Source: Thermoplasmata archaeon
GTDB taxonomy: Archaea; Thermoplasmatota; Thermoplasmata; Lutacidiplasmatales; UBA184
Length of the DNA: 64,000 nucleotides
Direction of reading: 5' to 3'
NCBI GenBank assembly: GCA_022750375.1
Contig: JAKIVU010000005.1
Span: 4,288 to 68,287, forward strand
Positions 1 through 64,000 of the stretch are shown piece after piece. The notes under the pieces are model-generated. The model was not told the origin of the DNA, searched no databases, and was given only the letters and a program-made list of their open reading frames with translations. How positions within the stretch are numbered: the first letter of the stretch is position 1; each line of letters opens with the position of its first letter. The position numbers and the translations under genes are program-made.

Positions 1-179
1 GGAATCTCGTCGTGGTGGCCCTCCTGCACGGGGCGTACGATGCGGCCGCGTTCTACTACGCCTTCATCAACCCGACCGGCGGCTTGTTGTTCCGGTACGT
101 GCCGATCCTCGTCGGCGGGATCATCGCCCTGGTCTTCTATCTCGAAACGACCGACGGCGCCCGCCTGGGGCCGATCTGA
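1..179 (+). CDS. 3' end of a multi-pass membrane protein (possibly PrsW-like intramembrane protease); 5' end is outside the window
   Basis: Frame 3 reads NLVVVALLHGAYDAAAFYYAFINPTGGLLFRYVPILVGGIIALVFYLETTDGARLGPI, then TGA at 177-179. Strong G/C third-position bias and hydrophobic helices. The family call is tentative. Confidence 0.4.
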   Translation, partial: NLVVVALLHGAYDAAAFYYAFINPTGGLLFRYVPILVGGIIALVFYLETTDGARLGPI

Positions 180-195
180 CCCGGCCAGCCCCCGT

Positions 196-582
196 TCAGG
201 CTCCGGGGGAGAGGATCAGTTCCACCCAGAGGCCGTCCGGCCCCTCGTAGTAGGCGAGCACTACCTCGCCCTTCCACTTGATCTGGTCGACCAGACGGCC
301 CCCGGCGGCTTTGACACGGCGGCCCGCCGCCTTGATGTCGTTCACTCGGAACCCGAGATGGTCGAGGCCTTCCCCGCCGACGAACGGCGTGGCGTACTTG
401 CTCCCCTTCGGGTACCAGTTCAGTTCGAGCTGCTGGTGCGACGTCCGATCCTGGTAGAGCACCCACACGCCGCCGTGGCCCATCTTCCCGCCGCGGACTT
501 TCTCGAGGCCGAGTCCCTGGGTGACAAACCGCGTCGCTCGGGCGAGGTTCGTGACGCGAATTCCTGCGTAGTCGAGGTACAT
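196..582 (-). CDS. VOC/glyoxalase-family protein
   Basis: 128-aa ORF with an ATG start. Begins MYLDYAGIRVTNLARATRF and contains LDHLGFRV and GPDGLWVELI, the typical paired beta-alpha-beta-beta-beta glyoxalase/bleomycin-resistance pattern. Confidence 0.75.
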   Translation of the reverse strand: MYLDYAGIRVTNLARATRFVTQGLGLEKVRGGKMGHGGVWVLYQDRTSHQQLELNWYPKGSKYATPFVGGEGLDHLGFRVNDIKAAGRRVKAAGGRLVDQIKWKGEVVLAYYEGPDGLWVELILSPGA

Positions 583-671
583 GACGGGTCGAATCGCGAC
601 CCGATGATATCCCTTGACCGCGTGGCCGGTCCCCCGGAACCGTCTTGTAACCGACCCGCGTCGGGCGGCCG

Positions 672-1106
672 ATGCCCCCGAGCGACGCGGTGATCCGCGA
701 GGTGTTGACCCGGGCCCGCACGATCGCGATCGTGGGGCTGTCCGACAAACCGGAGCGGGATTCGAACGAGGTCGCCCGGTACATGCAATCGAAAGGGTAC
801 CGTGTCATCCCGGTCAACCCGGCGGTAGCCGAGGTCCTCGGGGAGAAGTCCTATCCGTCCGTCGCCGCCATTCCGAAGGAGATCCGGGTCGACATCGTCG
901 ACATTTTCCGCCGCAGCGACCAGGTCCTTCCGATCGCCCAGGAGGCGATTCGACGCGGAGTCAAGGTCGTCTGGATGCAGCTCGGGATCGATAGCGCCGA
1001 GGCCGCGTCGCTGGTGCGAGAGGCCGGGGGTACCGACTTCGAGAACCTCTGTATCATGACCCAGCACCGCCGTCTCGGACTCCCGGCGGTCGGCCCGGCA
1101 CGGTAG
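672..1106 (+). CDS. CoA-binding domain protein (YccU/YneT-like)
   Basis: 144-aa ORF. IAIVGLSDKPERDSNEVARYMQSKGYRVIPVNP and VDIFR are characteristic of the small CoA-binding family. Confidence 0.8.
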   Translation: MPPSDAVIREVLTRARTIAIVGLSDKPERDSNEVARYMQSKGYRVIPVNPAVAEVLGEKSYPSVAAIPKEIRVDIVDIFRRSDQVLPIAQEAIRRGVKVVWMQLGIDSAEAASLVREAGGTDFENLCIMTQHRRLGLPAVGPAR

Positions 1107-1114
1107 GCGCCCGA

Positions 1115-1930
1115 ATGTCCGCCGCTGCCTCTGCTCCACCGTCCGCTTCGCCTCCGTCCCCGGCGATCCCGACCCCGCCTTCACCCAGGACCGGCGCGCT
1201 CCGTGATACGGGGACGATCCGCCGCGACGCCGTGCGTGCGACGAGCTGGACGACGACCGGTATCGCGAAGGTCCAGGGCGATGTCGACGTCGGCACCGGC
1301 ACGGCGAGCGGTCTGGTCTCGATCGCCGGGAAACTGACGGCGGGTACGTTTCGGTCGCGCGGCACGCTCGAGGTCGTCGGTCCGGCCGACGTCCGAGACC
1401 GGCTCTCGCTCGACGGCACCGTCCACTTCCAGGCGGGGGTGCACGCCGGGGAGCTCTCCTCGAACGGGACGGTGCGGTGCGGCGGGGACCTCCGGGTCGA
1501 CCGGTCGCTCTCCGCGACCGGACTCGTGGAGGCCCCGTCCGCGCACGTGGGGCTGTTCGACCTCACGGGGAGCGCCCAGATCTCCGGCGACCTCGAAGCG
1601 CTTCTTTCCGTCCGCGCACGGTTCCACGGGGACACGCGGATCGAGAGGGTGCGGGCGCATCGGGTCGAACTTCACGGACCCCCGCCGAGCGTGATCCCCA
1701 CGCTGTTGCGCACCGTATTCGGAGGGGCGGCGACCGTCGAGGTGCACCGCATCGAGGCGGACACGGTCGAGCTCAGCGCGGTCAACGTCCAGTTCGTCCA
1801 CGCGCGCGAGGTCGTCCTCGGGCCCGGCGCCCACGTCACCACCGTCGAGGGCACGATCGTCCGGCAACACGCGACGAGTCGGGTCGGACCGGAGTCCCGG
1901 AGCGCGCGTCCGCACGGTCTCAGCCGATAG
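1115..1930 (+). CDS. bactofilin-like polymer-forming cytoskeletal protein (start uncertain)
   Basis: 271-aa ORF with G/C third-position bias. Repetitive beta-helix-like pattern (G.V.G.L.A...V.I.G...GD) over most of its length. The low-complexity Pro/Ser N-terminus may not be translated. Confidence 0.5.
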   Translation: MSAAASAPPSASPPSPAIPTPPSPRTGALRDTGTIRRDAVRATSWTTTGIAKVQGDVDVGTGTASGLVSIAGKLTAGTFRSRGTLEVVGPADVRDRLSLDGTVHFQAGVHAGELSSNGTVRCGGDLRVDRSLSATGLVEAPSAHVGLFDLTGSAQISGDLEALLSVRARFHGDTRIERVRAHRVELHGPPPSVIPTLLRTVFGGAATVEVHRIEADTVELSAVNVQFVHAREVVLGPGAHVTTVEGTIVRQHATSRVGPESRSARPHGLSR

Positions 1931-1949
1931 CGCTGCGCCTCCCCGGCTG

Positions 1950-1955
1950 TTTATC
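1950..1955 (+). promoter_or_regulatory. TATA-like box upstream of ileS (leaderless arrangement)
   Basis: TTTATC lies 25-30 nt upstream of the ATG at 1980, inside an otherwise GC-rich spacer. Confidence 0.4.
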
Positions 1956-1979
1956 TCCCCCGACTCCGTCGCACCCTCG

Positions 1980-4940
1980 ATGACCCCCGACGAGGAGGCA
2001 ACGGGGGCCCCCTCGCCGGCCGAGGTTCAGCGGCGCGTCTTGAGCTACTGGGACGGGGAAGGGGTCCCCGCTCGCGCGTACGAGGGCACCCCGAGCGGAC
2101 CGGTCTTCCGGTTCACCGAGGGCCCGCCGGGGGTCAACGGGCCCCCGCACCTCGGCCACATCGAGCCCCGCGTGCTGAAGGACGTCCAGCTCCGGTACCG
2201 CCGGATGCGCGGCTATCGGATCGTCAGCTCGATGGCCGGGTGGGATTGCCACGGACTCCCCGTCGAGATCGCGATCGAGAAGCGGCACGGGCTCAAGTCG
2301 AGGAAGGAGATCGAGACGTTCGGCGTCGAACGGTTCTGCGAGGAGTGCCGCACGACCGCGCTCACCTACGCTTCCGCCTGGCAGGAGATGAGCCGCCGCC
2401 AAGGATACTGGCTCGATTACGACCACGCCTATCGAACCATGGACGCGCCGTACATCGAGAGCGTCTGGTGGGCGCTGAAGACCCTGTTCGACCGCGGCCT
2501 GCTCGAGAAGGGGCACTACGTGCTTCCGTACTGCCCTCGCTGCGAGACCACGCTATCTTCCCACGAGGTCGCCCAGGGGTATCACGAGACGACCGACCCA
2601 TCGGTGACGGTCCGGCTACCGCTCGACGGCGACGCTCGCGACCTCCTCGTCTGGACCACGACTCCGTGGACGTTGCCCGCGAACCTGCTGGTCGCCGCCC
2701 ATCCGGACCTCGAGTATTCCGTGGTCCACGTCGAAGAGGGCCACGACGTCGTGCTCGCCTCGGCCGCGGTCCCGCGGTACTTCCCCTCCGGGGCCGAGGT
2801 GCGCGAACGCCTCTCCGGCCGGGACCTGGCCGGGCGCACCTACCATCCTCCGTTCGACGCGGCGGGGCCGGCCCCCGGGCGCTACCGGATCGTCCTCGAT
2901 GACTTCGTCACCGCGACGGAAGGCACCGGATTGGTCCACATCGCACCGAGCTTCGGGCCGGACGACTACCGCATCGGGGCACGAGAGAAGGTAGGGGTCT
3001 TTGACCCCCTCGACGGACGGGCGGTCTTCGGCGACGCGGTGCCGATCGTGCGCGGCAAGTCGTTCAAGAACGCCGACCCGACGCTGCTCCTCGACCTCGC
3101 CGCGCAGGGGATCCTCTTCCGCTCCGAGACGCTCCGACACACCTACCCGTTCTGCTGGCGGTGCGACCACGCCCTCCTCTACCGCGCAATCGATTCGTGG
3201 TTCGTGCGCACGTCCCGCGTCACGGAGGCGCTGGTGCGCAACAATGCGACGGTCACCTGGATCCCATCGTACCTCCGGGACGGGCGGTTCGGCAATTTCC
3301 TGACGGATGCGAAGGACTGGGCGCTCTCGCGGAGCCGATACTGGGGCACCCCGCTGCCGGTCTGGGTCTGCCCGGACGGCCACCCGACGTGCGTCGGCAG
3401 CTTCGCCGAGCTCGCCGAGCGGAGCGGGGCGCCGCTCCCCCAACCGTTCGACCCCCACCGCGTGACGGTCGACCGGCTCGTCCTCGCGTGCGCGACCTGC
3501 GGGAAGGAGAGCCGGCGGGAGCCGTACACGATCGACGTCTGGTTCGACAGCGGCGCGGCGCCGTTCGCGCAGTTCCATTACCCGTTCGAACCCGGTCCGT
3601 TCGACCCGGCCGCCCCCCTCGACTACGTCTCCGAGGCGATCGACCAGACGCGCGGCTGGTACTACACGCTGCTCGTGATCGCGACCACCGTCTTCGACCG
3701 CCCGGCGTTCCGCACGAGCCTGACCTGCGAGTTCCTGCTCGAAGAGAGCGGACGCAAGATGTCGAAGTCGAAGGGAAAGGTCCTCGAACCGCTCGCGCTC
3801 CTCGACACGCTCGGCGGGGACGCGCTCCGGTGGTTATTCCTCTCCCAGGACTTCACGGCGCCGATCCGGGTCAGCGAGTCGACACTGCAGAAGTCGGGAC
3901 ACCGAACGCTCGGGGCGCTGCGGAACGTCGTCGCCTTCCACCTCGAGAACGCACGCGCGGACGGACTCCCTCCGGTGACCGAGCCGCCGGCGTCGGATGC
4001 CCTCCTCGACCGATGGCTGCTTTCGCGTCTCGAAGGGATGCGCGAGGAGGTCTCCGCCGCGCTGGAGGGGTACGACCCCCGACCGGCGGCGACGAGCCTC
4101 CGTGACTTCGTCGACGACCTCTCGACGTGGTACCTGCGCCGGTCCCGCCCGCGCTTCTGGGCGGAGGCCGACCGGCCGGAACGCCGGGCCGCGCACGCCA
4201 CGCTCTCGTACGTGCTGGACGCGACGGCACGGGTGATCGCTCCCCTCGTCCCGTTCACGGCAGAGTGGGTACACCAGGAGGTCACGGAGGCCGGATTCTC
4301 CGACGGCGGCTCTTCGGTCCACCTCGCCCCGTGGCCGACGGCGTTCGCCCCCCGAGACCGTTCCCTCGAAGACGGGATGCGGGAGCTGCGCGCGCTGGTC
4401 GAGGTCGGTCGCGAGCTCCGCCAACGGGCGGAGGTGAAGTCCCGGATCCCGCTCGCCGAATTCGTGCTATTCGGTTCCGCCGACCGGGCGCTCGCCGCGT
4501 TGGGTACCGCGGGGGAGGCCCTGCTTGCCGAGGAACTGAACGTCAAACGGGTGGTGCGAGCGCCGGCCTCGTCCCGGACCAATTATCCGGACAGCGCGTG
4601 GGTCGTCCGCGAGGACGGCGGCCGGCCGGTGGCCGCGCTGCCGCTCCACCCGTCGCCCGAGCTGATCGAGGAGGGGCTCGCCCGCGAGATCGCTCGACGA
4701 CTCCAGCAGGCGCGCAAGGAGCTGGGGCTCCGGTACTTGGACGCGGTCTCCATCACGTTGAGTTCCGCGGATCCCACCGCATTGCGGGCGCTCCGACCTC
4801 GCCAGAGCGCGCTCGCGAAGGACCTCCTCGCCGACCCGTTCGACATCGTGGAGGATCCGCTGGCCGCCGGCGCCGACGTCCGCACGTGGGACGTGGACGG
4901 CGTGACGTTCTCGGCCCGCATCGTGCGTCGCTCGGATTGA
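1980..4940 (+). CDS. ileS: isoleucine--tRNA ligase
   Basis: 986 aa. Class I HIGH-type motif (PPHLGHI), KMSKS motif (RKMSKSKG), a CP1 editing-domain-sized insertion, and WDCHGLPVE plus YWGTPLPVW blocks typical of IleRS. Confidence 0.95.
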   Translation: MTPDEEATGAPSPAEVQRRVLSYWDGEGVPARAYEGTPSGPVFRFTEGPPGVNGPPHLGHIEPRVLKDVQLRYRRMRGYRIVSSMAGWDCHGLPVEIAIEKRHGLKSRKEIETFGVERFCEECRTTALTYASAWQEMSRRQGYWLDYDHAYRTMDAPYIESVWWALKTLFDRGLLEKGHYVLPYCPRCETTLSSHEVAQGYHETTDPSVTVRLPLDGDARDLLVWTTTPWTLPANLLVAAHPDLEYSVVHVEEGHDVVLASAAVPRYFPSGAEVRERLSGRDLAGRTYHPPFDAAGPAPGRYRIVLDDFVTATEGTGLVHIAPSFGPDDYRIGAREKVGVFDPLDGRAVFGDAVPIVRGKSFKNADPTLLLDLAAQGILFRSETLRHTYPFCWRCDHALLYRAIDSWFVRTSRVTEALVRNNATVTWIPSYLRDGRFGNFLTDAKDWALSRSRYWGTPLPVWVCPDGHPTCVGSFAELAERSGAPLPQPFDPHRVTVDRLVLACATCGKESRREPYTIDVWFDSGAAPFAQFHYPFEPGPFDPAAPLDYVSEAIDQTRGWYYTLLVIATTVFDRPAFRTSLTCEFLLEESGRKMSKSKGKVLEPLALLDTLGGDALRWLFLSQDFTAPIRVSESTLQKSGHRTLGALRNVVAFHLENARADGLPPVTEPPASDALLDRWLLSRLEGMREEVSAALEGYDPRPAATSLRDFVDDLSTWYLRRSRPRFWAEADRPERRAAHATLSYVLDATARVIAPLVPFTAEWVHQEVTEAGFSDGGSSVHLAPWPTAFAPRDRSLEDGMRELRALVEVGRELRQRAEVKSRIPLAEFVLFGSADRALAALGTAGEALLAEELNVKRVVRAPASSRTNYPDSAWVVREDGGRPVAALPLHPSPELIEEGLAREIARRLQQARKELGLRYLDAVSITLSSADPTALRALRPRQSALAKDLLADPFDIVEDPLAAGADVRTWDVDGVTFSARIVRRSD

Positions 4941-4979
4941 CCGAGGGGACGCGCCCGCCGTAGGAGGCGCTCGCCGGGG

Positions 4980-5585
4980 TCAGAACGCGGCGCGCGCGAC
5001 GGCCCCGCCCGGCGTCCGCTCCGAGAAGACCTCCGCTTCGAACCGCCGGACCGTGACCTTCGGGTCGCGCCAGGCGCCCGCCGTGAGCCCCGCTTTCTCG
5101 CACGTGCCGTCCAACAGCTCCTCGGACGACCAGCCCTGTTCGGGAGCGACCTGAGGGAGGAGGAGCCCGCTCGTACCATACCCTTCCACGATCAGCCCGT
5201 CCCGTCCGACCTTCACCTCGCGCACCCGTTCCTCGGGCCGCGTCGCCCGGACCGGGACGGGCACGCTGAGGACGGAGACCTCGACCGTCAACCCGCCGAG
5301 CTCGGCGACACGGACCGGCGGGAAGCGCAGGTCCTGGGTCGCCGCCGAGACCGCGGCCTCTCGGATCGCCGTCGCGAGCGGGAGGACGGGGAGCGGGAAA
5401 CCGATGCAGCCCCTCAGGCCGCCGCTGGGGTGACGCCGGAGCGTCACGAACGCCCCCCGCGGTTCGCGGAAAACGGCGGGGAGGTCGGCCTCGGCCGCCG
5501 TCCCTTCGCCCGGGACGCCGAGGGCGCGCGCGACGCTCGCGCGAGCGAGATGCACGGCACGGGCCCCGTCCTCCTCCGAGAGCAT
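4980..5585 (-). CDS. AMMECR1 domain protein
   Basis: 201 aa. GAFVTLRR...LRGCIG and GLLLPQV motifs are diagnostic of AMMECR1. Confidence 0.85.
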
Positions 5586-5637
5586 CGGACGCGCAGCGGC
5601 TCGGCAGGGAAAGGCCCTTCGCCGGCGCGGGGGCAGG

Positions 5638-5643
5638 TTTTAT
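5638..5643 (+). promoter_or_regulatory. TATA box for rpl40e
   Basis: GGTTTTATAGCC: the TTTATA core lies 28-33 nt upstream of the ATG at 5671. Confidence 0.5.
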
Positions 5644-5670
5644 AGCCGAGGGACGGTCCCCGCGGGTCCC

Positions 5671-5823
5671 ATGCCGTTCCCCGAGGCGATCGACCGCCTG
5701 CTCAACAAGAAGATCTGCATGAACTGCTCGGCCCGGAACCCGCCGAAGGCGGTCCAGTGCCGGAAGTGCGGTTACCACGGCCTCCGCGTCAAGTCGCGGG
5801 AGCGGTCGGGAAAGACCCAGTGA
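5671..5823 (+). CDS. rpl40e: 50S ribosomal protein L40e
   Basis: Hand translation gives [50 protein letters not shown] (50 aa) with a CxxC...CxxC zinc ribbon. It is below the 60-aa cutoff of the ORF track. Confidence 0.85.
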
Positions 5824-5830
5824 TCCCGCG

Positions 5831-6622
5831 CTACGGGGGCGGCACGGCGTCCGGTCCGTGGGCGAACGGCACGGGCCGTCCGCGGGTCGGCTCTCGGGCG
5901 ATCTCGAAGCGTTTCTGGATGAGGAACCGGAGATTGGTGTACCCGTCCCGCCAGCTGGAAAGCTTCGGTCGGCCCCACCGCTCCCCGTAACGGATCGGGA
6001 CCTCCACGACCCGCAATCCGCGCAGGATCGCTTCGATCTTCAGCTCCTCACTGAACGCCATCCCGTCCTGGCAGAGGTGTACCCGGTCGAGGACCTCCCG
6101 ACGGAAAACCCAGAAGCCGCTCTGACTGTCCTCGAGCGAACCGCCGGGCATCCCCCGGAGGAACCGGTGGAAGGCCACGTCGACAAAGAGGTTCAGCAGC
6201 CGGTTCCCGATCCGGTGCTCGGTGGTCATCGCGCGCCGATCGATGTACGCCATCCGATTCCCCGTCACAAAGTCGAGCCGCTCGTCGAGCAGACGCCGCA
6301 CGAGGGCCGGGATCGTCTCGACCGGATACGTCGCGTCGCCGTCCGCGGTCGCGATCACGTCGCCCCGGGCCGCGGCAAAGCCGGTCTTGTAGGCGCGACC
6401 GTACCCCTTGCGGAGTTCGACGAGTACGTGAGCCCCCTCAGCGGTCGCGATCGCCGCGGTGCCGTCCGTCGAGCCGCCGTCGACCACGACGGTCTCCCAG
6501 TCGATCGGAGTCGACCGGAAGAGGGTGGCGTTCGCCGCCTCCGTGCTCGCACGGAAGGTGCGCAGCACGTGCCCGATCGACTCGGACTCGTTGAGCGTGG
6601 GAACCACCAGCGTTGCGCGCAT
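5831..6622 (-). CDS. family 2 glycosyltransferase (dolichyl-phosphate hexose synthase-like)
   Basis: The conserved part starts at MRATLVVPTLNESESI (ATG at 6622). VVVDGGSTDGT, ADGDATYP (DxD) and a C-terminal KRFEIAR tail are present. The 150-aa upstream extension in the track is Arg/Gly-rich and overlaps archease. Confidence 0.85.
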   Translation of the reverse strand: MRATLVVPTLNESESIGHVLRTFRASTEAANATLFRSTPIDWETVVVDGGSTDGTAAIATAEGAHVLVELRKGYGRAYKTGFAAARGDVIATADGDATYPVETIPALVRRLLDERLDFVTGNRMAYIDRRAMTTEHRIGNRLLNLFVDVAFHRFLRGMPGGSLEDSQSGFWVFRREVLDRVHLCQDGMAFSEELKIEAILRGLRVVEVPIRYGERWGRPKLSSWRDGYTNLRFLIQKRFEIAREPTRGRPVPFAHGPDAVPPP

Positions 6623-6673
6623 CGACCCGCCGGTAAGGAGCCGACCACGCCTTAAGCCCGTCGAAAGCGTGGC

Positions 6674-7126
6674 GTGTCCACGAGCGCACCGGGGCGACGG
6701 CGGGCGAGCGCGCGCCGATGGGGAAGCTTCCCGACGACCGCGGACGTCGGGATCTGGGCGACCGGGCCGACGGACGCCGCGTTGTTCGAGGCGCTCGGCC
6801 TCGGGCTGTTCGCCCTGATCACCGACCGCGCGCGCGTCCGACCGCGGATGGAGCGTGCGGTGAGCGCGTCCGGCACCGACCCTTCGTCCCTCGTAGTGGC
6901 GTACTTGACCGAACTGCTCCTCCTTCAGCAGACGGAAGGGTTTCTCGCGCGCGAGATCCGCGCGCGCCCCGTGGGCGACCCCCCGACCGCGATCGTCGCG
7001 AGCGTGACCGGCGAGCCGTTCGACCCTGCGCGGCACACGGCGCGGACCGAGGTGAAGGCCGTCACCCTCCACGACCTCCAGGTCGACTTCGCCGCGGGGC
7101 GCGCCCGGGTGATCGTGGACATCTAG
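6674..7126 (+). CDS. archease (RtcB tRNA-ligase activator family)
   Basis: 150 aa with a GTG start. FPTTADVGIWATG...LFEALGLGLFALI near the N-terminus and VKAVTLHDLQV...ARVIVDI at the C-terminus match the archease pattern. Confidence 0.8.
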   Translation: MSTSAPGRRRASARRWGSFPTTADVGIWATGPTDAALFEALGLGLFALITDRARVRPRMERAVSASGTDPSSLVVAYLTELLLLQQTEGFLAREIRARPVGDPPTAIVASVTGEPFDPARHTARTEVKAVTLHDLQVDFAAGRARVIVDI

Positions 7127-7133
7127 GCCGGGC

Positions 7134-8270
7134 TCATGGCATCCGGTCCACGACCGCTCGCAACGCCATTCCCGGTGCGGGAAGGCGGCCCGCCTTGCCG
7201 AGGATCCGCTCGAGCGCGGCGAACGTCACGAGAAGGTCCGGCCAGTCGGCGATACCCATGTGTCCGATCCGGAAGATCTTTCCGGTGAGGGCACCCTGGC
7301 CGCCCTGCACCAGCACGTTGTACTCACGCTCGAGCGCTTTCCTGAGTTCGGCGTCCCCCATCCCGTCCGGATTGCGCACCGCCGTCACGGTGTCGGAGGC
7401 GTGTCGCCGTTCGGGGAAGAGCGAAAGACCGAGGGCGTCGACGGCGCCGCGCGCGGCCTCGGCGAGCCGGTGCGTGCGTTCGAGCCGGTGGACGAGACCT
7501 TCTTCGCGGAGAATTACGAGCGCCTCACGGAGGGCGAGGAACAGCGGCACGGCGGGCGTCCACGGGGTATCGTTCTTCTCCAGCGACTTGAGGTGGGCCG
7601 CGAGGTCGAGATAGAACGAGCCCGGATGCAGAGCGGCGACCGCCCGGTCCGAAAGATGCACGAGTGCGAGACCCGCCGGTGCCGCGAGGCCTTTCTGACT
7701 GCCGGCGACGAGCGCATCGATCCCCCAGCCGTCGATATCGACCGGGATCCCGGCGACCGCGCTGATCCCGTCGACCAGGAACAACGCCCCGGATTTCCGT
7801 ACCGAGGGAGCGAGCTGCGCGAGTTCGTTGGCGAGTCCGACGCTCGTCTCGTTGTGGACGACACAGACCGCGCCGACATCTCCCTTCTCCAGTTCCTGCT
7901 CGGCCGCGTCGCGCGCCAACGGCTGGCCCCACGGGGCGGTGACGGTCGTCACCTGCGAGGAGTAGCGGCGCACGATCTGGTCCGTGCGCTCGCCAAAGTT
8001 GCCGTTCGAGAGGACGAGCGTCCGGCGGTCCTTCGGGACGAGCGACGAGTACATCGCCTCCAGCCCCGCGGTGCCGCTGCCCGAGAGGATGAGCTGGTGG
8101 CCTTTCGCGCCGAACAGGACGGGCATCAACTCGCGGATCTCGGCGACGATCCCGTGGAAGTAGTCCCCCCGATGGTTCAGGGACGACATCGACATCGCGC
8201 GCAGCACGCGCGGGTGGATCCGCACGGGACCCGCGATGAGGAACGTGGTCGTCTCCGGGTCGAACGTCAT
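7134..8270 (-). CDS. class V aminotransferase (serine-glyoxylate / phosphoserine aminotransferase-like)
   Basis: 378 aa with GSGTAGLEA and SQKGLAAPAGLA (PLP-lysine region). Its start overlaps the stop of the upstream dehydrogenase by 4 nt. Confidence 0.85.
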   Translation of the reverse strand: MTFDPETTTFLIAGPVRIHPRVLRAMSMSSLNHRGDYFHGIVAEIRELMPVLFGAKGHQLILSGSGTAGLEAMYSSLVPKDRRTLVLSNGNFGERTDQIVRRYSSQVTTVTAPWGQPLARDAAEQELEKGDVGAVCVVHNETSVGLANELAQLAPSVRKSGALFLVDGISAVAGIPVDIDGWGIDALVAGSQKGLAAPAGLALVHLSDRAVAALHPGSFYLDLAAHLKSLEKNDTPWTPAVPLFLALREALVILREEGLVHRLERTHRLAEAARGAVDALGLSLFPERRHASDTVTAVRNPDGMGDAELRKALEREYNVLVQGGQGALTGKIFRIGHMGIADWPDLLVTFAALERILGKAGRLPAPGMALRAVVDRMP

Positions 8271-9217
8271 GGTCGTCCTCCGGGGGGCGGAACGAGCGAG
8301 CGCAGCGGTTCCCCGCGGACGGCTCGAAGCACTTCGTCCACGATCTCCGCACCGGCGCGGCCCTGGCCTTCGGCCGTCATGGCCCCGATGTGGGGGGTCG
8401 CGATCACGTTCGGCAGCTCCAACAGCTCACGGTTCATCGGCGGTTCCACCTCGAAAACGTCGAGCGCAGCACCCGCGAGCCGACCGGACTTGAGGGCGGC
8501 GAGAAGTGCGGCTTCGTCGACCAGAGGGCCGCGCGCGACGTTCAGCAGGAAGGCGCCCGGCTTCATCTGCGCGAACGCCCGGGCGTCGAGGAGGTGGCGG
8601 TTCTCGCTCGTCAGCGCAGCGTGGAGGCTGAGGAGGTCGGCGCGCTGGAGCACCGCCTCCCACGGGACGATCTCGGTCCGGTCTCCCGACGTCGTGACGT
8701 ACGGGTCGTAGGCGATCGTCGCCGTGCCGAACGGTTCGAGCCGACGGGCGACCTCTCGGGCGATCCGGCCGTAGCCGATGAATCCGACGGTCTTGCCGGC
8801 GAGCTCCCGGCCGTGGGCACCGCGCTCCCAACGACCCGCCTTGGTCGCGACGATCGTGGGGACGAGACCTCGAACGAGGAGCAGTGCGAGCGCGACCGTG
8901 AGCTCCGCGACGCTCGTCGTCGCGGCGGCCGGCGCGTTCACGACCCGGATCCCCCGCTGGGCGGCCGCGACCATGTCCACGTTGTCGACGCCGACCCCCG
9001 CCCGAGCGATGAGGGTCAACGACGGCGCGGCGCGGAGGAGCTCTGCGGTGACTTTCGTGCGGCTGCGGACGATGAGCGCGGTCGCTTCCGCGAGGTGACC
9101 CGGCAGCGCGGCCGGGTCCGCACTCGCGTCGACGACACGACACGGACCGGCGCGAAGACGTTCGAACGCGGCACGGTCGATCGGGTCGGCGACCACGACC
9201 AGCGGCGGCTCGGACAT
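8267..9217 (-). CDS. serA: D-3-phosphoglycerate dehydrogenase / D-isomer-specific 2-hydroxyacid dehydrogenase
   Basis: Start placed at MSEPPLVVVADPI (ATG 9217). Has the NAD fold GKTVGFIGYGRIAREVA and the catalytic region PNVIATPHIGA. Translationally coupled to the aminotransferase. The serA assignment rests on context. Confidence 0.8.
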   Translation of the reverse strand: MSEPPLVVVADPIDRAAFERLRAGPCRVVDASADPAALPGHLAEATALIVRSRTKVTAELLRAAPSLTLIARAGVGVDNVDMVAAAQRGIRVVNAPAAATTSVAELTVALALLLVRGLVPTIVATKAGRWERGAHGRELAGKTVGFIGYGRIAREVARRLEPFGTATIAYDPYVTTSGDRTEIVPWEAVLQRADLLSLHAALTSENRHLLDARAFAQMKPGAFLLNVARGPLVDEAALLAALKSGRLAGAALDVFEVEPPMNRELLELPNVIATPHIGAMTAEGQGRAGAEIVDEVLRAVRGEPLRSLVPPPGGRP

Positions 9218-9257
9218 CGGCCGCCCGACCACCGACCGGGGGAAAACGGTTTGGCCC

Positions 9258-10478
9258 CTAAGTGACGAGCACGGCGATCGCGTTCCAAACGTATGGCCCG
9301 GCCGCGAGGTTCGCACCGGGGGAGACCGGCCCCGACGAGACCGTGCCGACCATCGTGCCCACCGACTCCCCGTCGGTCCAGGGGCCCGTGTCGTAGTAGC
9401 CGTTCGTCCCGAGCAACGTCTCGTTCTCGATGGGCATGTACGGACCGGCGTTCCCTTGTCCGGTGACGGTGAAGATCATGAACGACGTGTTGGTCGCGGT
9501 CAGGTTGACACTCGCCGAGGTGCTATCGCCCGAGTTGTCGCCGATCACGAGGTTGCCGAGAGATAGCCCCACGGAGCTGTTGAGGTCGACGACCGACACG
9601 ACACCGCCCGCCGAGGTGTCGGTGTCGGTGAACTCCGCGGCAAAGCTCACGTTCGAGCCCCCGAGGACATCGAACGCCAGGAACATCTCCTGCGTGTGGT
9701 TCGAGGAGAAACTCGCGGTGCTCGTCTCAAGAACGAAAGAGTCGCCGGAAGAGTCGCAGACGGTAACATTGCTCGGCCCGCCGATATAAGCGGCGATGAA
9801 GCCGACGAACACCAGTAACGTGCTGCCCGGGCTCACCGAGATCGGAGGGGTGACCACGGTATTGGTCGCCCCCGCGGCCCACGCGTCGCTGTGGACGGAA
9901 ACCGAGTCGGCTGCGACCGAAGGGCCGGTGTCGTTCGAGGATCCGATCGACGCCGCCGTACTCGTCGGGCACGCCCCGGTGGTGCCGCCCGGTGCGGTGG
10001 ACCAGGAGATAGAGAATCCGGCCAGTCCGCCGGTCGCGTCGATGCAATAATCCCAGCTTCCGCCGGTATCGAGCTCGACCGCGGTCCCGTTCGTCAGTTC
10101 GATCGCCCCGTAGAATCCGTTGCAAGTGGCGGGCCAGCCGTACGAGTACTCCGGGTAGGCAGGGAGTACGTAGAGATCGGAGGCATTCGTTGGAAGAGCG
10201 AAGGTGGGTGCGACGGTCGCCGGCGGATTGGTGACCTCAAAGGCACCCGGTTCCCCGGTGCAATTGAACAGCGCCAGACCCCCACCGTAGGGGATCGGTC
10301 CGGTCCAGTCTTGCAGGGTCGAGCAACTGGCGGTCAACGACCCGGCCGGGGCCGTCGGGACCGACGGGAATGTCTGAGTGAACAACAGCGAGGACGCGGC
10401 GGCGAGGCCGACCACGACGGCGACCGCGCCGATCACGACGTAGAGGCTACCCCGGGGGATTCGGCCAAGGTGCGCCAT
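9258..10478 (-). CDS. secreted/surface protein with pilin-type (class III-like) signal peptide; heavily N-glycosylation-sequon-rich
   Basis: 406 aa. The N-terminus MAHLGRIPRG/SLYVVIGAVAVVVGLAAA has a charged head, a Gly, then a hydrophobic helix. About ten N-x-S/T sequons, Ser/Thr/Gly-rich. No recognisable enzymatic motif. Confidence 0.65.
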   Translation of the reverse strand: MAHLGRIPRGSLYVVIGAVAVVVGLAAASSLLFTQTFPSVPTAPAGSLTASCSTLQDWTGPIPYGGGLALFNCTGEPGAFEVTNPPATVAPTFALPTNASDLYVLPAYPEYSYGWPATCNGFYGAIELTNGTAVELDTGGSWDYCIDATGGLAGFSISWSTAPGGTTGACPTSTAASIGSSNDTGPSVAADSVSVHSDAWAAGATNTVVTPPISVSPGSTLLVFVGFIAAYIGGPSNVTVCDSSGDSFVLETSTASFSSNHTQEMFLAFDVLGGSNVSFAAEFTDTDTSAGGVVSVVDLNSSVGLSLGNLVIGDNSGDSTSASVNLTATNTSFMIFTVTGQGNAGPYMPIENETLLGTNGYYDTGPWTDGESVGTMVGTVSSGPVSPGANLAAGPYVWNAIAVLVT

Positions 10479-10536
10479 CGGTCTCTCCCCTGCACGGCGG
10501 CGGGTTGCTTATGCTTTGGGGACGGCCGGGTCACCC

Positions 10537-11487
10537 CTAGGTGACCTTGGGGACCGGGGTCCTGTCCAGGGCGGTGCGGACGATCTCCTCTCCTCGGACT
10601 CCGCGGATCCACGGTTCGGGTTTGACGAGGATACGGTGAGCGAGCGCCGGAACGGCGAGGGCCTTCACGTCATCCGGCAGCACAAAATCCCGCCCATCCA
10701 GCAGCGCGCGGGCCCGAGCGACCTTCTGGATCGCGAGGGATCCCCGGGGTGAGGCTCCGACCTCCGCGCGGGCGTCGGCCCGGGTCGCGCGCACGAGCGC
10801 CACGATGTACCCCGCCACCGTCTCCTCGAGCTCGACATCCTCGACCGCGCGCTGAAGGTCCTGGAATTGGGCGAGCGTTGTCGCGGGCGGCACGAGGACG
10901 TTCTCCTGCTTCCTCGCGCGACGTCGGGAGAGGATGGACGCCTCCTCTTCCGGGGTCGGGTATCCGACCCGAAGCCGCATGAGGAACCGGTCGACCTGAG
11001 CTTCCGGCAACGGATAGGTACCCTCGAGCTCGAGCGGATTCTCGGTCGCGAGCACGAGGAACGGCCGGGGGAGCGGGTACGTCGACCGCTCGCTGGTGAC
11101 CTGGTACTCCTGCATCGCCTCGAGCAGGGACGACTGCACCTTGGGCGGAGCGCGGTTGATCTCGTCGGCGAGGAGGACGTTGGCGAAGATCGGCCCCTGA
11201 CGGAAACGGAACTCTCCCTTCGTCGTGTCGAGGATCTCGCTGCCGGTGATGTCGTGCGGCAGGAGGTCGGCGGTGAACTGGATCCGCTGGAAATCGAGAC
11301 CGAGCGCCGAGGCGAACGACTTTGCCATCAGGGTCTTCCCGAGACCCGGAAGGTCCTCGATCAGGAGGTGGCCGTCGGCGACGAGGCCGGTCAGGATCGC
11401 ATCGAGCGCATCGTTCCGGCCGACCACGGCGACCGAGACCGACGCACGGATCGTTCCCGCGAGCGTCCTCGCATCCTCTGCCTTCAC
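10537..11487 (-). CDS. MoxR-family AAA+ ATPase
   Basis: Start placed at the GTG (VKAEDARTLAG...). Walker A LIEDLPGLGKT, Walker B LLADEINRAPPKVQSSLLEAMQE, and the C-terminal ASPRGSLAI lid typical of MoxR. Confidence 0.9.
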   Translation of the reverse strand: MKAEDARTLAGTIRASVSVAVVGRNDALDAILTGLVADGHLLIEDLPGLGKTLMAKSFASALGLDFQRIQFTADLLPHDITGSEILDTTKGEFRFRQGPIFANVLLADEINRAPPKVQSSLLEAMQEYQVTSERSTYPLPRPFLVLATENPLELEGTYPLPEAQVDRFLMRLRVGYPTPEEEASILSRRRARKQENVLVPPATTLAQFQDLQRAVEDVELEETVAGYIVALVRATRADARAEVGASPRGSLAIQKVARARALLDGRDFVLPDDVKALAVPALAHRILVKPEPWIRGVRGEEIVRTALDRTPVPKVT

Positions 11488-11762
11488 TCGGAGCCCCCCG
11501 CCCCCCGAACACGAGCCCCGTATATGGACCGGCCCCGGCCCACACGGGTCCGGGAACCGCCCGTGTTCCCCGGTCCTAACGATCCGCGTCACGGTAGGCG
11601 ATCGCCCTCTCGGCGGTCTGACCCGGACCGGGGGTGTCGGACACCGGGGTTGTCCTCACTTCATTCTCCGCGGACGACTCGTCCGCATTGAGTCAAGAGG
11701 GACCCTTCGACGGTACCCGGGCGCGGCCGATGGCCGCACCGACCCGGCTACCGGACGGGCCG

Positions 11763-12233
11763 CTAAATCGTTGCTGGCCCGTCGGTCGAGAACAGGTCGG
11801 GGCGGCTGACGAGGTAGGCGAGGGCGACGAGCGCCGCTGCGAGCAAGGCACCGGCGACGCCGATCGATGCGGAGGAGGAAGGGAGCAGGAACGTGCTCGC
11901 CCAGGCGATCCCCACGGCGAACGCGGGGACCCCCCATACCAGCGTCCCGCGCGAGAATGCGGCGGGAGGGCGCCATGGGTCGTCCATCAACCACGCAACG
12001 AAGACAACGCCCGCCGCCCCGACCAGGAGTTCCGGTAGGGGAGCGATCGGGGTTTCGAGCGAGAGGGTGGCGAGCACCACCAGGACCGGCACCGGGGCGA
12101 TTTCGAACAGTTCACCGCGGCGGACCGCGCGCATTCCGACCGAGACCGCGACCCCGGCCGCGCCGAGGATCAACGCGGTCGCGATCGGCAGCTGGCTGTC
12201 GAAAGCGAGTGCCAGCACCGTGACGACGAGCAC
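11763..12233 (-). CDS. small multi-pass membrane protein in the MoxR operon (start uncertain)
   Basis: C-terminal 156 codons of the 287-aa track ORF, taken from an in-frame GTG. Four or five hydrophobic helices (VLVVTVLALAF, ILGAAGVAVSVG, VLVVLATLSL, GVVFVAWLM, ALLAAALVALAYL). The upstream part of the track ORF overlaps the DUF58 gene. Confidence 0.45.
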   Translation of the reverse strand: MLVVTVLALAFDSQLPIATALILGAAGVAVSVGMRAVRRGELFEIAPVPVLVVLATLSLETPIAPLPELLVGAAGVVFVAWLMDDPWRPPAAFSRGTLVWGVPAFAVGIAWASTFLLPSSSASIGVAGALLAAALVALAYLVSRPDLFSTDGPATI

Positions 12234-12286
12234 GGGGAGCGTCGGACCAAGCAGCCGGCGCCCGGCCCCGGGCGCCGCGGACGCCG

Positions 12287-13591
12287 TCAGATTCCCCTCC
12301 CCCGCCGGCTGGGCCGGCGCAGCAGTTCGACCAACGGCGCGAGGGACCAGTAATCCTCCCAGTCCACGACGGGGGCATCCTGCCACGTCCTCGCGAGTCG
12401 ACGGCGCCGGAGGAGGCGGGTGAGACGCGCGACCGATTGCCGCTCGACCTCGGTGAGCGACGGCGGGGCAGGGAGCACGGGGAGCGGTGACGGGCTCAGG
12501 ACGATCACGGGAAACCCCCGCCGGCGCAGGTACGGCACCACGTCCGCCGAGCTGTCGTCCGCCAAGCTCGTGAGCAGGATCGTCGTCACCCCGGGAGGAA
12601 AGTACCGTCGCACCGCGACGGCGCATCGCTCGGGGACTCCAGTTTCCGTGGCGAGGCGGGCCGCGAGCAACGCCGCACGCAGACGCACTCCCTGGGTGCG
12701 CCCCCCGGCGAGCGGCACCGTGTCGAGAAACTCACCGTAGACCCCGAGGCCGACGCGGGCCTTCTCGCGCAGGAACGATTCGGCGATCCCGTGGGCGGCG
12801 GCGACGGAGAGCGAGAGCAGCTGGGTATCGATCGCGGGACCGAGACTGGAAGGGCGCGCGTCGATCAGGAGCAGCACGTCTCCCGTCCGCTCGACCCGGT
12901 ACTCGTTGGCGAGGAGGCGCCCGGCACGGGCGGTCGCCTTCCAGTTAATCCGTCGCGGGGGCTCGGTCGGGGTCGCTTCGCGGATCCCGAAGAACTCGCC
13001 GCTCGACCCAACGCCACGCGAGATCGTCTCCCCCGGCACCGCGATCGTCCGTTCCAGGCGGGCGGCGCCGATGTTCACGAGCTCGGGCGGGTACCGTTCC
13101 ACAACGAGGTCCGGCGGGTTCCAGCTCACGGACCGCTCCACGAGTCCCGCCGGGTCCCGCCACACGAGCCGGGGTACCGGCAGGGGGAGGACGATCGGGT
13201 CCGCGGCACTCCAGTGGAGGAGAAACTGGATTTCCTGGCCGACCCGCTCGACGCGAGGCGGCGCGGCCTGCGCGAGGCCCGCGGGCCGGGGAAACTCGAC
13301 CAGCACATCGTTCGGGTCGGTCGGCGGTTCGAAACGAATCGCCCCCGAGACCCGCACTTCGCGACCGGAACCGGAGGCCTTCCAGTCCAGCCGGGCGGGC
13401 GGACCGGCACGCGGTCCGAGGAGCGCGGCGGCGACCGGCGCGAGCAGGATCGGGAGCGCGAACAGGAGTGGCCCGGGGTTTCGCAGTACGATCCCGAGGA
13501 CGAGAAGGGTGGTCCCCGCACCGAACAGAAGGGCAGCGCGGGGCCGCCAACGAAACGCGGACGGACCGGGCGCGTGACCCCCCGTGCTCAC
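12287..13591 (-). CDS. DUF58 domain protein (vWA-like, MoxR partner)
   Basis: 434 aa. Two N-terminal TM helices, then RRINWKATARAGRLLANEYRVERTGDVLLLIDARPS, the signature block of DUF58. Confidence 0.85.
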   Translation of the reverse strand: MSTGGHAPGPSAFRWRPRAALLFGAGTTLLVLGIVLRNPGPLLFALPILLAPVAAALLGPRAGPPARLDWKASGSGREVRVSGAIRFEPPTDPNDVLVEFPRPAGLAQAAPPRVERVGQEIQFLLHWSAADPIVLPLPVPRLVWRDPAGLVERSVSWNPPDLVVERYPPELVNIGAARLERTIAVPGETISRGVGSSGEFFGIREATPTEPPRRINWKATARAGRLLANEYRVERTGDVLLLIDARPSSLGPAIDTQLLSLSVAAAHGIAESFLREKARVGLGVYGEFLDTVPLAGGRTQGVRLRAALLAARLATETGVPERCAVAVRRYFPPGVTTILLTSLADDSSADVVPYLRRRGFPVIVLSPSPLPVLPAPPSLTEVERQSVARLTRLLRRRRLARTWQDAPVVDWEDYWSLAPLVELLRRPSRRGRGI

Positions 13592-13995
13592 GTCCGGGCC
13601 TCGAGGTCGTCGAGGCGGCGTCGGACATAGTCGCTAAACTCGGCGGCGGAGAGGCGGGCAATCGAGTCCATCTCCCCGGACGACCGGCTCTTCAACTCGG
13701 GCGTCGGTCCCAGTCGTTCGATCCGGTCGAGGGTCGAGATCAGCTCCTCACGACCGAAGCGCCCGGACCGAAAGCCGTAGCGGAACGGGGGGATGTCCCT
13801 CTCGGAACGGTACGGGGCGACGGCGACTCTCGCCGGCGGGCGGTCGACCCACGCGCTGAGGAACAACAACCCCGCCGCGACCACCGCAGCGGCGGCAGCC
13901 ACCGCGGAGATCGCGAGGTTCGGCCCGGCCCAGAGCGCGAGCCCCGTCGCCGCCACCGCGACGGCGATCAGCCCGCCGGCGAACCAGTAGTTCAT
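13588..13995 (-). CDS. small membrane protein (MoxR operon)
   Basis: 135 aa with two TM helices. ATGA and GTGA overlaps with both neighbours indicate translational coupling. Confidence 0.6.
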   Translation of the reverse strand: MNYWFAGGLIAVAVAATGLALWAGPNLAISAVAAAAAVVAAGLLFLSAWVDRPPARVAVAPYRSERDIPPFRYGFRSGRFGREELISTLDRIERLGPTPELKSRSSGEMDSIARLSAAEFSDYVRRRLDDLEART

Positions 13996-14939
13996 GGCGA
14001 TTGCCGAAGGCGGTCGAGGTCGGCTCGAGCGTCCGCGATCGCGGCGACCGCCTGCTCGGCGGCGTCCGGCCCCATCGAATGCGAGGAGTACCGTGCCTCT
14101 TCGAAGAGCCGGGTGAGCGTCTCCGCCGGCGCCGCGCCGATCCCGAGGCGTACGAGGTGTTGGACGCGGATCTCTTCGGGGGTCTGGACCTCGATGCCCC
14201 CCACCAAGGGACCGACCCGGTCGAGGACGGTGCCGTAGAGGGCGATGATCACCTCGCGGGGGTCACTTCCCTCTTGCAATTCTCTGGCTGCCGTCGCGAG
14301 CGCGCTTCGCACCTTCTCCACCTCGGCCGCGCTGCGGCGCCCGGGAACGCCCTCGCGTCGACGCTCCGCGGCATACGCCCAGGCACGCGGCAGCGCCACG
14401 GCGGCCACGACCAGCAGCGTGACCGCTACCCCGGCGAACAACGCCCAGGCGGGGAGTTTGAACGAGAGGAAGCTGATCTGGCCACCGGGACCGGTGAGGT
14501 TGTTCCCGCCGGTGTCGTTCCCCGGCCCGCCGGGGTTCGTGGGCGGCGCTCCGCCCCCGAGCGTGAACCCTCCGCCCGCGCCTCCGTAGTGAAGTAGAAC
14601 GACGAAGAGGAGACCCACGAGGAGCACGGCCATCCCCGTGACGGCGAGCCGCGCCTGGGTCGCCGCCGGGCCCGCATGGAGCCGAACGTAGATCACCAGA
14701 CCGAGCACCACGGTGAACAGGAACAGGAGGACCACCCCGATCAGCCAGGTCGGCAACAGAAGTTCGGTCGCCGGACCCGGATGGAAGGCCGACGACGCCG
14801 CCACGCCGGCGATCAGGCTCGCCGCGGCGCCGACGGCGAGCGCGACGGCGACGAGCACGAAGAGCACCGGCGACGATCGGGAACGGGTTCCGCCGGACAT
14901 CGTGATCGCTCGAGGGGGAGAAGCGCCCGAGGCCGCCAT
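13992..14939 (-). CDS. DUF4129-type membrane protein (MoxR operon)
   Basis: 315 aa. Several TM helices, a Gly/Pro-rich loop, and a C-terminal block PEEIRVQHLVRLGI...LTRLFEEARYSSHSM typical of DUF4129. Confidence 0.65.
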   Translation of the reverse strand: MAASGASPPRAITMSGGTRSRSSPVLFVLVAVALAVGAAASLIAGVAASSAFHPGPATELLLPTWLIGVVLLFLFTVVLGLVIYVRLHAGPAATQARLAVTGMAVLLVGLLFVVLLHYGGAGGGFTLGGGAPPTNPGGPGNDTGGNNLTGPGGQISFLSFKLPAWALFAGVAVTLLVVAAVALPRAWAYAAERRREGVPGRRSAAEVEKVRSALATAARELQEGSDPREVIIALYGTVLDRVGPLVGGIEVQTPEEIRVQHLVRLGIGAAPAETLTRLFEEARYSSHSMGPDAAEQAVAAIADARADLDRLRQSP

Positions 14940-14954
14940 ATAGATTCCCGGGGG

Positions 14955-15857
14955 CTAGGTACCCGGTGCGCGGGCGTCCGGTGCGTCCGCGGAGGCGGGA
15001 GAGAGGAAGTAGAAGCTCCGGCGCTCGTGCTCCGCCGAGACCACCGCGAAATCGTCCACGACGTAGCCGAGGTCCGACGCGGCACGGAAGGCGTCCCGGC
15101 TCGCGTGGCGCCATCGACGAAGCGCCTTCGGTTCGTGCTGCCGGACGAGGTCGAGGTCGAACGGGATCTCCAGGTGGGCACTCGCGCCGGTCGGTTCTCC
15201 GACCGCGCTCGGCACGCGGATCCCGCTCTCCCCCGGCTCGGTCTCGACGGTGGCGGAGGAGGTCTCCCAACGGTGGCGGTCGTCGGTCGCGGAGGGGTAC
15301 TGGCCTCCGACGCGGGCCTCGACCGCCGGGGACGCGAGCGACCAGACCGCGCGCATCCGGTCGGTCTCGATCCCCTGGTTGATCGTGTCGGCGAGCTGAC
15401 CGTAGTAATGCGTGAAGTACCGGTCCGGCCGTGCCCCGAGCCGTCGGACGTTCAGCCAAGCGCCGCGGCTCTGGAGCGGGTCGAACGCCCAGCGGATCTC
15501 CGAGAGCCCGAGGCGGAGGACTTCGTCGCGTTGGAACGACTTCAGCCGGAATCCGAGGTGGTGGTTCTGGTATTCGGGTCGGACCGCGGTGAGATGCGAG
15601 TAGTGGTAGAGGCTTCCCCCATCCCAGCCGATCAACGACACCGCGAACCCGGCGAGGTAGATGTCCGCGAACGCGCCGAGGACGAGCCCGCCGTTATCCT
15701 GCAACGCTCGAAGGAGCGGGACCGGGAGCGTCGGGCTCGGGGACGCGACCCCCCAGACGGCCCGCTCGACCTCCTCGACCTGTCGGAACTCCTCGGGCTT
15801 CTCGAGTCGTCGGAAGTGGAACCCCTCGGTCCGAGCGGTCGTCCCCGCCTCCGACAT
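14955..15857 (-). CDS. GNAT-superfamily protein (COG3375-like)
   Basis: 300 aa. HLTAVRPEYQNHHLGFRLKSFQRDEVL and IRWAFDPLQSRGAWLNVRRLGA match the conserved core of this GNAT-like family. Confidence 0.7.
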   Translation of the reverse strand: MSEAGTTARTEGFHFRRLEKPEEFRQVEEVERAVWGVASPSPTLPVPLLRALQDNGGLVLGAFADIYLAGFAVSLIGWDGGSLYHYSHLTAVRPEYQNHHLGFRLKSFQRDEVLRLGLSEIRWAFDPLQSRGAWLNVRRLGARPDRYFTHYYGQLADTINQGIETDRMRAVWSLASPAVEARVGGQYPSATDDRHRWETSSATVETEPGESGIRVPSAVGEPTGASAHLEIPFDLDLVRQHEPKALRRWRHASRDAFRAASDLGYVVDDFAVVSAEHERRSFYFLSPASADAPDARAPGT

Positions 15858-15914
15858 GGCCGCGTTCAGCGGCGGCTCGGTACTTAACCCGGACGACCTC
15901 GGGAGCGCGGATTC

Positions 15915-16346
15915 CTAACGGCGGACCCGGAGCTCCGCTTTCTTCTGCTCGTACCGGATCTCGTCCGCGGGCGTCAGCTCCCACAGGAGGTCCTCGAGCT
16001 CGGGGATGTTCCGGAGGAACTCCGCCTTGCTCTTCGTGACCATCAGGTGGTCGAACTCGCGGCGCGCGATGACGTACGACCCGACGAGGTAGGCGCCCGC
16101 GATGACCACGATCGGGCCGACGATGATGAACAGCAGGTTGTAGTTCGCGGCCGGGGTGTCCGTCGCCGCATTGATCATCGGGAACGGCCAGGAGTTGGCG
16201 AGGGGAGTGAAGTAGCCGAGGGCGAGGGTCGTGAGGAGGATCCCGATGGCGAGGATCAGGTCCGAGATCCACGCCCGATACACTCGCATGCCGTGCCGCA
16301 GGCGACGTTCGAGCGGGACGGGCTCCGCGGCGGCGGTCATGCGCAC
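15915..16346 (-). CDS. membrane protein, unknown function
   Basis: 143 aa. Two or three TM helices followed by a charged helical tail. Good third-position bias. Confidence 0.55.
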   Translation of the reverse strand: MRMTAAAEPVPLERRLRHGMRVYRAWISDLILAIGILLTTLALGYFTPLANSWPFPMINAATDTPAANYNLLFIIVGPIVVIAGAYLVGSYVIARREFDHLMVTKSKAEFLRNIPELEDLLWELTPADEIRYEQKKAELRVRR

Positions 16347-16372
16347 CGCGGGAGGCCGCTCGGCTTATGAAA

Positions 16373-17185
16373 CTACTCCAGCCGCTCGGAGCCGTCGTCC
16401 TCGGGGGTTGCGGCGGTCGTCGCTCGGTCCGTCCGTCCGAACGCCGCGGGCTCGTCGCGCAGGGGCGGAGCGGCGCCGGTGCTCGGCGACGGGATCACTT
16501 CGAGGAGCGGTCGGAGTCGCCGGTAGACGAGGATCCCTCCGAGGAGCGCGATGAGGGCCGCCGCATACGCGACCGCCTCCGCTTCCGTCGAACCCGTGCC
16601 CGACAGGGCGCCGACCCCGAGAATGAAAAATCCGACGACTTCGAATACGGCGCCGGCCACCGGGCCCCCTCCCTTCCGCCCGGCCGTCGTCGACGGCGGG
16701 AGCGAGAGGAGCGCGCCCGCCACTTCGAGGGCGAGGACCGCTCCGGACTCGATCAGGAGGAGCAGCACCCCATCCCAGGTGACGCCGGAGGTCGCCAGGT
16801 ACTGCGCGAGGATCGCGAGGGCGAAGATCCCGGCGATCCCCGCGCGGTAGCCGAGCGCGTAGAACGGCCCGCTCTCTCCGTTCCCCCAGTAGTGCGCCCG
16901 GAGCAGGGCCCACTGCGCGACCTCGGTCCCTCCGACGAGGGCCGCGAGGAAGATCAGGGCGCCCGGGAGGGCGCCGTTCGCCATCGAGTCGAGGAACAAT
17001 AGGAACGCGATCGCGAGGGGGATCCCGACGAAAAGTCCGGCGGTGTAGGCGAACACCTCGCGGCGCTCGTCGAACAAGGTTTCGGGCACCTGGGGCGTCG
17101 CGAACCGGCCGATCTCGACGTAGACATATCCGCCCGAGAGCAGGATGCCCACGAGCGCGCCGATCGAGAGACTGAGGTCGACCAT
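16373..17185 (-). CDS. polytopic membrane protein, unknown function
   Basis: 270 aa, ATG start, about 7 hydrophobic helices. No confident family motif. Confidence 0.6.
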   Translation of the reverse strand: MVDLSLSIGALVGILLSGGYVYVEIGRFATPQVPETLFDERREVFAYTAGLFVGIPLAIAFLLFLDSMANGALPGALIFLAALVGGTEVAQWALLRAHYWGNGESGPFYALGYRAGIAGIFALAILAQYLATSGVTWDGVLLLLIESGAVLALEVAGALLSLPPSTTAGRKGGGPVAGAVFEVVGFFILGVGALSGTGSTEAEAVAYAAALIALLGGILVYRRLRPLLEVIPSPSTGAAPPLRDEPAAFGRTDRATTAATPEDDGSERLE

Positions 17186-17187
17186 GG

Positions 17188-17961
17188 TCAGTCGAGCCGG
17201 CGACCCGATGCGAGGAACCCGGTGTGCCCGAGCATCTCGAAGGCGGGACGCGTTCCGCCGTCGCCGACGTGGAGCCCGCGCTCCAACAGTTCGACCGCGC
17301 GTACCTCATCGTAGCCGAGCGAGCGGAGCGCTTGGACGGTCCGTTCGAGCTGGTTGTACGTCGGAGTGTACGTGGCGACGTACCCGCCCCGCACCAGCGC
17401 CGCCCGCGCCGATTCCAGCACGGCCCACGGTTCGGGCAGGTCGAGCACGATGCTGCTGACGTCGGTCAGGTCGATCCCGTCGCGCGCCACGTCCCGCTCG
17501 CGGAACGTCACGCGGTCGGAGAATCCGGCGCGCGTCACGTTCTCCCGCGCCGCATCGAGGAAATCCCGACGGCGGTCGAACGACGTCACACGGCCGGCCG
17601 CTCCGACGGTGTGGGCGAGCGCGATCGTGAGCGCTCCGCTCCCCGACCCGGCCTCCGCGACGTGGTTCCCCGGAGCGACCCCGGCGAGGAACATCAGTTG
17701 CACCGCATCCTTCGGGGTGATGATCTGGGCGCCCCGGCGCAGCGTGGAGAAGAGGTCCGCGAGCGACGGTCGAACGACCCGGTAGGATCTTCCCAACCAC
17801 TCGACCGCTTCGCCCGGAGCGCTCCCGATCTGGCTCGTGAGGTCGATCACCCCGTCGTGTCCCAGGCGGATCGGGCCGCGGGCGAGCGGGACGAGGAGGG
17901 GCGGGGCTCCGAGCGCTTTGAGCGCGACGACATCCCCTTCCTTCCAACGGTCGTCGTGCAT
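17188..17961 (-). CDS. trmI: tRNA (adenine-N1)-methyltransferase TrmI/Gcd14 family
   Basis: Start placed at MHDDRWKEGD (ATG 17961). SAM motif VAEAGSGSGALTIALA, DLPEPW, and TGFLASGRR at the C-terminus. Confidence 0.85.
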   Translation of the reverse strand: MHDDRWKEGDVVALKALGAPPLLVPLARGPIRLGHDGVIDLTSQIGSAPGEAVEWLGRSYRVVRPSLADLFSTLRRGAQIITPKDAVQLMFLAGVAPGNHVAEAGSGSGALTIALAHTVGAAGRVTSFDRRRDFLDAARENVTRAGFSDRVTFRERDVARDGIDLTDVSSIVLDLPEPWAVLESARAALVRGGYVATYTPTYNQLERTVQALRSLGYDEVRAVELLERGLHVGDGGTRPAFEMLGHTGFLASGRRLD

Positions 17962-18133
17962 CGGTCCGTTCCGAGTCCGGGTCGTGTCACGGGGAGAAGC
18001 CCGTAATAACCCGGCGCCCGGCGCTGACTTTATGGTCGGACCGTTGCTCGGTGTCTCCCGCACCGGCCGTGGGTTGGGTCCGCTACGGTGGGTCCAAGGG
18101 GCGGTGTCCGAGGTTCGGAACGAAATTCACTGT

Positions 18134-18207
18134 GCGGGCATAGTGTAGTCTGGTTATCACATAGCCTTGCCAAGGCTATGACCCGGGTTCAAATCCCGGT
18201 GCCCGCA
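18134..18207 (+). tRNA. tRNA-Gly (GCC)
   Basis: Hand-folded cloverleaf. Acceptor GCGGGCA/UGCCCGC, anticodon stem UAGCC/GGCUA with loop UUGCCAA, T-arm CCGGG-UUCAAAU-CCCGG, discriminator A. No encoded CCA. Confidence 0.9.
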
Positions 18208-18314
18208 TCTCCGAACTTTGACCGCACCACGACCGGGGAACGACGAACGAAAGGGAACGCAGCTCCGAGTTCAACCCGCCGAAACGTTTGAGATGGAGGA
18301 GTGATACCGGTCTC

Positions 18315-19187
18315 ATGGCCCGTCTACGACGCATCGCGACACCCGGTGGACGTTCGTTCGAGTACGTCTCCCAGGGCAAGGGCCCCGCCACGCTCCTCGT
18401 CCACCCCGGCGGACCCGGGCTCACCTACCATTATCTCCGGGGATTGCTGAAGCTCGCGAACGCCCACCTTCGGGTCGTTCTGTTCAACCCGCGGGGGGTG
18501 GGGCACAGTTGGTCGCCGCGCTCACCGGGCGAATACACCATCACGGCGATGGCCGAGGACGTCGAGGCGATCCGGAAGGCGCTCCACATCTCGGAGCTCC
18601 ACCTCCTCGGCTACTCCGCGGGCGGTTTCGTCGCGCTCGAATACGCTCACCGGTACGAGCGACGCCTCACCTCCCTGCTGCTCTGCGCGACGGCCGGCAG
18701 CGCGGAGGAGATACGGCAGTCGAACCGGATGGCGCTCGCGGTCGCGGCGCCCAGCCGACGGGCGCGCGTCCGGGAGCTGACCCGGGCGAAGGCGTTCGAC
18801 TCCCCCGAGTACCAGGCGTTGGTCGAGCAGATCTTCGGCCCGTTCCAGACCCGGTTCTTCCGTGGGACCTCCGGGGACTGGAAAGCGACCAAGATGAGCG
18901 CCCCGGTCTATCGCGCGATGATGACCCGCTCCGGGGACGAGTTCGCCGTCGACGGGACGATCGCGAAATGGGACGGTCGAAAGTACTACTCGAAGATCGA
19001 AGTACCGACCCTCGTCGTGGTCGGTCGGTACGACTTCTTCCTCACTCCTTCCGTCGAGATGTCGGACCGGATCGAGCCGGCGCACCTCCGCGTGCTCCAG
19101 CGCAGCAGCCACCGGGCGATCCTCGAACAACCGAAGGAATTCCTCGGGACGATCCGGGAATTCCTGGAAGACGTCACCGGCGGATAG
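18315..19187 (+). CDS. alpha/beta hydrolase (proline iminopeptidase-like)
   Basis: HPGGPG, nucleophile elbow GYSAGG, and a C-terminal SSHRAILEQP block. Start set at the in-frame ATG (MARLRR); the track uses a TTG at 18288. Confidence 0.8.
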   Translation: MARLRRIATPGGRSFEYVSQGKGPATLLVHPGGPGLTYHYLRGLLKLANAHLRVVLFNPRGVGHSWSPRSPGEYTITAMAEDVEAIRKALHISELHLLGYSAGGFVALEYAHRYERRLTSLLLCATAGSAEEIRQSNRMALAVAAPSRRARVRELTRAKAFDSPEYQALVEQIFGPFQTRFFRGTSGDWKATKMSAPVYRAMMTRSGDEFAVDGTIAKWDGRKYYSKIEVPTLVVVGRYDFFLTPSVEMSDRIEPAHLRVLQRSSHRAILEQPKEFLGTIREFLEDVTGG

Positions 19188-19980
19188 TCGTCCCCGCGTT
19201 CGGGGAGCGGGGGTCGGCTCCGGGCCGGAGGACCCACGGCCGCGTCGTGGTGAGCGGTACGAATCCCAACCGCTCCAGGATCGGCCGGCTCGTCTCCCGG
19301 GCGTCGACGGTCAGGAATCGGTACCCCCGCTCGCGGGCGACGTCGGCACGCGCCGCGACCAGCGTTCGATAGATCCCCCGGTGACGGAACGCCGGGGCGG
19401 TCCCCCCGCCGTAGAGCCCCGCGAACGACCGGCCGGCCGGCATCTCCAGCCGGCCCGAGGCGACGGGCGCTCCGTCGAGGTAGGCGACGAACAGTCCCTG
19501 CGTGGGGTCGCGGATCCACGCGGCCCAACGCTCGACGAAGGGCCGGCCGCCGGGACCGAACGCCGCTGCATTCACCGTCGCCGCATCGCGAAGCCCGGCC
19601 TCGTCCGTCACGCGTCGTACTTCGAGACCCGGGGGGCGGGGCTCGGCCCGGCTCGACGCCGGGAGCTCGAGAACGACCAACGTCTCGAGCTCGTCCGGGA
19701 CAAACCCTTCCGCGGCGAGGAGCGACTCGAGGTTTTCCGGTAGATCGTGGCCGAACACCTTCCACTCGACCTCCGCGCCGGCGCGGCGAAAGTGGTCGGC
19801 CTGTTCGTGGACGACCCGGGCGGCGTCCGTCCCGCCGAGGTCGGAGAAGATCACGTAGTTCTCCTCTCCGACGACGCGAACGATTCGGCCCAACGGTTCG
19901 ATGCGGGCGCCGGCATACGCCGCCGGATCCTTCCGCATCTCGCGGTCGTACAGCTCCCGAAGTTCGCGGGTGGCGGTCAT
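19174..19980 (-). CDS. GNAT family N-acetyltransferase
   Basis: 268 aa. The C-terminal half carries the acetyl-CoA motif PAFRHRGIYRTLVAA. Its 3' end overlaps the hydrolase convergently by 14 nt. Confidence 0.75.
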   Translation of the reverse strand: MTATRELRELYDREMRKDPAAYAGARIEPLGRIVRVVGEENYVIFSDLGGTDAARVVHEQADHFRRAGAEVEWKVFGHDLPENLESLLAAEGFVPDELETLVVLELPASSRAEPRPPGLEVRRVTDEAGLRDAATVNAAAFGPGGRPFVERWAAWIRDPTQGLFVAYLDGAPVASGRLEMPAGRSFAGLYGGGTAPAFRHRGIYRTLVAARADVARERGYRFLTVDARETSRPILERLGFVPLTTTRPWVLRPGADPRSPNAGTTIRR

Positions 19981-20042
19981 CGGCCTCGCACCGTGGAGGG
20001 CACGGCGGTCCTGCTCGGGGGGGCGAGTTTCGACGAGTCCAT

Positions 20043-20798
20043 ATGGGAGGTGCCGGCCTTTGTATCACGATGAGCGAGCGCGAGGCCTCCGACGACCCCC
20101 GCGACCCGAAAAAGGTCGTGCGGGAAGGGTGGAACCGCGTCTCCACGATTTACCGGCCGCCCGGCTCGCCCGCCGATGCGTTCGACCACACGAACACCGA
20201 TTACCGGGAGTGGCTGCAGCCGTTCTTCCGAATGCTCGCGCCCGGTTCCGAGGTCCTGGACCTCGGCTGCGGTTGCGGGATCCCGGAGGCCCGGATGCTC
20301 TCCGAACGGTTCCGCGTCACGGGGGTCGACATCTCCGACGTGCAGATCGCGCGGGCGCGCCGCACCGTGCCGGAGGGACGGTTCCTGCGGGCCGACATGA
20401 CCCGGGTCTCGTTCCCCGCGCGGTCGTTCGGTGGGGTCGTCTGCCTCTACTCCCTGATCCACGTCCCGCTCGATGAACAGCCCGACCTGATCGCGAAGGT
20501 CTACCGCTGGCTCGGTCCGGGAGGCCTCTTCCTCGTCACCACCGGGGCGACGGCGTGGACGGGGGTCGAGGAAGGATGGCTCGGCTCCAACGCGAAGATG
20601 TACTGGAGCCACGCGGACGCACCGACCTACGAGCAGTGGTTCAAGGAGCGCGGCTTCCGCATCCTCCGACGAACACTCGTTCCGGAAGGCGCCACGCGCC
20701 ACGCCCTGTTCCTCGTGCAGGCGCCGACCGCGTCCCCCGCGGGGCCGGCGCCCCGGATCGGGGCCGGGCAGCGGGGCCTCGACTACTTCGACCGGTGA
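20043..20798 (+). CDS. class I SAM-dependent methyltransferase
   Basis: Motif I VLDLGCGCG and the post-I and motif II pattern (FGGVVCLYSLIHV). An alternative ATG lies at 20070. Confidence 0.8.
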   Translation: MGGAGLCITMSEREASDDPRDPKKVVREGWNRVSTIYRPPGSPADAFDHTNTDYREWLQPFFRMLAPGSEVLDLGCGCGIPEARMLSERFRVTGVDISDVQIARARRTVPEGRFLRADMTRVSFPARSFGGVVCLYSLIHVPLDEQPDLIAKVYRWLGPGGLFLVTTGATAWTGVEEGWLGSNAKMYWSHADAPTYEQWFKERGFRILRRTLVPEGATRHALFLVQAPTASPAGPAPRIGAGQRGLDYFDR

Positions 20799-21508
20799 GG
20801 GTGGGTGGCCTTCGCCTTCCGGGCGGAGTCTTCCGCGGCGACCTGCGCGTTCGCGCGGACGATGGTCTCGAGCTTCCTCGCGAAGGTCGCGAGGTGGTCC
20901 CCCCGGATCCCGATGACCATCTTGTCGCTGCCGATGTCGGTGTAGATCCGCGAGCCCGTGCATCCGAGCGACGCCGCCACCGGGGCGCCCTGGTTCATGA
21001 TCGGCATGATCGCGCACATCGGTCGGCCGTTCATCGGCACCGGTGCCGCGTCGGCTCCCGAGCCCGCGGCTTCGAGCGCGAGCATCGCGCCCTTCGGCCG
21101 GGCGAACAGGAGGACCCCGGTGGGCGGCATGGAGAGCGAGCCGAGCGGACCGTAGGCGACCCACTTCGGGGCGGTCTTGTTGTGCGGGACGTGGGCTTCC
21201 TCGCCCGGGTTCAGGTACCCTTCCTTCTGCATCGAGCCGATCGTGCCCATCAGTCGGGTCCCGAGCTCGCCCGCGGGCTGGACTCCGAGGACGAAGGCGC
21301 CGATCTCGCAGTCCTCGTGCGCCGGCAAGCCCGCGTAGAACGGCTTCTCGGCCCCGAACGCGAAGAACGTGCAGACCGACGGCACGCCGCCAGGATGTTC
21401 CGGCACGCCCTTCGGTGGCTCCTCGAGGTAGGAGACCTGGACGGGAGGGGTGTCGAGCTCGAGTTGGCGTACCAACTGCGCTGCGATCGCTTGATTCTCG
21501 GCGGACAT
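20783..21508 (-). CDS. DUF169 domain protein
   Basis: 241 aa. SVCTFFAFGAEKPFY and CEIGAFVLG are typical of DUF169. Confidence 0.7.
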   Translation of the reverse strand: MSAENQAIAAQLVRQLELDTPPVQVSYLEEPPKGVPEHPGGVPSVCTFFAFGAEKPFYAGLPAHEDCEIGAFVLGVQPAGELGTRLMGTIGSMQKEGYLNPGEEAHVPHNKTAPKWVAYGPLGSLSMPPTGVLLFARPKGAMLALEAAGSGADAAPVPMNGRPMCAIMPIMNQGAPVAASLGCTGSRIYTDIGSDKMVIGIRGDHLATFARKLETIVRANAQVAAEDSARKAKATHPHRSK

Positions 21509-21686
21509 GGGTTACCGGAGCGTCGGAGACGCCCCCCCGTATAGAGGGTTTCGCCTCGCGATTCCGGGCGCGCGACGTAGCAGCGCTCGACCCGTCCCGG
21601 GATTTCGATCCCCGGTCCCTCGTCCGCGCCTCCGGTGACCGTCGGGGATAGTAGAATCTAGTCGAACGCGATGCGGTACCCGCCGA

Positions 21687-22127
21687 GTGACCTCCCGGGC
21701 CGGGGGGACGGCAGGAGTCCGGGTGCCCGATTCGGAGACGGTGCGGACCGCGTTGAAGTTCGTCAACGAGATCAACCGTCACGACGTCGACAGCCTGGTC
21801 GCTTTGCTCTCGGACGATCACTTGTTCGTCGATGGGCTCGGCCAGGAGTTCCGGGGCAAGGAGAAGCTTCGGGAGTCGTGGCAGGCGTACTTCGCATGGT
21901 TTCCTGATTACCATCTCGCCGTGAAGGAGTGGTTCCAGACCGGTCGGGTAGTCGGAATGTTCGGGACGGCGAGCGGCACGTTCGCGATCGGCACCGACCT
22001 CCCTGTGCAGAATCGGTGGAAGACGCCGGCCGCCTGGAGAGCGGTCGTCCGCGACCATCAGATCTCCCACTGGCAGGTGTACGCCGATAACGAACCGGTC
22101 TGGAAGGTCATGGGCATCAAACGGTAG
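21687..22127 (+). CDS. NTF2-like (SnoaL-type) protein
   Basis: 146 aa. VRTALKFVNEINRHDVDSLVALLSDDHLF...W..YFAWFPDY is the SnoaL/NTF2 pattern. The true start is possibly the GTG at 21723. Confidence 0.65.
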   Translation: MTSRAGGTAGVRVPDSETVRTALKFVNEINRHDVDSLVALLSDDHLFVDGLGQEFRGKEKLRESWQAYFAWFPDYHLAVKEWFQTGRVVGMFGTASGTFAIGTDLPVQNRWKTPAAWRAVVRDHQISHWQVYADNEPVWKVMGIKR

Positions 22128-22131
22128 CGCG

Positions 22132-22872
22132 CTAGCGCAGCACCCCAAACCGGTCGAGCGTGGCGAGGATCGTCTGCACCTCGTCGTCCACGGAAACGCG
22201 CAGACCGTACCGACGGAAGTACCGGTCGAATGCCCCCAACCCGTGACGGAGCGCGTCGCCCGCCTCGGTGAGCCGGATCCACGGGGAGGCGCCGAGCCGG
22301 TCGACCCGAACCGCCTGGCCGAGGTCGATCACCCACGGTTCCTCCCGATGCACGAGGATGTTGTACGGACTCAGGTCGGTGTGCACTACCCCCGCCGCGG
22401 CGAGCTTCTGGACCTGGTCGACAACGGACGCCAGCATCCGTTCCGGCACGCGCGGCGTCACGTCATGCAATCGGGGCGCCGGGCCTTCGTCCGTGCCCAG
22501 GTACTCCATGGAGAACATGTTCTCGACCCGCCGGCCCGGTTCCGGCACGCGCGCCCCCCCTCGCCACGCCGAGGTCAGCATCTCGAGCTCGTGCGCCGCA
22601 TGGTGCCCCATCGACTCCTGCTTGACCGGCCCCCCGCCCCGGTGACTGGTGCGGTAGAGCCGGTAGACCTTCACCGCGAGGAGCATCCGATCGTCCGCGC
22701 AGGCGTAGACGTCCGCCTCCTTGCCGGAGCCGATCCGCTGGAGCACCTCGGTAGCGAGCCCGCACTCCAAGATCGACTCCGCGGCCTCGGAGTACCGTTG
22801 CTCCCGGAAGGAAGCGGTCCCCGAGCGGAGCTTCCAGTGTACACTGGGGTCGAGGTATTCTTCGTTCGGCAC
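22132..22872 (-). CDS. RIO-type serine/threonine protein kinase
   Basis: 246 aa. GSGKEADVY, LAVKVYR, catalytic HTDLSPYNILV and metal-binding VIDLGQAV. Confidence 0.85.
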   Translation of the reverse strand: MPNEEYLDPSVHWKLRSGTASFREQRYSEAAESILECGLATEVLQRIGSGKEADVYACADDRMLLAVKVYRLYRTSHRGGGPVKQESMGHHAAHELEMLTSAWRGGARVPEPGRRVENMFSMEYLGTDEGPAPRLHDVTPRVPERMLASVVDQVQKLAAAGVVHTDLSPYNILVHREEPWVIDLGQAVRVDRLGASPWIRLTEAGDALRHGLGAFDRYFRRYGLRVSVDDEVQTILATLDRFGVLR

Positions 22873-23101
22873 GGGGGGTTTGGTTGGGTGAGTTCCGTGG
22901 AGGAGCGGTCGGCCAACGCCGGGCGCGCGGCCGGGACGACCGAACGGAGTTCAGTCGGTTCCCGGTGACTGGAAAGATTCGACACGACTCGTCATTCCGG
23001 GAACCTCCTGGCCGCAGGGGCCGAGGGACGCTACTCCGGGGAGGTATCTATAGGCTTTCAGGGAGAGGAAGGGGTTCGCCGCTGGGTCCCTATTCGGGGG
23101 C

Positions 23102-23479
23102 TCAGTGACCCATCTGGTGGTGCCGGCTCATCTGGTGGAAGAGCCAGCCGAGGAACGCCAGGAAGATCCCGATGCCGACGAGCGCATCGAAGATCGCCAT
23201 GGTGTTGAAGTACGTCTGGGTGGCGTTCGTGGCGCCCGAAGAGGCGAAGGTCGAATTCCCGATCGCGCCGACCAGGAAGCCGACCAGGACGAGCACCCCT
23301 CCGACCAGCACGAGGATGCCGCCGAAGCTGAGCCACGCCGGAAGCATCGGTCGATACTGCTGGGGCGGGGGACCCTGCCAGCCGGGGTACGGTTGGGCTG
23401 GGTAGCCCGCGGGAGCGTTTTCCGGGGGCGGCGGCGCGTTCGGGTAGTTCATCGGTGCCTGGGAGGGGGGGTCGGGCAT
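23102..23479 (-). CDS. Pro-rich N-terminus membrane protein, unknown function
   Basis: 125 aa. About 45 aa of PxxP-rich sequence, then two or three TM helices. Confidence 0.5.
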   Translation of the reverse strand: MPDPPSQAPMNYPNAPPPPENAPAGYPAQPYPGWQGPPPQQYRPMLPAWLSFGGILVLVGGVLVLVGFLVGAIGNSTFASSGATNATQTYFNTMAIFDALVGIGIFLAFLGWLFHQMSRHHQMGH

Positions 23480-23561
23480 GCTGCAGTACTTGTTGGGACC
23501 TAGTATAGGAAGCTACCCATCGCGATCCGGGGGCCCCGTCGTGGCGGACCGGTGTCGGACG

Positions 23562-24614
23562 TCACCGACCCTGGGGGACGCCGATCCACTTCTGCAACCG
23601 GTGCAGGTTCGGAAGACTGCCGACGACGATGAGGGCGTCGCCCGGCTGGAAACGGAACGACGACGGAGGGTTGAGCACCGTCACGAACTCTCCGTCCGCC
23701 CCCGGACGGGCGTAGCCGATCACGAGACAGTCGGCCGCCGCCCGCACGAGGGCTTCCGCCTCCAGGAGGGGCTGCTTCGACACCGGCGTGCGCTCGGTGA
23801 GGATGAACTCCTCCATGTCCGCCCCGAACGCGGTGCTCGTCAGGTCCTCGACCATGTTGGCTACCTCCGGCCGGAACGCGGCATCCGCGCAGAGCCGCCC
23901 GCCCATGTCCGCGGGGGAGGCGACGTACGTCACGCCGGCGGCTTTCAGGGTCTGCTTGAGCTCCGGTCGGGCGACCGACACGACGATCCGTATGGTGGGG
24001 TTGACCGCCCGCACGTTCAGCGCGGCGACCAGGGTCGTCGTGTCGTCCCCCGTGCAGACGATCACCGAGTGCGCCCCCGCGACGTTCACGCGTTCCAGGA
24101 TCTCGGCTTCTCCGGCGTGACCGTAGGTGGCGAACAGTTGCTTTTCCGTAGCCAGGTTGTGCAACCCCCCGACCTCGTTCGCGTCGGCCGTCACGACCGC
24201 GACCTTCTCGTCCTGGGCCAGGAGCTCCCGGACCGCGGCCCGTCCGACGTCGGAGTAGCCGAGGACGACGATGTGCCCGGACATGTTCGTTCCGAGCGTC
24301 CCGAGCAGCCGATGCTGGGACTCTTCGCCGACCACGGAGATCACGACGGTGACGAGGTAGGCGCCGAGGAATACTTCAACCGCCGCGATGCCGATCGTGA
24401 ACAGCTTCGCGTTGGCATTGGTGGGGACGACGTCCCCGTATCCGATGGTCGAGAGCGTGATCATCGCCCAGTAGAACGAGTTGAGCAGGTCGGTTGTCCC
24501 GTGGTACGATTCGAGAACGTAGAAGCCGAGCGCCGCGGTCAGGAAGACCGCGACGTACGCGGCGAGAAATTTCCACAGGCGCCCGAAGAGGATAGTCGCG
24601 TAGCTCCGCCGCAT
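23562..24614 (-). CDS. potassium channel with RCK/TrkA-N domain (MthK-like)
   Basis: 350 aa. Selectivity filter TLSTIGYGD, followed by the Rossmann motif HIVVLGYSDVGR and an RCK C-terminal lobe. Confidence 0.9.
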   Translation of the reverse strand: MRRSYATILFGRLWKFLAAYVAVFLTAALGFYVLESYHGTTDLLNSFYWAMITLSTIGYGDVVPTNANAKLFTIGIAAVEVFLGAYLVTVVISVVGEESQHRLLGTLGTNMSGHIVVLGYSDVGRAAVRELLAQDEKVAVVTADANEVGGLHNLATEKQLFATYGHAGEAEILERVNVAGAHSVIVCTGDDTTTLVAALNVRAVNPTIRIVVSVARPELKQTLKAAGVTYVASPADMGGRLCADAAFRPEVANMVEDLTSTAFGADMEEFILTERTPVSKQPLLEAEALVRAAADCLVIGYARPGADGEFVTVLNPPSSFRFQPGDALIVVGSLPNLHRLQKWIGVPQGR

Positions 24615-24997
24615 CGAGACCGTCGGCGCGCCACCGGTGCGGGGTTTCTAATCCTTTCTCCCCGGACATCGACGCTCGCTGTCCGCTCCGTGACACCCGC
24701 AGGGCTCGGGATCGGTCGATGTGCACCGCCTCAAGCGCGAAAGCTTTGGTAACGATCCGGGCGGATGGGCCGCGGAACGGAAGCGATTGGATTGATCCGA
24801 GGACTTGCCGGTTCGTTCGTCTGCGCTTTACCTAGCCAGTTCTAGCGCCTTGTCGAAGACGGGATCGCGCCCGGAACTATAATCGTCGAAAGTCGGCTCG
24901 ACCTCGATCTCCGGCGTCAGCGAGATGCCAACCTTCGGTCCCCAAACGACATTCGCCCAAAAGTAACGGTCCAGGTCCGATCCTGCCTTGCTCCAGT

Positions 24998-25025
24998 CCG
25001 AGAACTATCGTCTGCACAGAAACTC
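24998..25025 (-). repeat. island-specific intergenic repeat module, copy 1 (AGTTTCTGTGCA + GTTCTCGG)
   Basis: The minus strand reads GAGTTTCTGTGCAGACGATAGTTCTCGG. The same two-part module occurs at 28493-28520 on the plus strand. Confidence 0.6.
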
Positions 25026-25134
25026 GCGGGGATGCGCACAAACCCCTGCCGCCGCACTGAAACCCGTGCCCTCCACAGGTGAGAGATGGGATGCGCTGTA
25101 GCCCACGTTGCGGCTACCCCAGCGGTGAACGGAG

Positions 25135-25548
25135 CTAAGCGAACTCACCCTTGGGCCGGAGGAACTTCACGACGTAACCGTCGGGGTCGTTGATAGTGAA
25201 CGCCTTCCCGTACGGCCAGTCGCGGAGGCCCGACTCGATCTTTACCTTGGCTTTCTTCGCTCGCGCGTAGACCTTCTCGACGCTTCGGAGCTCGACGTTG
25301 ACGATGACGCCGCCGCCCAGCGGACCCTTCACCCAATCGTGATAGTCACTGTAGCCGCCACCGGTGGCTCCCGCCTCCCAGATTCGGCCGAGCGCGATGA
25401 CCGCGCCCCCCATCCCGACACCCGCATAGTCCAGTTTGCCGTCGTCGCCATTCCAAGCCCATCGAGTGTCGAACCCGAGCGCCTGGTAGAACTTCACTGA
25501 GCGTTCGACGTTCTTGACGTTGAACATGACGCTGATCTCCGCCTTCAC
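25135..25548 (-). CDS. VOC/glyoxalase-family protein
   Basis: 137 aa. VKNVERSVKFYQALGF and TINDPDGYVVKF. Lower G+C than the core genes. Confidence 0.75.
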   Translation of the reverse strand: MKAEISVMFNVKNVERSVKFYQALGFDTRWAWNGDDGKLDYAGVGMGGAVIALGRIWEAGATGGGYSDYHDWVKGPLGGGVIVNVELRSVEKVYARAKKAKVKIESGLRDWPYGKAFTINDPDGYVVKFLRPKGEFA

Positions 25549-25605
25549 CTACTTTTCCTCCGACGCGGGTGCACTACCGAGAGCCCTGCACATTAAGTCC
25601 TACAT

Positions 25606-25635
25606 AGAAAATAGTTCTCGGTCAAAGCCGTCGGC
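25606..25635 (+). repeat. island-specific intergenic repeat module, copy 2 (AGAAAATAGTTCTCGGTCAAAGCC)
   Basis: Aligns with 26296-26320 (AGAAAATCGTTCTCGGGCACAGC). Lies about 70-95 nt upstream of the ATG at 25702. Confidence 0.5.
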
Positions 25636-25701
25636 ACTCGGGGCCGCTTCGGGGCCGTTCCCGGAACCCGGGCTTAAGTCGTCCCACCGGTTTCCCGGCA
25701 C

Positions 25702-26184
25702 ATGCCCGAACGGGGCCACCGGATCTACGGGACCGCCACGGTGCGTGTCTCCCTAGTGATTCACGCCCCGTCGCGCTACGTGTACGAGTGGTGCACGGAC
25801 TATCGGAGCGACGACGGACGATTCTCGAACGGCCGCGCGAGTTACCGTGTGATCAAAATTTCGCCCCGCCGCGTGGTCCGGATTCGCGTTTCCCGGGGTT
25901 CTGGTCGCGATCCCAGCATCGCGGTCGAGTTGATTGGTCTCAATCCCCCCCACTCCTGGCACCTTGACCAGATCGACCAGACCGACCAGCAGTCCTTGGA
26001 CTACCGGGTCAGCGCCGTCGGCCGCGCGCGGACGCGACTTCAGCTGTTGAGCACCGAACGCTGGGTCACCCCGGAATTCCCGACCCGTGAAGCACTCCGC
26101 GCGCAGATCGCGAAGACGTGGGCCATGTTCGCCGTGGCACTCGAGGCGGACTATCGCGCCGGACGTCCCGCCCGGGGCAGGTGA
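25702..26184 (+). CDS. SRPBCC (START/polyketide-cyclase-like) superfamily protein
   Basis: 160 aa. VIHAPSRYVYEWCTDYR at the N-terminus and a long C-terminal helix, which is the typical SRPBCC layout. Confidence 0.6.
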   Translation: MPERGHRIYGTATVRVSLVIHAPSRYVYEWCTDYRSDDGRFSNGRASYRVIKISPRRVVRIRVSRGSGRDPSIAVELIGLNPPHSWHLDQIDQTDQQSLDYRVSAVGRARTRLQLLSTERWVTPEFPTREALRAQIAKTWAMFAVALEADYRAGRPARGR

Positions 26185-26270
26185 ACAGTCGTCGACGGAA
26201 CGACCGCGCGTCGTCCGAGTTCTACTCACCTCTCCGCGATCCCCACCGGCGTTCCCCATCGACGCCTCCC

Positions 26271-26392
26271 TGCGCAGAAACTAGCACCCCTTCACAGAAA
26301 ATCGTTCTCGGGCACAGCTTTGCGCTCCGGCTTTGCACCGCAACTAGTTTCTGTGCAGGGGCTTCCGTGCAGGGTCCGTAGTTCCTGTGCAG
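26271..26392 (+). repeat. cluster of island-specific repeat units, including an inverted pair TGCGCAGAAACTAG / CTAGTTTCTGTGCA
   Basis: TGCGCAGAAACTAG at 26271-26284. AGAAAATCGTTCTCGGGCACAGCTTTGCGCTCCGG at 26296-26330. CTAGTTTCTGTGCAG at 26344-26358. Further ..CCGTGCAG and GTTCCTGTGCAG units run to 26392. Confidence 0.6.
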
Positions 26393-26665
26393 CGGTGGGT
26401 GGCACCGAGCGCCTAAGCCCGGAAGTGTCGTTCAAAATCCGATCGGTCGCTAATCAATCTCTCGGAGCGCGCCGGTTGTTTCGTCTATGACTCCGAAATG
26501 ATTCGAGTGCAGCCTTGCGTCTCGCGCAGTCTATCCGTCGTGGCCAGTCACAGGCAGAGTCGCGCTTAACAACGGCCACCGTCTCAATGACTGACTCCGT
26601 CCGCGGCGTAACTGGCGTGGAGGATGGAGTGATATTCCAGTGGGCCATGTCTTTGACGGTGTGCA

Positions 26666-27785
26666 ATGGTCACGGGGCCATCCGGCCTCTTCGCTAAACT
26701 GTATTTGGCCGGGAATCCGCGACCAGTCTTAGCAGTGATTACAATTGTTGTTCTCGTGTTTGGCGCGATCGTCGGCGGTGTGAAACGTGCCGCAGCGTCC
26801 ACCGCCTTGCCTGCAGGTTGCTCACCGGACGCCGTTTCAGCGGCAGGGTACAACCTCTCCTCGACCGTTAACACGACCCAAGTCCTGAACGAGGCACTAT
26901 CTGCCGGCAGCCTTGTCGCGGAGACCAGCGGATTCCCTTCCCCTCAAAATCTCTCGTACGGCAGCACCTTTGAAATTTGGAACTTCACAGCACCAGTCTG
27001 CGTACCAATAATCCAGACTACCAACGCGGTCTTCTCGGGCCAAGTTGACGGCCAACCGTTTAATCTGGTAGTCTCTGAGAACCCCACGTCCACGGCGATC
27101 GAAAGTGTTTCCCTGCAGTCCGCGGGACTCTCAGACCCGAGTCACACTCCGAGCCTTTACGCAGGTTACGGTGTCAAGTCTACGAATAGCCCATCCGGTA
27201 AATGGACAGTTTCTACTGTGACCCTTCCCTCGGGCGGTTGTTTCAACTATTGCGACATTGACCCGTGGATCGGCCAGTCTCCCAACGCCAGCGGAACCGC
27301 CGGGATTTCCCAAACGGGAACCGAATCCGAAATTGAAGTCGTAACTGGGTGTTGTACTATCTATTCATATTATGCGTGGTACGAGTTTTGGCCTGGAACG
27401 GCTACAACCTGTTTCTCCGGGCGATGCGATCAAGGCAGAGTCAGGATATTCTGGTACGACGTACACTACAACCTTGCTCGACGTTTCATCGAACACGGGC
27501 TGCACCGCGAGCGACTCAGCAGGGTTCATTCCGAGTCCTGACGATGCGATCTTCGTGGAGGAGGAGCAGTATAGTTCCGCTTGCGGTTGCTATTTGGGCA
27601 CCCCGGTTTTCACGACATTTGACTTCGACGACCTGGTCGTCGGTGCCACTGGTGATCTAAACTCGTTGAGGCCAGCCCCCTTCCAATACAACACCGCAGG
27701 TAACGTTGGGATCGGCCCTTTAACTTACGATAATCACACGTGCGTAGTCCATGTCGACAGTTGCTTTGACGAGTACTACACGTAG
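26666..27785 (+). pseudogene. glutamic peptidase G1 (peptidase A4/eqolisin family) interrupted by a +1 frameshift near 27401-27411
   Basis: ORF 26666-27541 carries a signal anchor, DPWIGQS...ISQTG and YYAWYEFWPG. The family pattern continues in ORF 27372-27785 as VSPGDAIKAES...LLDVSSNTG...DAIFVEEEQ...TFDFDDL. The two frames join if one nucleotide is skipped after ACA ACC (27404-27409). Confidence 0.65.
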
Positions 27786-27800
27786 GAGCGGTGTGAGTAC

Positions 27801-28358
27801 ATGGATACCGTCAACGTTCGAGGGACGATGCGCATCGGCCCGCCGCCGATGCCGACAATATTCGCGTTTATCGGTCTCGTGATGATCTGCCTCGCTGTTG
27901 TTCTAACCCTTGTCACGCCGTGGGCCATCCAAGCGTCAAACCTACCACTCGGGAGCTTCGAACCGATCGTTCTGGCCCCGCTTGGCAGCTTGATGGCCGG
28001 GTCGCTACTACTTGCGCTCGGAGCCAGTGCCTACATCCGATCCCTTCGGCACCAGGCGACCGACTCAGCTGGTCCGGTGGGGTCGTTTCGCCAGCGGCGG
28101 CGCGATATCGCGCTCAAATCGACTATCTTCGGAGTGGTCCTTGGAGGCGGACTCATACTGCTCGGCTACCAGATCGTCTCCCCAGCGACCTGTGTTGCGC
28201 TCACTCATGGGCCTTACGCTTGCATGATTCCGAGTGCGGTTGCCGAGTTGTCTCTCGTGCTCATGTCGGGGGGTGTCGTGGCGCTGGGCTTGGGTATAGT
28301 GATTGGCGCCTTACTCGCGAGACCACAAATTAAAATGCGATCGAGGACTTCTTCATAG
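27801..28358 (+). CDS. membrane protein, unknown function
   Basis: 185 aa, ATG start, four TM helices, lower G+C. Confidence 0.55.
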   Translation: MDTVNVRGTMRIGPPPMPTIFAFIGLVMICLAVVLTLVTPWAIQASNLPLGSFEPIVLAPLGSLMAGSLLLALGASAYIRSLRHQATDSAGPVGSFRQRRRDIALKSTIFGVVLGGGLILLGYQIVSPATCVALTHGPYACMIPSAVAELSLVLMSGGVVALGLGIVIGALLARPQIKMRSRTSS

Positions 28359-28474
28359 CACGGCCGCGACCCCGACTGAAGACCAATCAATCACTGGACC
28401 GCGATGGTGCTTCCCTAGTTATGGTGGGGCCGTTGGGTAATGAAGCGGCGCTCGGCGGATGCGACCCCAAATAG

Positions 28475-28540
28475 GGTTCCTGTGCGGCCCAGCTAGTTTC
28501 TGTGCACCGAAGTGTTTTCGGGCAAAGCCTTGCGCTCCGC
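28475..28540 (+). repeat. island-specific repeat units (GGGTTCCTGTGCGG, CTAGTTTCTGTGCA, GTTTTCGGGCAAAGCCTTGCGCTCCGC) ending in an 8-bp perfect hairpin
   Basis: Same units as at 26271-26392 but in a different order. GCCTTGCG-CTC-CGCAAGGC (28526-28544) is a perfect inverted repeat. Confidence 0.6.
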
Positions 28541-28546
28541 AAGGCG

Positions 28547-28552
28547 TAAATA
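28547..28552 (+). promoter_or_regulatory. TATA box for rpoK
   Basis: GTAAATAC: the TAAATA core lies 27-32 nt upstream of the ATG at 28579. Confidence 0.45.
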
Positions 28553-28578
28553 CGGTGCCTTGAGTGGGCGACCCCTTG

Positions 28579-28836
28579 ATGGCCGCATCGACTCCCGCGG
28601 CCTCGGGGAGTGTTATCGTGCCCGAGCATCCGGTGCCGGCCCCCCTCGAGTCCAGCGATTTCACTCGGTTCGAACGGGCGCGCATCCTCGGGGCGCGCGC
28701 ACTCCAGCTGTCGTTGGGGGCTCCGATCCTTATCGACGTCCTCGCCACGCTGGTCGACCCGGTCGAGATCGCCGAGGCGGAGTTCGCGGCCGGGCGCATC
28801 CCGATCACGGTCCGCCGAGGCCCGCGCTCCAGTTAG
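28579..28836 (+). CDS. rpoK: DNA-directed RNA polymerase subunit K (Rpo6/omega-like)
   Basis: [21 protein letters not shown] is the conserved Rpo6 core. The ATG at 28579 is preferred over the GTG at 28564 used by the track. Confidence 0.85.
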
Positions 28837-29627
28837 ACTCCGGCGTCGTCCAGCGCGTGAGCGCATCGACAGGTCGGCGGCCGCACCAGTCGCGGCATCA
28901 GTTCCGTCAATATCCGTCGCATGCGCTCGGCGTTTCGGTGCATCACCTCGACGATCTCCTTCGCCTCCACCGGTCGGTCCGCCCAGACGTCGTAGTCCGT
29001 GACCATGGCGAGGCAGGCGTAGCAGATCGCGCGTTCGCGCGCGAGCGTGACCTCGGGGACGAGCGTCATTCCGATCACGTCCGCGAACGTCCGGAAGAAC
29101 GCCGACTCGGCCCGCGTGCTGAACCGGGGCCCTTCCACGCAGACGTACGTCTTCCCCTCCGCGAACGGCGCGCCGATATCCCGGCCGACGCCCGCCGCGG
29201 TGGCGGTAAGGTCCGGACAGAACGGGTCGGCGAGCGAGACGTGATAGACGCGGCCCCCGTCGAAGAACGTCGTCGGTCGCTGTCGGGTGAGGTCGACGAA
29301 CTGCTGCGGGAGCACGAAGGTCCCCGGCGCCAACTCCTCCTTGAGCGACCCGACCGAGCTCACGGTCACGATCGCATCCGCACCGAGCGACCGGAGCGCG
29401 TCCACGTTCGCACGGTAGTTGATCCGATGCGGAGGGATGGAGTGGCCCGGCCCGTGTCGAGCGAGGAACAGTACCCGCACGCCGCGGACGTCCCCTTCTT
29501 CCACGAGGCCGGACGGAGCGCCCCACGGAGTCGACACCCGGTGGGATTTGACCGCGCCCTCTCCGAAGATGCTCGAGATCCCGGAACCGCCGATCACGCC
29601 GATCGCGCGCCGCGCCGGGGCGCTCAC
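28833..29627 (-). CDS. mtnP: S-methyl-5'-thioadenosine phosphorylase
   Basis: 264 aa. [25 protein letters not shown] and VGMTLVPE blocks of the MTAP/PNP family. Confidence 0.85.
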
Positions 29628-30289
29628 GACGGCTCCGATGGCGGAGCGGAGCGGTCCGGGCGCGCCCGAGCGAGGAACCGGGCCATGACGACTTCCCCGC
29701 GCGTCCGCTCGAGGAGGGTCCGCGCGGTGTCCTGTTTCGGTTTCAATTGAACGATCGCCCGGGTGGTGTCGAACCGGAGGAGGGATCGGGTGAGCCGCTC
29801 CATCAGGGCCAGGTCGGCCTCGGCGCCGGGGAGGTCGTCCCTGCCCAGGCGGTCGAGCACTCGCCGCCGAACCTCCCCCACGACGTCGCCGAGGCCGAGC
29901 AGATACGGTTCCGGGTCGACCCCGAGGTCCGACGGGCCGGGGAGCGGTTGCCCCTCTCCGATCGCACCGAGCAGGATCGCCTCGACCGCCTCCTGGAACG
30001 CGTCGAGCGCGAGGGGCTCGTCGCCGCGGCCCTCCCGGTGCAACCAGTCGGTGAGTTCCGCGGTGAGGCGGCGGACCTCGGCGAGCTCGGGGGCCGCCGA
30101 ACCGTTCGCGTGGAGGTGCGTCATGGTCGCCTGGGCGAGGCGACGCAGTCGTCGCGCCCGCTGGTAGAGGTCTTCCCGTCGTAGCTCGCGCTGACGCAAG
30201 TGGGCCTCGATTGTGGCGAGCACCGGGTCGGGAACCCCGGGCGAAATGGGAGGTGCCGCGCTACCGGAAGAGGGTGAACCGTTGGTCAT
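29624..30289 (-). CDS. translin-family protein
   Basis: 221 aa. All-helical, with YLLGLGDVVGEVRRRVLD matching the conserved translin helix. GTGA overlap with mtnP. Confidence 0.6.
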   Translation of the reverse strand: MTNGSPSSGSAAPPISPGVPDPVLATIEAHLRQRELRREDLYQRARRLRRLAQATMTHLHANGSAAPELAEVRRLTAELTDWLHREGRGDEPLALDAFQEAVEAILLGAIGEGQPLPGPSDLGVDPEPYLLGLGDVVGEVRRRVLDRLGRDDLPGAEADLALMERLTRSLLRFDTTRAIVQLKPKQDTARTLLERTRGEVVMARFLARARPDRSAPPSEPS

Positions 30290-30545
30290 CTTCGCCTCCG
30301 TCCAGTATCCCCAGCCGAACCCCGGCGTCGAGCCATCCGTGCGCGTAGCTCGCCGCCGCGAGCGCCCGCTCGGTGTCGCCGGACGCCGAGAAGTGTTCCG
30401 CGTCGGAGAGGTAGGCGCGGGCCATGGCGAGGAAGTCGTCCGACGCTCCGCGCAGGAACGACCGTTCGGGCGGCGTCGCGGCGACTCGCTCGAGCGCCTC
30501 GTGGGTGAGGCGGAGGTACTTCTCCAGAAGCGTCGGCTCGGTCAC
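30261..30545 (-). CDS. DUF357 domain protein
   Basis: 94 aa. ARAYLSDAEHF...ALAAASYAHGWLDAGVRLG is the DUF357 pattern. Confidence 0.65.
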   Translation of the reverse strand: MTEPTLLEKYLRLTHEALERVAATPPERSFLRGASDDFLAMARAYLSDAEHFSASGDTERALAAASYAHGWLDAGVRLGILDGGEDDQRFTLFR

Positions 30546-30600
30546 GTTCGAGGAGGGTAGCCGAGCGCGTGTAATAATCCGTCGGACCCGAAACGCCCGT

Positions 30601-31248
30601 TCAACCCTTCGGCACTTTCTCCCAGTCCTTCAGGAACCGGGCGAGTCCGATGTCGGTGAGCGGGTGCTGGACGAGTTTCTCCATCACGGCGTACGGCATC
30701 GTGGCGATGTCCGCCCCGATCTTCGCCGCATCGAGCACGTGGACCGGGTGCCGCACGCTGGCGACGAGCACCTGGGTGCGAACCTTGTAGTTCCGGTAGA
30801 TCTGGACGATGTCGCGAATCAGCTCCATCCCGTCCTGCCCCTGGTCGTCCAGGCGCCCGATGAACGGACTGACGTAGGCCGCTCCGACCTTCGCGGCGAG
30901 GAGCGCCTGATTCGCGCTGAACACGAGCGTCATGTTCACGCGCGTCCCCTCCTGGGCGAGCGTCTTCGTCGCTTTGAGTCCGGTGGCGGTCATCGGGATC
31001 TTGACGTAGATTGACGGGTGGATCTCGCGCAGGCGGCGCCCCTCGCGCAACATCCCCTCGGTGTCGGTCGCCACGACCTCGGCGGAGACGCTCGGAACCC
31101 CGAGCGCGCAGACCTCGCGCAGCACGTCCTCGAACTTCCGGCCCTCCTTCGCGACGAGGCTGGGGTTGGTCGTCACCCCGTCCAGGATGCCGGTCTCCCA
31201 CATCGTTCGGATCTCGGTGACGCTCGCCGTGTCCAGGAACAGTTGCAT
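30601..31248 (-). CDS. tal: transaldolase (type 3B) / fructose-6-phosphate aldolase family
   Basis: 215 aa. [21 protein letters not shown] and a Schiff-base lysine context (YVKIPMT). Confidence 0.9.
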
Positions 31249-31273
31249 CGATCTTCCCCCGCGCGTTGCTCGT

Positions 31274-32227
31274 TCAGGTCACCTTGCCCCGGCTCTTGAG
31301 TAGTTCCCACGCTTCGTCCCGGATACGCTCGGTCGACATCCCGAGGTGGTCGCGCAGGGACGCCGACTCTCCGGACTCGCCGAATACATCCGGGACGCCG
31401 ACGCGACGAACGGGCACGGGATAGTTCTCCGCCGTCGTCGCCGCGACCAGCGCCCCAACGCCGGTCAGGACCGAATGCTCCTCCAGCACGAGGATCGCCC
31501 CGGTGTCGCGTGCCGCGCGAAGCAACGCGGGCTCGTCGAACGGTTTGACGGAGGCGAAGTCCAGCACGCGGGCCGAGAGGCCGACGTGAGCCAGCTCCTC
31601 GGCGACTTCGAGCGCGGGGCCGACCAGTGCGCCCAGCGCGATGATCGTCAGATCGCTCCCGGACCGAAGTTCGGGGGCGCTCCCGACCGCGAACGTGCCC
31701 TCGGTCACCGTGGGGAGAAGATCACCGTTCAACCGGAGGTACGCCGGTCCGGTCCGCTCGGCGAGCGCGAACGTCGCGGCGGCCGCGCTGGGAGCGTCCG
31801 CCGGTACGACCACGGTCATCCCGGGCAACCCTCGCATCAACCCGAGGTCCTCGAGCATCTGAGTCGGGCCTCCGTCTCCGCCCGCGGCATGCCCTCCGTG
31901 CGTCGCGCCGATCTTCACCTTCGCGCGATTGGCGCAGATCGACTGGCGCACGAAGTTGTACGCTTCGCCCGCGGCAAAGACCGCCGCCGTGTTCGCGAAC
32001 ACGGTCCGTCCGTCGAGCGCGAGACCGGCGGCGATCGACATCATCGATTGGTCCATCACGCCGAGGTCGAAAATTCGGCCGGGAAATCGTTGACCGAACG
32101 CGCGGGTCCCGTTCTCGGTCGCCGTGTCCGCGTCGAGAACGACCAGACGCGGGTCGCGTTCGCCGAGCTCGACGAGCGCCTTCCCGTACGCCTCCGTGAG
32201 GCTCGCCCGCGGGGACGTCTGCGTCAC
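31274..32227 (-). CDS. transketolase, C-terminal (pyrimidine-binding) subunit
   Basis: Conserved from [22 protein letters not shown]. The GTG at 32227 overlaps the stop of the N-terminal subunit gene (GTGA). The 129-aa extension in the track is Arg-rich shadow. Confidence 0.85.
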
Positions 32228-33078
32228 CGCGCCGCCTCGCTCGGAGAGAGGCCCAGTTCGAGAAGGGCTCGTTCCGCCTCGTCCTTCGTCGGCGCCCGAG
32301 CGTGCCAGACGTGCGTGTTCTCCATGAACGAGACGCCCTTGCCCTTGACCGTCCGTGCAACGACCACGGAAGGCCGGTCCGTCGCCGCTCGCGCGTGCGC
32401 GAACGCGCCGAGGATCTCGCGGAAGTCGTGTCCATCGATCTCTTCGGTTCGATACCCGAAGGCGCGCAGCTTCTCGACGAGCGGCTCGATGCCGAGGACC
32501 GACTCGATGGGACCGTCGCTCTCGAATCCGTTCCGGTCGATCACCACGACCAGGTTGCCGAGCCGGTGGTGCGCTCCCGCCATCAGGGACTCCCACGTCC
32601 CACCGGCTTGACACTCTCCGTCGCCGAGGACGGCGTAGACGCGCGTCGCCCTTCGGTCGAGGCGCGCGTCGAGCGCCATCCCGACCGCCATCCCTAGCCC
32701 CTGGCCGAGCGCGCCCGTGCTTGCGTCGACCATCGGCAGCCGGATCCGGTCCGGCATCCCCTGCAAACGACTGCCGAACTGGCGGAACGTGGTCAGCTCG
32801 TCACGCGGGAAGAATCCCCGGAGCGCGAGGGCCGAGTAGAGCGCCGCGGCCGCGTGTCCCTTCGAGAGCACGAGCCGGTCCCGGTCGGCCCACGCGGGGC
32901 GTTGGGGATCGACCCTCAACTCTCGGAACAGTAATGCCGTCAAGAGGTCGGCGACCGACAGGCTTCCCCCCAGGTACCCCCCGCGCGAGGCGAGGTTCAT
33001 CCGGACGACATCGCGACGGACCTCTCGGGCCGTCGCCTGGAGGGACTCGACGAGCTCGGCCGGGACCTCGTCCCCCAT
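32224..33078 (-). CDS. transketolase, N-terminal (TPP-binding) subunit
   Basis: 284 aa. GGSLSVADLL, SKGHAAAALYS and the GDGECQAG thiamine-diphosphate motif. Confidence 0.9.
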   Translation of the reverse strand: MGDEVPAELVESLQATAREVRRDVVRMNLASRGGYLGGSLSVADLLTALLFRELRVDPQRPAWADRDRLVLSKGHAAAALYSALALRGFFPRDELTTFRQFGSRLQGMPDRIRLPMVDASTGALGQGLGMAVGMALDARLDRRATRVYAVLGDGECQAGGTWESLMAGAHHRLGNLVVVIDRNGFESDGPIESVLGIEPLVEKLRAFGYRTEEIDGHDFREILGAFAHARAATDRPSVVVARTVKGKGVSFMENTHVWHARAPTKDEAERALLELGLSPSEAAR

Positions 33079-33103
33079 CGGCGGCGGCGCGAGGTGGGCG
33101 AGG

Positions 33104-34027
33104 CTATTTGATGGTTGAGGACGGGCGACGCGTTCGCCGTCGCACCGGGGGTCCGGGGGCGGCCGGCGGGGTCACCGGAACGAGGGACCGCAGCGTCGCG
33201 AGGTCCCCCGCGTAACGGCCGTACCCCTCGTCGTCGTCGTCGAGCGGCGTCTCCAGGTACCCCGGTATGTCCCTCCACTGTGGGTCGCCGAGCAGGTGGC
33301 GGAATCCTTCGAGTCCGATCTGTCCCTTGCCGATGTTCTCATGCCGGTCCAAGTGGGAGCCGAGCTCGGCCTTGGCGTCGTTGAGATGGAACGCTCGCAC
33401 GGCGGTGACCCCGATCGTGTCGCGTACCTGGTCGACGAGCCGTCCGTACCCGGCCTCGGTGCGGAAGTCCCAGCCGGCCGCGAACAAGTGGCAGGTGTCG
33501 AGCGTGACCCCCAGACGGTCCGGCGCGCCCACCGCCGCGAGCACGGTGGCGAGCTCCTCGAGCTTCGAGCAGAGCGTCGTCCCCTGTCCCGCCGCGTTCT
33601 CGAGGAGGAATCGGACGTGGCAGTTCGGCGTCTCGTCCACGACCGCGCGCAGGCTTTCCGCGACCGTCTTCAACCCCGCCTCGACCCCGGAATCGAGATG
33701 CGCCCCCGGGTGGAAGATGAGGCCGTCGACCCCGAGCAGCTCGGCGCGGGCGACCTCGTCCCGGAACGCGGCGCGAGAGCGCGCGAGCGTTTCGGGTTTC
33801 GGGCTGCCGAGGTTCGCGAGGTACCCGTGATGCACGGCCGTCGCGCGAACTCCCCGTTCTCGCACCGCGGTTCGAAAGCTCTCCGCCGCGGCCGGGGCGA
33901 TCGGGGGCCCGTTCCACATCTGCGGACTCTTCGAGAATATCTGGAGCGCGTCGCCCCCGATACCCCGGAGGTCGAGTACGGCCTCGGGGAGTCCCTTCGC
34001 GATGCCGAGATGCGCGCCGAGGATCAT
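33104..34027 (-). CDS. nfo: endonuclease IV (AP endonuclease 2 family)
   Basis: 307 aa. FSKSPQMW, HHGYLANL, FHPGAH, LENAAGQG and HLND metal-site blocks. Has an acidic/Pro-rich C-terminal tail. Confidence 0.85.
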   Translation of the reverse strand: MILGAHLGIAKGLPEAVLDLRGIGGDALQIFSKSPQMWNGPPIAPAAAESFRTAVRERGVRATAVHHGYLANLGSPKPETLARSRAAFRDEVARAELLGVDGLIFHPGAHLDSGVEAGLKTVAESLRAVVDETPNCHVRFLLENAAGQGTTLCSKLEELATVLAAVGAPDRLGVTLDTCHLFAAGWDFRTEAGYGRLVDQVRDTIGVTAVRAFHLNDAKAELGSHLDRHENIGKGQIGLEGFRHLLGDPQWRDIPGYLETPLDDDDEGYGRYAGDLATLRSLVPVTPPAAPGPPVRRRTRRPSSTIK

Positions 34028-34179
34028 CTCCCGCCCGACCGGTTCGGCGGGAATAACTTATCGGGGGACCGGGGCGCCATCCCGCGGGCTCTCGACCCGC
34101 TGCGGCTCGGGCCGCGAGAATCAAGGACGCGGCGCCGGACCTCGAGATTTCGTTCCCGTCGTCCGAGGGGAAGTCGGGA

Positions 34180-34302
34180 GGCTGACAGCTTTCCGCGTCT
34201 CCCGTAGGCTCGCGCACTTCAGTACTGCGCGGAACGCCAGCGGGCTTAACTGCCGGGTTCGGAATGGGACCGGGTGTTTCCCCGCCGCTTTGGCCGTCAG
34301 CC
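34180..34302 (-). rRNA. 5S ribosomal RNA (not linked to 16S/23S in this window)
   Basis: The minus strand reads GGCUGACGGCCAAAGCGGCGGGGAAACACCCGGUCCCAUUCCGAACCCGGCAGUUAAGCCCGCUGGCGUUCCGCGCAGUACUGAAGUGCGCGAGCCUACGGGAGACGCGGAAAGCUGUCAGCC. Helix I closes (GGCUGACGG/CUGUCAGCC). The CCGAAC, GUACU and GCGAGCC blocks match archaeal 5S. Confidence 0.9.
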
Positions 34303-34324
34303 AATCGCGGCGACAGGCGAGAGC

Positions 34325-34331
34325 TATTTAA
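34325..34331 (-). promoter_or_regulatory. TATA box for 5S rRNA
   Basis: Minus-strand TTAAATA lies 23-29 nt upstream of the 5S 5' end. Confidence 0.55.
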
Positions 34332-34432
34332 CTTGATTTGGGTCGCGGGGGTCGCTTCGTGCACCCCGAGCAGGCTCCAAATGAACCTCCCGAACCGAGC
34401 GTCCCCTCACCGCCGGGGCTAGGTGCGAGAGG

Positions 34433-36862
34433 TTGGATTTGGGAGAGCCCCCGGTGATACCGGAATACCGACTCCGTCTCGAAGTCGATTTCGCGCGTCG
34501 GAAGTGGGTCGGGACCGTCACCTTCGATCCGCCGGCCGATACCCCATCGCTCTCGCTCGACTCGGACGGTCTCACGATCGCCGCGGTCCGCGTCGGGACC
34601 CGACCGATCGCATTCCGTGTCGATCCGGCGAAAAGGAAACTCGTCCTTCCCGACCTCCCACCGGGGACCGTGTCGATCGACTTCTCCGGTACGGTCGCGG
34701 AGACCGTCCTCATCGGCCTCTATCGTTCCCGGCAGGGGGACGGGTACGTCCTCACGAGCCAATGCGAGCCGAACGGCGCGTCGAGGATCTTCCCGTGCCT
34801 CGACCGACCCGACCGGAAAAGCCAACTGGCCCTCACGGTCGTGACGGAGTCCGCGCTCCAGGTCGTCACGAACACGATCGAGGAGTCGGCCGCGGAGACC
34901 GGGGGTCGACGCGAGTGGCGGTTCCCTTCGACGCCGAAGATGTCGTCGTACCTGTTCTTTCTCGCGATCGGGCGCTTCGACTGCATCGAGGACTCGACCG
35001 ACCGCCCGAAGTTTCGGGTGTTCACGCCGCCCGGACAGGGGCCGTCGGGTCGGTTCGCTCTTGAATCCGCTCGCCGGATCCTCCGCGCCTACGAGCAGTA
35101 CTACGGCATCCCGTATCCACTCCCCAAGCTCGACTTGATCGCGGTCGCCGAGGCGTCGTTCGGCGCCATGGAAAATTGGGGGGCGATCGCGTTCCGGGAG
35201 AACCGGCTGCTCGTGGACGAACGCTCCTCGTCGTTCACGCGCCGGGAGGTTTTCGAGACGATCGCGCACGAGGTCGCGCACATGTGGTTCGGCAACCTCG
35301 TCACGCTCACCGATTGGACCGACATCTGGCTCAACGAGAGCCTCGCCTCGTTCCTGGAGACGAAGATCTCGCACCTCGTCGACCCGTCGCTCGACAGTCA
35401 ATCCGACTTCTTCCTTCGAACGGCCGGGACCGGCGCGGCGCTCGAAGGCGACTCACTGGACGCGACGCATCCGGTGCGGGCGCGCGTGACGAGCCCCGAA
35501 GAGGTCAGCCAGATCTTCGACGAGATCAGCTACGGAAAAGGCTCGACCCTCGTCGGGATGATCGAAGCGTACCTCGGCGAGGAACCGTTCCGCCGGGGGG
35601 TTGCGGATTACCTCGGCCGGTTCCAGTACTCCAACGCCACGACCGCCGATCTGTGGGAGTCGTTGAGCCGAGCGACCGGGGAGCCGGTCGGACCGCTCGT
35701 TGACCCGTGGCTCGACCGACCGGGAGTTCCTTCGATCTCAGTCCGGTCGACCGACGGCGGCATCGAGCTCTCCCAGCGCCGCTTCTCCTACCACGGGGCC
35801 ACTCCGTCGGACCCTTGGCCGATCCCCATGGTGATTGACGTCGACGGGATTCGCGAGCGAATCCGGTTCGACACACCGACCCGCACCCTCCCCGTGCCCG
35901 TGGGCGCGACCGTTCATCTGAATCCCGGGGCGGTCGGATTCTATCGGGTTCTCTACGACCCCGCACTCCGGAACCGCCTCCTGCGCGCTCTCCCCGGCCG
36001 GCCCGCTGCCGACCGATGGTCGTTCCTCGCGGACCTGTGGGCGTACCTCCTATCGGGAGAGGTCGACTGGCCGACGTTCGCAACCGCCGTTCGCACTCTC
36101 GGGGGTACGCCGGACCGTCTGGTCGCCGAGTTCCTGAGCCGTACGCTCGGACCGCTCGCGATCTTCTTTCCGGACTCCGGGCCGGTGCAAGACCTCACCC
36201 GCTGGTTCTTCAGCGACCAGTTCGCGCGGCTGGGCACGGCCCGCCGTCCGGGGGACACGACCTCGGACGGAGTGCTCCGGGAACGGATCTCGTTCGGCTG
36301 GGTCCGGGTCGACTCGGCGTTCGCCCGTCAGTTGTCGGAACTTTTCGTGTCGTGGGACCGGGTCGAGCCCGACCTCCGTCCGGCCGTCGCGGTGGCGCGC
36401 GCCCGGACCGCCGGAGCCGTCGGCTACCGCGAGCTCCGTCGGGCCCTGGAACGCCGCCAGCCGGAGGGCGAGCAGGAGCTGCTCGAGAACGCGCTCGCCT
36501 GGAGCAACGACCCCGCCCTCGTCCTCGAGACCCTCGACCGTGCCTGTTCGGGCCGGGTCAATCGCGCGACGGTCCCCGAGGTCATCCGCAACGTCGCTGC
36601 GAATCCAGTAGGACGGCCGGTGCTGTGGCCGTGGTTCACCAGCAATCTCCCTCGCCTGGACGACCTGTTCCGCAGCGCCGGACTGTTATCGACCACCCTC
36701 GAGATCACGCTCCCCGTCCTCGGGATCGGGCGCGGGGAGGAAGTGCGTGCCTACTTCCGGGACCACGCGTACCCCGAAGCGGACCGGGGGATCGGAAAGG
36801 GGCTCGAGCGTCTCGCGATCCTCGAACGGACGGCGCCGATCTTCGCGGCGCTCCGCAACTAA
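34433..36862 (+). CDS. M1-family aminopeptidase (tricorn-interacting factor F2/F3-like)
   Basis: 809 aa. GAMENWG, zinc site HEVAHMWFGNLVT...WLNESLASF, and a C-terminal ERAP1-like helical domain. TTG start; an alternative GTG lies at 34454. Confidence 0.9.
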   Translation: MDLGEPPVIPEYRLRLEVDFARRKWVGTVTFDPPADTPSLSLDSDGLTIAAVRVGTRPIAFRVDPAKRKLVLPDLPPGTVSIDFSGTVAETVLIGLYRSRQGDGYVLTSQCEPNGASRIFPCLDRPDRKSQLALTVVTESALQVVTNTIEESAAETGGRREWRFPSTPKMSSYLFFLAIGRFDCIEDSTDRPKFRVFTPPGQGPSGRFALESARRILRAYEQYYGIPYPLPKLDLIAVAEASFGAMENWGAIAFRENRLLVDERSSSFTRREVFETIAHEVAHMWFGNLVTLTDWTDIWLNESLASFLETKISHLVDPSLDSQSDFFLRTAGTGAALEGDSLDATHPVRARVTSPEEVSQIFDEISYGKGSTLVGMIEAYLGEEPFRRGVADYLGRFQYSNATTADLWESLSRATGEPVGPLVDPWLDRPGVPSISVRSTDGGIELSQRRFSYHGATPSDPWPIPMVIDVDGIRERIRFDTPTRTLPVPVGATVHLNPGAVGFYRVLYDPALRNRLLRALPGRPAADRWSFLADLWAYLLSGEVDWPTFATAVRTLGGTPDRLVAEFLSRTLGPLAIFFPDSGPVQDLTRWFFSDQFARLGTARRPGDTTSDGVLRERISFGWVRVDSAFARQLSELFVSWDRVEPDLRPAVAVARARTAGAVGYRELRRALERRQPEGEQELLENALAWSNDPALVLETLDRACSGRVNRATVPEVIRNVAANPVGRPVLWPWFTSNLPRLDDLFRSAGLLSTTLEITLPVLGIGRGEEVRAYFRDHAYPEADRGIGKGLERLAILERTAPIFAALRN

Positions 36863-37347
36863 CCGCGGCGCCGCACCGACGGCGCCGGTGACGCGTCCTC
36901 TTGCGACCAGATGTACCACGTCCCCCGGGCCTGGCTGAAGCGTCGCCCGTCGGCCCCGTAGAGATTCCCTTCGGCGAAGGCGATGTGGCGACCGCGGCGC
37001 AGGACGTCCCCCCGCGCGGTCAGCGTTTCGCCCTCGCGGGCGGCGCGGAGGAACTCGACGTAGAGCGAGGTCGTCGCGGTGGTTTCGGTCTCGCCGAGCA
37101 TCGAGACGACCGCAGCGCCCATCGCCGTGTCGAGGATCGTCGCGTAGACCCCGCCGTGCACGACCCCGTTGATGTTCAGATGACGCTCCTCGACCTTGCC
37201 CGTGACCGTGACGAAGCCGTGTCCGCTGTGACGCGCGTCGATCCGGAATCCGACCTCGGTATGGAACCCACCGCGTCGCGCCGCGGCGAGCAGGTCGGGG
37301 AGGGGTCGGGTGGGGCGGGGATCGGGTCTCGCGCTCCGACGCGGCAC
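36859..37347 (-). CDS. PaaI/hotdog-fold thioesterase (start uncertain)
   Basis: The conserved part is HTEVGFRIDAR...NINGVVHGGVYATILDTAMG...GRHIAFAEGNLY. An in-frame GTG at 37347 is proposed. The remainder of the 487-aa track ORF is antisense to the MVD-family gene. Confidence 0.65.
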   Translation of the reverse strand: MPRRSARPDPRPTRPLPDLLAAARRGGFHTEVGFRIDARHSGHGFVTVTGKVEERHLNINGVVHGGVYATILDTAMGAAVVSMLGETETTATTSLYVEFLRAAREGETLTARGDVLRRGRHIAFAEGNLYGADGRRFSQARGTWYIWSQEDASPAPSVRRRG

Positions 37348-37407
37348 GGCGAACGCGAGCCGGTCGGCGTGGATAAGTAGTCGCCGCGACCGTGGCGCAC
37401 CGCTCCG

Positions 37408-38433
37408 ATGGCTCCCTCCGTTCGTCCCTCGGTCACGTACGAAGCGCCCCCGAACATCGCGCTCGTCAAGTACTGGGGCGTCCGCGATCCGGCGCGGGCT
37501 CTCCCCTACAACTCCTCGCTCTCCGTGACCCTCGACCGGCTCCGCTCCCGCACCCGGGTGCGTTTCGACCCGGAGCTCGAAGAGGACGCGGTCGTGCTCA
37601 ACGGGGCGACCGCCACCGGCGGACCGCGCGACGGGGTCGTCCGATTCCTCGACCGCGTACGCGCGCTCGCGGGGATCGCGGACCGCGCCGACGTTCGTTC
37701 CGCGAACAATTTTCCGACGGCGAGCGGGCTCGCCTCGAGCGCGAGCGGGTTCGCGGCGCTCGCCGGCGCGGCGACGCGGGCCGCGGGCCTCACCCTCTCC
37801 GACCGAGAGCTCTCCCAGCTCGCGCGGTTCGGTTCGGGAAGTGCCTGCCGCTCGATCTTCGGTGGATTTGTCGAGTGGCGCGCGGGCGCGCGGCCCGACG
37901 GGCGCGACTGCTACGCCCGCCCCCTCTTCGGCCCCCGCCACTGGCCCGAGCTCGTCGACCTCGTCCTCATGGTACGCGACGCTCCCGTCAAGGAGGTGCG
38001 GTCCGCGGACGCGATGCAGTCGTCCGTCCGCACGAGCGATTACTTCGCCGCGCGCCAGAAGGAGGTCCCCCCACGGATCCGACGGATCCGCGCCGCGATC
38101 GGCGCCCGCCGCGAGGACCGGCTCTTCCCGCTCCTGATGGAGGAGTGCGACAGCTTCCGCCGCGTCTGCGAAACGACCCGGCCGAGGCTCGACTACCTCA
38201 CTTCCACTTCCCGCGCGATCCTCGCCGAGGTCCACTCGATGAACCGCGATGCCGGCCGCGCCTTGGCCGGGTACACTCACGACGCGGGAGCCCACATGCA
38301 CGTCTTCACGCTCCGACGACACCTCGCCCGGGTCCGGGCCCGCCTCACCCCGATCGATGGCGTCGAACGCGCCCTCGTCCTACGGCCGGGCCCTGGAGGG
38401 AAGCTCGTCTCCGCGCGACGCCGCGCGGCCTAG
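37408..38433 (+). CDS. diphosphomevalonate decarboxylase family protein (substrate specificity unresolved)
   Basis: 341 aa. PNIALVKYWG, GHMP motif FPTASGLASSASGFAAL, GSGSACRS, and YTHDAGAHMHV, which retains the Asp of the T.DAGPN block. Confidence 0.85.
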   Translation: MAPSVRPSVTYEAPPNIALVKYWGVRDPARALPYNSSLSVTLDRLRSRTRVRFDPELEEDAVVLNGATATGGPRDGVVRFLDRVRALAGIADRADVRSANNFPTASGLASSASGFAALAGAATRAAGLTLSDRELSQLARFGSGSACRSIFGGFVEWRAGARPDGRDCYARPLFGPRHWPELVDLVLMVRDAPVKEVRSADAMQSSVRTSDYFAARQKEVPPRIRRIRAAIGARREDRLFPLLMEECDSFRRVCETTRPRLDYLTSTSRAILAEVHSMNRDAGRALAGYTHDAGAHMHVFTLRRHLARVRARLTPIDGVERALVLRPGPGGKLVSARRRAA

Positions 38434-39272
38434 AGGACGTGCCGGTCCGTCGCGGGGTCCGGGAGCTCGAGGCCGATGTTCGCGGTGAGTCCGGTGACTT
38501 CCTGAATGTACCGGGCGCGGGCGTCCTCGTTGGTCCACCGCTTCAGTCCGTACTCGATCGCCCGACGGCTCGTCGCCGAGTTCGAGTGGCCGAACATGTC
38601 GAGGGCGCGGGGATACCACTTGTTCACGGAGCGCTGCGCCTCCTCCTTCGAACCGTAGTACTTTCCGTCGTTCTGCACCATGCGGCGGAGCACGCTCGCT
38701 CCGAAGTTCAGATGGAGCTGCTCTTCGCTCAGCATCAGCGGCATCGCGCGAGCCAACGGACCATAGGAACACTCCTGGAACGCGCGGAGCTGGTAGACGC
38801 CGACCCGGTCCACAAAACAGGTGAAGGCACCGACGTCGCCCCACGTGTCGAATTTCATGTTGAACGCGTCGAGCTTGTGTTCGCCTTCCCGCTTCGCGAG
38901 CAGCTCGTCGATGTACCGCTGTCCCGCCTCCCCGAAGTCGCGCAGGATCCGGCACGCTTGGAGGCCGTGGCGCGCCTCGTCCGCCACGATGCGCGATTCG
39001 ATCCAACGGTCCTCGAGGGTCGGCGCGGTGTCGAGCCACGGGCGATGCTGCTGGATCGACGCGAACTCCGTGTCGGCCTGGACGACCATCAACTTGACGA
39101 CCAGCTTCGCCATCTCCGGGTCGAGCTCCTCGGCGGTCTCGTACTTGTGGGCGCCGGCCGAAGCGCCCCAGAGGATCTCGCGAACCGGGACCACCGTCCC
39201 GCCGTCCTTGAGGCTGGACGACCCGGCGCGCGTCTTCGAGACGGCGGGGGGCGGGGTCACCGGACCGGACAT
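38430..39272 (-). CDS. PaaA/PaaC-like ferritin-fold di-iron oxygenase family protein
   Basis: Two ExxH motifs (IVADEARHG and LSEEQLHL) with upstream Glu residues. Overall similarity to the phenylacetic-acid-catabolic-protein family. ATG at 39272 chosen; the track uses a TTG at 39299. Confidence 0.7.
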   Translation of the reverse strand: MSGPVTPPPAVSKTRAGSSSLKDGGTVVPVREILWGASAGAHKYETAEELDPEMAKLVVKLMVVQADTEFASIQQHRPWLDTAPTLEDRWIESRIVADEARHGLQACRILRDFGEAGQRYIDELLAKREGEHKLDAFNMKFDTWGDVGAFTCFVDRVGVYQLRAFQECSYGPLARAMPLMLSEEQLHLNFGASVLRRMVQNDGKYYGSKEEAQRSVNKWYPRALDMFGHSNSATSRRAIEYGLKRWTNEDARARYIQEVTGLTANIGLELPDPATDRHVL

Positions 39273-39295
39273 CGCAGACCGAACGAGAGAAGGGC

Positions 39296-40078
39296 TCAAC
39301 GGCCCTTAAAGTTGGGCTTGCGCTTCTCGGTGAATGCCGCCAACCCTTCCTTCGCGTCCTCGGTGATGAACAGTCGGTTCTGCAGTTCGCGTTCGAGCGC
39401 GAGACCGGCGGTGAGCGGCATCTCCACGCCCTCCACGACCGCGCGCTTGATCAGGCTGACCGCACGGACGGGGCCGAGCGCGAGGGCGCTCGCATACGCC
39501 TGCACGTCCTTCGCGAACGTCTCCTTGGGGTAGACGTAGTTCACGAGCCCGATCGCGAGGGCCTCGTCGGGCGTCAGTCGTTTGCCGGTGATCATCATGT
39601 CGAGCGCTCGGGAGGTGCCGATGAGCCGCGGCAGCCGCTGCGTCCCTCCGGTCCCGGGCAGGACGCCGAGCGTCACCTCCGGGAGTCCGATCATCCCCGA
39701 GTCCTTGGCCATCATGCGGAGGTCGCAGGCGAGCGCGATCTCGAGCCCCCCGCCGACCGTGTGTCCGTTGAGCGCCGCGATGACGACCTTGGGCGTCTTC
39801 GCGAACTTGTCGAGCGTCTCCTGGCAGTGAAGGCAGAACATCGCCTTGAAATCCGGCGCGCTCCGCTTGAGCATCTCGATGTCCGCCCCCGCGCTGAAGA
39901 ATCCGGGCACGGTGCTGGCGAGCACGATCACGCGGACCTCGTCGTCGAAGCGGAACGCGTCGATCGCCGCGCTGAACTCGCGCATCATGTCGAGGTCGTA
40001 GGTGTTCGCCTTCGGCTTGCTGATCTCGATGTAACCGACGTGGTCCTCGACGCGCGTTTGAAGGTACTTGCCCTGCAT
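39296..40078 (-). CDS. enoyl-CoA hydratase/isomerase (crotonase) family
   Basis: Start at MQGKYLQTRVEDHVGYIEI. FFSAGADI, ALNGHTVGGGLEIALACD and GLPEVTLGVLPGTGGTQRL oxyanion-hole blocks. Confidence 0.9.
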   Translation of the reverse strand: MQGKYLQTRVEDHVGYIEISKPKANTYDLDMMREFSAAIDAFRFDDEVRVIVLASTVPGFFSAGADIEMLKRSAPDFKAMFCLHCQETLDKFAKTPKVVIAALNGHTVGGGLEIALACDLRMMAKDSGMIGLPEVTLGVLPGTGGTQRLPRLIGTSRALDMMITGKRLTPDEALAIGLVNYVYPKETFAKDVQAYASALALGPVRAVSLIKRAVVEGVEMPLTAGLALERELQNRLFITEDAKEGLAAFTEKRKPNFKGR

Positions 40079-40158
40079 GGTGTCACGACCGCCCGGGCCG
40101 GGCGATACGACCGACCGCACCCGCGCGGGCGGATAACGCCGGCGCTCCGGGGGCCGGG

Positions 40159-40875
40159 CTACGGCGCCGGCGGCGCATCCTTCGTGCGCTCGTCGACCCG
40201 CCCGTCAGCATGACCGACCAGGACCCGGGTGGCGAGTCCCACGAAAATGCCGGTCTCGACCACGCCGGTCACCGACGCGAGGGCATCCGCGGTCGCCCGG
40301 GGATCTTCGATGGGGTGCAGCGGGGTCAGGTCGAGGAGCTCGTTGCCGTTGTCCGTAAGATACGCCCGTCCGTCCGGTCCTTCCCGATGCCGCACTCGGT
40401 AACCGTCGTGGGCGAACCGACGAGCGAGCACCGCTCGCGCGAACGGGACGACCTCCACCGGGATCGGGGCCCGTTCTCCGAGATGGGCGACGAGCTTGGT
40501 CGGGTCGACCAGGATCACCACCTCCTTCGACAGGCGGGCCAGGAGCTTCTCTCGGAGCAGCGCGCCCCCGCCGCCTTTCGTGAGGTCGAGCGAGGGGGTG
40601 ACCTCGTCCGCGCCGTCGAGCATCAGGTCGAACCGGTCGTCGGCGCGGAGCGGGCGGACGGAGATTCCCAGCGAGCCGGCGAGTTCTTCCGTGGCCCGCG
40701 AGCTCGCGACGCAATCGAACGGTTCTCCCGGGAATCGCGCGGCGAGGGCGCGGACCGCTTCGCCCGCCGTCGACCCGGTCCCCAGGGCGAGGCGCATGTC
40801 GGGTCGGACGCGCTCGACGCCCCGTCGGGCGGCGGCGGCCTTCGCCAGGGTCAGTTCGTCGGGCACGACCGACAC
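40159..40875 (-). CDS. rpiA: ribose-5-phosphate isomerase A
   Basis: LALGTGSTA, DGADEV and KGGGGALLREK blocks. The GTG at 40875 is proposed as the start. Confidence 0.85.
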   Translation of the reverse strand: MSVVPDELTLAKAAAARRGVERVRPDMRLALGTGSTAGEAVRALAARFPGEPFDCVASSRATEELAGSLGISVRPLRADDRFDLMLDGADEVTPSLDLTKGGGGALLREKLLARLSKEVVILVDPTKLVAHLGERAPIPVEVVPFARAVLARRFAHDGYRVRHREGPDGRAYLTDNGNELLDLTPLHPIEDPRATADALASVTGVVETGIFVGLATRVLVGHADGRVDERTKDAPPAP

Positions 40876-40951
40876 GGAGCGGTGCCGACTATTCAACCCG
40901 GCGGACCCCGAGCCCGACACCCATAAGGCGGGGAGCCGTTCCCGTCGTTCG

Positions 40952-41659
40952 ATGCCGGTGCACGCCCCGTCGAACCCCCGGGCGGTCGTCGTCTCGATCG
41001 GGGGCTCGGTCCTGCTCACCGGCGCCGACGACCACGCCTACGTCGGGCGGCTGGCCCGCCTCCTGCGGGACGTCGGTCGGTCGACTCCGCTCGTCGTGAC
41101 GACCGGCGGCGGTCGAACGGCGCGGGATTACATCCGGCTCGGGCGCGAGCTCGGTTTGACGGAGGTCGAACTGGACGAGATCGGGATCGAGGTGACCCGG
41201 CTGCATGCCCGACTGTTGGCGGCGAGCGTGGGGGCCCCGACGCCGGCCCACCCCCCCACGACGATCGCGCTCGCGGTCCACGAGCTGCACCGTTCGTCCC
41301 CGGTGATCCTCGGCGGCACCGAACCGGGTCACACCACGGACGGCGTCGCGGCGTTGATCGCGGTCCGGCTCCGTGCGGCCCGGCTGGTCAATGCGACCGA
41401 CGTGGACGGGCTCTACGACGCCGACCCCCGAACTCACCCGGCCGCATGTCGGATCCCGCGGATCCGCTGGTCGGAGTTTCGCGGGAAGGTCCACCAGGCG
41501 ACGTCGGGCGAGGCGGGTCAGAATTTTCTGTTCGACCGCCTGGGCGCGGACTCCCTCGCGCGGGCGAATATCCCACTATCGATCGTCGACGGACGGGACC
41601 TCCCGAATCTCGCCCGCGCGATCCGGGGACGAAAATTCGTGGGAACCCGTGTCGAGTGA
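40952..41659 (+). CDS. pyrH: UMP kinase (archaeal type)
   Basis: The ATG at 40952 gives MPVHAPSNPRAVVVSIGGSVL...VVTTGGGRTARDY...GHTTDGVAALIA...NATDVDGLYDADP. The upstream part of the 387-aa track ORF is antisense to rpiA. Confidence 0.85.
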   Translation: MPVHAPSNPRAVVVSIGGSVLLTGADDHAYVGRLARLLRDVGRSTPLVVTTGGGRTARDYIRLGRELGLTEVELDEIGIEVTRLHARLLAASVGAPTPAHPPTTIALAVHELHRSSPVILGGTEPGHTTDGVAALIAVRLRAARLVNATDVDGLYDADPRTHPAACRIPRIRWSEFRGKVHQATSGEAGQNFLFDRLGADSLARANIPLSIVDGRDLPNLARAIRGRKFVGTRVE

Positions 41660-41701
41660 GCCACGGCGGCAGTCCCATTACGGTGGGTGGCGATACACCG
41701 C

Positions 41702-42334
41702 ATGATGCGACACATCGTGTTCCTGGGACCGCCGGGCGTCGGCAAGGGAACTCAGTCGGCGACCCTGGCGAAAGAACTCGGAATCCCCCACCTCTCCACC
41801 GGCGACCTCCTGAGGAGCGCCGTGGCGGCCCGTACCCCGTTGGGACTCGAGGCGCAAGGCCACATGGACGACGGCCGTCTCGTCCCGGACGAGCTGGTGC
41901 TCCGCATCCTCACCGAACGGTTGGCCGGACCGGACGCCCGCGCCGGGTTCATCCTGGACGGGTTCCCACGTAATCTCGGTCAGGCGCAGAAGCTCGATGC
42001 GATCACGACGCTCGACGCGGTCGTGTCGTTCGAGCTTCCGGCCAATCTGCTCGTCGAACGACTGTCGGGCCGGCGCGTCTGCCCGACCTGTCAGACCGTG
42101 TACAACCTGACGACCCGCCCGCCGAAAGTCCCCGGCCGATGCGACCGGGACGGGACGGAGCTGATCCAGCGACCCGACGACCGACCCGAGGCGATCGCGA
42201 CCCGTCTCGCGGTCTACGCCGAGCAGACCGCCCCGCTGCTGGGTCACTACCGGCGGGCCGGGCTCCTGCGAGCGATCGATGCGACCGGGAATCCCGACGA
42301 GGTCGCCGCCCGCGTGCGCGGGGCCCTCCGCTGA
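41702..42334 (+). CDS. adk: adenylate kinase (long, bacterial-type with metal-binding lid)
   Basis: P-loop FLGPPGVGKGT, STGDLLR, DGFPR, and lid CPTCQTVYNL...GRCDRDG (Cys3-Asp). ATG at 41702 preferred over the GTG at 41687. Confidence 0.9.
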   Translation: MMRHIVFLGPPGVGKGTQSATLAKELGIPHLSTGDLLRSAVAARTPLGLEAQGHMDDGRLVPDELVLRILTERLAGPDARAGFILDGFPRNLGQAQKLDAITTLDAVVSFELPANLLVERLSGRRVCPTCQTVYNLTTRPPKVPGRCDRDGTELIQRPDDRPEAIATRLAVYAEQTAPLLGHYRRAGLLRAIDATGNPDEVAARVRGALR

Positions 42335-42353
42335 ACTCGCGGCGCCCCGCACT

Positions 42354-42881
42354 TCAATCCGGCACGCGGAGGACGTCTCCCGTGGTCCAGCGTCGTCCGT
42401 CCCAGCGCAAGCGGACCCCCTCCATGTATCGGAGCGCGGAGCCCCACGACGGAGCGATGCGCGGAACGGCCGCGAGGGCCCCCAGCTCAATGATGCCGCC
42501 ATGGGAGATCATCAGGAGCGATCCGTCGTCCGGTACGCGTTCGAGCTCGGTGCGCCAGAGCTCCGCCTGGCGCGCCGCGTACGCGGCGGTCACCGAGCTC
42601 TGCCGGATCATCTCGGCGTAATCCGAGAAAGTTCGCGGTTGGAAAAGTTCCATCGGGACCCCCGCCTCGTCGGGCATCTCCGCAAGCTCGGCGAGGGTGA
42701 CATCCACGGAGCGACCCATCGCTTCGGCGGTCTCGATCGCTCGCGGTCGCGGCGACGTCACGACCCGGTCGAACGGGGCAAGGCCGGCTCCGATCGACCG
42801 GGCGACGCTCCGACCCGCCGCATTGAGGTGGGTGCCGGTGGGGTCCCTCCGGCTGTGCCGCCGGTGCTCGAGCGTTCGCAT
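42354..42881 (-). CDS. histidine phosphatase family protein (phosphoglycerate mutase-like)
   Basis: RHS (RHG-type) motif close to the N-terminus, TSPRPRAIETAE, and ISHGGIIE. Confidence 0.7.
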   Translation of the reverse strand: MRTLEHRRHSRRDPTGTHLNAAGRSVARSIGAGLAPFDRVVTSPRPRAIETAEAMGRSVDVTLAELAEMPDEAGVPMELFQPRTFSDYAEMIRQSSVTAAYAARQAELWRTELERVPDDGSLLMISHGGIIELGALAAVPRIAPSWGSALRYMEGVRLRWDGRRWTTGDVLRVPD

Positions 42882-42915
42882 TCCCCGCCCACCGGGCCGG
42901 CCGAGCAGGGGCAAG

Positions 42916-42921
42916 TTTATA
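42916..42921 (+). promoter_or_regulatory. TATA box for tRNA-Tyr
   Basis: AAGTTTATAGCG: the TTTATA core lies 26-31 nt upstream of tRNA position 1. Confidence 0.55.
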
Positions 42922-42946
42922 GCGCGTCGACCGCTCCTCGACGCAT

Positions 42947-43053
42947 CCCGGCTTAGCTCAGTGGTAGAGCGGGGGACTGTAGGCGAGACTGCCGGAGCTC
43001 CGGCGGCCCCCGTGGAGATCCTCAGGTCGCCTGTTCGAGTCAGGCAGCCGGGA
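42947..43053 (+). tRNA. tRNA-Tyr (GUA) with a 35-nt intron at the canonical 37/38 position (intron 42983-43017)
   Basis: Exons fold into a cloverleaf. Acceptor CCCGGCU/AGCCGGG with the archaeal Tyr C1-G72 pair, D-arm GCUC-AGUGGUA-GAGC, anticodon stem GGGGA/UCCUC with CU-GUA-G, T-arm GCCUG-UUCGAGU-CAGGC, discriminator A. Confidence 0.85.
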
Positions 43054-43227
43054 CCTGGGGACGCGGACCTTGGATTCGATGATCCCCGCCCGCGCAGGGC
43101 TCAAGTAACGAAGGCCGTTCGCTTCCTGAAACGTCCCGGCGCGATCTGCGCAAGTGGAACCCCGAACCCGACGGGAACGAGTTCTGGTTCCTGACCGCAG
43201 AGCGAGGCTCGGGAGGAGCGAAACCGC

Positions 43228-43926
43228 ATGGCGAAACCCGCGTCGGACCCGAAGATCGTCGTGAGTGAGAATGGCCCGTATCTGGTGACCGGTGGCGTAC
43301 CGTTACGAGTCCAGACCATCACGCCGAACCAGGAACGTCTTTCCTGGGAATGGACGGAAGGGCGGGAGTTTCCCGGTGCGGCTGCCTACGCACTTTGCCG
43401 CTGCGGGCAGTCCAAGAACAAGCCGTTCTGCGACCAGAGCCATGTGAGGGTCGGTTTTCGGGGAACGGAGACCGCCACCCGGCGTCCGTACGCCCGCCAG
43501 GCGCAGACGCTGGACGGCCCGACGCTCGAACTCCAGGACGCGGAGGAGTTGTGCGCCTTCGCTCGATTCTGCGACCCCGGCGGCAAGGTCTGGTCCCTCA
43601 TTGAACGTACGGACGATCCGGCGACGCGAGCGTTGGTGATCCGGGAGGCGAACCACTGCCCCGGCGGCCGATTGGTCGTGACCGACAAGCCCACGGGGGA
43701 GGTGCTCGAGCCGACCCTTCCCGCCTCGATCGGACTCGTCGAGGATCCGGTGGCCCGGTGCAGCGGTCCGCTGTGGGTCCGAGGGAGTATCCCGATCGTC
43801 TCGGAGAACGGAAAGCCGTACGAAATCCGAAACCGCGTGGCGCTCTGCCGATGCGGCGCGTCCAGCAACATGCCGTTCTGCAACGGCAGCCACGCGAGCA
43901 TCAAGTTCCAGGACGGGTTGAAGTGA
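43228..43926 (+). CDS. CDGSH iron-sulfur domain protein (two CDGSH motifs)
   Basis: 232 aa. CRCGQSKNKPFCDQSH and CRCGASSNMPFCNGSH are two copies of the C-x-C-x2-S-x3-P-x-C-D/N-G/x-S-H signature. Confidence 0.85.
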   Translation: MAKPASDPKIVVSENGPYLVTGGVPLRVQTITPNQERLSWEWTEGREFPGAAAYALCRCGQSKNKPFCDQSHVRVGFRGTETATRRPYARQAQTLDGPTLELQDAEELCAFARFCDPGGKVWSLIERTDDPATRALVIREANHCPGGRLVVTDKPTGEVLEPTLPASIGLVEDPVARCSGPLWVRGSIPIVSENGKPYEIRNRVALCRCGASSNMPFCNGSHASIKFQDGLK

Positions 43927-43962
43927 GGGGACGGCCGGGGGCCGTTCGGCCGACGCGGCGCA

Positions 43963-44034
43963 TGCGGTTGTCGGGATTCGAACCCGAGTAGGTAGCTTGG
44001 GAAGCTACCGTCCTAACCACTAGACCACAACCGC
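43963..44034 (-). tRNA. tRNA-Gly (CCC)
   Basis: The minus strand folds as acceptor GCGGUUG/CAACCGC, D-arm GUCU-AGUGGUUA-GGAC, anticodon stem GUAGC/GCUAC with loop UUCCCAA, T-arm UCGGG-UUCGAAU-CCCGA, discriminator A. Confidence 0.9.
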
Positions 44035-44094
44035 GCGCTCCCACGGGAAGGCGGGTCGCTCTTACGTTTTGTGCGCGCGGGGCGCTTCGCCCCC

Positions 44095-44583
44095 TTACAG
44101 GAGCAGGCCGACCGACTCCGCGGGGATGCTGGGGGCAGCCGCGAGCAGGTCAGGGTTCGACACCAGCCGGTCGGCCAACTGGCTCGCGAAGCCGGCCTGG
44201 CGGAGGATCCGTCGGGCGCGGGGGAGGTCGTTGGTGGAGAGGGCCACCAGCGGGTGGTTCCCTTCCCGCGCGACGAGGATCGCGACGCTCTGTAGGTTCA
44301 CCTTTCCTTTTGCCAGGACCTCGAGGACCTTGAGAAAGCTCCCGGCACGGTCCTCGAGCCGCACGGCGATCATGTCGCGGACCTCCGCCGGGTAGCCGGC
44401 GGCCGACAGGAGCCCGAGCGCGCGGTCCGGGTCGTTCACGATCAGGCGCACCCGGCCCTTGGTGCCGGTCGAGTCGACGCTGATCGCGGCCACGTTGATC
44501 CGTTCCTGGGCGAGGGTGCGGGCGACCGCCGCGAGCGTTCCGGGCCGGTTGGGCAGGGAGAGGGAGATCTCTCGGAGGGTCAT
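44095..44583 (-). CDS. tandem ACT domain protein
   Basis: 162 aa. Two repeats of the ACT pattern (LSLPNRPGTLAAVARTLAQERINV and VRLEDRAGSFLKVLEVLAKGKVNL). Confidence 0.75.
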   Translation of the reverse strand: MTLREISLSLPNRPGTLAAVARTLAQERINVAAISVDSTGTKGRVRLIVNDPDRALGLLSAAGYPAEVRDMIAVRLEDRAGSFLKVLEVLAKGKVNLQSVAILVAREGNHPLVALSTNDLPRARRILRQAGFASQLADRLVSNPDLLAAAPSIPAESVGLLL

Positions 44584-44657
44584 GGGCTCCGTTACACCGC
44601 GCGGACTAAAGGTTCTGACGCCCGGGACGAATAGTGACGCCCGCCGTCGCGCATGTA

Positions 44658-44663
44658 TTTATA
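44658..44663 (+). promoter_or_regulatory. TATA box for the pilus-like operon
   Basis: GTATTTATAGAC: the TTTATA core lies 35-40 nt upstream of the GTG at 44698 (59-64 nt upstream of the ATG at 44722). Confidence 0.45.
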
Positions 44664-44697
44664 GACGAACCGGGCCTAATTCTCGATACCCGGGGCC

Positions 44698-45798
44698 GTG
44701 CGGCCTCGGTGGGTCCGTCTGATGGGGGGAACGAACAACGTGACCGCGGGGCGGCGCTATCGCCGGGCCCGCCGGCTGCGCCACGAACGGCACGGCGTCG
44801 TCGCCGTGATCGGCACGCTCCTCGCGCTGCTCGTCTTCTTCGCTCTGTTCGGGATCTTCCTCACCCAGTACGTCCCCCTCTGGATGACCGACAACGAGGC
44901 GCTGCTGACCGCCCAGGCCTCGACCTCGTTCGCCAATTTCAAATCGTTCTCGGACGCCCAGTATGCCCTGGGAGGTCCCCAGTCGTACGGCACGCCGTTC
45001 GTCATCAGCAGCATGGGGGTCCCGTTGATCGCCCAGCCGACCCAGGGCTCCCTGATCTTCCTCCCGAGCACCTGCCCCGGGGGCCTCTACTCCACGGGGA
45101 GCTTCCCCGCCGGCACCGCCGCGGACTACGGCCAGCCGGTCAACCCGGCGTACTGCGTCTTCGACAACTACACCGAATCGGTCGGTCCGGGCGGCGTCCC
45201 CAACTACGCGCAACAGATCGCCACCGGCGCCCTCGAGCTCATCCTGCCCAACCGGTACTACACTCCGGAGACGTTCTTCTTCGAGGACGACGCGGTCATC
45301 CAGAGCCAGAGCACCGGCTACCAGGTGATGGCGTTCCCGCCCCCGCTGAATGTGACGGTCGCCGCCACCAACACGACCGTCTCCGACAGCTTCCTTCAAC
45401 TGTACGGCAACGCCTCCAGCGTCTTTGGCCAAGGCTCCGTGGAGGTCTACAGCCACCTGAAGTTCACCCAGCTCGTGACGTCCAACGGCGCCGGGTCGCC
45501 GTTCAAGTTCACCTTCGAGATCGGTACGCAGTACCCCTGCGCGTGGGACCCGTTCCTTTACCACGTGCTCACGAACAGCGGGATCGCTCCGGCAAACTAC
45601 CGCCTCGCCAACAATTTCACGTCAGGGAACCCGGCAACGCTCAAGGAAACGCCGCTCCTCAGCAACTCCTATACGGCGAGTTCGTGCTTCAATACGAACG
45701 GGGCGACCACGATCCTCTCGTTCTCGATCACGAATGTCAACTACGCTCAAGTCTATCAAGCAGGACTGGAAGTAGGAATGGGCGTAGGGAGCACCTAG
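44698..45798 (+). CDS. archaeal type IV pilin-like protein (Pilin_N-type class III signal peptide)
   Basis: Arg-rich head, then RHG/VVAVIGTLLALLVFFALFGIF resembling the archaeal pilin N-terminal domain. Large Ser/Thr/Asn-rich extracellular part with several N-x-S/T sequons. First gene of the ATPase/platform operon. Confidence 0.65.
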   Translation: MRPRWVRLMGGTNNVTAGRRYRRARRLRHERHGVVAVIGTLLALLVFFALFGIFLTQYVPLWMTDNEALLTAQASTSFANFKSFSDAQYALGGPQSYGTPFVISSMGVPLIAQPTQGSLIFLPSTCPGGLYSTGSFPAGTAADYGQPVNPAYCVFDNYTESVGPGGVPNYAQQIATGALELILPNRYYTPETFFFEDDAVIQSQSTGYQVMAFPPPLNVTVAATNTTVSDSFLQLYGNASSVFGQGSVEVYSHLKFTQLVTSNGAGSPFKFTFEIGTQYPCAWDPFLYHVLTNSGIAPANYRLANNFTSGNPATLKETPLLSNSYTASSCFNTNGATTILSFSITNVNYAQVYQAGLEVGMGVGST

Positions 45799-45802
45799 GA
45801 CG

Positions 45803-47458
45803 ATGGCCGGCGGATCCGTACGAGTGAAGATCCCTCGGGCCGGTGTGCCCGAGGCCGAAACCTCCCCCCTCGACACCTCCCGCTCCCTCGAGACCCCGAC
45901 CGACGTGCCGGGGACGTTCATCACGGCGATGCCCCCGCTCCCGGAGCCGACGATGAAGGAGCTCGAGGTGAACGCGGTGAACCCGCCGTACTCGTACTCG
46001 CGCGTCAGCTACAACGACCGGACGAAGGAGTACCTCTACGAGGTCATCGAACCCCAGCTCACGCCCCGCGAACGCCAGCTCGTCGACCACCTGAAGGCGA
46101 CGTTGTCGATGATCCTGGGCAGCGACGTCGGCACCCTCTCGACCGCCGACAAACGCCTGTACCTTCGGGGAGAGGCGGAGGAGTACTTCCGGAGCCGGGG
46201 GATCTCGCTCAGCCCGATCTCGATGGAACGGATCGTCTACTACGTGCTCCGCGATTTCGTCGGGTATGGGCCCGTCGACGCGTTGATCCTGGACCCCCAG
46301 GTCGAGGACATCTCGTGCGATGGCGTCGACGTCCCGTTGTTCATCTTCCACGGAAAGTACGAGTCGATGAAGACGAACGTCGTCTTCGCGGACGAGAACG
46401 CCACGAACTCGTTCATCGTCATGCTCGGCCAGCGGTGTTCGAAGTCCGTCAGCGTCTCCGCCCCGATCCTGGATGGGACGACCCCCGAGGGCCACCGGGT
46501 CCAGGCGACGTACGCCCGGGAGATCACGACCCGGGGAGCGAGCTTCACGATCCGCCGATTCAAGGAACGGCCGTTCACCCCCGTCGACCTCGTCGTCATG
46601 GGCAGCGCCAGCGAGGAGATGGTCGCCTACTTCTGGCTCGCGGCCGAGCAGGGGGAATCGCTCATCATCTGCGGCGGGCCGGCCGCGGGGAAGACCAGCA
46701 CGCTCAACGCCATCGCGCTCTTCATTCCCCCGACCGCGAAGATCGTATCGATCGAGGATACCCGCGAGGTCAACCTTCCGCACGAGAACTGGATCCCCGG
46801 GGCCACCCGCAGCGGCACCGGCGACCGCGGCCCCGACGGGAAAGCCGCGGGGGAGGTCGACATGTTCGACCTCGTTCGAGCCGCCCTGCGGCAGCGCCCG
46901 AACTACATCATCGTGGGAGAGGTCCGGGGCAAGGAGACGTACACCATGTTCCAGGCGATGGCGACGGGCCACACGACCTACTCGACCATGCACGCGGACA
47001 GCGTGAAATCGATGGTCAACCGGCTCGAGAACCCGCCGATCAACACGCCGCGGATCCTCCTCTCCGCCCTGAACAACGTCATCATCCAGATCCAGACCCG
47101 CACCGACAAGGGCGTCGTCCGGCGCCTGAAGCAGGTGCTCGAGATCGTCGGGTTCGAACCCGAGACGAACGAGCTGATCACGAACACCGTCTACGAGTGG
47201 GACCCCGCGACCGACGGATTCGTGTTCAAGGGGCACTCGTTCCTGTTCGACAAGATCATGGAACTCAAGAACTTCACACCGGACGAGATGGAGGCCGAGT
47301 TCCAGCGCCGGAGCGCGGTCATCCGATACCTCGTCCAGCACCAGATCACCGACTACCGTCAGCTCTGGCGGACGATCGCGCAGTACTACCGGGACCCGGC
47401 CGAGGTCATGGCGCGGATCGGTGCGTTGAGCGCCACCGCCACCCCCAAGGAGGGATAG
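45803..47458 (+). CDS. type II/IV secretion-family ATPase (FlaI/PilB/TadA-like), copy 1
   Basis: 551 aa. Walker A ICGGPAAGKTSTLNA, IVSIEDTREVNL, Walker B IIVGEVRGKE, and His box TTYSTMHA. Confidence 0.9.
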   Translation: MAGGSVRVKIPRAGVPEAETSPLDTSRSLETPTDVPGTFITAMPPLPEPTMKELEVNAVNPPYSYSRVSYNDRTKEYLYEVIEPQLTPRERQLVDHLKATLSMILGSDVGTLSTADKRLYLRGEAEEYFRSRGISLSPISMERIVYYVLRDFVGYGPVDALILDPQVEDISCDGVDVPLFIFHGKYESMKTNVVFADENATNSFIVMLGQRCSKSVSVSAPILDGTTPEGHRVQATYAREITTRGASFTIRRFKERPFTPVDLVVMGSASEEMVAYFWLAAEQGESLIICGGPAAGKTSTLNAIALFIPPTAKIVSIEDTREVNLPHENWIPGATRSGTGDRGPDGKAAGEVDMFDLVRAALRQRPNYIIVGEVRGKETYTMFQAMATGHTTYSTMHADSVKSMVNRLENPPINTPRILLSALNNVIIQIQTRTDKGVVRRLKQVLEIVGFEPETNELITNTVYEWDPATDGFVFKGHSFLFDKIMELKNFTPDEMEAEFQRRSAVIRYLVQHQITDYRQLWRTIAQYYRDPAEVMARIGALSATATPKEG

Positions 47459-47463
47459 CGACC

Positions 47464-48441
47464 GTGCCCGCGACTGCCACGCTCCCGGCATCCGGAGTCA
47501 CCCGCGTGGCCGCCGACCCGGCCGTCCGTCCGGTCCGGCTGAAGCGAGGGCAGCAGCCGACCCACTCCACCCTGACCGGATTCCAGCGGTGGGCGTGGAG
47601 GACGTTCCGGGCCCGCGTGCTCGCGAAGCCCCCGGACCCGGTCCTCGAGGAGAACCTGGTCAAGGCCCATATGCGGATCCGGGCCGACGAGTTCATGGCG
47701 ACCGTCTACGCGACGACGGTGGTGGTGGCGATCGCGACGATCGTCGCGGGCGCCGTGATCGGTTTCATCTTCATCGACATGGGACAGTTCCTCTTCGGGG
47801 TCCTCATCGCGGTCGCCCTCCCGGTGTTCGGCTCGCTCGGTTCGTTCTTCGGTCTCCAGGGCAGTCCGGGCGGCACGGCGAAATCCCGGGGCCGGAAGAT
47901 CGACCAGAAGATCAGCCCGGCGATGAGCTTCGTGAGCGCGATGGCGTCGGCCGACGTGAACGTCGACCAGATCTTCAAGGAGCTCGGACGCCAGAAGATC
48001 TACGGCGAGGTCGCGAACGAGGCGTCGTGGATCTCCCGCGACACCGAGCTGCTGGGCGTCGATATCCTGACCGCGATCCGCAACGGCGCGCAGCGCAGCC
48101 CGTCGAAGCGGTTCCAGGACTTCCTGCAGGGCGTCGTGACCACCGCGACGAGCGGCGGCCAGTTGAAGCCGTACTTCCTGCTCAAGGCCGAGCAGTACGA
48201 GCGGGAGAACAAGCTCGCGCAGCTCCAGCGCGTCGAGACGATGGGCCTGCTCGCGGAGACGTTCGTCACCGTCGTGGTGGCGTTCCCGCTGTTCCTGGTC
48301 ATCATCATCGCGATCTTCGCGATCATCGGCGGCGGCGGCACGTTCATGCTCGACATCCTCTGGGCGATCGTTGGCCTGATGATCCCGCTCTCCCAGTTCG
48401 GTTTCATTTTCTTTATGTATACGCTCGCGCAGGAGATGTAA
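47464..48441 (+). CDS. T2SSF-domain platform protein (FlaJ/TadB-like), half 1
   Basis: The GTG at 47464 is in frame with the end of the 708-aa track ORF. TM pair, cytoplasmic helical T2SSF domain (ISPAMSFVSAMASADVNVDQIFKELG...), and a C-terminal TM pair. Confidence 0.75.
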   Translation: MPATATLPASGVTRVAADPAVRPVRLKRGQQPTHSTLTGFQRWAWRTFRARVLAKPPDPVLEENLVKAHMRIRADEFMATVYATTVVVAIATIVAGAVIGFIFIDMGQFLFGVLIAVALPVFGSLGSFFGLQGSPGGTAKSRGRKIDQKISPAMSFVSAMASADVNVDQIFKELGRQKIYGEVANEASWISRDTELLGVDILTAIRNGAQRSPSKRFQDFLQGVVTTATSGGQLKPYFLLKAEQYERENKLAQLQRVETMGLLAETFVTVVVAFPLFLVIIIAIFAIIGGGGTFMLDILWAIVGLMIPLSQFGFIFFMYTLAQEM

Positions 48442-48442
48442 G

Positions 48443-49420
48443 ATGGCGACCGCAACGGTTCCGGCGTCCGTCCGCAAGGTCAAGTCGCTGACCAGCGCGG
48501 AGGTGAACACCGACGAGTCGTCCGGGATCACGCGAGAGACGTGGCTGCTGATCGGCGGCATGGCGGTCGCGATCGTGCTGTGGATCATCGCGGGACTCAA
48601 CTACACCGGGTCGGTGGACTGGGAGATGCGGCCCGGCGAAGGACCGGGAGCGAACCCGGCGATCGACTTCTTCGTCATCGGCCTGCTCGCCCTCATCGCC
48701 CCGTACGGGTTCGCGATGAGCGCGAAGCTCCGCCGCATCTCGAACATCGAAGAGCGACTCCCCGACTTTCTCCGCGACGTCGCCGAAGCCGGTCGGTTCG
48801 GGATGACCCTGCCCGACGCGATCGTCGTCGCGAGCGGGGGACGGTACGGCCTCCTGACAGACGAGATCAAGAAGATGGCGAGCCAGCTCGAGTGGGGCGT
48901 CCCCGTCGCCACCTCGCTCCGGCTCTTCGAGGAGCGCGTACCGACCCCGCTCGTCCAGCGGGTCGTCTCGATCATCACCCGGGCGAACGAAGCCGGCGGG
49001 AACGTCGCGGACGTGCTGACGATGGTCGCCCACGATACCCGCGAGGCCCAACTCGAGGCCCAGGGCCGTCAGATCTCGATGCTGACCTACGTGACGGTCA
49101 TCTACATCGCGTTCTTCGTCTTCCTCGTCACGATCTACATCATGGCGGCGGTCTTCCTGCCGCAGATGATCCTCGCCGGCCAGGGCGTCGCCTCGTCGTC
49201 CCTGTCGGGGGCGGGCGCCTTGACGCTGCAGTTCACCTTCGTGCCGGTCCTGTTCCTCGCGTTCATGGTCGCCGTCATCGTCCACGCGGTCGGGGACGGG
49301 GTCATGGCCGGGATCCTGTTCAACGGACGGATCGCGGAGGGCCTGCAGCACGCGACCATCATGCTCGCGACCGGCTGGCTGATCATGCGCTTCGTCGTGC
49401 CGATCCTGAACGTGGGGTAA
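48443..49420 (+). CDS. T2SSF-domain platform protein (FlaJ/TadC-like), half 2
   Basis: 325 aa. LPDFLRDVAEAGRFGMTLPDAI...VQRVVSIITRANEAGGNVADVL is a T2SSF domain flanked by TM helices. It starts 1 nt after the previous stop. Confidence 0.8.
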   Translation: MATATVPASVRKVKSLTSAEVNTDESSGITRETWLLIGGMAVAIVLWIIAGLNYTGSVDWEMRPGEGPGANPAIDFFVIGLLALIAPYGFAMSAKLRRISNIEERLPDFLRDVAEAGRFGMTLPDAIVVASGGRYGLLTDEIKKMASQLEWGVPVATSLRLFEERVPTPLVQRVVSIITRANEAGGNVADVLTMVAHDTREAQLEAQGRQISMLTYVTVIYIAFFVFLVTIYIMAAVFLPQMILAGQGVASSSLSGAGALTLQFTFVPVLFLAFMVAVIVHAVGDGVMAGILFNGRIAEGLQHATIMLATGWLIMRFVVPILNVG

Positions 49421-49433
49421 CGGAGCGGAATCG

Positions 49434-51206
49434 ATGGCAGGATCGGTCGCACCCCAACCCGAGGGCTCGGAGCCGGACGTGCCCGAGCCCGAGGAGATCC
49501 CCGCGGCGCGCAAGCGCAGTTCCTCCTCGGCGTGGCTCCGCCTCGGCGCCTCCATGCGCAAGGGGTCGTCCGACCCCCGCCCCGTCAAGCTCGCCCGACT
49601 CGGCGTCTCGGGCCAGGGCAGTCAGGGGGAGATCACCCCGATCCCTCCGCTCAACGACCCCGGTCTGAAGGAGCTCGATCTGGCCCCGATCCGTCCCGGT
49701 GTCTCGTTCATCCGGATCACGTACCACAACACGCGGAACGAGTACCTCTACGAGGTCATCGAGCCCCCGCTCTCCCCGATCGAGAAGGACCTGACCGAAC
49801 GGCTCCGGATCGTGCTCATCGACGACTTCCAGCCGCTCACCGAGATCGACCCCGAGTCGAAGCGTCGGGAGCTGCGTCGGATGGTCGACCACAAGCTCCA
49901 GGAGTGGGAGCTCGGCCCGGGCCCGACCACCAAGGGCCGGATCCTCTACCACCTCGAACGGGACTTCATCGGCTACGGGATCGTCGACGTCCCGATGACC
50001 GATACCGAGGTCGAGGACATCTCGTGCGACGGGGTCGGCATTCCCCTGTTCATCTACCACCGGAAGTACGGCTCGATCCGCTCGAACATGAAGTTCCACG
50101 ACTCGAAGGAGCTCGACGACTACGTCGTCTGGCTCGCCCAGCGGTCGGGGAAGCACATCTCCGTCGCGAGCCCGATCCTGGACGCGACCGTCCCGGACGG
50201 CTCCCGTCTCCAGGCGACGCTCGGAACCCACGTGACGAAGCGCGGCAGCTCGTTCACGATCCGCAGGTTCCGCGACAATCCGTTCACGCCGGTCGACCTG
50301 CTCAAGTTCAAGACGATGAGTCCGGAGATGATGGCGTATCTCTGGATCTCGATCGAGAACGGCCAGTCGATGATGGTCTGCGGCGGCACGGCGAGCGGCA
50401 AGACCACGACCCTCAACGCGACCCTCCTGTTCATCCCGCCGCAGATGAAGATCGTCTCGATCGAGGATACCCGCGAGCTCAACCTGCCGCACGAGAACTG
50501 GGTGCCGTCCCTTACGCGCGCCGGGTTCGGCGCGAAGAACCTCACGAGCGGGAAGGCCCCCGGCGAGATCGACATGTTCGACCTGCTGGCGGCGGCGCTC
50601 CGTCAGCGCCCCCAGTACCTGATGGTCGGAGAGGTGCGGGGCGCGGAGGCGTTCATCGTCTTCCAGGCGATGGCGACGGGGAAGACCTGCTACACCACGT
50701 TCCACGCGGAGAGCGTCAGCGCGATGGTCCACCGGATGGAGAACCCGCCGATCTCGCTGCCGCGCTCGCTCGTCTCGGCGCTGAACCTCGTGCTCCTCCA
50801 GCGGCAGGTGAAGGTCGGGACGAAGATGACCCGGCGCGTCCAGTCGCTCACCGAGATCGTCGGTCTCGACCCCGAGACGAACGAACTGATCACGAACTCC
50901 GTCTACTCGTGGAACCCCGCGGACGACACGTTCCTCTACAGCGGCCACTCGTACGTCTACGAGCGGGTCGCGATGATGAAGAACCTCTCGATGAAGGAGA
51001 TGGAGCGCGAGGTCCGCAACCGCGCAGAGATGATGGAGTACCTCGTCTTCCGTGACGCGCAGGCGACCCGCCTGAAGCCGTTCACGCACCGCGACGTCGG
51101 CCAGCTGGTCGCCTTCTACTACAAGGAGCCGGAACGGGCGCTCTCCGAAGCCCGCGCCGAGCTCGCGAAGGCGAAATCGGCGGCGCCGGCCCCCGCGGCG
51201 CGATAA
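49434..51206 (+). CDS. type II/IV secretion-family ATPase (FlaI/PilB/TadA-like), copy 2
   Basis: 590 aa. Walker A VCGGTASGKTTTLNA, IVSIEDTRELNL, LMVGEVRGAE and TCYTTFHA. Clearly paralogous to 45803-47458 along the whole core. Confidence 0.9.
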   Translation: MAGSVAPQPEGSEPDVPEPEEIPAARKRSSSSAWLRLGASMRKGSSDPRPVKLARLGVSGQGSQGEITPIPPLNDPGLKELDLAPIRPGVSFIRITYHNTRNEYLYEVIEPPLSPIEKDLTERLRIVLIDDFQPLTEIDPESKRRELRRMVDHKLQEWELGPGPTTKGRILYHLERDFIGYGIVDVPMTDTEVEDISCDGVGIPLFIYHRKYGSIRSNMKFHDSKELDDYVVWLAQRSGKHISVASPILDATVPDGSRLQATLGTHVTKRGSSFTIRRFRDNPFTPVDLLKFKTMSPEMMAYLWISIENGQSMMVCGGTASGKTTTLNATLLFIPPQMKIVSIEDTRELNLPHENWVPSLTRAGFGAKNLTSGKAPGEIDMFDLLAAALRQRPQYLMVGEVRGAEAFIVFQAMATGKTCYTTFHAESVSAMVHRMENPPISLPRSLVSALNLVLLQRQVKVGTKMTRRVQSLTEIVGLDPETNELITNSVYSWNPADDTFLYSGHSYVYERVAMMKNLSMKEMEREVRNRAEMMEYLVFRDAQATRLKPFTHRDVGQLVAFYYKEPERALSEARAELAKAKSAAPAPAAR

Positions 51207-51238
51207 GCGTATTCCCGCCGGCGCCTCGGACGCCCCCG

Positions 51239-52111
51239 ATGGACCGTCCGTTCGCCCGCCTCCCGACCGGTCGCGGCCGCACGGTCACGCTCTGGCACGA
51301 GGACGCGGTCGAGGGCATGGCCGGCCGGCTCGGACGGCGGCGCGCGGACGTGGTCGTCACGAGTCCCCCGTACAATCTCGGCGTGCCGTACCGCTCCTAC
51401 GCCGACTCGCGGCCGCGCGCGCAGTACCTCGCGTGGCTCGGGTCGGTCGCCGCCGCGGTCGACCGGGTCCTCGCCCGGAACGGTTCGTTCTTCCTGAACA
51501 TCGGCGGACGGCCGAAGGACCCGTGGCTTCCGTGGGACGTCGCGCGGGAGGTCGGCCGGCGTTTCGTGCTCCAGAATGTCGTCCACTGGGTCAAGTCGAT
51601 CGCGATCGACCGGGGGTCCGCGGGCCGCGCCGCCGCGCTCGAGGGAGACCTCGCGCTCGGCCACTACAAGCCGCTCGTTTCGGACCGGTACCTCCACGGG
51701 GCGCACGAGTACGTCTTTCAGTTCACCCGGCGGGGGGACGTCCGGCTCGACCGCCTGGCGATCGGCGTACCGTACCAGGACAAGTCGAACGTCGACCGGT
51801 GGCAGCGTGCCGGAACGGACAAGCGCTGCCGAGGGAACACGTGGTTCCTCCCGTACTCCACGATCCGCGAGCGCGCGCGAGACCGTCCCCATCCCGCGAC
51901 GTTCCCCCCGGAGCTCCCGGAGTGGTGCCTGCGACTCCACGGTCTCGGACGGGTCCGTCTCGCCGTGGACCCGTTCGTCGGGATCGGCGCCTCCGCGGTC
52001 GCGGCGGTGCGCTGCGGGGTGGATTTCGTCGGATTCGAACTGGACGCCGAGTACCTGCGGGTCGCGGCGACGCGCGTGCGGGCGGAGCGGCGGCCCGGGC
52101 GGCCGGCCTAG
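51239..52111 (+). CDS. DNA methyltransferase, N4/N6 (beta-class, SPPY motif IV before motif I)
   Basis: 290 aa. VVVTSPPYNLG (motif IV) near the N-terminus, HPATFPPELPEWC, and DPFVGIGASAVAA (motif I) near the C-terminus. Confidence 0.85.
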   Translation: MDRPFARLPTGRGRTVTLWHEDAVEGMAGRLGRRRADVVVTSPPYNLGVPYRSYADSRPRAQYLAWLGSVAAAVDRVLARNGSFFLNIGGRPKDPWLPWDVAREVGRRFVLQNVVHWVKSIAIDRGSAGRAAALEGDLALGHYKPLVSDRYLHGAHEYVFQFTRRGDVRLDRLAIGVPYQDKSNVDRWQRAGTDKRCRGNTWFLPYSTIRERARDRPHPATFPPELPEWCLRLHGLGRVRLAVDPFVGIGASAVAAVRCGVDFVGFELDAEYLRVAATRVRAERRPGRPA

Positions 52112-52533
52112 CCCTTCTCGTCGTCCCCGGTCGTCGGGGTCGACCACTCGCGCATCGGGGTCCGCTTGACGCCCGCGGCGCTCGCGAAGGCGTTCCGAGT
52201 CCCTTCTTTCGCCCGGTGACCGGCGCTCACGAAGGCGTCCCGCGTCGCGGCTCCGGCCTTGGAGGCGCTCGAGCCGATGGCGATGCCGGCGTTCGCGAAA
52301 TGCTGGGGGATCCGGCGCACCTCTTCGTCCATTCGCTTGCCGAGGGTCGCGAAATCGTCCTGGATGTCGAGCGCGAGGTACTTCGCTTCTTTGGCGGTGG
52401 TGTGACCGAGCTTCTCGATCTTCCGGTCGAGGTCAGTGAATTCGCTCGCGAAATCGCGGCCGATCCCTCCGGCGGCCCGCCGCATTTCGCTCAGGTGCTG
52501 GCGGAACTGGGCTTCATCTCGACTGTCGGACAC
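52108..52533 (-). CDS. small helical protein, unknown function (last gene of the AAA+/vWA operon; start uncertain)
   Basis: The GTG at 52533 gives a 141-aa Ala/Lys/Glu-rich helical protein. The upstream part of the 184-aa track ORF overlaps the vWA gene tail. Confidence 0.45.
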   Translation of the reverse strand: MSDSRDEAQFRQHLSEMRRAAGGIGRDFASEFTDLDRKIEKLGHTTAKEAKYLALDIQDDFATLGKRMDEEVRRIPQHFANAGIAIGSSASKAGAATRDAFVSAGHRAKEGTRNAFASAAGVKRTPMREWSTPTTGDDEKG

Positions 52534-52600
52534 GGTCTCTCCCGCCGGTCGAACCGGAGGTTCGGAAGATAAAGGTTGATGGGCACTGGCAACGGGGCCG

Positions 52601-54007
52601 CTATCCGCCCATCCGGCGGTCGGCGCGCCGGCGGCGCGCGGCGCCCGGACGCGACGCAGCACGAGGCGCCGGCGGGGGCGCAGCGGTAGCGGAGACCCGG
52701 CGCTCCGTCTCGGTCCCGTGCGCCCACCGGACGAGCAGCTCGACCCCGAGGCGGACGGGGTCGGTCACGACCAGCTCTCCGCCCATCGTGCGCGCGACGG
52801 TCCGGGCGGCTGTCTCGTATTCGGGATGGTCGCTTTTCAAGAGAATCACGGTCGACTTGAGCGGAGAGACCGTCGCGAGCTCCCGGGCGCGGTCGAGGGC
52901 GTGCTCCATCGCGACGTCGAGCTGCCCGGAGCGTACGCGCCCATCGCCGGCGGTGTACGCCTCCGGGAGTCCGTCGGTGATCAGGTAGAATTCGCGGCGC
53001 GTGGCGCGAGAGGCCCGCAGGAGGAGGTGGGCGGCCCGCAACGCCTCCGCGGTGTTCGTGAACGCCCCCGCCTTGCACTCCCACAGTTCCACGAGGTCGA
53101 GCACCTGGACCTCGTTGTCGAAAGCGAAGACGTCGACCGTGGCGTCCGGGTACCGGCGGCGGACCGCCACGTAGAGCGCGAGGAGCGCCTTCTTCGCGGC
53201 GTCGAGCTTTCCGTTCTCGCTCATGCTCCCCGACCGGTCGAAGGCGAGGACGATGTGCACCCGCTCGCTCGTCACCTCGCGGTAGACGTAGCTCGTGGCT
53301 TCGTCGATGTGCCGCTGGCCGGCGAGCCGGGCCGCGAGCAGCGAGCTCGGCAGGTCGAGCCGTGCGACCTCTTCGGCGCGCCGCAGGCGGGCTTTCTCGT
53401 AGACCCCGGTCGACCCTCCGCCCCGGAGGGAGAGGCGGATATCCCCGGGGAGGCGGCGGCTCTCCTCCTCCAGCAAGAGGCGGGCGAACCGTTCGACCAG
53501 CCCGTACGTGACGGCGAGTTCCCCTCCGCGCTCGGCGACGAAGCCGCGTTCCTTCAGCTCGCGTTCGAGTCGGTGCTCCTCGCCCGCGCGTACCCGGGCT
53601 TCCGTGTCGGCCGCCGCGCGCCGCTCCGCCTCGCGCCGTTCTTCCTCGAGCAGTCGGCGCTGGGTCTCGGCCGCCCGCCGCTTCTCCTCGGCGGCGCGTT
53701 CGAGCTCCCGTTCCTGGGTGCGGAGCGACCCGGAGACGGTCTGCGATAGTTCGTCCTTCTGGGGTCCGGAGAGCCGCGCCAGCGCGTCGCCGAGTTCGGA
53801 CGCTCCGAGCGCCCGCCCGTCGGGCGACGGCACCGCGATCGATACCCGTCGCTCCTTGCGGGGGGGAGGGGTCGGGCCCCGGCGCCCGAAGAGACCCTTG
53901 AGCCACGCGATCAAACGCGCGAAAGCGGCGCGGAGGCGGGCGCCGATCCCGGGTTTCGGTGGAGGCTGATTCCAGGAGGCGGCCGGGAGCAGCAGCGCCG
54001 CGCTCAC
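52601..54007 (-). CDS. vWA domain protein with charged coiled-coil N-region (coding frame probably extends upstream to about 54394, see findings)
   Basis: 468 aa from the first canonical start (GTG 54007). MIDAS VLAFDRSGSMSENGKL, with downstream ITDGLPE. Long Glu/Arg coiled-coil segment. Confidence 0.8.
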   Translation of the reverse strand: MSAALLLPAASWNQPPPKPGIGARLRAAFARLIAWLKGLFGRRGPTPPPRKERRVSIAVPSPDGRALGASELGDALARLSGPQKDELSQTVSGSLRTQERELERAAEEKRRAAETQRRLLEEERREAERRAAADTEARVRAGEEHRLERELKERGFVAERGGELAVTYGLVERFARLLLEEESRRLPGDIRLSLRGGGSTGVYEKARLRRAEEVARLDLPSSLLAARLAGQRHIDEATSYVYREVTSERVHIVLAFDRSGSMSENGKLDAAKKALLALYVAVRRRYPDATVDVFAFDNEVQVLDLVELWECKAGAFTNTAEALRAAHLLLRASRATRREFYLITDGLPEAYTAGDGRVRSGQLDVAMEHALDRARELATVSPLKSTVILLKSDHPEYETAARTVARTMGGELVVTDPVRLGVELLVRWAHGTETERRVSATAAPPPAPRAASRPGAARRRRADRRMGG

Positions 54008-54392
54008 TTCACCGAGGAGATTGTCCGGAAGGCGCGACCAGTCGATCGTGCGCGCCGCCCGGAGCCGCCCCTCGAGCTCGGCGATCCGCTGGGCGACCTC
54101 TTCGTCGCTCCTCCGCGCGACCCGGTCGAGCTCGACGCGACGGCGGTCGTAGTCTTCCTGGAGGCGAGTGGTCCGTCGGGCAGCTTGACGACGGAGACGT
54201 TCCCGGAGCCGGGCGAGACGGTCCGCGAGCTCCCGGTCCCGGGTCGCGGTATCCCGCAGGAGCCGACGGGCCCCGTCGATCCCCTCCTCGGCGAGGGCGC
54301 GGATCAGGGCGGCCCGCTCGACCGCGTCGAGGAGGTCGTCGGAGATGACGTCGTCCGCGAACTCGGCGCAGTCGGGCAGCTCGATCGCGTCG

Positions 54393-55928
54393 CTAGAGGG
54401 GGGCGTCGTCGTCGTCCTCGTCCTTGCACGAGAAGAGGGAGTACTCCTCGAGGAGTCGGAAGATGTTGGCGGCGACGTCCATCGGTGGCACGGCAGTCGC
54501 CGGATGCTCCCGTTCGGTCACGTACCGGACGAACGTCCGGAACTGGGGAAACACGGTGGTGTCCGAGGCGGCCTGGGTCCGCAGCTCGGCATCATCCTTG
54601 AGCCGGCGTCCCTCGCCGACCAGCGCTTGCGCGTCGGCCGAGCTCTCCTTCAGTACTCCCCGGTAGAACCGGCACCAGTAGACGCCGGCGCTCCGCTTGA
54701 GCGACGGGTCGAGGTACTGGTCGATGAACTCCGCGACGCGCTTCTCGTTCTGGCGGAACGAATCGCCGCTGCGCGCGCGGATCCGCCCGCGCATCGCGTG
54801 CACAAGACCCGCCTTCAGGTCCGCGCTCGTCGGGACCGGGTGGTCCGCGAGCACCCCGATCGCGGCGGTTCGAGCCGCGACATCGAGCAGCGTGCGGTTC
54901 GACCCGACCTCCCCGATGTCCGGATTGTCCTCGCTCATCCGCAGGCGCCACGCTTCGATGACGCGGACCCCGGCATCAGTGAGCACCTCTGGAACGTACT
55001 GGGTCGGGTCGTCGCTCCGTCCGAGGGCGACGATCCGACGGTTGTCCGCGTGGCGGTCGTTGTACCCGATGTGCAGGCTGGTGAGACGGTCGGACAGCGG
55101 GTCGTTGATGTTGTCGAGGTCCGAAAGGTTGGACGTGCAGACCGCGACGAACAGTCCCGGGAAACTCTCGCGCGACTTGGAGGGTGTTACGGTCCCCTCT
55201 TGCAGCGCCTGGAGCAACACGTTCTGGGTGCCCAGCGGCAGCTTTCCGATCTCGTCGACCAAGAGGAAGCCGCGATTCGCCTGCAGCAGTTTTCCAGGCT
55301 CGAAGACGAGCGGGCTCATCGGGTCGCCGACCTCTTCGAGTTTTCGAAGGTTGATGTTGCCGGTCAAGTGGTCGGGGAAGACCTCCGAACTGCCCTGCAG
55401 TCGGGCGTATCCGTACCCTTCCCGGAGCAGCACGTAGCTGGCGGGGACCTTCGCCGGGTCAACCGACGCAGGGTCGAACCGGGTCGGGTCGCCGTTCGGT
55501 GCGAATCGTCGCTCGCAGATCGGGCACGCCGGGAACCGGGCGGCGACTGCGGGGTCGACCATGCTGAGCGGATGGTCCTGCACCGGGCAACCGTCGACCG
55601 TCCAGACTCCCTTGGGGAAGAGGTTCCACAGGTCCTTCGCGAGACTCGTCTTGCCAGCGCCGGACGGCCCGAAGAAGAGCACATGCGCACCCGAGACGAG
55701 GGCCGTGAGGAGGTCCTCGTAGGTAGGTTCGGGAAGGACCGTTCCGGGGAACAACGCTCGGACCGCCTCGTTCCGGTCGAGGCCCTTTGCGCGCAACCCC
55801 TCGAGCGTCCGAAGGATCTCCCCCCGGAACCGTTCGGCCGGGCTCGCCACCGTCACGCGGGAGGATTTCAGTTGGGCGGCCGTGGCGTGAGTTCCGGGAG
55901 CCGGCGCCGGGAGGGCCGAATCGACCAC
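54393..55928 (-). CDS. AAA+ ATPase (Mg-chelatase/Lon/sigma54-interaction-like helix-2-insert clade) with an inserted Cys-cluster
   Basis: 511 aa. Walker A FFGPSGAGKTSLA, Walker B plus the following helix GFLLVDEIGKLPLGTQNVLLQALQEGTVTP, sensor-1 VAVCTSN, a CPVQDH...CPICERRF insertion, and an acidic C-terminus DEDDDDAPL. Confidence 0.8.
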   Translation of the reverse strand: MVDSALPAPAPGTHATAAQLKSSRVTVASPAERFRGEILRTLEGLRAKGLDRNEAVRALFPGTVLPEPTYEDLLTALVSGAHVLFFGPSGAGKTSLAKDLWNLFPKGVWTVDGCPVQDHPLSMVDPAVAARFPACPICERRFAPNGDPTRFDPASVDPAKVPASYVLLREGYGYARLQGSSEVFPDHLTGNINLRKLEEVGDPMSPLVFEPGKLLQANRGFLLVDEIGKLPLGTQNVLLQALQEGTVTPSKSRESFPGLFVAVCTSNLSDLDNINDPLSDRLTSLHIGYNDRHADNRRIVALGRSDDPTQYVPEVLTDAGVRVIEAWRLRMSEDNPDIGEVGSNRTLLDVAARTAAIGVLADHPVPTSADLKAGLVHAMRGRIRARSGDSFRQNEKRVAEFIDQYLDPSLKRSAGVYWCRFYRGVLKESSADAQALVGEGRRLKDDAELRTQAASDTTVFPQFRTFVRYVTEREHPATAVPPMDVAANIFRLLEEYSLFSCKDEDDDDAPL

Positions 55929-56079
55929 GTCGCGCCGAACTGGGTTTGGGTTATTACCTTGCTCAGGGCGCGCGAGGACGGGAGGGGAGGAAGGCCCGAA
56001 TCCTTGCGGGAGATTTCCTCGTCAGAAATCCGCTCGACATGGTTAAGTAGGGCACCCCGCTCCGCGGCCTCGCGAAACG

Positions 56080-56799
56080 ATGGCCGACAAGGAAGGCCCG
56101 GCGAAGAAGCCGGCGATGGCCCGGACCGTCAAGGACAAGTGGCGGTCGAAGCACTGGTTCAAGGTCCGCGCCCCCGGTCTCTTCCAGCACGTGGAGCTCG
56201 GCGAGACGGTCGCGACCGAACCCGAGCAGGTGATCGGCCGCACGCTCGAGACCACGCTTCCTGAACTGTCGGGCGGCGGAGATTCCGGGAAAGCCCACAT
56301 CAAGCTGCGGTTCCGCATCGAGCGCCTCGGCGGCGATGGGGTCGCCGAAGCCCGGTTCATCGGCCACGAGCTGACCTCCGACTACGTCCGCCGGCTCGCG
56401 CGCCGGAAGCGTTCCAAGATCGATCTGTCCCTCACCGTGACCACGAAGGACGGGGTCCAGATCATCCTGAAGCCGGTGGCGGTCGGCGAGCAACGACTCC
56501 AGACCCGGCTCCGCGCCGAACTACGCCACAAGATGGTGTCGATCCTCCTCGAGGAGGCCGCGAAGCGGTCGTCTCCCGAGTTCGTCCGGGAGATGCTCCA
56601 GGGGGAGCTCTCGAAAGTCCTCGCCCATGGGCTGAAGACACTCTATCCGCTGAAGAAGATCGAGATCCGGCGGTCGGAAGTGCTCGGCACGATCGCGGAC
56701 GAGCTCCCGTTGCCCGAACCGACCGCCCTTCCCGAGGTGCCGACGGCCCCCGACGCGGTGGCCCCGGTCGCCGACGGCGGGGACGCCACGGTAGCGTAG
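56080..56799 (+). CDS. rps3ae: 30S ribosomal protein S3Ae (eS1)
   Basis: 239 aa. VKDKWRSKHWFKVRAP, GRTLETTL and SDYVRRLARRKRSKID blocks. Confidence 0.9.
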   Translation: MADKEGPAKKPAMARTVKDKWRSKHWFKVRAPGLFQHVELGETVATEPEQVIGRTLETTLPELSGGGDSGKAHIKLRFRIERLGGDGVAEARFIGHELTSDYVRRLARRKRSKIDLSLTVTTKDGVQIILKPVAVGEQRLQTRLRAELRHKMVSILLEEAAKRSSPEFVREMLQGELSKVLAHGLKTLYPLKKIEIRRSEVLGTIADELPLPEPTALPEVPTAPDAVAPVADGGDATVA

Positions 56800-56833
56800 G
56801 GCTGGAGCACGCCGGATGGCGCGTCCGTTTCCT

Positions 56834-56935
56834 GTCGGAGTGGCTCAGCCCGGTAGAGCACGGGACTCATAGCGGGACGCGCTACGCGTCCCGGGAGAGA
56901 TCCTGGGGTCGGGGGTTCAAATCCCCCCTCCGACA
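56834..56935 (+). tRNA. tRNA(CAU), elongator Met or Ile2, with a 28-nt intron at 37/38 (intron 56872-56899)
   Basis: Acceptor GUCGGAG/CUCCGAC, D-arm GCUC-AGCCCGGUA-GAGC, anticodon stem CGGGA/UCCUG with CU-CAU-A, T-arm GGGGG-UUCAAAU-CCCCC, discriminator A. The intron contains the hairpin GGGACGCG-CUA-CGCGUCCC. Confidence 0.85.
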
Positions 56936-57116
56936 TCTTTCGACGATTTCTCGCTGAGTTACGACGACACTTGAATATTCGCGCGTGGCGGATTTGAACA
57001 TTTCAGCCGCACGTCCTCCGCCCTCTCGACTTTGAGGTGGTCTCTGCCCCAGTTCGGGAGGATACGCATATGGACCACGGGAGTGATTTCCAGGAGCGGG
57101 CTCGCCCGGTTCAGGA

Positions 57117-57470
57117 TCAGCGGTCGTCGAATCCGTACTTGTGGAGTTGCTCGGGTATTGGCAGGTCCGAAGGCTGGTTGAAATCGATCCCTGTGATCTC
57201 TTTCATCTGTTGCTTGAACCAGAGATCGAACGGGTCGGTTGACAACGCCCACGCTCGGAAGGACTTGGGAATGTCCGGGGCCTCTGCATAGTAGACCATC
57301 AGGACCCCATTCGGTGTGGTGAGCAGGAACTGAGTGTCCTTCTCGAACCCGAACCGCTTGGAGGAGGCGTCGTACTCTGCATATCTCGGGCCGGCGAGCT
57401 GGTTAAGGAGGGTTCTCAGCGCCTCCCTCTTACCGGGGAGCACAGGAAAAACCGTCGCGTACTGGGCCAC
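57117..57470 (-). CDS. small conserved protein of unknown function, paralog 1
   Basis: 117 aa, GTG start. More than half identical by eye to 57607-57966 (FPVLPGKREALR.LL..LAGPRYAEYDA...DPFDLWFK.Q.K.ITGID.NQPS). Confidence 0.7.
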   Translation of the reverse strand: MAQYATVFPVLPGKREALRTLLNQLAGPRYAEYDASSKRFGFEKDTQFLLTTPNGVLMVYYAEAPDIPKSFRAWALSTDPFDLWFKQQMKEITGIDFNQPSDLPIPEQLHKYGFDDR

Positions 57471-57606
57471 ACCGATGTTCAGAGACCGAGCGTAGTTAAA
57501 CGTTCCGAGAATCGGTGGCGACAGCGGTTCTCTCAGTGCCCGGAGAGGGCTTTTCGGGTTCCCACGAAAGTGATGCGGGACCCTCGGGAAGGGTCGCCCT
57601 GTTGGA

Positions 57607-57966
57607 TCATCGATCGTCGAAGCGGTACTTGTGGATCTGCTCGGGCCATGGCCCTTCGAAATTCGAGGGTTGGTTGTAATCGATCCCCGTGATGTCCTTC
57701 AACTGTTCCTTGAACCAAAGGTCGAACGGGTCGTTGCACGTCGCCCAGTCTCTCCAAGCCTTCGGAATGTCCGCGCCTTCCCCATAGTAGATGATGAGGA
57801 CCCCCTGCGGGGTGGTTTGCAAGAACCAGGTGTCCCGTTCGAATCCCCATCGCCGCGAGGCCGCATCGTACTCGGCGTATCTTGGGCCGGCCAGAGCCTT
57901 TAGCAGGTTCCGCAGCGCCTCCCTCTTGCCGGGAAGCACCGGGAATACCATCGCCCATTGGGGCAT
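57607..57966 (-). CDS. small conserved protein of unknown function, paralog 2
   Basis: 119 aa, ATG start. Tandem duplicate of 57117-57470, including its upstream TATA region. Confidence 0.7.
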   Translation of the reverse strand: MPQWAMVFPVLPGKREALRNLLKALAGPRYAEYDAASRRWGFERDTWFLQTTPQGVLIIYYGEGADIPKAWRDWATCNDPFDLWFKEQLKDITGIDYNQPSNFEGPWPEQIHKYRFDDR

Positions 57967-58087
57967 ATCGAGGTTCAGGAGGGTGCGTTAGTTAAGAGTT
58001 CCGAGATTCCGGGGCAGTTTCGACCGGCGCTCCGCCGGATTTCCGACCTACCGATCGACTTCGAGGTTTCCCGGTTGGTGGCGACAC

Positions 58088-61000
58088 TCACGCCGGCGGC
58101 CGCGCCTTCCGGGCTCGCACGCGTTCGATGTCCCGGCCGGCCCGGAGTTGGGTGAACAGTTCCAGGGCCTCGTCGAACGCACGGCCGGCGCTCCTCGAAT
58201 CCTTTGACTGTTCGTAGGCTACGCCGAGCGTGTACAAGGTCAGGGCCAGCTCGTACGGCCACCCGGCCTGTTTCCACCAGGTCACCGCCTCTTCGAGCGC
58301 GCGGATCGCATCCTGTGTCTGTCCTCGATGGGTCTCCCACGCGGCCCTAGCCCGCAGGGCAAGGCCTCGATTCGCCGGCACCGGGATTCGATCCGCGATC
58401 CGGTCCAGTCGTTCACGGAAGAGGGACGCGCGACGCTCGGCCTCCGCGCGGTCCGGAAGACTCAGGGAGACGGTGACGGCACGAGCGAGTGGCAGTGCCC
58501 AGAGCGTCGCTAGGATAGCGGGATATCCCCTCCGGTCGCAACGGACGATGCCGGACTCGAGGGCTGCCAAAGCGCCGGTGGGGTCTCCTCGCTCTTCTTG
58601 GAGCCACCCGTCCAAATAGCTCTCGTAGACGGCCTGCGCGGTGTCGGGACCCATCCGGAGCAACGTCCTCGTCGAGTCGAGCAGGGCCGCGGCCTGGTCC
58701 AGATTTCCCGCCATCAGCTCGAGATGGGCCCGGACCTCGGAGTTTAGAACGTTCGGGATCCCAACCTCCTGGTGAAATTGCGCTCCCGCTCGGGCACCGG
58801 CGGCCGCGCGGTCGACCTCCCCGGTCAACAACAAAACAATCGGCAACTGGGTCCCCTCGAATCCCATCTCGCTTCCGCGATCTCGAATTCGTTGGCACCA
58901 TCGAATTCCCTCGTTTATCGTACCGATCCCACCGACGGTATCGCCGTCCATCCACACCATTCCCCAAACATACTGCCATAGAACCGAGGGACCATCCACC
59001 AGGTTCTGCCGGCGCGCCAGCTCCAAGGCCGCGATGAGATTGCGGCGAGCTGTCTCCCGGCCTTCGGGGGGTTCGAGCCAAGCCAAGTCAACGAGCGCCT
59101 TCGCCTCAAGGTCGGATGCATGGGTGGCGCGCGCGACCGAAAGTGCTTGCTCTAGGAGCGCCCGCGCCGAGGGAAGTTGAGGGAGCTCCATTTCTGCGGC
59201 CACAGCCCCGAGGTGAAGGCAAAGGTCCGCATGCAACCGGCTCTCAGGCTCGCTTTCGACGAGCGCCCGGGCCTGGAGCATGAGGGCAAGGCCCTCCTCG
59301 AACGACCGTAACATCCATGCACGAATGGTGCCCGCCGCGAGCAGATTCGACCCGGCCGAGATGCGCTCGCCGAGCTCTTCGTACAGTCGAGCGGCCTCTT
59401 CCAGTCGGCTCGCGGCCGAGGAAAATTGCGCTAGAAACGGTGCTTCGTGACCCAGTGACTCCAGCAGGCGGGCGCGTTCCAGATTTTGCTCACGGGAGCG
59501 GCCCCGGCCCGACCCTTGGAGCTCGTTCATCAATTCGAGAGCGGTCTCATAGTATCGGATTGCCTCCTCGTGGGCGAAGACCGCAGCAGCTTGGTGCCCC
59601 GCGATGGCCGAGTACTGGAGAGCTTTCGGACGATCGTTTCCCCGACAGAAATGTTCACTGAGTTGGGCGGCGATCGCGTCCGGGTTACCGGCGTGCTTCT
59701 CCTCCAGTAGTCGGGCGACCTTCAGATGAAGCCGCTGGCGACGGGCGAGCGAAAACTCCCGGTAAAGGACCGCGTGGGTTTCGTCGTCGGCGAACCGGTA
59801 CATCGGGTGGCCCGGTTCATACTCCCTCTCCCGGAGCAGTCGGGCTCGAAGAAGTTCCTCGACGGAACGGATCAGCGACTCCTCCTCCATTCCGCTCAGG
59901 TGGAGGAGGAGGTCGAAGTCGATTTCCCCCCGGAGGACCGAGGCGGTGGAGAGAACGGCACGGGATTCCTCGCTAACCCGGCCGACCCGACGCAAAATGA
60001 GCTCCCGCATCGACGAAGGGATCCCGACGTCCGTGGTGAGCTGCACGGTCCAACCTTCGGGGCGGCGAACCAGTTGCTGTTCCTCGACCATGGACCTTAG
60101 GAGCTCCTCGGCGAACAGCGGATTCCCCCCGGTTCGCTCATGGACGATGCCCACTAGGCCTGGGAGCGGGGCCTCTCCGCTGAGAATCGCGGAGACGAGG
60201 CGTTGGGACGGCTCCGCGGACATCCGTTTGACCGGAACGTCCTGGAGCAGGTGTTCCTTTCTCAGTTCGGAAAGCATGGCACGAAGATGATCACTTTCCG
60301 TGACGTCAGAATCGCGATGGCTGAGAATCAACAGCAGACGAAGGGACGGTACCTGTCGCGCCAGGTACTCGATCAATCGGAGCGAGGCGGCGTCGGCCCA
60401 CTGGATATCGTCAAGGAGGAAGAGCAACGGACCTTCCTGGGAAAGGTTCCGGACAAACTGCGTAACACCCTCAAAAAACGCCAGCCGGGCCTGTTCGGCT
60501 TCGAGCGCCGCCGGTGAGGGACTCGGGCCCACGCGGTCGACCAGCTCCGGGACCAGCTTCACCACCGCAGCCTGACACTTGGTGCACAGCTTGTACAGCA
60601 ATGGGTCGGGCGCGTCCCGGACAAAACCCCGGATCGCTTCGGCCCACGGACCGTACGGGATGTCGACCTGGTCTTGAATTCCCCGCCCGTGGAGGGTGCG
60701 GAACCCCTTGGCGCTCCCGCGTCGAATTGTCTCTTCGGCGAGGCGCGTCTTCCCGATCCCGGGCTCCCCGGAGAGTGCGATCACTTGGCCACGGCCAGCG
60801 GCAGCTTCTTTGAGGGCTCCGTTTAGGGTCTCTACCTCCGCCTCGCGGTCCGTCCAAGGAGTGATCCGGGCGGCGGAGGGTCCGTGCCAGGGAAGGTCGA
60901 CGCTGTAGACGGAAATCGGGGTGTCGATGTTCTTCAGGAATGCGTGCTCGAGCTGGATGCACGAGTAGGGCACTTTGTTCCGAACCTGGTCGAACACGGG

Positions 61001-61402
61001 ACCGCTGATACAAATCCCCGAGGTCTCCGCGAGGGGCTCGATGCGCGCAGCGATGTTCACCGCATCTCCGAGGAGGTCGCCCGCTTGGTCGACGACGTCG
61101 CCGAGGTGGATCCCGATCCGCAGCTCCACTCGATCGGATGCGGAACGCTCGTTGTGTCCGAGGAGCGTGCGCTGCACGTCGATTGCGCATTCTAGGGCCT
61201 GTAGCGCACTGGGGAATTCAACGAGGAACCCGTCACCCATTCGGTTGACCTCTCGGCCACCATGAGACTGGAAGACCGGACGCACGAGCGCCCGCTGGAC
61301 TCCCAGAAGATGGATGGCCAGGGGCTCGTCCCGCTGGGCGAGAGCCGAGTAGCCCACCATATCCGTGAACATGATGGCGGCGAGACGACGGGTCGGAGCC
61401 AC
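58088..61402 (-). CDS. class III adenylate/guanylate cyclase domain - STAND/AAA ATPase - TPR repeat protein
   Basis: 1104 aa. N-terminal cyclase core (AAIMFTDMVGYSAL...MGDGFLVEF...IGIHLGDV...GDAVNIAARIE). P-loop LSGEPGIGKTRLAEE and Walker B LFLLDDIQWAD. C-terminal about 550 aa of TPR-like helical repeats. Confidence 0.85.
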   Translation of the reverse strand: MAPTRRLAAIMFTDMVGYSALAQRDEPLAIHLLGVQRALVRPVFQSHGGREVNRMGDGFLVEFPSALQALECAIDVQRTLLGHNERSASDRVELRIGIHLGDVVDQAGDLLGDAVNIAARIEPLAETSGICISGPVFDQVRNKVPYSCIQLEHAFLKNIDTPISVYSVDLPWHGPSAARITPWTDREAEVETLNGALKEAAAGRGQVIALSGEPGIGKTRLAEETIRRGSAKGFRTLHGRGIQDQVDIPYGPWAEAIRGFVRDAPDPLLYKLCTKCQAAVVKLVPELVDRVGPSPSPAALEAEQARLAFFEGVTQFVRNLSQEGPLLFLLDDIQWADAASLRLIEYLARQVPSLRLLLILSHRDSDVTESDHLRAMLSELRKEHLLQDVPVKRMSAEPSQRLVSAILSGEAPLPGLVGIVHERTGGNPLFAEELLRSMVEEQQLVRRPEGWTVQLTTDVGIPSSMRELILRRVGRVSEESRAVLSTASVLRGEIDFDLLLHLSGMEEESLIRSVEELLRARLLREREYEPGHPMYRFADDETHAVLYREFSLARRQRLHLKVARLLEEKHAGNPDAIAAQLSEHFCRGNDRPKALQYSAIAGHQAAAVFAHEEAIRYYETALELMNELQGSGRGRSREQNLERARLLESLGHEAPFLAQFSSAASRLEEAARLYEELGERISAGSNLLAAGTIRAWMLRSFEEGLALMLQARALVESEPESRLHADLCLHLGAVAAEMELPQLPSARALLEQALSVARATHASDLEAKALVDLAWLEPPEGRETARRNLIAALELARRQNLVDGPSVLWQYVWGMVWMDGDTVGGIGTINEGIRWCQRIRDRGSEMGFEGTQLPIVLLLTGEVDRAAAGARAGAQFHQEVGIPNVLNSEVRAHLELMAGNLDQAAALLDSTRTLLRMGPDTAQAVYESYLDGWLQEERGDPTGALAALESGIVRCDRRGYPAILATLWALPLARAVTVSLSLPDRAEAERRASLFRERLDRIADRIPVPANRGLALRARAAWETHRGQTQDAIRALEEAVTWWKQAGWPYELALTLYTLGVAYEQSKDSRSAGRAFDEALELFTQLRAGRDIERVRARKARPPA

Positions 61403-61574
61403 GGCTCGAAATCCGCTCCCGTTAGATTAAGTCCCGGTCCTGAAACAGGTGTGAGTCAACTCAGTGGGCAAAGCTCACCTCGCGCCCAGTAAGCCCAACC
61501 GTATCTGGTAGTCTTGCGATCGCGATTTCTTGATGTCGTGTAGTCCCGTATTCGCGCTTTCTTGCGGACCCCAT

Positions 61575-61635
61575 GTCGGGGACATGAAGAATTCAGTAGT
61601 GTCCCCCTCCGACACCCTTAGTCGATTCCGGGAAG
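61575..61635 (+). repeat. tRNA(CAU) 3'-half-like structured repeat, copy A
   Basis: GTCGGGGACA-TGAAGAATTCAGTAG-TGTCCCCCTCCGACA followed by CCCTTAGTCGATTCC. Shares the hairpin and CCTCCGACA core with copies B and C and with the tRNA 3' end. Confidence 0.75.
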
Positions 61636-61682
61636 AGCTATGGTGTGCCGGACTTTCGTCTCTCCCGAGCGGTGCTTCCCCC

Positions 61683-62231
61683 ATGAACGAACACCCCGGC
61701 ACCGAACCGAGGATAGTCATCCGTCGAATTGTGGAATCGGATAGGAATGCGTTACGAGAATTGCGCCTTCGGGCCCTAACTACGGACCCAATGTCCTTTG
61801 CATCCACGTTCGACCGGGAATCCAGAGACGACGGCGCGAAATGGACCGATTGGGCGCACCGTGGAGCTGTTTCCCCCGAAATGGCGGTCCTCGTGGCCGA
61901 GCAGATCAACGGCCCGCTGATCGGGATGGTGGGCGCGTTGTCGGAGGAAGATGTCACTCACATCTACGGGATGTGGGTCGAGCCAGGCCACCGGAACCTC
62001 GGCCTGGGAGGGAAACTACTCGACGCGATTCTCGCATGGGTGGAAACGTCTCACCCATCGTCCGAAGTTCGTCTGGGAGTTGTACCTTCCTCCGATTCAG
62101 CGGTGCGCCTTTACCGCAGCCGGGGGTTCGTTCCGAGCGGGAAGGTCGAACCCCTTCCGCACACCCCAGGAGTGGTGTGGCATGAGATGGCCCTACTACG
62201 CAAGGGATCGAATCCGTCGTCAGAAGGGTGA
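61683..62231 (+). CDS. GNAT family N-acetyltransferase
   Basis: The ATG at 61683 gives a 182-aa protein. IRRIVESDRNALRELRL and the acetyl-CoA motif VEPGHRNLGLGGKLLDA. The upstream part of the track ORF merely reads through repeat A. Confidence 0.8.
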   Translation: MNEHPGTEPRIVIRRIVESDRNALRELRLRALTTDPMSFASTFDRESRDDGAKWTDWAHRGAVSPEMAVLVAEQINGPLIGMVGALSEEDVTHIYGMWVEPGHRNLGLGGKLLDAILAWVETSHPSSEVRLGVVPSSDSAVRLYRSRGFVPSGKVEPLPHTPGVVWHEMALLRKGSNPSSEG

Positions 62232-62313
62232 TGCTCGTCCGTCCGTTTGATCGAAGCTCGATCAAGGACCAGGACTTCCCGTCGGCCGGGTGCCTGCGCT
62301 GGTCGACCGGAAC

Positions 62314-62394
62314 GTACGGGAACTGAAGAATTCAGTAGTGTCCCCCCCGACATCTCTCACCGATTTATCGCCGGGAGTCGACGAAGTTCGACCA
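62314..62394 (+). repeat. tRNA(CAU) 3'-half-like structured repeat, copy B
   Basis: GTACGGGAAC-TGAAGAATTCAGTAG-TGTCCCCCCCGACATCTCTCACCGATTTATCGCCGGGAGTCGACGAAGTTCGACCA. 42 of 48 positions identical to copy C from CCGACA onward (hand alignment). Confidence 0.75.
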
Positions 62395-62531
62395 ACATGA
62401 TGGCGGCAAGTCCGCGGGCGGAGGTCCCGCCTCGAGAATGGTCTTTCTTGGATTGAGCCCGGGTCACTGGAGGCGCCGGATTCGACTGAGGGGGCCTTTC
62501 CTGGAGATGATGGGCGGCTAAGGGACCAGGG

Positions 62532-62789
62532 TTACCGGCCGTAGATTCGCGACCGGTGATCCACGCGTTCGACCAGAATGGTCTGTTCTGCGTGGGAGAG
62601 CACGGCCAGGAGGCGATAGCTGCCGATACGAAGCTTGAACTCGTCCGAGCTCGCCAATCTCGTGAAATAGTGGGTCGGGGCCAAGGCGGCTGCCTCGAGA
62701 CGAGTTACAACCCTTCGGGCTACCGTTCGATCGAGTTTGTGCAGATCGCGAACAGCGGTGTCCGACCACTGGATCGACCACGCCGTCAG
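62532..62789 (-). CDS. relE: RelE/ParE-family type II toxin (no canonical start codon; CTG overlapping the antitoxin stop proposed)
   Basis: Hand translation of a frame not listed in the track: (L)TAWSIQWSDTAVRDLHKLDRTVARRVVTRLEAAALAPTHYFTRLASSDEFKLRIGSYRLLAVLSHAEQTILVERVDHRSRIYGR, with TAA at 62532-62534. This is the classic RelE pattern (KLRIGSYRLL...V.HRS.IY). Confidence 0.7.
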   Translation of the reverse strand: MTAWSIQWSDTAVRDLHKLDRTVARRVVTRLEAAALAPTHYFTRLASSDEFKLRIGSYRLLAVLSHAEQTILVERVDHRSRIYGR

Positions 62790-63022
62790 AGGCCCAACCG
62801 CTTCTTGACCTGCTCGTGCGCCGTTACCCGGCCCGACCGGATGTCCAGTCTGGCGTTCAGCAACCCCATCCGAAACGCATCGCTGTATGTTCCTTCATCG
62901 TCTCCCTGCGGGACTAGGGCCAGCAGCTTGTTCAGGAGCTCATCGTAGGTCTCGCGCGGCGAGCTTTTCAATGCGGCCAGCCGCTCGCGGGTGGTCGGTG
63001 TAACTTGGATAGTCGTGATCAT
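62786..63022 (-). CDS. antitoxin partner of the RelE-like toxin (small N-terminal DNA-binding-type domain)
   Basis: 78-80 aa (ATG 63022 or TTG 63028). MITTIQVTPTTRERLAALK..., located immediately upstream of and overlapping the toxin frame. Confidence 0.65.
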   Translation of the reverse strand: MITTIQVTPTTRERLAALKSSPRETYDELLNKLLALVPQGDDEGTYSDAFRMGLLNARLDIRSGRVTAHEQVKKRLGL

Positions 63023-63048
63023 TGGCAATGGGATAGCGTATGGTCACC

Positions 63049-63056
63049 ATATAGAT
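63049..63056 (-). promoter_or_regulatory. TATA-like box for the toxin-antitoxin operon
   Basis: Minus-strand ATCTATAT lies 27-34 nt upstream of the ATG at 63022. It is embedded in the partial palindrome CATATAG-ATTA-CTATG. Confidence 0.4.
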
Positions 63057-63118
63057 TACTATGTTGGAATCGGGGAAAGGGTCGGGGCCGGAAAAACCGA
63101 CGGGACGAAATCCTTCCG

Positions 63119-63200
63119 GTCGGGGATATGAAGAATTCAGTAGTGTCCCCCTCCGACATCTTTCGCCGATTTATCGCCGAAAAACGACGAAGTTCGACCA
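63119..63200 (+). repeat. tRNA(CAU) 3'-half-like structured repeat, copy C
   Basis: ATCCTTCCGGTCGGGGATA-TGAAGAATTCAGTAG-TGTCCCCCTCCGACATCTTTCGCCGATTTATCGCCGAAAAACGACGAAGTTCGACCA. 38 of 50 positions identical to the tRNA 3' end plus flank (56929-56978) by hand alignment. Confidence 0.8.
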
Positions 63201-63332
63201 TTTGTCTGGAGGGGATCTGAACCCGTCAACGGTCGTTCCAGAAAGGGCTAGTTGATCGACCGTAGGGGGTGCGTCCTAGGTCGGGTGCCGCCCTGAGGCG
63301 GGGATTCGGGAACCTCCGCCCCCCTTCAGGGT

Positions 63333-63857
63333 TCAACCCTTGTTCTTCGCAGCCCATTCCTTGGCTGCATTAGCATCCCATTCCGGGGCGGCCTGTCGCG
63401 TGGTAACGTTGATCCTATTGTAGAGATTCTGAATGGCGATCCCGAGCACGAGGAACGCTAGCTCCCGTTCCTGGAAGTGACGCGCCGCCTCATCCCAGAC
63501 AGTGTCAGGCACGGGGTCCGAACGGTCGCTTAAGCGCGTTTCCGCCTCTGCGAGGGCGAGAGCCGCACGTTCCGGGGCCGTGAATTGTGGCGATTCCCTC
63601 CACGCCGAGACGGCGAGGAGCCGCTCGTCGGTCTCCCCAAGCTGTTTCAGTTGCCAACAACTGGCAGCGAGGCAGTTCGCGCAACCATTCAGCTGACTGG
63701 CCCGGAGCATGGCCAAAGCGAGCGCCCGCGCGGGCGAGCCTTTCAGCTGGCTCAGTAGCTGCCCGAGTCCCTGCAACGGGGCCATGGCCTCAGGAATGAT
63801 CATCGCGGGGTTCTTCAGTCGGCTTTTGGGCGTCACTGTGGACACTGCCATTTCCAT
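63333..63857 (-). CDS. carboxymuconolactone decarboxylase (AhpD-like) family protein
   Basis: Start at MEMAVSTV (ATG 63857). LRASQLNGCANCLAASC (CxxC) and SAWRESPQFTAPERAALALAEA are typical of the CMD/AhpD family. Confidence 0.75.
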   Translation of the reverse strand: MEMAVSTVTPKSRLKNPAMIIPEAMAPLQGLGQLLSQLKGSPARALALAMLRASQLNGCANCLAASCWQLKQLGETDERLLAVSAWRESPQFTAPERAALALAEAETRLSDRSDPVPDTVWDEAARHFQERELAFLVLGIAIQNLYNRINVTTRQAAPEWDANAAKEWAAKNKG

Positions 63858-64000
63858 TTGCTCGCTGCGCGATCGCTCGCGCGCGTCACTGCATAACTCT
63901 TTTGATATATACGTTACTGCTCTCAATCGTGGATATGACTCAAAGAGTCTTTCAGCCGATAGCACGTTGATTTCCGGTGAGTACGCGAGGCGGGGGATGC

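What the first reader, a model, noticed from the sequence alone, without database searches (positions are those of the whole stretch)
44698..51206. Type IV pilus-like operon with two paralogous ATPases bracketing a split platform protein
Five tightly spaced plus-strand genes, with gaps of 4, 5, 1 and 13 nt, run in this order:
- a pilin-like protein with a Pilin_N-type signal (RHG/VVAVIGTLLALLVFF)
- ATPase 1 (Walker A GGPAAGKTS)
- two separate single-T2SSF-domain membrane proteins
- ATPase 2 (Walker A GGTASGKTT)

The two ATPases align over their whole length and look more than half identical by eye (for example VEDISCDGV..PLFI.H.KY, SFTIRRF...PFTPVDL, IVSIEDTRE.NLPHENW, MFDL..AALRQRP.Y..VGEVRG).

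A platform split into two genes resembles bacterial TadB/TadC and archaeal Epd-type loci. A duplicated motor flanking the platform is less usual. It raises the possibility of separate assembly and retraction or translocation ATPases. No prepilin peptidase or minor pilins are evident in the operon.
Basis: partly seen in the sequence, partly recalled or inferred. Interest (0 to 1): 0.6.

Follow-up and report, generated by a model that had tools for sequence, protein, structure and literature searches.

The report
Thermoplasmata two-motor, split-platform pilus operon
This is a real five-gene operon for the membrane machine that builds an archaeal type IV pilus, with two motor ATPases around a platform protein split into two genes. 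The same layout is standard in this class of archaea and was already described in Cuniculiplasma and Aciduliprofundum, so it is a new example of a known machine whose second motor is still unexplained.

Summary
Five co-directional, tightly spaced genes encode:
- a pilin-like protein (g1)
- ATPase E1
- the N-half (Fa) and C-half (Fb) of a PilC/FlaJ-type platform
- ATPase E2

E1 and E2 are 49% identical, and both keep all catalytic motifs.

The host is an uncultured soil/peat Thermoplasmata archaeon. The order E1-Fa-Fb-E2 is conserved in about 80 species of its family, in every other class-level locus I fetched, and in Cuniculiplasma divulgatum. There it is CSP5_0712-0715, the published CdiP pilus machinery. 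Aciduliprofundum has it too. In a tree, the window's E1 falls in one starred clade with the Cuniculiplasma E1, so the duplication is ancient, not a decaying copy.

- E2 carries a conserved Lys/Arg in place of the first His-box histidine, and E1 never does. The same signature occurs in other Thermoplasmatota classes.
- g1 is a DUF7289-like protein with a long N-terminal helix and a beta-rich head.
- A PibD/FlaK-type peptidase is encoded elsewhere in the genome.
- The operon has a conserved TATA box and a covarying leader hairpin.

Why there are two motors remains open.

The parts
44658..44663 (+). TTTATA box, the likely archaeal promoter of the operon
   Evidence: Read directly. A TATA-like hexamer lies about 64 nt (59-68 in most) upstream of the conserved ATG in 55 of 57 orthologous loci. 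Function is inferred, not shown.
44664..44688 (+). Conserved block GAC GAA CCG GGC CTA ATT CTC between the TATA box and the hairpin. It is the probable initiation region or a regulator-binding region.
   Evidence: Nearly invariant 'GAAYCGGGCCTAATTC' in the alignment of 51 orthologous leaders. Its role is unknown.
44695..44716 (+). Leader hairpin (CCGGGGCC-GUGC-GGCCUCGG) ending a few bases before the start codon
   Evidence: Each of 51 orthologous leaders folds into a hairpin, typically of 7-11 bp, at the same place. The arm sequences differ between loci, for example CACGUUCC/GGAAUGUG and CUGUAACCUC/GAGGCUACAG. Mean z-score against dinucleotide shuffles is -1.8. RNAalifold on the MAFFT alignment found nothing because the arms were misaligned.
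44722..45798 (+). g1: a pilin-like, DUF7289-related membrane protein (358 aa from ATG 44722; an alternative GTG start is at 44698). It has an Arg-rich 24-aa leader, a G|VVAVIGTLLALLVFF junction, a long N-terminal helix and a beta-rich head.
   Evidence: Conserved start and N-terminal motif in 57 orthologues. AlphaFold2 model: pLDDT 85.4, helix 25-82, then beta strands. Class-level orthologues hit DUF7289, one of them above the cut-off. No PDB fold match. It is the fastest-evolving gene of the locus (35-81% identity within the family).
45803..47458 (+). E1: FlaI/GspE2-family secretion ATPase with Walker A GGPAAGKTS, a canonical His box (TGH...MH) and a PilB3_C tail. Orthologue of CdiPE1.
   Evidence: Pfam T2SSE and PilB3_C. 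NCBIfam FlaI at 406.8 bits, below the cut-off of 550. Best PDB hits are 2OAP at 1.2e-116 and FlaI at about 1e-82. The E1 clade has 99/98 support and includes the Cuniculiplasma copy.
47464..48441 (+). Fa: N-terminal half of a PilC/FlaJ-type platform (one T2SSF domain). Orthologue of CdiPFa.
   Evidence: Pfam T2SSF 1.7e-13. Matches positions 5-243 of 555 in ArlJ/FlaJ and 56-250 of 484 in UpsF.
48443..49420 (+). Fb: C-terminal half of the platform (one T2SSF domain). Orthologue of CdiPFb.
   Evidence: Pfam T2SSF 3.7e-18. Matches positions 215-450 of 465 in ArlJ/FlaJ and 285-478 of 484 in UpsF. Only 25% identical to Fa over 109 residues.
49434..51206 (+). E2: paralogous FlaI/GspE2-family ATPase with Walker A GGTASGKTT. 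The first His-box histidine is replaced by Lys (TGK...FH). Orthologue of CdiPE2.
   Evidence: Pfam T2SSE 1.8e-33. FlaI model 408.7 bits, below the cut-off. 2OAP 5.7e-122. Motif table. At the first His-box position, E2-type copies have Lys in 98, Arg in 8, His in 4 and Thr in 1; E1-type copies have His in 103 of 104.
51239..52111 (+). SPPY-type methyltransferase gene. It is a conserved downstream neighbour and may be co-transcribed. It is not a pilus component.
   Evidence: A 32-nt gap without a T-run separates it from E2. It lies directly after E2 in essentially all family-level loci that extend that far (61-92% identity) and in L114-L117. It is not found after E2 in the other class-level loci.

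Best explanation
The locus is the assembly-machinery operon of an archaeal type IV (adhesive) pilus of the CdiP type. This is the type found throughout class Thermoplasmata.

Transcription most likely starts behind a conserved TATA box and runs through g1-E1-Fa-Fb-E2.

How it most likely works (all inferred):
- Fa and Fb, the two halves of a PilC/FlaJ-like protein, together form the membrane platform.
- The FlaI/GspE2-type ATPases E1 and E2 dock on its cytoplasmic face. They use ATP to drive processed pilins from the membrane into the filament.
- Prepilins are cut by a PibD/FlaK-type peptidase encoded elsewhere in the genome.
- The main pilins are also encoded elsewhere, as in Cuniculiplasma. 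They were not recovered in this 69%-complete assembly.
- g1 is a pilin-like accessory subunit, such as a minor or priming pilin or a surface adhesin.

E1 and E2 are ancient paralogues, both kept catalytically intact, and they differ in a fixed way. E1 has the canonical His box. E2 has Lys or Arg at the first His-box position. They are therefore most likely non-redundant partners of one machine.

Shown: gene content, orthology, age of the duplication, and motif conservation.
Inferred: co-transcription, the platform heterodimer, the pilin role of g1, and any division of labour between E1 and E2.
For: Domains and split platform. Paralogy at 49% identity.

Synteny:
- In about 80 family-level loci.
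- In 15 further loci from 13 families of the class.
- In Thermoplasmataceae and Aciduliprofundum-like genomes.

Identity of G110 as C. divulgatum S5:
- Exact genome size of 1,938,699 bp.
- Its pilin is identical to PDB 8REY.
- Two pilin genes lie 862 bp apart, as published.
Its locus therefore equals CSP5_0712-0715 and CdiPE1/Fa/Fb/E2.

Tree: the E1 clade is starred at 99/98 and 100/100. E2 monophyly is not excluded. Both paralogue subtrees mirror the species groups.

Catalytic motifs are intact in both paralogues across the class.

Closest solved relatives are afGspE2 and FlaI.

Peptidase candidate in trans: Arc_PepC_II at 38.5 bits (above the cut-off of 29.9), plus FlaK_Arch at 2.6e-15. It has a DLRDRE motif and a GGADAK motif.

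Pilin_N pilins are encoded in trans in relatives.

g1 model and family. Promoter and leader.
Against: - No filament, transcript or protein data exist for this organism.
- No Pilin_N pilin was found in this assembly.
- g1 has no significant fold match to any solved pilin. Its 24-residue Arg-rich leader is long for a class III signal, and position -2 is His in this genome. It could be an uncleaved membrane anchor.
- Nothing here shows that E1 and E2 act on the same platform or at the same time.
- In a Thermoplasma-like genome (L130), E1 has lost the Walker A lysine and Walker B. So both activities are not always needed.
Confidence: 0.85

Rival explanations
1. Division of labour as in bacterial PilB/PilT. 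One ATPase (a homohexamer) extends the pilus. The other (also a homohexamer) retracts it. They take turns on the Fa/Fb platform.
For: - Both paralogues are catalytically intact and have been kept for a very long time.
- They carry fixed differences in Walker A and the His box.
- Bacteria solved extension and retraction by duplicating this ATPase (PMC6711533).
Against: - C. divulgatum, with the orthologous machine, adheres but shows no twitching (PMC12448462).
- Both paralogues have the same full-length FlaI/GspE2 architecture.
- Their matches to the PilT family are weak, at 1e-10 to 1e-12.
- Archaeal Aap and bacterial Tad pili retract with a single ATPase.
Confidence: 0.2
2. E1 and E2 form one mixed (for example 3+3) hexamer. 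Its two kinds of subunit match the two different platform halves Fa and Fb.
For: - The two genes co-occur strictly and were co-inherited in one tightly coupled operon.
- Their subtrees mirror each other.
- The E2-specific change lies in the His box. In PilB this motif sits at the contact between neighbouring subunits and mediates inter-chain cooperativity (PMC5424180).
- A Thermoplasma-like genome has a catalytically dead E1 next to an E2 that keeps its Walker A lysine. This recalls mixed rings with inactive subunits.
- Heterohexamers of type IV filament ATPases have been proposed.
Against: - There is no direct evidence.
- Mirrored trees are expected from vertical inheritance alone.
- Some Thermoplasmatota lineages have a single ATPase with the same split platform (L149, L150). 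A mixed ring is therefore not required by the split.
Confidence: 0.25
3. The machine is not mainly a pilus builder. It is a short-pseudopilus or surface-display system that mounts large class III-signal proteins, such as g1 and its paralogue on contig C6, on the cell surface, like a bindosome.
For: - g1 (358 aa) and a second DUF7289-like protein of about 520 aa (own genome, C6:35308-36873) have pilin-like N-termini but large heads.
- No small pilin was found in this assembly.
- 'Functionalised' type IV filament machines have been proposed for archaea (PMC13705601).
Against: - The orthologous C. divulgatum machinery is assigned to the long CdiP pili, and its major pilin is PDB 8REY.
- Relatives of this genome encode 1-6 Pilin_N pilins in trans.
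- BasE and BasF matches are far below their cut-offs.
- Thermoplasmataceae keep the machinery but lack g1.
Confidence: 0.1
4. It is an archaellum (motility) operon, or the second ATPase is a recent decaying duplicate.
For: FlaI is the best NCBIfam model for both ATPases.
Against: - FlaI scores of 407-409 bits are below the equivalog cut-off of 550.
- The operon has five genes, and none gave an archaellin, ArlH or ArlC-G family match.
- A separate clade of ATPases in relatives is distinct from E1 and E2. I take these to be archaellum ATPases, but I did not check their neighbouring genes.
- E1 and E2 are only 49% identical, each forms an old clade, and both keep all motifs.
Confidence: 0.02

Closest known systems
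CdiP pilus machinery of Cuniculiplasma divulgatum (CdiPE1, CdiPFa, CdiPFb, CdiPE2 = CSP5_0712-0715; PMC12448462, PMC5155288)
   Same: - Same four core genes in the same order, tightly coupled (L123).
- E1 is orthologous to E1 (starred clade).
- The E2 copies share the His-box Lys/Arg change.
- In C. divulgatum the main pilins are encoded elsewhere. The same holds in relatives of this genome.
   Different: - Only 40-41% identity in the ATPases and 32-42% in the platform halves.
- The window has the extra first gene g1, which is absent upstream of the Cuniculiplasma operon.
- Cuniculiplasma E2 has Arg where the window has Lys.
- The host here is an uncultured, high-GC soil/peat lineage.
Aciduliprofundum boonei locus with two ATPases and one pilA-like pilin gene (Makarova et al. 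2016, PMC4858521)
   Same: The order g1-E1-Fa-Fb-E2 is shared, including a g1 homologue. It is seen in L127, from a closed genome of 1,486,778 bp that I take to be A. boonei from memory of its size. ATPases are 61-62% identical.
   Different: That paper only noted the locus in passing.
Euryarchaeal PilB/PilC systems ('clade 2' or 'system 2', e.g. Haloferax PilB3-C3, Archaeoglobus GspE2 / PDB 2OAP)
   Same: - The ATPases are of this type: 2OAP is the best solved relative, and E1 has a PilB3_C tail.
- g1 relatives hit DUF7289, a family that also rings in Haloferax volcanii and Methanosarcina acetivorans.
   Different: System 2 is described with a single platform gene and a single ATPase per locus (PMC13705601). 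Here the platform is split and the ATPase is doubled.
Epd pili of Methanococcus and bacterial Tad pili (TadA/CpaF, TadB, TadC)
   Same: The platform is encoded as two single-T2SSF genes.
   Different: - There is one ATPase in Epd/Tad, against two here.
- E1 and E2 match CpaF only at 1e-38 to 1e-42, against 1e-116 to 1e-122 for 2OAP. The split here is therefore probably a separate fission.
- No short Tad/Epd-type pilins were seen.
Bacterial T4aP motor set PilB / PilT / PilU
   Same: More than one paralogous hexameric ATPase serves one filament machine.
   Different: - PilT and PilU are a distinct, shorter clade dedicated to retraction.
- E1 and E2 are both full-length FlaI/GspE2-like, and neither is PilT-like.
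- No retraction is known for the orthologous pilus.

Membership tests
CdiP-type pilus machinery (Thermoplasmata E1-Fa-Fb-E2) | Two FlaI/GspE2-family ATPase genes in one operon | tested here: met
   T2SSE in both. 49% identity over 509 aa. These are the only two T2SSE genes in the assembly.
CdiP-type pilus machinery (Thermoplasmata E1-Fa-Fb-E2) | Platform split into an N-half gene and a C-half gene lying between the ATPase genes | tested here: met
   Fa matches the first half and Fb the second half of ArlJ/FlaJ and UpsF. The order is confirmed.
CdiP-type pilus machinery (Thermoplasmata E1-Fa-Fb-E2) | Orthology of each gene to the C. divulgatum genes | tested here: met
   Same order in L123, which is C. 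divulgatum S5. The E1 clade is starred. E2 monophyly has 71/95 support and is not rejected.
CdiP-type pilus machinery (Thermoplasmata E1-Fa-Fb-E2) | Main pilin of Pilin_N type, encoded away from the machinery | tested here: inconclusive
   No Pilin_N match in this 69%-complete assembly. There are 1-6 per genome in relatives.
CdiP-type pilus machinery (Thermoplasmata E1-Fa-Fb-E2) | Assembles an adhesive, non-twitching pilus | not testable with these tools
   Known only for C. divulgatum.
Archaeal type IV filament core | Class III signal peptidase (PibD/FlaK/EppA) in the genome | tested here: met
   Own genome, C16:79921-80800 (- strand). Arc_PepC_II at 38.5 bits, above the cut-off of 29.9. Peptidase_A24 is weak. 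FlaK_Arch 2.6e-15. Both Asp motifs are present.
Archaeal type IV filament core | Filament subunit with a class III signal peptide | tested here: inconclusive
   g1 has the basic leader, Gly at -1, a hydrophobic stretch and a helix-plus-beta-head model. However, it has no pilin family or fold match.
Epd/Tad-type ('system 1') pili | TadA/CpaF/EpdL-type ATPase | tested here: not met
   CpaF matches at 1e-38 to 1e-42, against 2OAP at 1e-116 to 1e-122 and FlaI at about 1e-82 to 1e-87.
Epd/Tad-type ('system 1') pili | Platform encoded by two genes | tested here: met
Archaellum | ArlI/FlaI equivalog together with archaellins and ArlH, ArlF, ArlG, ArlC-E in the locus | tested here: not met
   FlaI model scores of 407-409 bits are below the cut-off of 550. 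The five operon genes gave no archaellin, ArlH or ArlC-G family match.
PilB/PilT extension-retraction pair | One paralogue belongs to the PilT/PilU retraction clade | tested here: not met
   pilT_fam matches are 9.5e-12 and 6.9e-10, against a cut-off of 319 bits. Both paralogues share the FlaI/GspE2 architecture.

The most novel reading that the evidence does not exclude
E1 and E2 are an obligate, functionally asymmetric pair that arose before the Thermoplasmatota classes split. It is marked by a fixed His-to-Lys/Arg change at the subunit-contact position of the E2 His box. They work either as a mixed hexamer or as alternating hexamers on a heterodimeric Fa/Fb platform. If so, this would be an independent archaeal invention of a multi-ATPase type IV filament motor. 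It would contradict the recent statement that archaeal systems keep a single ATPase per machine.
Probability: 0.3. Interest if true: 0.65.

Novelty: new member of a known kind. Interest (0 to 1): 0.33.

Why it matters
The dual ATPase of the CdiP machinery was called 'unique' and 'enigmatic' in 2025. A 2026 survey states that archaeal type IV filament systems keep one ATPase per system.

The comparative picture here differs:
- The two-motor, split-platform layout is the ancestral norm of a whole class.
- It recurs in other Thermoplasmatota classes in two gene orders.
- It carries a fixed sequence signature that separates the two motors.

This does not explain the second motor. It does give clear, testable handles:
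- the E2 His-box Lys/Arg
- the catalytically dead E1 in a Thermoplasma-like genome
- lineages that have a single ATPase

For this particular window, the finding is an ordinary member of that family.

Tried and rejected
- Fold search of the g1 model against the PDB gave no significant match (best E 0.09). A profile search of g1 against PDB sequences gave only chance hits.
- Pfam on the window's own g1 gave nothing useful. Only more distant orthologues reach DUF7289.
- Pilin_N search of the own genome found nothing.
- My FlaFind-like regular-expression scan of all ORFs was too noisy in this 68% GC genome to name pilins (71 hits). Only g1 and C6:35308-36873 were backed by a profile of the g1 N-terminus.
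- RNAalifold on a MAFFT alignment of the leaders predicted no structure, because the hairpin arms were misaligned. Folding each sequence singly showed the hairpin.
- Phylum-level tree: the backbone is an unresolved polytomy. It cannot say whether the pairs in other classes share the E1/E2 duplication. The His-box signature suggests that some do.
- Rejected: archaellum, Epd/Tad membership, and recent pseudogenising duplicate. Reasons are given in the membership tests and rival explanations.
Full report
**Observation**

The + strand of 44698-51206 carries five ORFs:
- g1: 44698-45798
- E1: 45803-47458
- Fa: 47464-48441
- Fb: 48443-49420
- E2: 49434-51206

The gaps between them are 4, 5, 1 and 13 nt.

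- Pfam finds a T2SSE domain in E1 and E2, and one T2SSF domain in each of Fa and Fb.
- NCBIfam places Fa on the first half and Fb on the second half of ArlJ/FlaJ and UpsF. The platform is therefore genuinely split into two genes.
- E1 and E2 are 49% identical and 70% similar over 509 residues.
- Fa and Fb are only remotely alike, 25% over 109 residues. This is expected for the two internal repeats of a PilC-like protein.

The only corrections are the identity (just under half) and the probable start of g1.

**Host and conservation**

- The window lies in a 0.93 Mb assembly that is 69% complete.
- Its relatives are soil, peat and sediment 'Thermoplasmata archaeon' MAGs, one of them labelled Candidatus Lutacidiplasmatales.
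- In about 80 species-level relatives the whole neighbourhood is syntenic: a divergent ACT-domain gene, then g1-E1-Fa-Fb-E2, then a methyltransferase.
- Fifteen loci from 13 families of the class keep g1-E1-Fa-Fb-E2, or E1-Fa-Fb-E2 where g1 was not detected. Each gene best matches its positional counterpart.
- Of 251 genomes drawn from the class, 201 have an E1 match at E <= 1e-40, and about 195 have two or more.
- The genomes that lack it cluster in family f8 and a few genera of f20.

**Identity with a published system**

Genome G110 is Cuniculiplasma divulgatum S5. Three results show this:
- Its single contig has exactly 1,938,699 bp, the size in Table 1 of PMC5155288.
- It encodes two pilin genes 862 bp apart, as published.
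- The first of these is identical over its mature 135 residues to PDB 8REY.

Its locus L123 has E1-Fa-Fb-E2, tightly coupled. This matches three published descriptions:
- PMC5155288 lists CSP5_0712 and CSP5_0715 as ATPases and CSP5_0713-0714 as TadC-like. It says the arrangement resembles Aciduliprofundum.
- PMC12448462 names the genes CdiPE1, CdiPFa, CdiPFb and CdiPE2. It assigns them to the CdiP adhesive pilus, calls the two ATPases unique, and reports no twitching.
- Makarova et al. 2016 noted two ATPases in one A. boonei locus.

L127 comes from a 1,486,778-bp closed genome that I take to be A. boonei, from memory of its size. It has g1-E1-Fa-Fb-E2 with 61-62% identical ATPases.

**Age of the duplication**

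I built a maximum-likelihood tree of 64 ATPases.
- All first-position copies, including the window's and that of Cuniculiplasma, fall in one clade with 99/98 support.
- The second-position copies form two groups. Their union is not excluded.
- Within each paralogue the branching follows the same species groups.
- A second tree that includes other Thermoplasmatota classes again gives E1 100/100 and E2 71/95. Its backbone is a polytomy.

The second ATPase is therefore an old paralogue and not a decaying recent copy.

**Motifs**

Walker A, the Asp box, Walker B with the catalytic Glu, and the second His-box histidine are kept in both paralogues across the class. The exception is the Thermoplasma-like locus L130 (see 'Exceptions and variants'). 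Two fixed differences separate the paralogues.

| Feature | E1-type copies | E2-type copies |
|---|---|---|
| Walker A | GKTS in 90 of 103 | GKTT in 109 of 112 |
| First His-box position | His in 103 of 104 | Lys 98, Arg 8, His 4, Thr 1 |

In Geobacter PilB the His box sits at the contact between neighbouring subunits, and the paper's authors suggest it mediates inter-chain cooperativity. The second histidine binds the gamma-phosphate (PMC5424180). The E2 change thus touches subunit coupling and not phosphate binding. This is an inference.

The same signature (GKTS + TGH in one copy, GKTT + TGK in the other) occurs in other classes of the phylum:
- in loci ordered E1-Fa-Fb-E2 (L142, L143)
- in loci ordered E1-E2-Fa-Fb (L145, L146)

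This suggests that the duplication predates those classes, although the tree cannot confirm it.

**Exceptions and variants**

- Other lineages (L144, L147, L148) have tandem pairs in which both copies carry TGH and group together. These look like separate, younger duplications.
- Some lineages have one ATPase with the same split platform (L149, L150).
- In a Thermoplasma-like genome (L130), E1 has lost the Walker A lysine and Walker B.

**Family placement**

- Both ATPases are closest to Archaeoglobus GspE2 (2OAP; 1.2e-116 and 5.7e-122).
- Next comes Sulfolobus FlaI (about 1e-82 to 1e-87).
- CpaF of Tad pili is far behind (1e-38 to 1e-42).
- E1 has a PilB3_C tail.
- The FlaI equivalog cut-off is not reached: 407-409 bits against 550.

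The motors are therefore of the euryarchaeal PilB ('system 2') type. The split platform is a trait otherwise listed for Epd/Tad ('system 1'). The 2026 survey states that the ATPase is single-copy per subsystem. This class is an exception to that statement.

**g1**

- The conserved start is ATG 44722. Most of the 57 orthologues start 'MG..', 24 residues before the G|V junction.
- The leader is Arg-rich. Position -1 is Gly or Ala, and position -2 is usually Arg. In this genome it is His.
- An AlphaFold2 model from 38 orthologues (pLDDT 85.4) has a 58-residue N-terminal helix followed by a beta-rich head. This is the general shape of a type IV pilin.
- No solved structure matches it significantly.
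- More distant orthologues hit Pfam DUF7289, one above the cut-off. That family also rings in Haloferax volcanii and Methanosarcina acetivorans.
- g1 is the fastest-evolving gene of the locus.
- It is absent upstream of the Cuniculiplasma operon.

I read g1 as a pilin-like accessory subunit, with about two-thirds confidence. An uncleaved membrane anchor is the alternative.

**Components encoded elsewhere**

- A PibD/FlaK-type peptidase candidate lies on contig C16 of the own genome. Arc_PepC_II is above its cut-off, FlaK_Arch gives 2.6e-15, and both Asp motifs are present.
- No Pilin_N pilin was found in this incomplete assembly. Relatives have 1-6 of them away from the operon, as in Cuniculiplasma.
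- A second DUF7289-like protein with a similar N-terminus lies at C6:35308-36873.

**Regulatory region**

- TTTATA at 44658-44663 lies 64 nt before ATG 44722. An equivalent box is present in 55 of 57 orthologous loci at nearly the same distance.
- A nearly invariant block follows it.
- Next comes a hairpin at 44695-44716. Its arms differ in sequence between species but stay complementary.
- Only 32 nt, with no T-run, separate E2 from the methyltransferase gene.

**Mechanism**

The supported core is an ordinary archaeal type IV pilus assembly machine. Processed pilins are fed into a filament by a platform formed from Fa plus Fb, powered by FlaI/GspE2-type ATPases.

The role of the second ATPase is open. 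I rank the options as follows:
1. A mixed or cooperating pair (0.25).
2. An extension/retraction split (0.2).
3. A display machine for large pilin-like proteins (0.1).

Archaellum and pseudogene readings are excluded.

**Verdict**

The locus is a new member of a known kind. Earlier agents of this scan reached the same filing for sister loci in other genomes. I reached it independently and tested it here.

Noticed in passing
window 44695-44716 (and 44664-44688): There is a conserved leader hairpin just upstream of the g1 start codon. Its arm sequences differ between 51 orthologous loci but stay complementary. It is preceded by a nearly invariant block, GAAYCGGGCCTAATTC, right after the TATA box. 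It may be a translational or stability control element of the pilus operon.
   Followed up: partly
window 51239-52111: The SPPY-type methyltransferase gene sits directly downstream of E2 in essentially all family-level loci that extend that far, and in L114-L117. It is not there in the other families of the class. The gap is 32 nt and has no T-run, so it may be co-transcribed with the pilus genes.
   Followed up: partly
own genome G000, contig C6:35308-36873 (+), outside the window: A second large protein of about 520 aa has a g1-like N-terminus (RGRRG|QVSAVATILGLLLVV) and a sub-threshold DUF7289 match (23.5 bits). The ORF contains a masked or unknown stretch.
   Followed up: partly
own genome G000, contig C16:79921-80800 (-), outside the window: This is a candidate class III signal peptidase. 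Arc_PepC_II is above its cut-off, the FlaK match is partial, and DLRDRE and GGADAK motifs are present. Relatives have similar ORFs of 300-345 aa.
   Followed up: partly
L130 (G117, 1,584,804-bp closed genome, probably Thermoplasma volcanium by size, from memory): 6139-10229: This is a very divergent, shortened version of the E1-Fa-Fb-E2 locus. E1 has lost the Walker A lysine (GPHTELKYS) and Walker B. E2 keeps its Walker A lysine and is otherwise very divergent.
   Followed up: no
L144-L148 (other Thermoplasmatota classes): Here the gene order is E-E-Fa-Fb, with the two ATPases in tandem. In L145 and L146 the pair carries the E1/E2 signature. In L144, L147 and L148 both copies are TGH-type and group together in the tree, which suggests repeated, independent ATPase duplications in this phylum.
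   Followed up: partly
L118 (G003:C3:792000-806000): Some same-genus genomes carry a third, distinct T2SSE ATPase (about 40% identical to E2). Nearby is a 478-aa ORF with a weak Fb match (24%) that may be a platform gene. This would be a second type IV filament system. It was not found in this window's assembly.
   Followed up: no
L113 (G040:C6:43-1814): E2 is split into two overlapping ORFs. This is either a frameshift or an assembly error.
   Followed up: no

What the first reader, a model, noticed from the sequence alone, without database searches (positions are those of the whole stretch)
54008..54520. 387 nt of coding-looking sequence between the AAA+ stop and the first vWA start has no initiator; a C6 run sits at the junction
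The vWA ORF's first ATG/GTG/TTG is the GTG at 54007. The same frame stays open upstream to a TGA at 54518-54520.

The 129 codons from 54394 down to 54008 show strong G/C third-position bias. They translate to a plausible helical, charged sequence: SDAIELPDCAEFADDVISDDLLDAVERAALIRALAEEGIDGARRLL...RIAELEGRLRAARTIDWSRLPDNLLGE. I checked these codons by hand and found neither a stop nor a canonical start.

The AAA+ gene ends ...GAC GAC GCC CCC CTC TAG at 54393. Its run of six C (54398-54403) lies two codons before the stop. A +1 slip of tRNA-Pro on CCC_C, or a one-C shorter run, would read ...DDAPSSDAIEL... That fuses the ATPase, an acidic linker and the vWA domain into a protein of about 1100 aa. 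This is the domain order of Mg-chelatase ChlD/BchD.

Alternatives are non-canonical initiation (CTG/ATC), a homopolymer sequencing error, or a recently split gene.
Basis: seen in the sequence. Interest (0 to 1): 0.65.

Follow-up and report, generated by a model that had tools for sequence, protein, structure and literature searches.

The report
Startless vWA gene behind AAA+ stop
In a whole clade of soil and peat archaea, a gene for a vWA-domain protein has lost its own start signal and directly abuts the stop codon of the ATPase gene in front of it, one base out of frame. The ribosome therefore most likely reaches it by slipping forward one base at that stop, which would be a rare conserved +1 frameshift in Archaea.

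Summary
On the minus strand the AAA+ ORF (55928-54393) ends GAC GAC GCC CCC CTC TAG. The vWA frame is +1 and is open across that stop. It has no ATG/GTG/TTG for 129 codons (54394-54008).

All 75 junctions without an in-frame fusion (74 Thermoplasmata species plus the window) show the same fixed +1 offset and zero spacer. Only 24 of the 75 have any canonical start before the conserved LPDC motif, and those starts are scattered at below-background frequency. Two independent assemblies have an identical junction.

The startless segment evolves as protein in the vWA frame (16 synonymous against 2 nonsynonymous changes in a 94.5%-identical relative). The last three AAA+ codons are frozen at synonymous sites.

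Four outgroup lineages have ordinary separate genes with a G-rich Shine-Dalgarno-like stretch and a GTG, TTG or ATG start just before LPDC. The arrangement here is therefore derived, not a recent split.

Best reading (about 0.5): programmed +1 frameshifting at CUC_UAG_C, giving a 511-aa ATPase and a 1108-aa ATPase-linker-vWA fusion. This is analogous to chlD frameshifting but in another family and direction.

Main rival: non-canonical (ACG) initiation inside the overlap. Three in-frame "fusions" occur only in long-read MAGs and are probably assembly errors.

The parts
54393..55928 (-). AAA+ ATPase ORF (511 aa, GTG start, TAG stop), the zero-frame product. It belongs to the ChlI/MoxR/PrkA-like branch of AAA+ proteins.
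   Evidence: Pfam AAA_PrkA E=2.7e-11, Mg_chelatase E=3.5e-9, AAA_3 28.9 bits. The closest solved structure is BchI 1g8p, E=1.5e-7. The 120 orthologues listed are mostly 511 aa (range 485-550).
55032..55679 (-). AAA+ core (residues 84-299, matching the PrkA-type AAA domain).
54392..54410 (-). Conserved junction motif GAC GAC GCC CCC CTC TAG C, the candidate recoding signal. The C6 run is 54403-54398, CTC is 54398-54396 and TAG is 54395-54393.
   Evidence: CTC or GTC plus stop in 72/75. Ala GCC 58/63 with no GCG, Pro CCC 65/65 and Leu CTC 67/67, whereas the same amino acids elsewhere use C- and G-ending codons about equally. Base +4 is C in 58/75.
54393..54398 (-). Proposed +1 shift site CUC_UAG. 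The U at 54395 is skipped and AGC (54394-54392) is read next, giving ...DDAPL-SDAIELPDC...
   Evidence: Inference. The vWA-frame codons 2-3 after the stop already show amino-acid conservation with synonymous variation.
54008..54394 (-). 129-codon startless coding segment (+1 frame). It is the conserved N-terminal helical region of the vWA protein (LPDC...DDVxSDDLLD...ALxRALAEEG, then a long helix).
   Evidence: dN/dS is 0.11-0.28 against close relatives. There are 16 synonymous and 2 nonsynonymous changes against L112. AlphaFold2 pLDDT block means are about 76-90 for residues 21-110.
52601..54007 (-). The vWA ORF as a gene caller would take it (468 aa from the GTG at 54007). This is an N-terminally truncated call of the real reading frame, which runs 52601-54394.
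   Evidence: P0015. Called starts of orthologues scatter over about 160 residues.
52970..53254 (-). vWA domain (Pfam VWA_2, residues 382-476 of the 598-aa translation).
   Evidence: 28.3 bits, cut-off 27. Weak Foldseek matches to vWA folds, TFIIH p44 and Rpn10.
54415..54419 (-). GAGGA, a Shine-Dalgarno-like pentamer inside the acidic tail coding region. It lies 2-8 nt upstream of ACG codons in the vWA frame. It is relevant only to the rival explanation (non-AUG initiation).
   Evidence: Read. It is a by-product of Glu/Asp codons, so it is not independent evidence.

Best explanation
The AAA+ and vWA reading frames form one recoded expression unit.

Most ribosomes terminate at the UAG and release the 511-aa ATPase. 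A fraction shift +1 when CUC is in the P site and the stop codon is in the A site, within the sequence GCC CCC CUC UAG C. They skip the U, read AGC, and continue for 597 more codons.

The long product is about 1108 aa: AAA+ ATPase, then the acidic linker DEDDDDAPL-SDAIE, then a helical region, then the vWA domain. The frameshift efficiency would set the ratio of free ATPase to vWA-carrying ATPase.

Shown here:
- The frame relation.
- The lack of a conserved initiator.
- Protein-level selection on the startless segment.
- Nucleotide-level freezing of the last three codons.
- The derived nature of the arrangement.

Inferred: that the transition is ribosomal, that it occurs at the stop codon, and that both products are functional.
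For: 1. All 75 junctions without an in-frame fusion (74 species plus the window) have the vWA frame at +1 with zero spacer. The stop follows CTC or GTC directly in 72 of them.
2. Only 24 of 75 have any ATG/GTG/TTG between the upstream +1-frame stop and LPDC. These starts are at scattered positions. Their rate is 0.0060 per codon, against an off-frame background of 0.0096. In contrast, most of the 120 AAA+ orthologues listed are 511 aa.
3. The startless segment is selected as protein in the +1 frame. Against L112 there are 16 synonymous and 2 nonsynonymous changes, like the flanking ORFs (71/11 and 67/8); the other two frames give 0/17 and 2/15. dN/dS is 0.11-0.28. Conserved residues with free third positions begin within a few codons of the stop.
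4. Synonymous freezing is confined to the last three AAA+ codons (GCC/CCC/CTC). Third positions vary normally up to codon -8.
5. Four outgroup lineages have separate genes with canonical starts 4-14 codons before L[PL]DC. Their spacers are 0-17 nt and their frame offsets are 0, 0, 1 and 2. A G-rich Shine-Dalgarno-like stretch is visible before the start in three of them (L081, L109, L110). The fixed +1 startless state is therefore a clade-specific innovation.
6. The site has the form of classical +1 sites: a Leu CUY codon, then a stop, then C. The base after the stop is C in 58 of 75.
7. There is precedent for the same logic. chlD genes give an AAA+ product and an AAA+-vWA product by frameshifting, including in archaea (PMC3711429, PMC5009743, PMC9227772).
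Against: - There is no direct evidence of a fused protein.
- No conserved RNA structure was found from -60 to +120 (RNAalifold gave an empty structure). No Shine-Dalgarno-like element lies at prfB-like spacing.
- tRNA-Leu re-pairing from CUC to UCU would be poor (two G·U pairs and one A·C).
- In three species the stop is displaced by 1-2 codons (P-site GCC or GGC).
- No trustworthy in-frame fused orthologue exists. The three found are all long-read MAGs, are polyphyletic, and one carries a second 1-nt deletion beside another C6 run. No protein of 1000 aa or more is among the best 150 of 318 hits in a search of 1.84 billion representatives. A metagenome pattern scan found no in-frame variant.
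- +1 frameshifting has not been demonstrated for any cellular archaeal gene (PMC8211752).
- An ACG start in the overlap would explain the same comparative data.
Confidence: 0.5

Rival explanations
1. Non-canonical initiation gives a separate vWA protein of about 600 aa. Ribosomes would start, or restart after terminating at UAG, on a near-cognate codon inside the short overlap. The only candidates are the ACG codons created in the +1 frame by GAC GAC (vWA-frame codons -6 to -4). These lie 2-8 nt downstream of a GAGGA Shine-Dalgarno-like stretch. A weak start would keep vWA levels low relative to the ATPase.
For: - It explains the same comparative facts: no canonical start, fixed frame, and dual-coding freezing of the last codons.
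- Asp -5 and Asp -4 (GAC GAC, which gives ACG ACG) are the most conserved residues of the tail, at 100% and 97%.
- GAGG[A/G] is present upstream in nearly all species.
- All relatives outside the clade make vWA as a separate protein.
- Absence of natural in-frame fusions fits two separate proteins.
Against: - ACG initiation is not documented in archaea (own knowledge). The 2021 review lists no non-canonical initiation events demonstrated in Archaea (PMC8211752).
- GAGGA and ACG are automatic by-products of an acidic Glu/Asp tail in a high-GC genome.
- The would-be N-terminal residues PPS vary (TPS, PAS, LPS) and have no counterpart in the outgroups. Protein-level constraint therefore poorly explains the total absence of GCG, CCG and CTG.
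- ACG to ATG needs one synonymous GAC-to-GAT change, yet it is seen in only 2 species.
Confidence: 0.23
2. The fused product is the same but the shift occurs in the C run. Either tRNA-Pro slips +1 on CCC_C, or RNA polymerase slips on the C6 run and makes an mRNA one C shorter.
For: CCC followed by C is present in 65 of 75 species and a C6 run in 54 of 75. The three species with a displaced stop keep GCC CCC CTC intact. The CCC codon is 100% frozen.
Against: - Six species (GCC CGC CTC TGA) have no Pro codon or C run at all. Four have CCC_G. C-run length ranges from 3 to 6.
- A CUC codon in the A site gives no obvious pause, since CTC is the commonest Leu codon here.
- This model does not explain why the stop sits immediately after CTC in 72 of 75.
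- C6 is short for known transcriptional slippage (own knowledge).
Confidence: 0.12
3. There is no special mechanism. Each species would use its first available downstream ATG/GTG/TTG (GTG 54007 here) and make N-terminally truncated vWA proteins of different lengths, with the upstream segment untranslated.
For: Gene callers do exactly this. Called lengths run from 468 to 629 aa.
Against: The segment carries some of the most conserved residues of the family (L7 P8 C10 D15 D16 V17 D21 L22 D24). It is under purifying selection in that frame. It is confidently predicted as helical. First starts range from -371 to +628 nt relative to the AAA+ stop, so some would delete up to about 200 conserved residues.
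Confidence: 0.03
4. Sequencing or assembly error, or a pseudogene.
For: A homopolymer sits at the junction. Three long-read MAGs differ by 1 nt there.
Against: The junction is identical in about 70 non-long-read assemblies from different species and in two independent close relatives with zero gaps over 3.6 kb. Both ORFs are under purifying selection. The deviant assemblies are the long-read ones.
Confidence: 0.01

Closest known systems
chlD (Mg/Co-chelatase medium subunit) genes expressed by programmed frameshifting (Antonov et al. 2013, PMC3711429; Kuznetsov et al. 2022, PMC9227772; Atkins et al. 2016, PMC5009743)
   Same: An AAA+ ORF is followed by an overlapping vWA ORF and the pair is annotated as two genes. 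One mRNA would yield a short AAA+ protein and a long AAA+-linker-vWA protein. It occurs in archaea as well as bacteria. The site is under purifying selection at the nucleotide level.
   Different: In chlD the shift is -1 on A_AAA_AAR or poly-A. In-frame fused homologues exist, and frameshifting was measured at 10-63% in E. coli reporters. Here the shift would be +1 at a stop codon in a C-rich context. The proteins are not ChlD/ChlI orthologues (29 bits against a 499.55 cut-off). No chlH/cobN was seen among the annotated neighbours. No reliable fused homologue exists, and the ancestors were two ordinary genes.
prfB (bacterial RF2) and antizyme +1 frameshifting at a stop codon
   Same: A zero-frame stop sits in the A site with the continuation in the +1 frame. 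The shift codon is a Leu CUY codon followed by U of the stop, then C (CUU_UGA_C against CUC_UAG_C). The heptamer is conserved across many species.
   Different: No Shine-Dalgarno element lies 3 nt upstream and there is no 3' pseudoknot. CUC to UCU re-pairs poorly, unlike CUU to UUU. No obvious autoregulatory logic exists. The organism is archaeal, with an aRF1-type release factor.
dnaX tau/gamma
   Same: Recoding yields two products that share an AAA+ N-terminal module and differ by a C-terminal extension, and it fixes their ratio.
   Different: In E. coli dnaX the shift (-1) makes the shorter product. Here the shift would make the longer one.
MoxR-type AAA+ / vWA two-gene pairs (RavA-ViaA, NorQ-NorD, CbbQ-CbbO, CoxD-CoxE)
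   Same: An adjacent AAA+ ATPase gene and vWA partner gene. The outgroup relatives of this locus have exactly this layout, with a start codon of their own. Some orthologues carry a VWA_CoxE Pfam hit.
   Different: In the clade studied here the vWA gene has no initiator or spacer and is locked in the +1 frame behind the ATPase stop.

Membership tests
Mg-chelatase subunit D (ChlD/BchD, TIGR02031) | Whole-protein match to the family model above its curated cut-off | tested here: not met
   TIGR02031 scores 29.3 bits against a cut-off of 499.55 for the AAA+ part. The vWA part has no NCBIfam hit.
Mg-chelatase subunit D (ChlD/BchD, TIGR02031) | Domain order: ChlI-like AAA+, then an acidic/proline-rich linker, then a C-terminal vWA (integrin-I-like) domain | tested here: inconclusive
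   The order is reproduced only if the two frames are joined. Evidence: AAA+ (Mg_chelatase Pfam E=3.5e-9; BchI 1g8p E=1.5e-7), the DEDDDDAP tail, and VWA_2 at 28.3 bits. No joining has been demonstrated.
Mg-chelatase subunit D (ChlD/BchD, TIGR02031) | Genomic association with chlH/cobN and tetrapyrrole genes | tested here: not met
   The neighbours are ribosomal protein S3Ae, a DNA methylase and T2SSE/T2SSF genes. S3Ae synteny is kept in the close relative L112 and in outgroup L081. Only about 8 kb on either side was examined.
chlD-type programmed frameshift genes | Upstream AAA+ ORF and overlapping downstream vWA ORF that lacks a conserved initiator | tested here: met
   75 of 75 junctions. 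Canonical starts are absent in 51 of 75 and scattered in the rest.
chlD-type programmed frameshift genes | Conserved -1 slippery A_AAA_AAR / poly-A site | tested here: not met
   The junction is GCC CCC CTC TAG C and the frame change is +1.
chlD-type programmed frameshift genes | In-frame fused homologues in other species | tested here: inconclusive
   Three in-frame loci exist (L032, L033, L037), but all are long-read MAGs, they are polyphyletic, and L037 carries another indel next to a C6 run. No protein of 1000 aa or more is among the best 150 hits to the representative proteins. None was found in the metagenome pattern scan.
Stop-codon-dependent +1 PRF (prfB / antizyme type) | A zero-frame stop codon forms part of a conserved shift site, with the ORF continuing in the +1 frame | tested here: met
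   The +1 frame is open across the stop in 75 of 75. The stop directly follows CTC or GTC in 72 of 75.
Stop-codon-dependent +1 PRF (prfB / antizyme type) | The P-site codon allows tRNA re-pairing in the +1 frame | tested here: inconclusive
   CUC to UCU would give G·U, A·C and G·U. GUC, GCC and GGC variants exist. The pairing argument is inference only.
Stop-codon-dependent +1 PRF (prfB / antizyme type) | A cis stimulator (Shine-Dalgarno element 3 nt upstream, or a 3' structure) | tested here: not met
   RNAalifold finds no consensus structure from -60 to +120. The nearest Shine-Dalgarno-like GAGGA is about 16 nt upstream of CUC. The only conserved element is the 15-nt GACGACGCCCCCCTC.
Stop-codon-dependent +1 PRF (prfB / antizyme type) | Frameshifted product demonstrated experimentally | not testable with these tools
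   This needs proteomics, ribosome profiling or reporter assays.
MoxR AAA+ / vWA two-gene systems | MoxR-type AAA+ (Pfam AAA_3) with an adjacent vWA gene that has its own start | tested here: not met
   AAA_3 scores 28.9 bits against a cut-off of 27, and the genes are adjacent. The own-start criterion fails in this clade but is met in outgroups L081, L109, L110 and L111.

The most novel reading that the evidence does not exclude
This would be a clade-wide, conserved programmed +1 ribosomal frameshift at a stop codon in a cellular archaeal gene, the first of its kind. It would have evolved from an ordinary two-gene AAA+/vWA operon by loss of the spacer, the Shine-Dalgarno element and the start codon. 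One mRNA would then yield a free ATPase and an ATPase-vWA fusion in a ratio fixed by a short C-rich signal (GAC GAC GCC CCC CUC UAG C), without any RNA structure.
Probability: 0.5. Interest if true: 0.78.

Novelty: new variant of a known kind. Interest (0 to 1): 0.68.

Why it matters
1. According to a 2021 review (PMC8211752), recoding in Archaea is documented only for selenocysteine and pyrrolysine insertion, one cellular -1 frameshift (fucA1) and a few viral cases. A +1 site conserved across 74 species would add a new class. It would also give a compact 12-18 nt signal for studying how an aRF1-type termination system competes with frameshifting.

2. Whatever the mechanism (frameshift or non-AUG initiation), expression here is non-standard. 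Annotation pipelines truncate this vWA protein by about 50 to 210 residues in a different way in each genome. The window's 468-aa call loses 129 conserved codons.

3. The outgroups show the starting point, a normal operon. The locus therefore records how a recoding-dependent gene arrangement arises. It parallels, and arose independently from, the chlD case, in which an AAA+ protein and its vWA-bearing form come from one gene.

Tried and rejected
- **Homopolymer or assembly error in the window: rejected.** The junction is identical in about 70 non-long-read species and in two independent close assemblies.

- **In-frame orthologues as proof of a functional fusion: rejected.**
  - L032, L033 and L037 read CTC-AGC, with exactly the T of TAG missing.
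  - They are 3 of the 7 long-read MAGs, against 0 of the 71 other junctions. This gives a hypergeometric p of about 5e-4 (my calculation).
  - They are not monophyletic. L033 is 96.7% identical to L038, which keeps TAG.
  - L037 has a second 1-nt deletion next to another C6 run.
  - CTAG is not generally lost in these contigs, so the cause is unresolved. I do not count them as evidence.

- **Pyrrolysine or read-through of UAG: rejected.** TAG is the commonest ordinary stop in the window (19 of 36). TGA replaces it in 14 species. The conserved protein lies in the +1 frame, not the zero frame.

- **Downstream stimulatory RNA structure: none found**.

- **Translational bypass from CUC to the Leu codon of LPDC: rejected.** The skipped codons 2-3 show amino-acid conservation with synonymous variation.

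- **The motif as a general feature of these genomes: rejected.** CCCCTCTAG occurs only twice elsewhere in 1.58 Mb (both strands).

- **Searches that led nowhere.**
  - The third homologous-protein search, with the conceptual fusion from L032, returned nothing.
  - The metagenome scan for in-frame variants gave 24 chance hits and no homologue.
  - A PDB sequence search with the vWA part gave no hit.
  - Foldseek against the PDB gave no hit at E<=1e-3.
  - PADLOC gave only generic AAA+ hits.
  - Literature searches found no description of this locus.
Full report
**1. What is in the window**

On the minus strand an AAA+ ATPase ORF runs from 55928 to 54393 (511 aa). It ends ...FSCKDEDDDDAPL with the codons GAC GAC GCC CCC CTC TAG. 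TAG is at 54395-54393 and the C6 run is at 54403-54398.

The next gene lies in the +1 frame. That frame is open from a TGA at 54520-54518 down to its stop at 52601. Its first ATG/GTG/TTG is the GTG at 54007. The 129 codons from 54394 to 54008 have no stop and no canonical start. Every coordinate and reading in the finding is correct.

Pfam places the first protein among ChlI/MoxR/PrkA-like AAA+ proteins (AAA_PrkA 2.7e-11, Mg_chelatase 3.5e-9, AAA_3 28.9 bits). It places a VWA_2 domain at residues 382-476 of the second protein. The nearest solved structure to the ATPase is BchI, 1g8p, at 1.5e-7. Homologue names show that the organism is a high-GC Thermoplasmata archaeon known only from MAGs.

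**2. The startless segment is real protein-coding sequence**

- The 120 closest vWA homologues have called N-termini scattered over about 160 residues, with lengths from 468 to 629 aa. The sequence PPSSxAxxLPDCxxxxDDVxSDDLLDAxDRxALxRALAEEG is nevertheless conserved wherever the call happens to include it. An alignment shows invariant residues from L7, P8 and C10 onward.
- In contrast, most of the 120 AAA+ orthologues listed are 511 aa.
- An independent metagenome assembly, L112, is 94.5% identical to the window over 3601 nt with no gaps. Its junction is identical (GCCCCCCTCTAG|CGACGC), and so is that of L113.
- Between the window and L112 the 129-codon segment has 18 substitutions, distributed 3/0/15 over codon positions in the vWA frame. 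That is 16 synonymous and 2 nonsynonymous codon changes. The flanking ORFs look the same (AAA+ 71/11; annotated vWA 67/8). Read in the other two frames, the segment gives 0/17 and 2/15.
- dN/dS against nine close species is 0.11-0.28.
- AlphaFold2 on the family alignment predicts residues 21-110 as helices, with pLDDT block means of about 76-90.

**3. The junction is conserved across a clade**

A scan of one genome per GTDB species returned 80 loci, all Thermoplasmata MAGs. Of these, 77 include the junction. Three of the 77 are in-frame and are discussed in section 6. The statements below cover the other 74 species plus the window, i.e. 75 junctions.

- The vWA frame is +1 relative to the AAA+ frame and is open across the AAA+ stop in every case. 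There is no spacer.
- The last sense codon is CTC in 68 and GTC in 4, followed directly by TAG (61) or TGA. In three species the stop is displaced by one or two codons. The base after the stop is C in 58.
- The first canonical start in the vWA frame lies anywhere from -371 to +628 nt relative to the stop.
- Only 24 of 75 have any canonical start upstream of LPDC, at scattered positions. The density is 0.0060 per codon, which is not above the off-frame background of 0.0096.
- Synonymous sites in the AAA+ tail vary normally up to codon -8. The last three codons are frozen: Ala GCC 58/63 with no GCG at all, Pro CCC 65/65, Leu CTC 67/67. Elsewhere in the same alignment CCC and CCG, and GCC and GCG, are used about equally.
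- Downstream, in the vWA frame, amino acids are conserved while third positions vary. LPDC begins at codon 5. Codons 2-3 (Ala, then a hydrophobic residue) already behave as translated.

**4. The arrangement is derived**

An exhaustive search of 1.84 billion representative proteins listed the best 150 of 318 hits, and none is 1000 aa or longer. It shows that more distant relatives (33-51% identity) are proteins of about 600 aa. Those examined begin with M or V four to fourteen residues before L[PL]DC.

Their contigs show ordinary adjacent genes:

| Locus | Identity / GC | Junction | Frame offset |
|---|---|---|---|
| L081 | 51% identity, same S3Ae synteny | ...GAC ACC CCT TGA GCGGGAGGCGACG GTG GAC GCC ATC TGC CTG CCG | 1 |
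| L109 | GC 0.71 | TGA, 17-nt spacer, TTG | 2 |
| L110 | GC 0.58 | GGGGGGAA TAG GTG | 0 |
| L111 | GC 0.34 | TAA TCA ATG | 0 |

In L081 a GGGAGG Shine-Dalgarno sequence precedes a GTG start. That GTG aligns with the AGC codon that overlaps TAG in the window. L109 and L110 also have a G-rich stretch before the start; the 3-nt TCA spacer of L111 does not.

The ancestors therefore had two genes, each with a start codon, and variable spacers and frames. The clade that contains the window lost the spacer and the start, and locked the frame at +1. This refutes 'recently split gene'.

**5. Mechanism**

The data require a non-standard way of translating the vWA frame from, at the latest, the second codon after the stop.

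*Best fit: +1 ribosomal frameshifting with the stop codon in the A site.*
- CUC would be in the P site, U would be skipped and AGC read next.
- The products would be a 511-aa ATPase and a 1108-aa ATPase-DEDDDDAPL-SDAIE-helical-vWA fusion.
- This uses the one feature common to nearly all species, [C/G]UC directly followed by a stop (72 of 75).
- It explains why the stop keeps its exact register and why the preceding codons are frozen at the nucleotide level.
- It has the form of classical +1 sites (CUU_UGA_C in prfB). Stop-plus-C is the leakiest context for eRF1-type factors (own knowledge). aRF1 is the archaeal homologue of eRF1.

- It gives nearly the same protein.
- CCC followed by C is absent in 10 of 75 species. 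Six have GCC CGC CTC TGA and four have CCC GTC TAG.
- The C run ranges from 3 to 6. I therefore rank it, and transcriptional slippage, lower.

*Weak points of the frameshift model.*
- No consensus RNA structure exists from -60 to +120.
- No Shine-Dalgarno-like element lies at prfB spacing.
- CUC to UCU re-pairs only through G·U and A·C contacts.
- The frozen motif extends to GAC GAC, five codons upstream. This hints at a nascent-peptide or mRNA-channel effect that I cannot test.

**6. In-frame 'fusions'**

Three loci (L032, L033, L037) read ...GCC CCC CTC AGC GAC..., which translates as DDAPL-SDA. This is exactly the product predicted for a +1 shift at the stop. I do not accept them as evidence, for these reasons:

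- All three are megabase-scale long-read MAGs. That they are Nanopore assemblies is my inference from their names and contig sizes.
- They are 3 of the 7 long-read assemblies, against 0 of the 71 other junctions.
- They are polyphyletic in a vWA tree. L033 is sister to L038, which is 96.7% identical and keeps TAG. L037 is sister to L027, L035 and L044.
- L037 has a second uncompensated 1-nt deletion beside another C6 run within the AAA+ gene.

On the other side, CTAG is not systematically lost in those contigs, and L033 has no other coding indel against L038. The question stays open until the reads are inspected. A pattern scan of 241 million metagenome records for either in-frame variant found only chance matches.

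**7. The main rival**

Initiation on a near-cognate codon within the overlap would give a separate vWA protein. Synonymous variation upstream of codon -8 excludes translation of the +1 frame further upstream. The only candidates are therefore the ACG codons that GAC GAC creates in the +1 frame. These sit 2-8 nt behind a GAGGA stretch.

This fits every comparative observation, including the lack of natural fusions and the very high conservation of the two Asp codons.

Against it:
- ACG and GAGGA are automatic consequences of an acidic tail in a GC-rich genome.
- The putative N-terminal PPS varies (TPS, PAS, LPS) and has no counterpart in the outgroups. Dual coding therefore explains the frozen third positions poorly.
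- ACG initiation has no archaeal precedent that I know of.

I put the possibilities at:
- stop-codon frameshift: about 0.5
- a shift within the C run: 0.12
- non-canonical initiation: 0.23
- everything else: the remainder

**8. Comparison with known systems**

The closest analogue is chlD. There an AAA+ ORF and an overlapping vWA ORF, annotated as two genes, are joined by -1 frameshifting on A_AAA_AAR. This happens in bacteria and in Methanocaldococcus and Methanococcus. Measured efficiencies were 10-63% in E. coli, and fused homologues exist elsewhere (PMC3711429, PMC5009743, PMC9227772).

The present case shares the architecture and the two-products-from-one-mRNA logic. It differs in direction (+1), in site type (stop codon in a C-rich context), in family and in origin:
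- The proteins are not ChlD or ChlI by model score: TIGR02031 gives 29 bits against 499.55, and TIGR02030 gives 24.8 against 466.95.
- No chelatase large subunit lies nearby.
- The ancestors were two ordinary genes.

The 2021 review of archaeal recoding lists only fucA1 (-1) as a demonstrated cellular frameshift. It mentions +1 frameshifting only as 'appears to be present' in the virus HSTV-2 (PMC8211752).

The function of the ATPase/vWA pair is unknown. It is not a recognised defence system. It sits next to ribosomal protein S3Ae in the window, in the close relative L112 and in the nearest outgroup.

**9. Verdict**

Whichever mechanism applies, expression of this vWA frame is non-canonical and conserved across at least 74 species. 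I classify it as a new variant of a known kind and score interest at 0.68.

Noticed in passing
L032:5990-6010, L033:5990-6010, L037:5990-6010; L037:4860-4880: Three long-read MAG contigs lack exactly the T of the junction TAG, which makes an in-frame 1110-aa ORF. L037 also has a 1-nt deletion right after another C6 run inside the AAA+ gene (TTCCCCCC-TGC against TTCCCTCCGTGC in L044). This may be a systematic basecalling or consensus error next to C6 runs, or it may be real alleles.
   Followed up: partly
window 52604-52621 (minus strand); alignment A1 last columns: The vWA protein ends in an invariant ...R(R)xDRRMGG. R590, D593, R594, R595, M596 and G597 are invariant and G598 nearly so. The nearest outgroup, P0242, also ends in GG. 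A conserved C-terminal di-glycine on a 600-aa protein is unusual, and its meaning is unknown.
   Followed up: no
window 56080-56796 (+); L081:459-1211; L112:1-680: A ribosomal protein S3Ae gene lies divergently upstream of the AAA+ gene in the window, in a close relative, and in the 51%-identity outgroup. The synteny is conserved although the junction architecture differs.
   Followed up: partly
window 45788-52108 (+): Downstream and convergent to the vWA gene lie two T2SSE-type ATPases (45788-47455 and 49434-51203), a T2SSF-type membrane protein (48383-49417) and an N6/N4 DNA methylase (51239-52108). These probably form an archaeal type IV pilus or archaellum-like cluster plus an orphan methyltransferase.
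   Followed up: no
window 52111-52662 (minus strand); L112:4227-4652: An ORF of 141-184 aa with no Pfam hit follows the vWA gene. In the window it overlaps the vWA 3' end by about 60 nt, and in L112 it is called as a gene. I did not determine whether it is real or belongs to the same unit.
   Followed up: no
window 55540-55620 (AAA+ residues ~113-140): The AAA+ protein carries a CPVQDHP...CPIC four-Cys/His insertion between Walker A and Walker B, possibly a zinc ribbon. It is conserved in the relatives whose sequences I read (L032, L033).
   Followed up: no
(query L032:4468-7803): The word-indexed homologue search with the 1112-aa conceptual fusion returned no hit at E<=1e-20, although its two halves each find hundreds of hits. 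That search was lost.
   Followed up: no
P0388, P0282: Some database 'proteins' matching this family are frame-scrambled translations of error-rich contigs. They mix AAA+, off-frame and vWA segments and could be mistaken for natural fusions.
   Followed up: partly

Follow-up and report, generated by a model that had tools for sequence, protein, structure and literature searches.

The window, the whole 64,000-nt stretch of DNA analysed, contains a tRNA gene with the anticodon CAU and a 28-nt intron after position 37, as read from the sequence. The Rfam tRNA model matched this gene at 56834-56935 (57 bits, E=1.1e-9), as called in the original prediction, and ARAGORN missed it because of the intron. 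Upstream of tRNA(CAU), Pfam matches identified genes for ribosomal protein S3Ae and for a PrkA-like AAA protein. Past position 57000, the G+C content was 0.58-0.65, compared with ~0.66-0.73 in most of the window, bearing out an earlier impression of lower G+C in the accessory region. A repeat search found a three-copy family on the same strand as tRNA(CAU), with copies A, B, and C starting at 61575, 62314, and 63119, respectively; these are the three direct copies that had been noticed on first inspection. The 22-mer TGAAGAATTCAGTAGTGTCCCC had exactly three occurrences in the window, all on the + strand (expectation from shuffles, 0.00). Taken as CCGACA-to-CCGACA distances, the lengths of the modules following the tRNA were 4679, 738, 806, and at least 842 nt. 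The gene content first assigned to them (two paralogs, a cyclase-STAND-TPR protein, a GNAT protein, a toxin-antitoxin pair, and a CMD-family protein) agreed with the Pfam results. The features, with modules termed cassettes, were as follows.

56834..56935, + strand: tRNA(CAU) gene
56924-56935, + strand: terminal 12 nt of tRNA(CAU), CCCCCTCCGACA, the shared recombination core
56936..56999, + strand: left arm of cassette 1, comprising a ~55-nt flank, F (hairpin TTTCTCG..), and the 10-bp L motif GGATTTGAAC at 56990-56999
56936..61614, + strand: cassette 1, 4679 nt, ending in site A
57117-57470 and 57607-57966, both - strand: two tandem paralogs (duplication found by repeat search)
58088-61402, - strand: cyclase-AAA_16(STAND)-TPR gene (Pfam)
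61575..61614, + strand: site A, GTCGGGGACATGAAG-AATTCAGTAGTGT-CCCCCTCCGACA, i.e., L-like motif, variable spacer, and 12-nt core (nhmmer E=5e-8)
61615..62352, + strand: cassette 2, 738 nt, ending in site B, without an F arm
61683 (ATG) to 62231 (end), + strand: GNAT acetyltransferase gene (Pfam Acetyltransf_1, 52.9 bits)
62314..62352, + strand: site B, the most degenerate copy, GTACGGGAAC..., with one base missing from the core (nhmmer E=1.7e-5)
62353..63158, + strand: cassette 3, 806 nt, ending in site C
62353-62394: truncated F arm of cassette 3
62394-62435: 42-nt fragment of the 5' end of a cyclase gene (repeat search)
62532-~62789, - strand: ParE/RelE-fold toxin gene (Pfam)
62786-63022, - strand: DUF7557 antitoxin gene (Pfam)
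63119..63158, + strand: site C (nhmmer E=1e-9)
63159..64000, + strand: cassette 4, running off the end of the window, with an F arm and the L motif GGATCTGAAC at 63213-63222
63333-63857 or 63965, - strand: CMD-family gene (Pfam CMD, 47 bits)

In the alignment, all three copies carried the identical 15-nt TGAAGAATTCAGTAG in place of the tRNA sequence TTCAAAT, followed by CCCCCTCCGACA, so the common T-loop replacement reported at the outset was recovered. Alignments of the tRNA(CAU) 3' end and its flank (56924-56999) with copies B and C spanned 53 nt (70-87% identity) and 76 nt (74%), and ATCCTTCCG, located upstream in site C, was similar to the 3' anticodon-stem strand of the tRNA. The element had been delimited at ~80 nt; its conserved part of ~40 nt, ending at CCGACA, stands, whereas its downstream portion has to be reassigned, the next ~45-65 nt shared by B, C, and the tRNA being the left end of the following cassette. 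The CCCCCTCCGACA sequence at the tRNA(CAU) 3' end is the chromosomal attachment site. The degenerate site B and the adjacent cyclase fragment show that decay and deletion have occurred inside the array.

As first reported, no recombinase was detected in the 64-kb window, either by phmmer with four tyrosine-recombinase seeds or by tblastn with a related integrase. Exact-protein look-up, used to extend the contig, returned no record for the CMD protein, only a 1.4-kb JGI contig for the antitoxin, and a 3-kb NCBI contig for S3Ae, the two contigs being from the same population.

Distribution and folding of the repeat sites

The locus was compared across 80 related Thermoplasmata species genomes (81 loci included in the site counts), in nearly all of which the S3Ae-tRNA(CAU) linkage was kept. 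An nhmmer profile of the site gave 53 matches at E<1e-3, each located downstream of S3Ae-tRNA(CAU) and oriented along the + strand; 686 kb of upstream DNA yielded zero. Across the 81 loci, 69 hits were found downstream of the tRNA and 0 upstream, all on one strand; among the 51 loci having at least 3 kb of downstream sequence, 33 contained 1 to 4 sites each. A 426-kb metagenome contig contained a single stretch with the exact 22-mer, adjoining its tRNA(CAU), and the general site pattern was unmatched in viral contigs. Every site terminated in the 12-nt tRNA 3' end, in the same orientation as the tRNA. The genome-wide scatter named beforehand as the outcome that would speak for a generic element was thus not seen, all significant copies lying at the tRNA(CAU) locus on one strand. 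A scattered tRNA-derived MITE or SINE-like transposable element would likewise be short, repeated, and derived from a tRNA; such an element would, however, be dispersed in both orientations, whereas here the three copies in 64 kb occupied one locus and one strand, as did those of the relatives, and neither terminal inverted repeats nor target-site duplications were found around a discrete unit. We consider a MITE or SINE origin extremely unlikely.

The 40-nt site core was identical among species whose coding DNA is ~77-82% identical, which supports the earlier view that the copies share ancestry and are not independently decayed tRNAs. The 40 nt of site C, for example, were identical to sites in loci L004, L006, L007, L048, and L062. 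Furthermore, a core polymorphism followed the host tRNA: T was present in 39 of 42 sites of CCTCCGACA hosts, and C in 20 of 20 sites of CCCCCGACA hosts. The variable region of the site was 72.5% identical in pairs sharing upstream cargo, 53.7% identical where only downstream cargo was shared, and 51.6% identical where neither was shared; identity between sites within a locus was 0.705. The site was shown to be part of the 3' end of its cassette, with the variable region moving with the cargo on its 5' side, and the repeats were shown to constitute one conserved family of putative recombination sites, exclusive to one locus and orientation and distributed throughout the lineage.

The attC-type folding check suggested with the original prediction gave little in its favor. 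Over 51 sites, the mean folding z-score was -0.8, and 66.6% of cells were paired versus 65.4% in shuffles (pair count with shuffled and slid controls). Positive signs were a possible 15-bp interrupted hairpin in copy A (z=-3.2), a 4-bp inner stem, YGAA/TTCR, and a single compensatory change, GGATT/AATCC in L061 versus GCATT/AATGC in L065, within a 98%-identical cassette pair. Together, the 51-site folding, the pair counts, and the single-example folds only weakly suggest that the sites might act as folded hairpins, and an attC-like hairpin was set aside. The sites contained no GTTRRRY boxes, were ~40 nt long, lacked the R''/L''-L'/R' layout, and had no Rfam tRNA match at E<=10.

The same data bear on whether the repeats could be a functional tRNA-like RNA or an RNA processing signal, such as a split-tRNA 3' half, a minihelix, or a punctuation element. 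The derivation of the sites from a tRNA 3' half, the alignment of copy C onward from the 3' anticodon-stem strand, the copy A hairpin, the L061/L065 compensatory pair, and the very high conservation would all fit such an RNA. Nevertheless, a 15-nt insert stands in for the T-loop, neither a matching 5' half nor a leader is present, the Rfam tRNA model is silent, and pairing barely differs from that of shuffled sequences. A functional RNA would also leave unexplained why cassettes break exactly at the sites and why these are restricted to one locus, and we regard it as very improbable.

Cassette boundaries, cargo, and exchange among species

The sites delimited 62 modules of 648-6008 nt, 46 of which contained one or two ORFs; most units carried one or two genes in 0.65-2.6 kb and no integration or replication genes. 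The cargo was diverse accessory material: 86 Pfam families were represented in its 114 ORFs, cyclases, toxin-antitoxin pairs, GNAT proteins, and hydrolases among them. Gene orientation was mixed (67 + versus 53 -), so the genes presumably have their own promoters. Flanks homologous to F followed the tRNA and many sites in the relatives; these F sequences were cassette specific and traveled with the cargo on their right.

The same module was found at differing array positions in different species, with homology running from just past one CCGACA to the next. L070:867-1520 corresponded to L071:0-648, the L071 copy directly following a genuine tRNA; L053:0-711 corresponded to L069:3604-4314 (88%); and L026:0-698 was found again in L062, L050, L031, L070, L087, L064, and L065. 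A cyclase cassette stood in second place in L026, L045, and L036 with a different first cassette each time, and cyclase cassettes with the same kind of end site as cassette 1 were present in L004, L007, L046, L048, and others. A GNAT homolog of cassette 2 (74% nt identity) lay downstream of the tRNA in L060, and the toxin-antitoxin cassette recurred at other array positions, with nt identities of 82-83% in L011 and 70-72% in L053 and L069. Relatives thus carried different gene orders, and the conserved order without repeats that had been proposed as counterevidence was not observed.

In one case, a 1281-nt cassette was 98% identical between L061 and L065 and its flanks were 74-80% identical; it was the third cassette in one array and the first in the other, with different neighboring blocks on both sides. 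Cassette identity also exceeded flank identity in L026/L045 (88% versus 76%), L053/L069 (88% versus 83%), and L074/L085 (85% versus 74-82%). These comparisons show exact cassette boundaries, reshuffling, and recent transfer between species; some misassembly is possible because all of the relatives are metagenome-assembled genomes. For the window and L011, the toxin-antitoxin cassettes were 81.6% identical and the flanks 82.4% identical, and this equality fits vertical inheritance.

Comparison of the relatives' loci for an empty site yielded no unambiguous unoccupied locus because the right-hand flanking genes differ by clade (DUF885/peptidase M3, PKD-Kelch, thermopsin, or haem biosynthesis genes). 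Neither circularized cassettes nor excision junctions were seen.

These patterns have to be weighed against the view that the repeats are inert fossil attachment sites, the remains of several decayed full-size plasmids or viruses that would each have arrived with an integrase and lost it through deletion ("gene capture"), with nothing mobile at the locus. Tandem integration at archaeal tRNA genes and integrase loss are documented (PMC8371274, PMC6563490), and that view would accommodate the missing integrase of the window, the degenerate site B beside a cyclase gene fragment, the integrase-bearing elements of at least 8 kb at tRNA(CAU) in relatives, and the window and L011 toxin-antitoxin cassettes being no more alike than their flanks. 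It accounts poorly for single-gene units of 650-800 nt with the same pair of exact ends in many species, which random deletion would not produce repeatedly, and for a 40-nt site that stays identical where coding DNA is ~80% identical. Nor does it predict a 98%-identical integrase-less cassette in 74-80%-identical backgrounds or site variants that travel with the upstream cargo. On balance, fossil sites are a rather unlikely explanation.

A zinc-ribbon tyrosine integrase family in relatives

No integrase was present in the window or in most arrays. In L051, a gene beginning 44 nt past tRNA(CAU) encodes a 437-aa protein with a PF00589 match (53 bits) and a C-terminal zinc ribbon. Homologs lay directly 3' of tRNA(CAU) in L041, L043, and L091-L096, and L083 contained an integrase fragment after a cassette site. 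Integrase-bearing elements of at least 8 kb occupied tRNA(CAU) in relatives. The family was also found at tRNA-Gly (CCC), tRNA-Leu (CAG), and tRNA-Cys (GCA) genes in the order tRNA end, ~10 nt, GTTCATATCC, and integrase gene; the integrase always adjoined the 10-bp motif conserved in the cassette sites. This motif near the integrase is also plain tRNA T-loop sequence. No member of the family was found among IMG/VR viral contigs.

The nearest solved structures were those of Pyrococcus abyssi XerA and Thermoplasma acidophilum XerA, and the match to IntI1 was marginal (E=1.4e-4). An SSV-type split integrase was suspected since the L051 reading frame stays open through the tRNA; longer homologs, however, were extended C-terminally and not N-terminally. 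The integrase is not of the SSV type, in which attP lies within the integrase ORF, because the gene is full length and not split, its conserved N-terminus starting 44-64 nt past the tRNA. Among clusters of recurrent array proteins considered as recombinase candidates, c20, c10, and c22 proved to be a hydrolase-cyclase, an ABC ATPase, and an alcohol dehydrogenase, and c13 and c24 a RibD_C protein and a NIPSNAP-like protein. The XerA-like family with the zinc ribbon was the sole recombinase family found.

The integrase-bearing elements had no clear canonical distal site within 5-10 kb of sequence, so the link between integrase and cassettes rests on their shared position and the 10-bp motif. Weak L-motif candidates were present at the distal ends in L091 and L096. 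The integrase family is specific to Thermoplasmata and is likely the catalyst, acting in trans.

Cassette integration model and related systems

The array downstream of tRNA(CAU) probably consists of small mobile gene cassettes that arose by repeated site-specific recombination at the tRNA 3' end. The best reading is serial site-specific integration of integrase-less cassettes mobilized in trans, a variant of tandem tRNA-island accretion. A cassette would comprise an optional left arm (F and GGATWTGAAC), a cargo of one or a few genes in either orientation, and a 3' site made up of the GGGGATWTGAAS motif L (the complement of a tRNA T-loop), ~14 variable nt, and the 12-nt core, which matches the final 12 nt of the resident tRNA exactly. 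Crossover would have to occur in or just after this core, such that the tRNA stays intact and the newest cassette adjoins the tRNA. Since the cassettes encode no recombinase, the probable catalyst would be the integrase family acting in trans; its members insert next to tRNA 3' ends and have this 10-bp motif adjoining the integrase gene. We infer which integrase acts, its action in trans, and the exact crossover; the three sites in the window may still be active.

Tandem tRNA-gene islands formed by accretion of tyrosine-recombinase elements include the Prochlorococcus tycheposon islands, the cis-mobilizable elements (CIMEs) of streptococcal ICEs, and archaeal tandem integrated elements or "gene capture" (10.1101/2020.12.28.424599, PMC6563490, PMC8371274). 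As in those islands, integration at the tRNA 3' end would regenerate the tRNA and displace older material away from it, partial tRNA copies separate the modules, the recombinase would be a tyrosine integrase, and some modules lack an integrase. Here also, the tRNA is intact and its 3' end recurs as a direct repeat at the far side of the inserted DNA; an integrase inside the element was missing from the window and most arrays and present at the tRNA in L051, L041, L043, and L091-L096. Unlike in those islands, most array units are the one- or two-gene cassettes described above, the site is a dedicated one of ~40 nt in which motif L and a variable spacer replace the T-loop, intact copies of identical cassettes occupy differing array positions across many species, and the hosts belong to a soil Thermoplasmata lineage with an integrase family bearing a C-terminal zinc ribbon. 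The likeness to tycheposons is one of architecture only. With archaeal integrases of the XerA-like, pNOB8 ("non-suicidal"), and SSV types, the family shares the PF00589 catalytic domain and targeting of tRNA 3' ends, and it differs in its unsplit gene and extra zinc ribbon.

Integrons are the textbook means by which single genes are gathered into ordered arrays and exchanged, and they have been reported in archaeal metagenome-assembled genomes. The tRNA(CAU) array resembles them, especially sedentary chromosomal integrons, in its one fixed entry point, ordered arrays of small cassettes with a site at each 3' end, diverse cargo including toxin-antitoxin pairs, sites that are alike within a genome, and cassettes shared between species. 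A true integron with IntI, attI, and attC and an integrase beyond position 64000 would explain the one- or two-gene cassettes and the within-locus site identity. In integrons, however, intI lies upstream of attI, whereas the entry point here is a tRNA 3' end preceded by S3Ae and the PrkA-like AAA gene with no integrase gene upstream, and any integrase present lies downstream, cassette-like. The array sites are also shorter than attC sites, which are imperfect palindromes of 57-141 nt that fold as single strands, and have no attC box structure and weak hairpin potential; the genes face both directions, so that the promoter logic of the integron Pc type is absent; and the only recombinase family found is XerA-like, matching IntI1 marginally. 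A true integron is barely credible at this locus. Of the possibilities first listed, serial tRNA-targeted integration and a cassette platform with its integrase elsewhere are jointly supported by the comparative data; the array is not a strict integron, there being no IntI and no attC architecture. In function it resembles an integron, but one assembled from the end of a tRNA.

Tentatively, and with somewhat less than even confidence in the proposal as a whole, the system may be an independently evolved archaeal analog of integrons in soil Thermoplasmata, with the tRNA(CAU) 3' end as the fixed entry site, ~40-nt T-arm-derived cassette sites that are perhaps used partly as folded DNA, and a dedicated zinc-ribbon tyrosine integrase that captures, excises, and reorders single-gene cassettes in trans, giving a common cassette pool that passes between species. 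Tandem tRNA-gene islands are generally regarded as accumulations of large elements in decay; the tRNA(CAU) array is intermediate, its entry point being of the island type but its contents being minimal cassettes with one or two genes, no integrase, and a conserved dedicated site each. If the cassettes move in trans, the integron solution to gene capture would have arisen more than once from different parts, and there would be a concrete route of gene flow for toxin-antitoxin, cyclase-STAND, and small-enzyme genes in poorly known archaea. In that case, the compact pair formed by the integrase and its ~40-bp site could also be tested as an archaeal genetic tool. The array-bearing relatives comprised dozens of uncultured archaeal species from soil and peat.

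Repeats at tRNA(CAU) and their distribution

The repeats predicted to follow an intron-containing tRNA(CAU) in the window were real. Repeat search recovered three same-strand copies as one family (D2), at 61575 (A), 62314 (B) and 63119 (C), and also matched copies B and C to the tRNA 3' end and its flank (repeats D3 and D4). The 22-mer TGAAGAATTCAGTAGTGTCCCC had exactly three occurrences across the 64 kb and none in the shuffles, and alignment gave a common layout for every copy, GTCGGGGAYA-TGAAGAATTCAGTAG-TGTCCCCCTCCGACA, which corresponds to the T-stem of a tRNA, its T-loop exchanged for a 15-nt insert, followed by the acceptor-stem 3' strand. The gene content of the modules agreed with the original prediction, and the lower G+C expected past the tRNA was also seen, with a drop from about 0.69 to 0.58-0.65. 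The window ended within the fourth cassette. The two genes ahead of the array were as follows:

56080-56799: ribosomal protein S3Ae gene (Pfam, 181.7 bits)
56834-56935, + strand: tRNA(CAU) (Rfam tRNA model, 57 bits)

The tRNA began 35 nt 3' of the S3Ae gene, was read from the sequence as having a CAU anticodon and an intron of 28 nt that follows position 37, and was not called by ARAGORN in default mode.

An exact-pattern scan of metagenome contigs returned five loci, three of which (L004, L006 and L007) came from relatives that were about 77-80% identical at the nucleotide level across the S3Ae region; each had a repeat copy about 2.2-2.4 kb past S3Ae-tRNA(CAU) whose 40-nt core was exactly that of copy C. 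A search with the S3Ae protein, using one genome per GTDB species, gave 80 loci (71-92% S3Ae identity to the window), 78 of them named Thermoplasmata (one, Candidatus Lutacidiplasmatales) and mostly from soil and peat; every relative genome compared was metagenome-assembled. S3Ae was followed by tRNA(CAU) in all loci reaching far enough, and in pattern searches the tRNA 3' end recurred on the same strand past the tRNA in many of them, amounting to 62 sites in 36 loci once the tRNA itself and dubious matches were removed. With a profile of 51 aligned sites (A2), nhmmer gave 53 hits at E<1e-3, all on the + strand and downstream of the tRNA, and none across 686 kb upstream of it; the 463 kb downstream held 69 hits at E<=1, including these 53. 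Downstream sequence of at least 3 kb was available for 51 loci, and 33 of these contained one to four sites. The repeats form one family of sites that spans the lineage and is restricted to this locus, and this distribution contradicts a reading of the repeat as a dispersed MITE.

The site consensus was nGGGGATTYGAAC, about 14 variable nt starting with a conserved TTC, and CCCCC(T/C)CCGACA. A second form with a longer palindromic spacer, GGATTTGAACCCCCGGGGGGTTCGAATA followed by the core (the last 12 nt of the tRNA), was found in L014, L016, L023, L026, L031, L034, L055 and L072. The 10-bp motif L, GGATTTGAAC, was the reverse complement of the tRNA T-loop segment GTTCAAATCC. One polymorphic core position tracked the host tRNA, being T in 39 of 42 sites in hosts with tRNA CCTCCGACA and C in all 20 sites in hosts with tRNA CCCCCGACA. 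In L014, the "site" was an entire tRNA gene, not a modified 3' half: two whole identical tRNA(CAU) genes, intron included (1792-1893 and 4203-4304), lay 2.4 kb apart with a three- to four-gene module between them. An RNA role for the sites was poorly supported; although copy A folded well (z=-3.2) and one compensatory change was found, the mean folding z-score was -0.8, pairing scarcely exceeded that of shuffled controls, and an Rfam tRNA search at E<=10 gave no match at the sites.

Modules shared between species

Measured from one CCGACA to the next, the 62 closed modules ranged from 648 to 6008 nt; 21 were no longer than 880 nt, 46 held one or two ORFs, and gene orientation was mixed (67 + and 53 -). 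All-against-all blastn found the same module at differing array positions across species, with homology running from the first base past one CCGACA to the next CCGACA.

Modules recurring among loci
L070:867-1520 and L071:0-648: full length, the L071 copy directly 3' of the genuine tRNA
L053:0-711 and L069:3604-4314: cassette 88%, flanks 83%
L061 and L065: cassette 98% over 1281 nt, flanks 74-80%; third and first position, respectively, with different neighbours on both sides
L026 and L045: cassette 88%, flanks 76%
L074 and L085: cassette 85%, flanks 74-82%
L026:0-698: also in L062, L050, L031, L070, L087, L064 and L065
Cyclase-TPR cassette: second in L026, L045 and L036, after a different first cassette in each

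Cassette identity above flank identity is the signature of discrete units that pass from one species to another. In addition, the window toxin-antitoxin cassette was present at other positions in L011 (82-83%) and in L053 and L069 (70-72%), and this same toxin-antitoxin pair was inverted within modules of L014, L016 and L023. Identity in the variable part of the site was 72.5% for site pairs with common upstream cargo, 53.7% for pairs with common downstream cargo and 51.6% otherwise; the variable part thus tracked upstream cargo, and each site is therefore the 3' end of the cassette to its left. Such ownership is what would be expected for a crossover in the core; from the invariably intact tRNA, we further infer that no crossover can take place 5' of the core.

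The most frequent array cargo was an adenylate/guanylate cyclase fused to TPR, with or without an AAA_16 STAND domain (9 of 114 ORFs), found in the arrays of L004 (three such cassettes consecutively), L007, L026, L033, L036, L045, L046, L048, L069 and the window; seven of the nine proteins had weak PADLOC hits to Pycsar cyclase. Cassette 1 of the window contained a tandem duplication with a period of ~496 nt and 75-82% identity, which gave rise to two paralogous genes, one with a weak DUF6176 hit:

57114-57470: gene for a 117-aa protein
57604-57966: gene for a 119-aa paralogue

The ParE/RelE-fold toxin frame at 62532-62813 (-) (Pfam, 43 bits) overlapped the antitoxin stop codon and lacked any ATG, GTG or TTG ahead of the final 50 codons, implying either a non-canonical start or a decaying gene. 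Immediately next to the truncated F arm that follows site B, 42 nt at 62394-62435 (repeat D7) shared 74% identity with the cyclase gene 5' end (61368-61409) and resembled what would be left after deletion of a second cyclase cassette. If the sites were fossil remnants of large integrated elements, the repeated recurrence of exact boundaries, the identical 40-nt sites and the 98%-identical cassette could not be explained; a fossil condition may nevertheless apply to the three window copies as they now stand, since site B is degenerate and the cyclase fragment lies beside it.

The left arm and a candidate integrase

A ~55-nt flank, F, and a second L motif followed the tRNA and many sites. F copies inside one genome were strongly unlike each other, and the F ahead of the 98%-identical L061/L065 cassette was kept together with it; F-L is therefore the cassette left arm, which accounts for the earlier observation that the similarity of copies B and C to the tRNA extends about 45 nt into its flank. 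If a cassette circularised, its complete attachment region would have the order L, spacer, core, F, L, and a core between two direct L motifs would recall attP arm sites; excision products were not seen. Some cassettes lacked the arm, e.g., a DUF7557/ParE pair starting CCATAGAAGTCATTAATGC. About 10-16 nt past the L motif ending the arm, a core-like CCCCTCCGRAA or CCTCCGCCC was seen at L003 ~2214, L004 ~2515-2550, L007 ~4845-4880 and window 56990-57030; F may itself be a very small cassette of ancient origin, complete with a degenerate site.

When every ORF of 120 aa or more in all loci was searched by phmmer with XerD, IntI1, Cre and lambda Int as seeds, the only protein found was L051:10889-12202 (437 aa), which had a PF00589 match (53 bits) and a C-terminal zinc ribbon, and whose gene began 44 nt past the tRNA(CAU) end. 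In L041 and L043, N-terminal parts of homologues occupied the equivalent position and were cut off by the contig ends, and L083 had a fragment after a cassette site. Of the 85 homologues in the protein database, almost every one came from a Thermoplasmata genome or a soil metagenome; the closest (P0003, P0007 and P0008; 74-80% identity) showed the order S3Ae, tRNA(CAU), integrase and cargo, the last including DarT, SMODS and a HerA/TrwB-like ATPase with a PD-(D/E)XK nuclease. Distant members (about 70% identity) lay directly 3' of tRNA-Gly(CCC), tRNA-Leu(CAG) and tRNA-Cys(GCA). For each of these, the tRNA end was followed by about 10 nt, GTTCATATCC (the L motif inverted) and the integrase start. 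Archaeal XerA proteins were the nearest solved structures, and an SSV-type split integrase was ruled out because the gene was intact and its N terminus conserved. This zinc-ribbon tyrosine integrase is a likely enzyme for the cassettes, although the shared position, target and motif are suggestive only, because the L motif is also just T-loop sequence. A true integron fails on both the integrase and the site architecture.

Directly past the L051 integrase stop, 12203-12275 resembled the 3' half of a tRNA that had lost its T-loop (ATCCTGGTCAGGGGTCCCCCACATCGACA), so that the integrase gene alone looks like a 1.4-kb cassette. In L088 (same contig as L074), an integrase of this family lay directly 3' of tRNA-Gly(CCC); the orthologous window tRNA, 43963-44034 (-), was unoccupied there and faced a convergent intron-containing tRNA, 42947-43053 (+), about 0.9 kb off.

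Known systems and other window features

Cis-mobilizable elements of streptococcal ICEs are one known example of tandem tRNA-gene islands. Tandem tRNA-gene integration, partial tRNA copies in islands and elements without their own integrase have already been described, as in the tycheposon islands of Prochlorococcus (10.1101/2020.12.28.424599) and archaeal integrated elements (PMC6563490, PMC8371274). Our literature search turned up no description of this Thermoplasmata system, which differs from those islands in its minimal one- or two-gene cassettes, its dedicated conserved site and the demonstrable exchange of cassettes among many species. The array resembles an integron in its working, yet is not one.

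The window also contained a stand-alone rRNA gene, with no match to the Rfam large- or small-subunit rRNA models within the window:

34180-34301, - strand: 5S rRNA gene (Rfam, 103 bits)

A second low-G+C stretch, at 24000-29000 (0.55-0.64, versus about 0.69 elsewhere), adjoined no tRNA, and its ORFs had no Pfam match except a weak Peptidase_A4 at 26666-27541; it may be another island.
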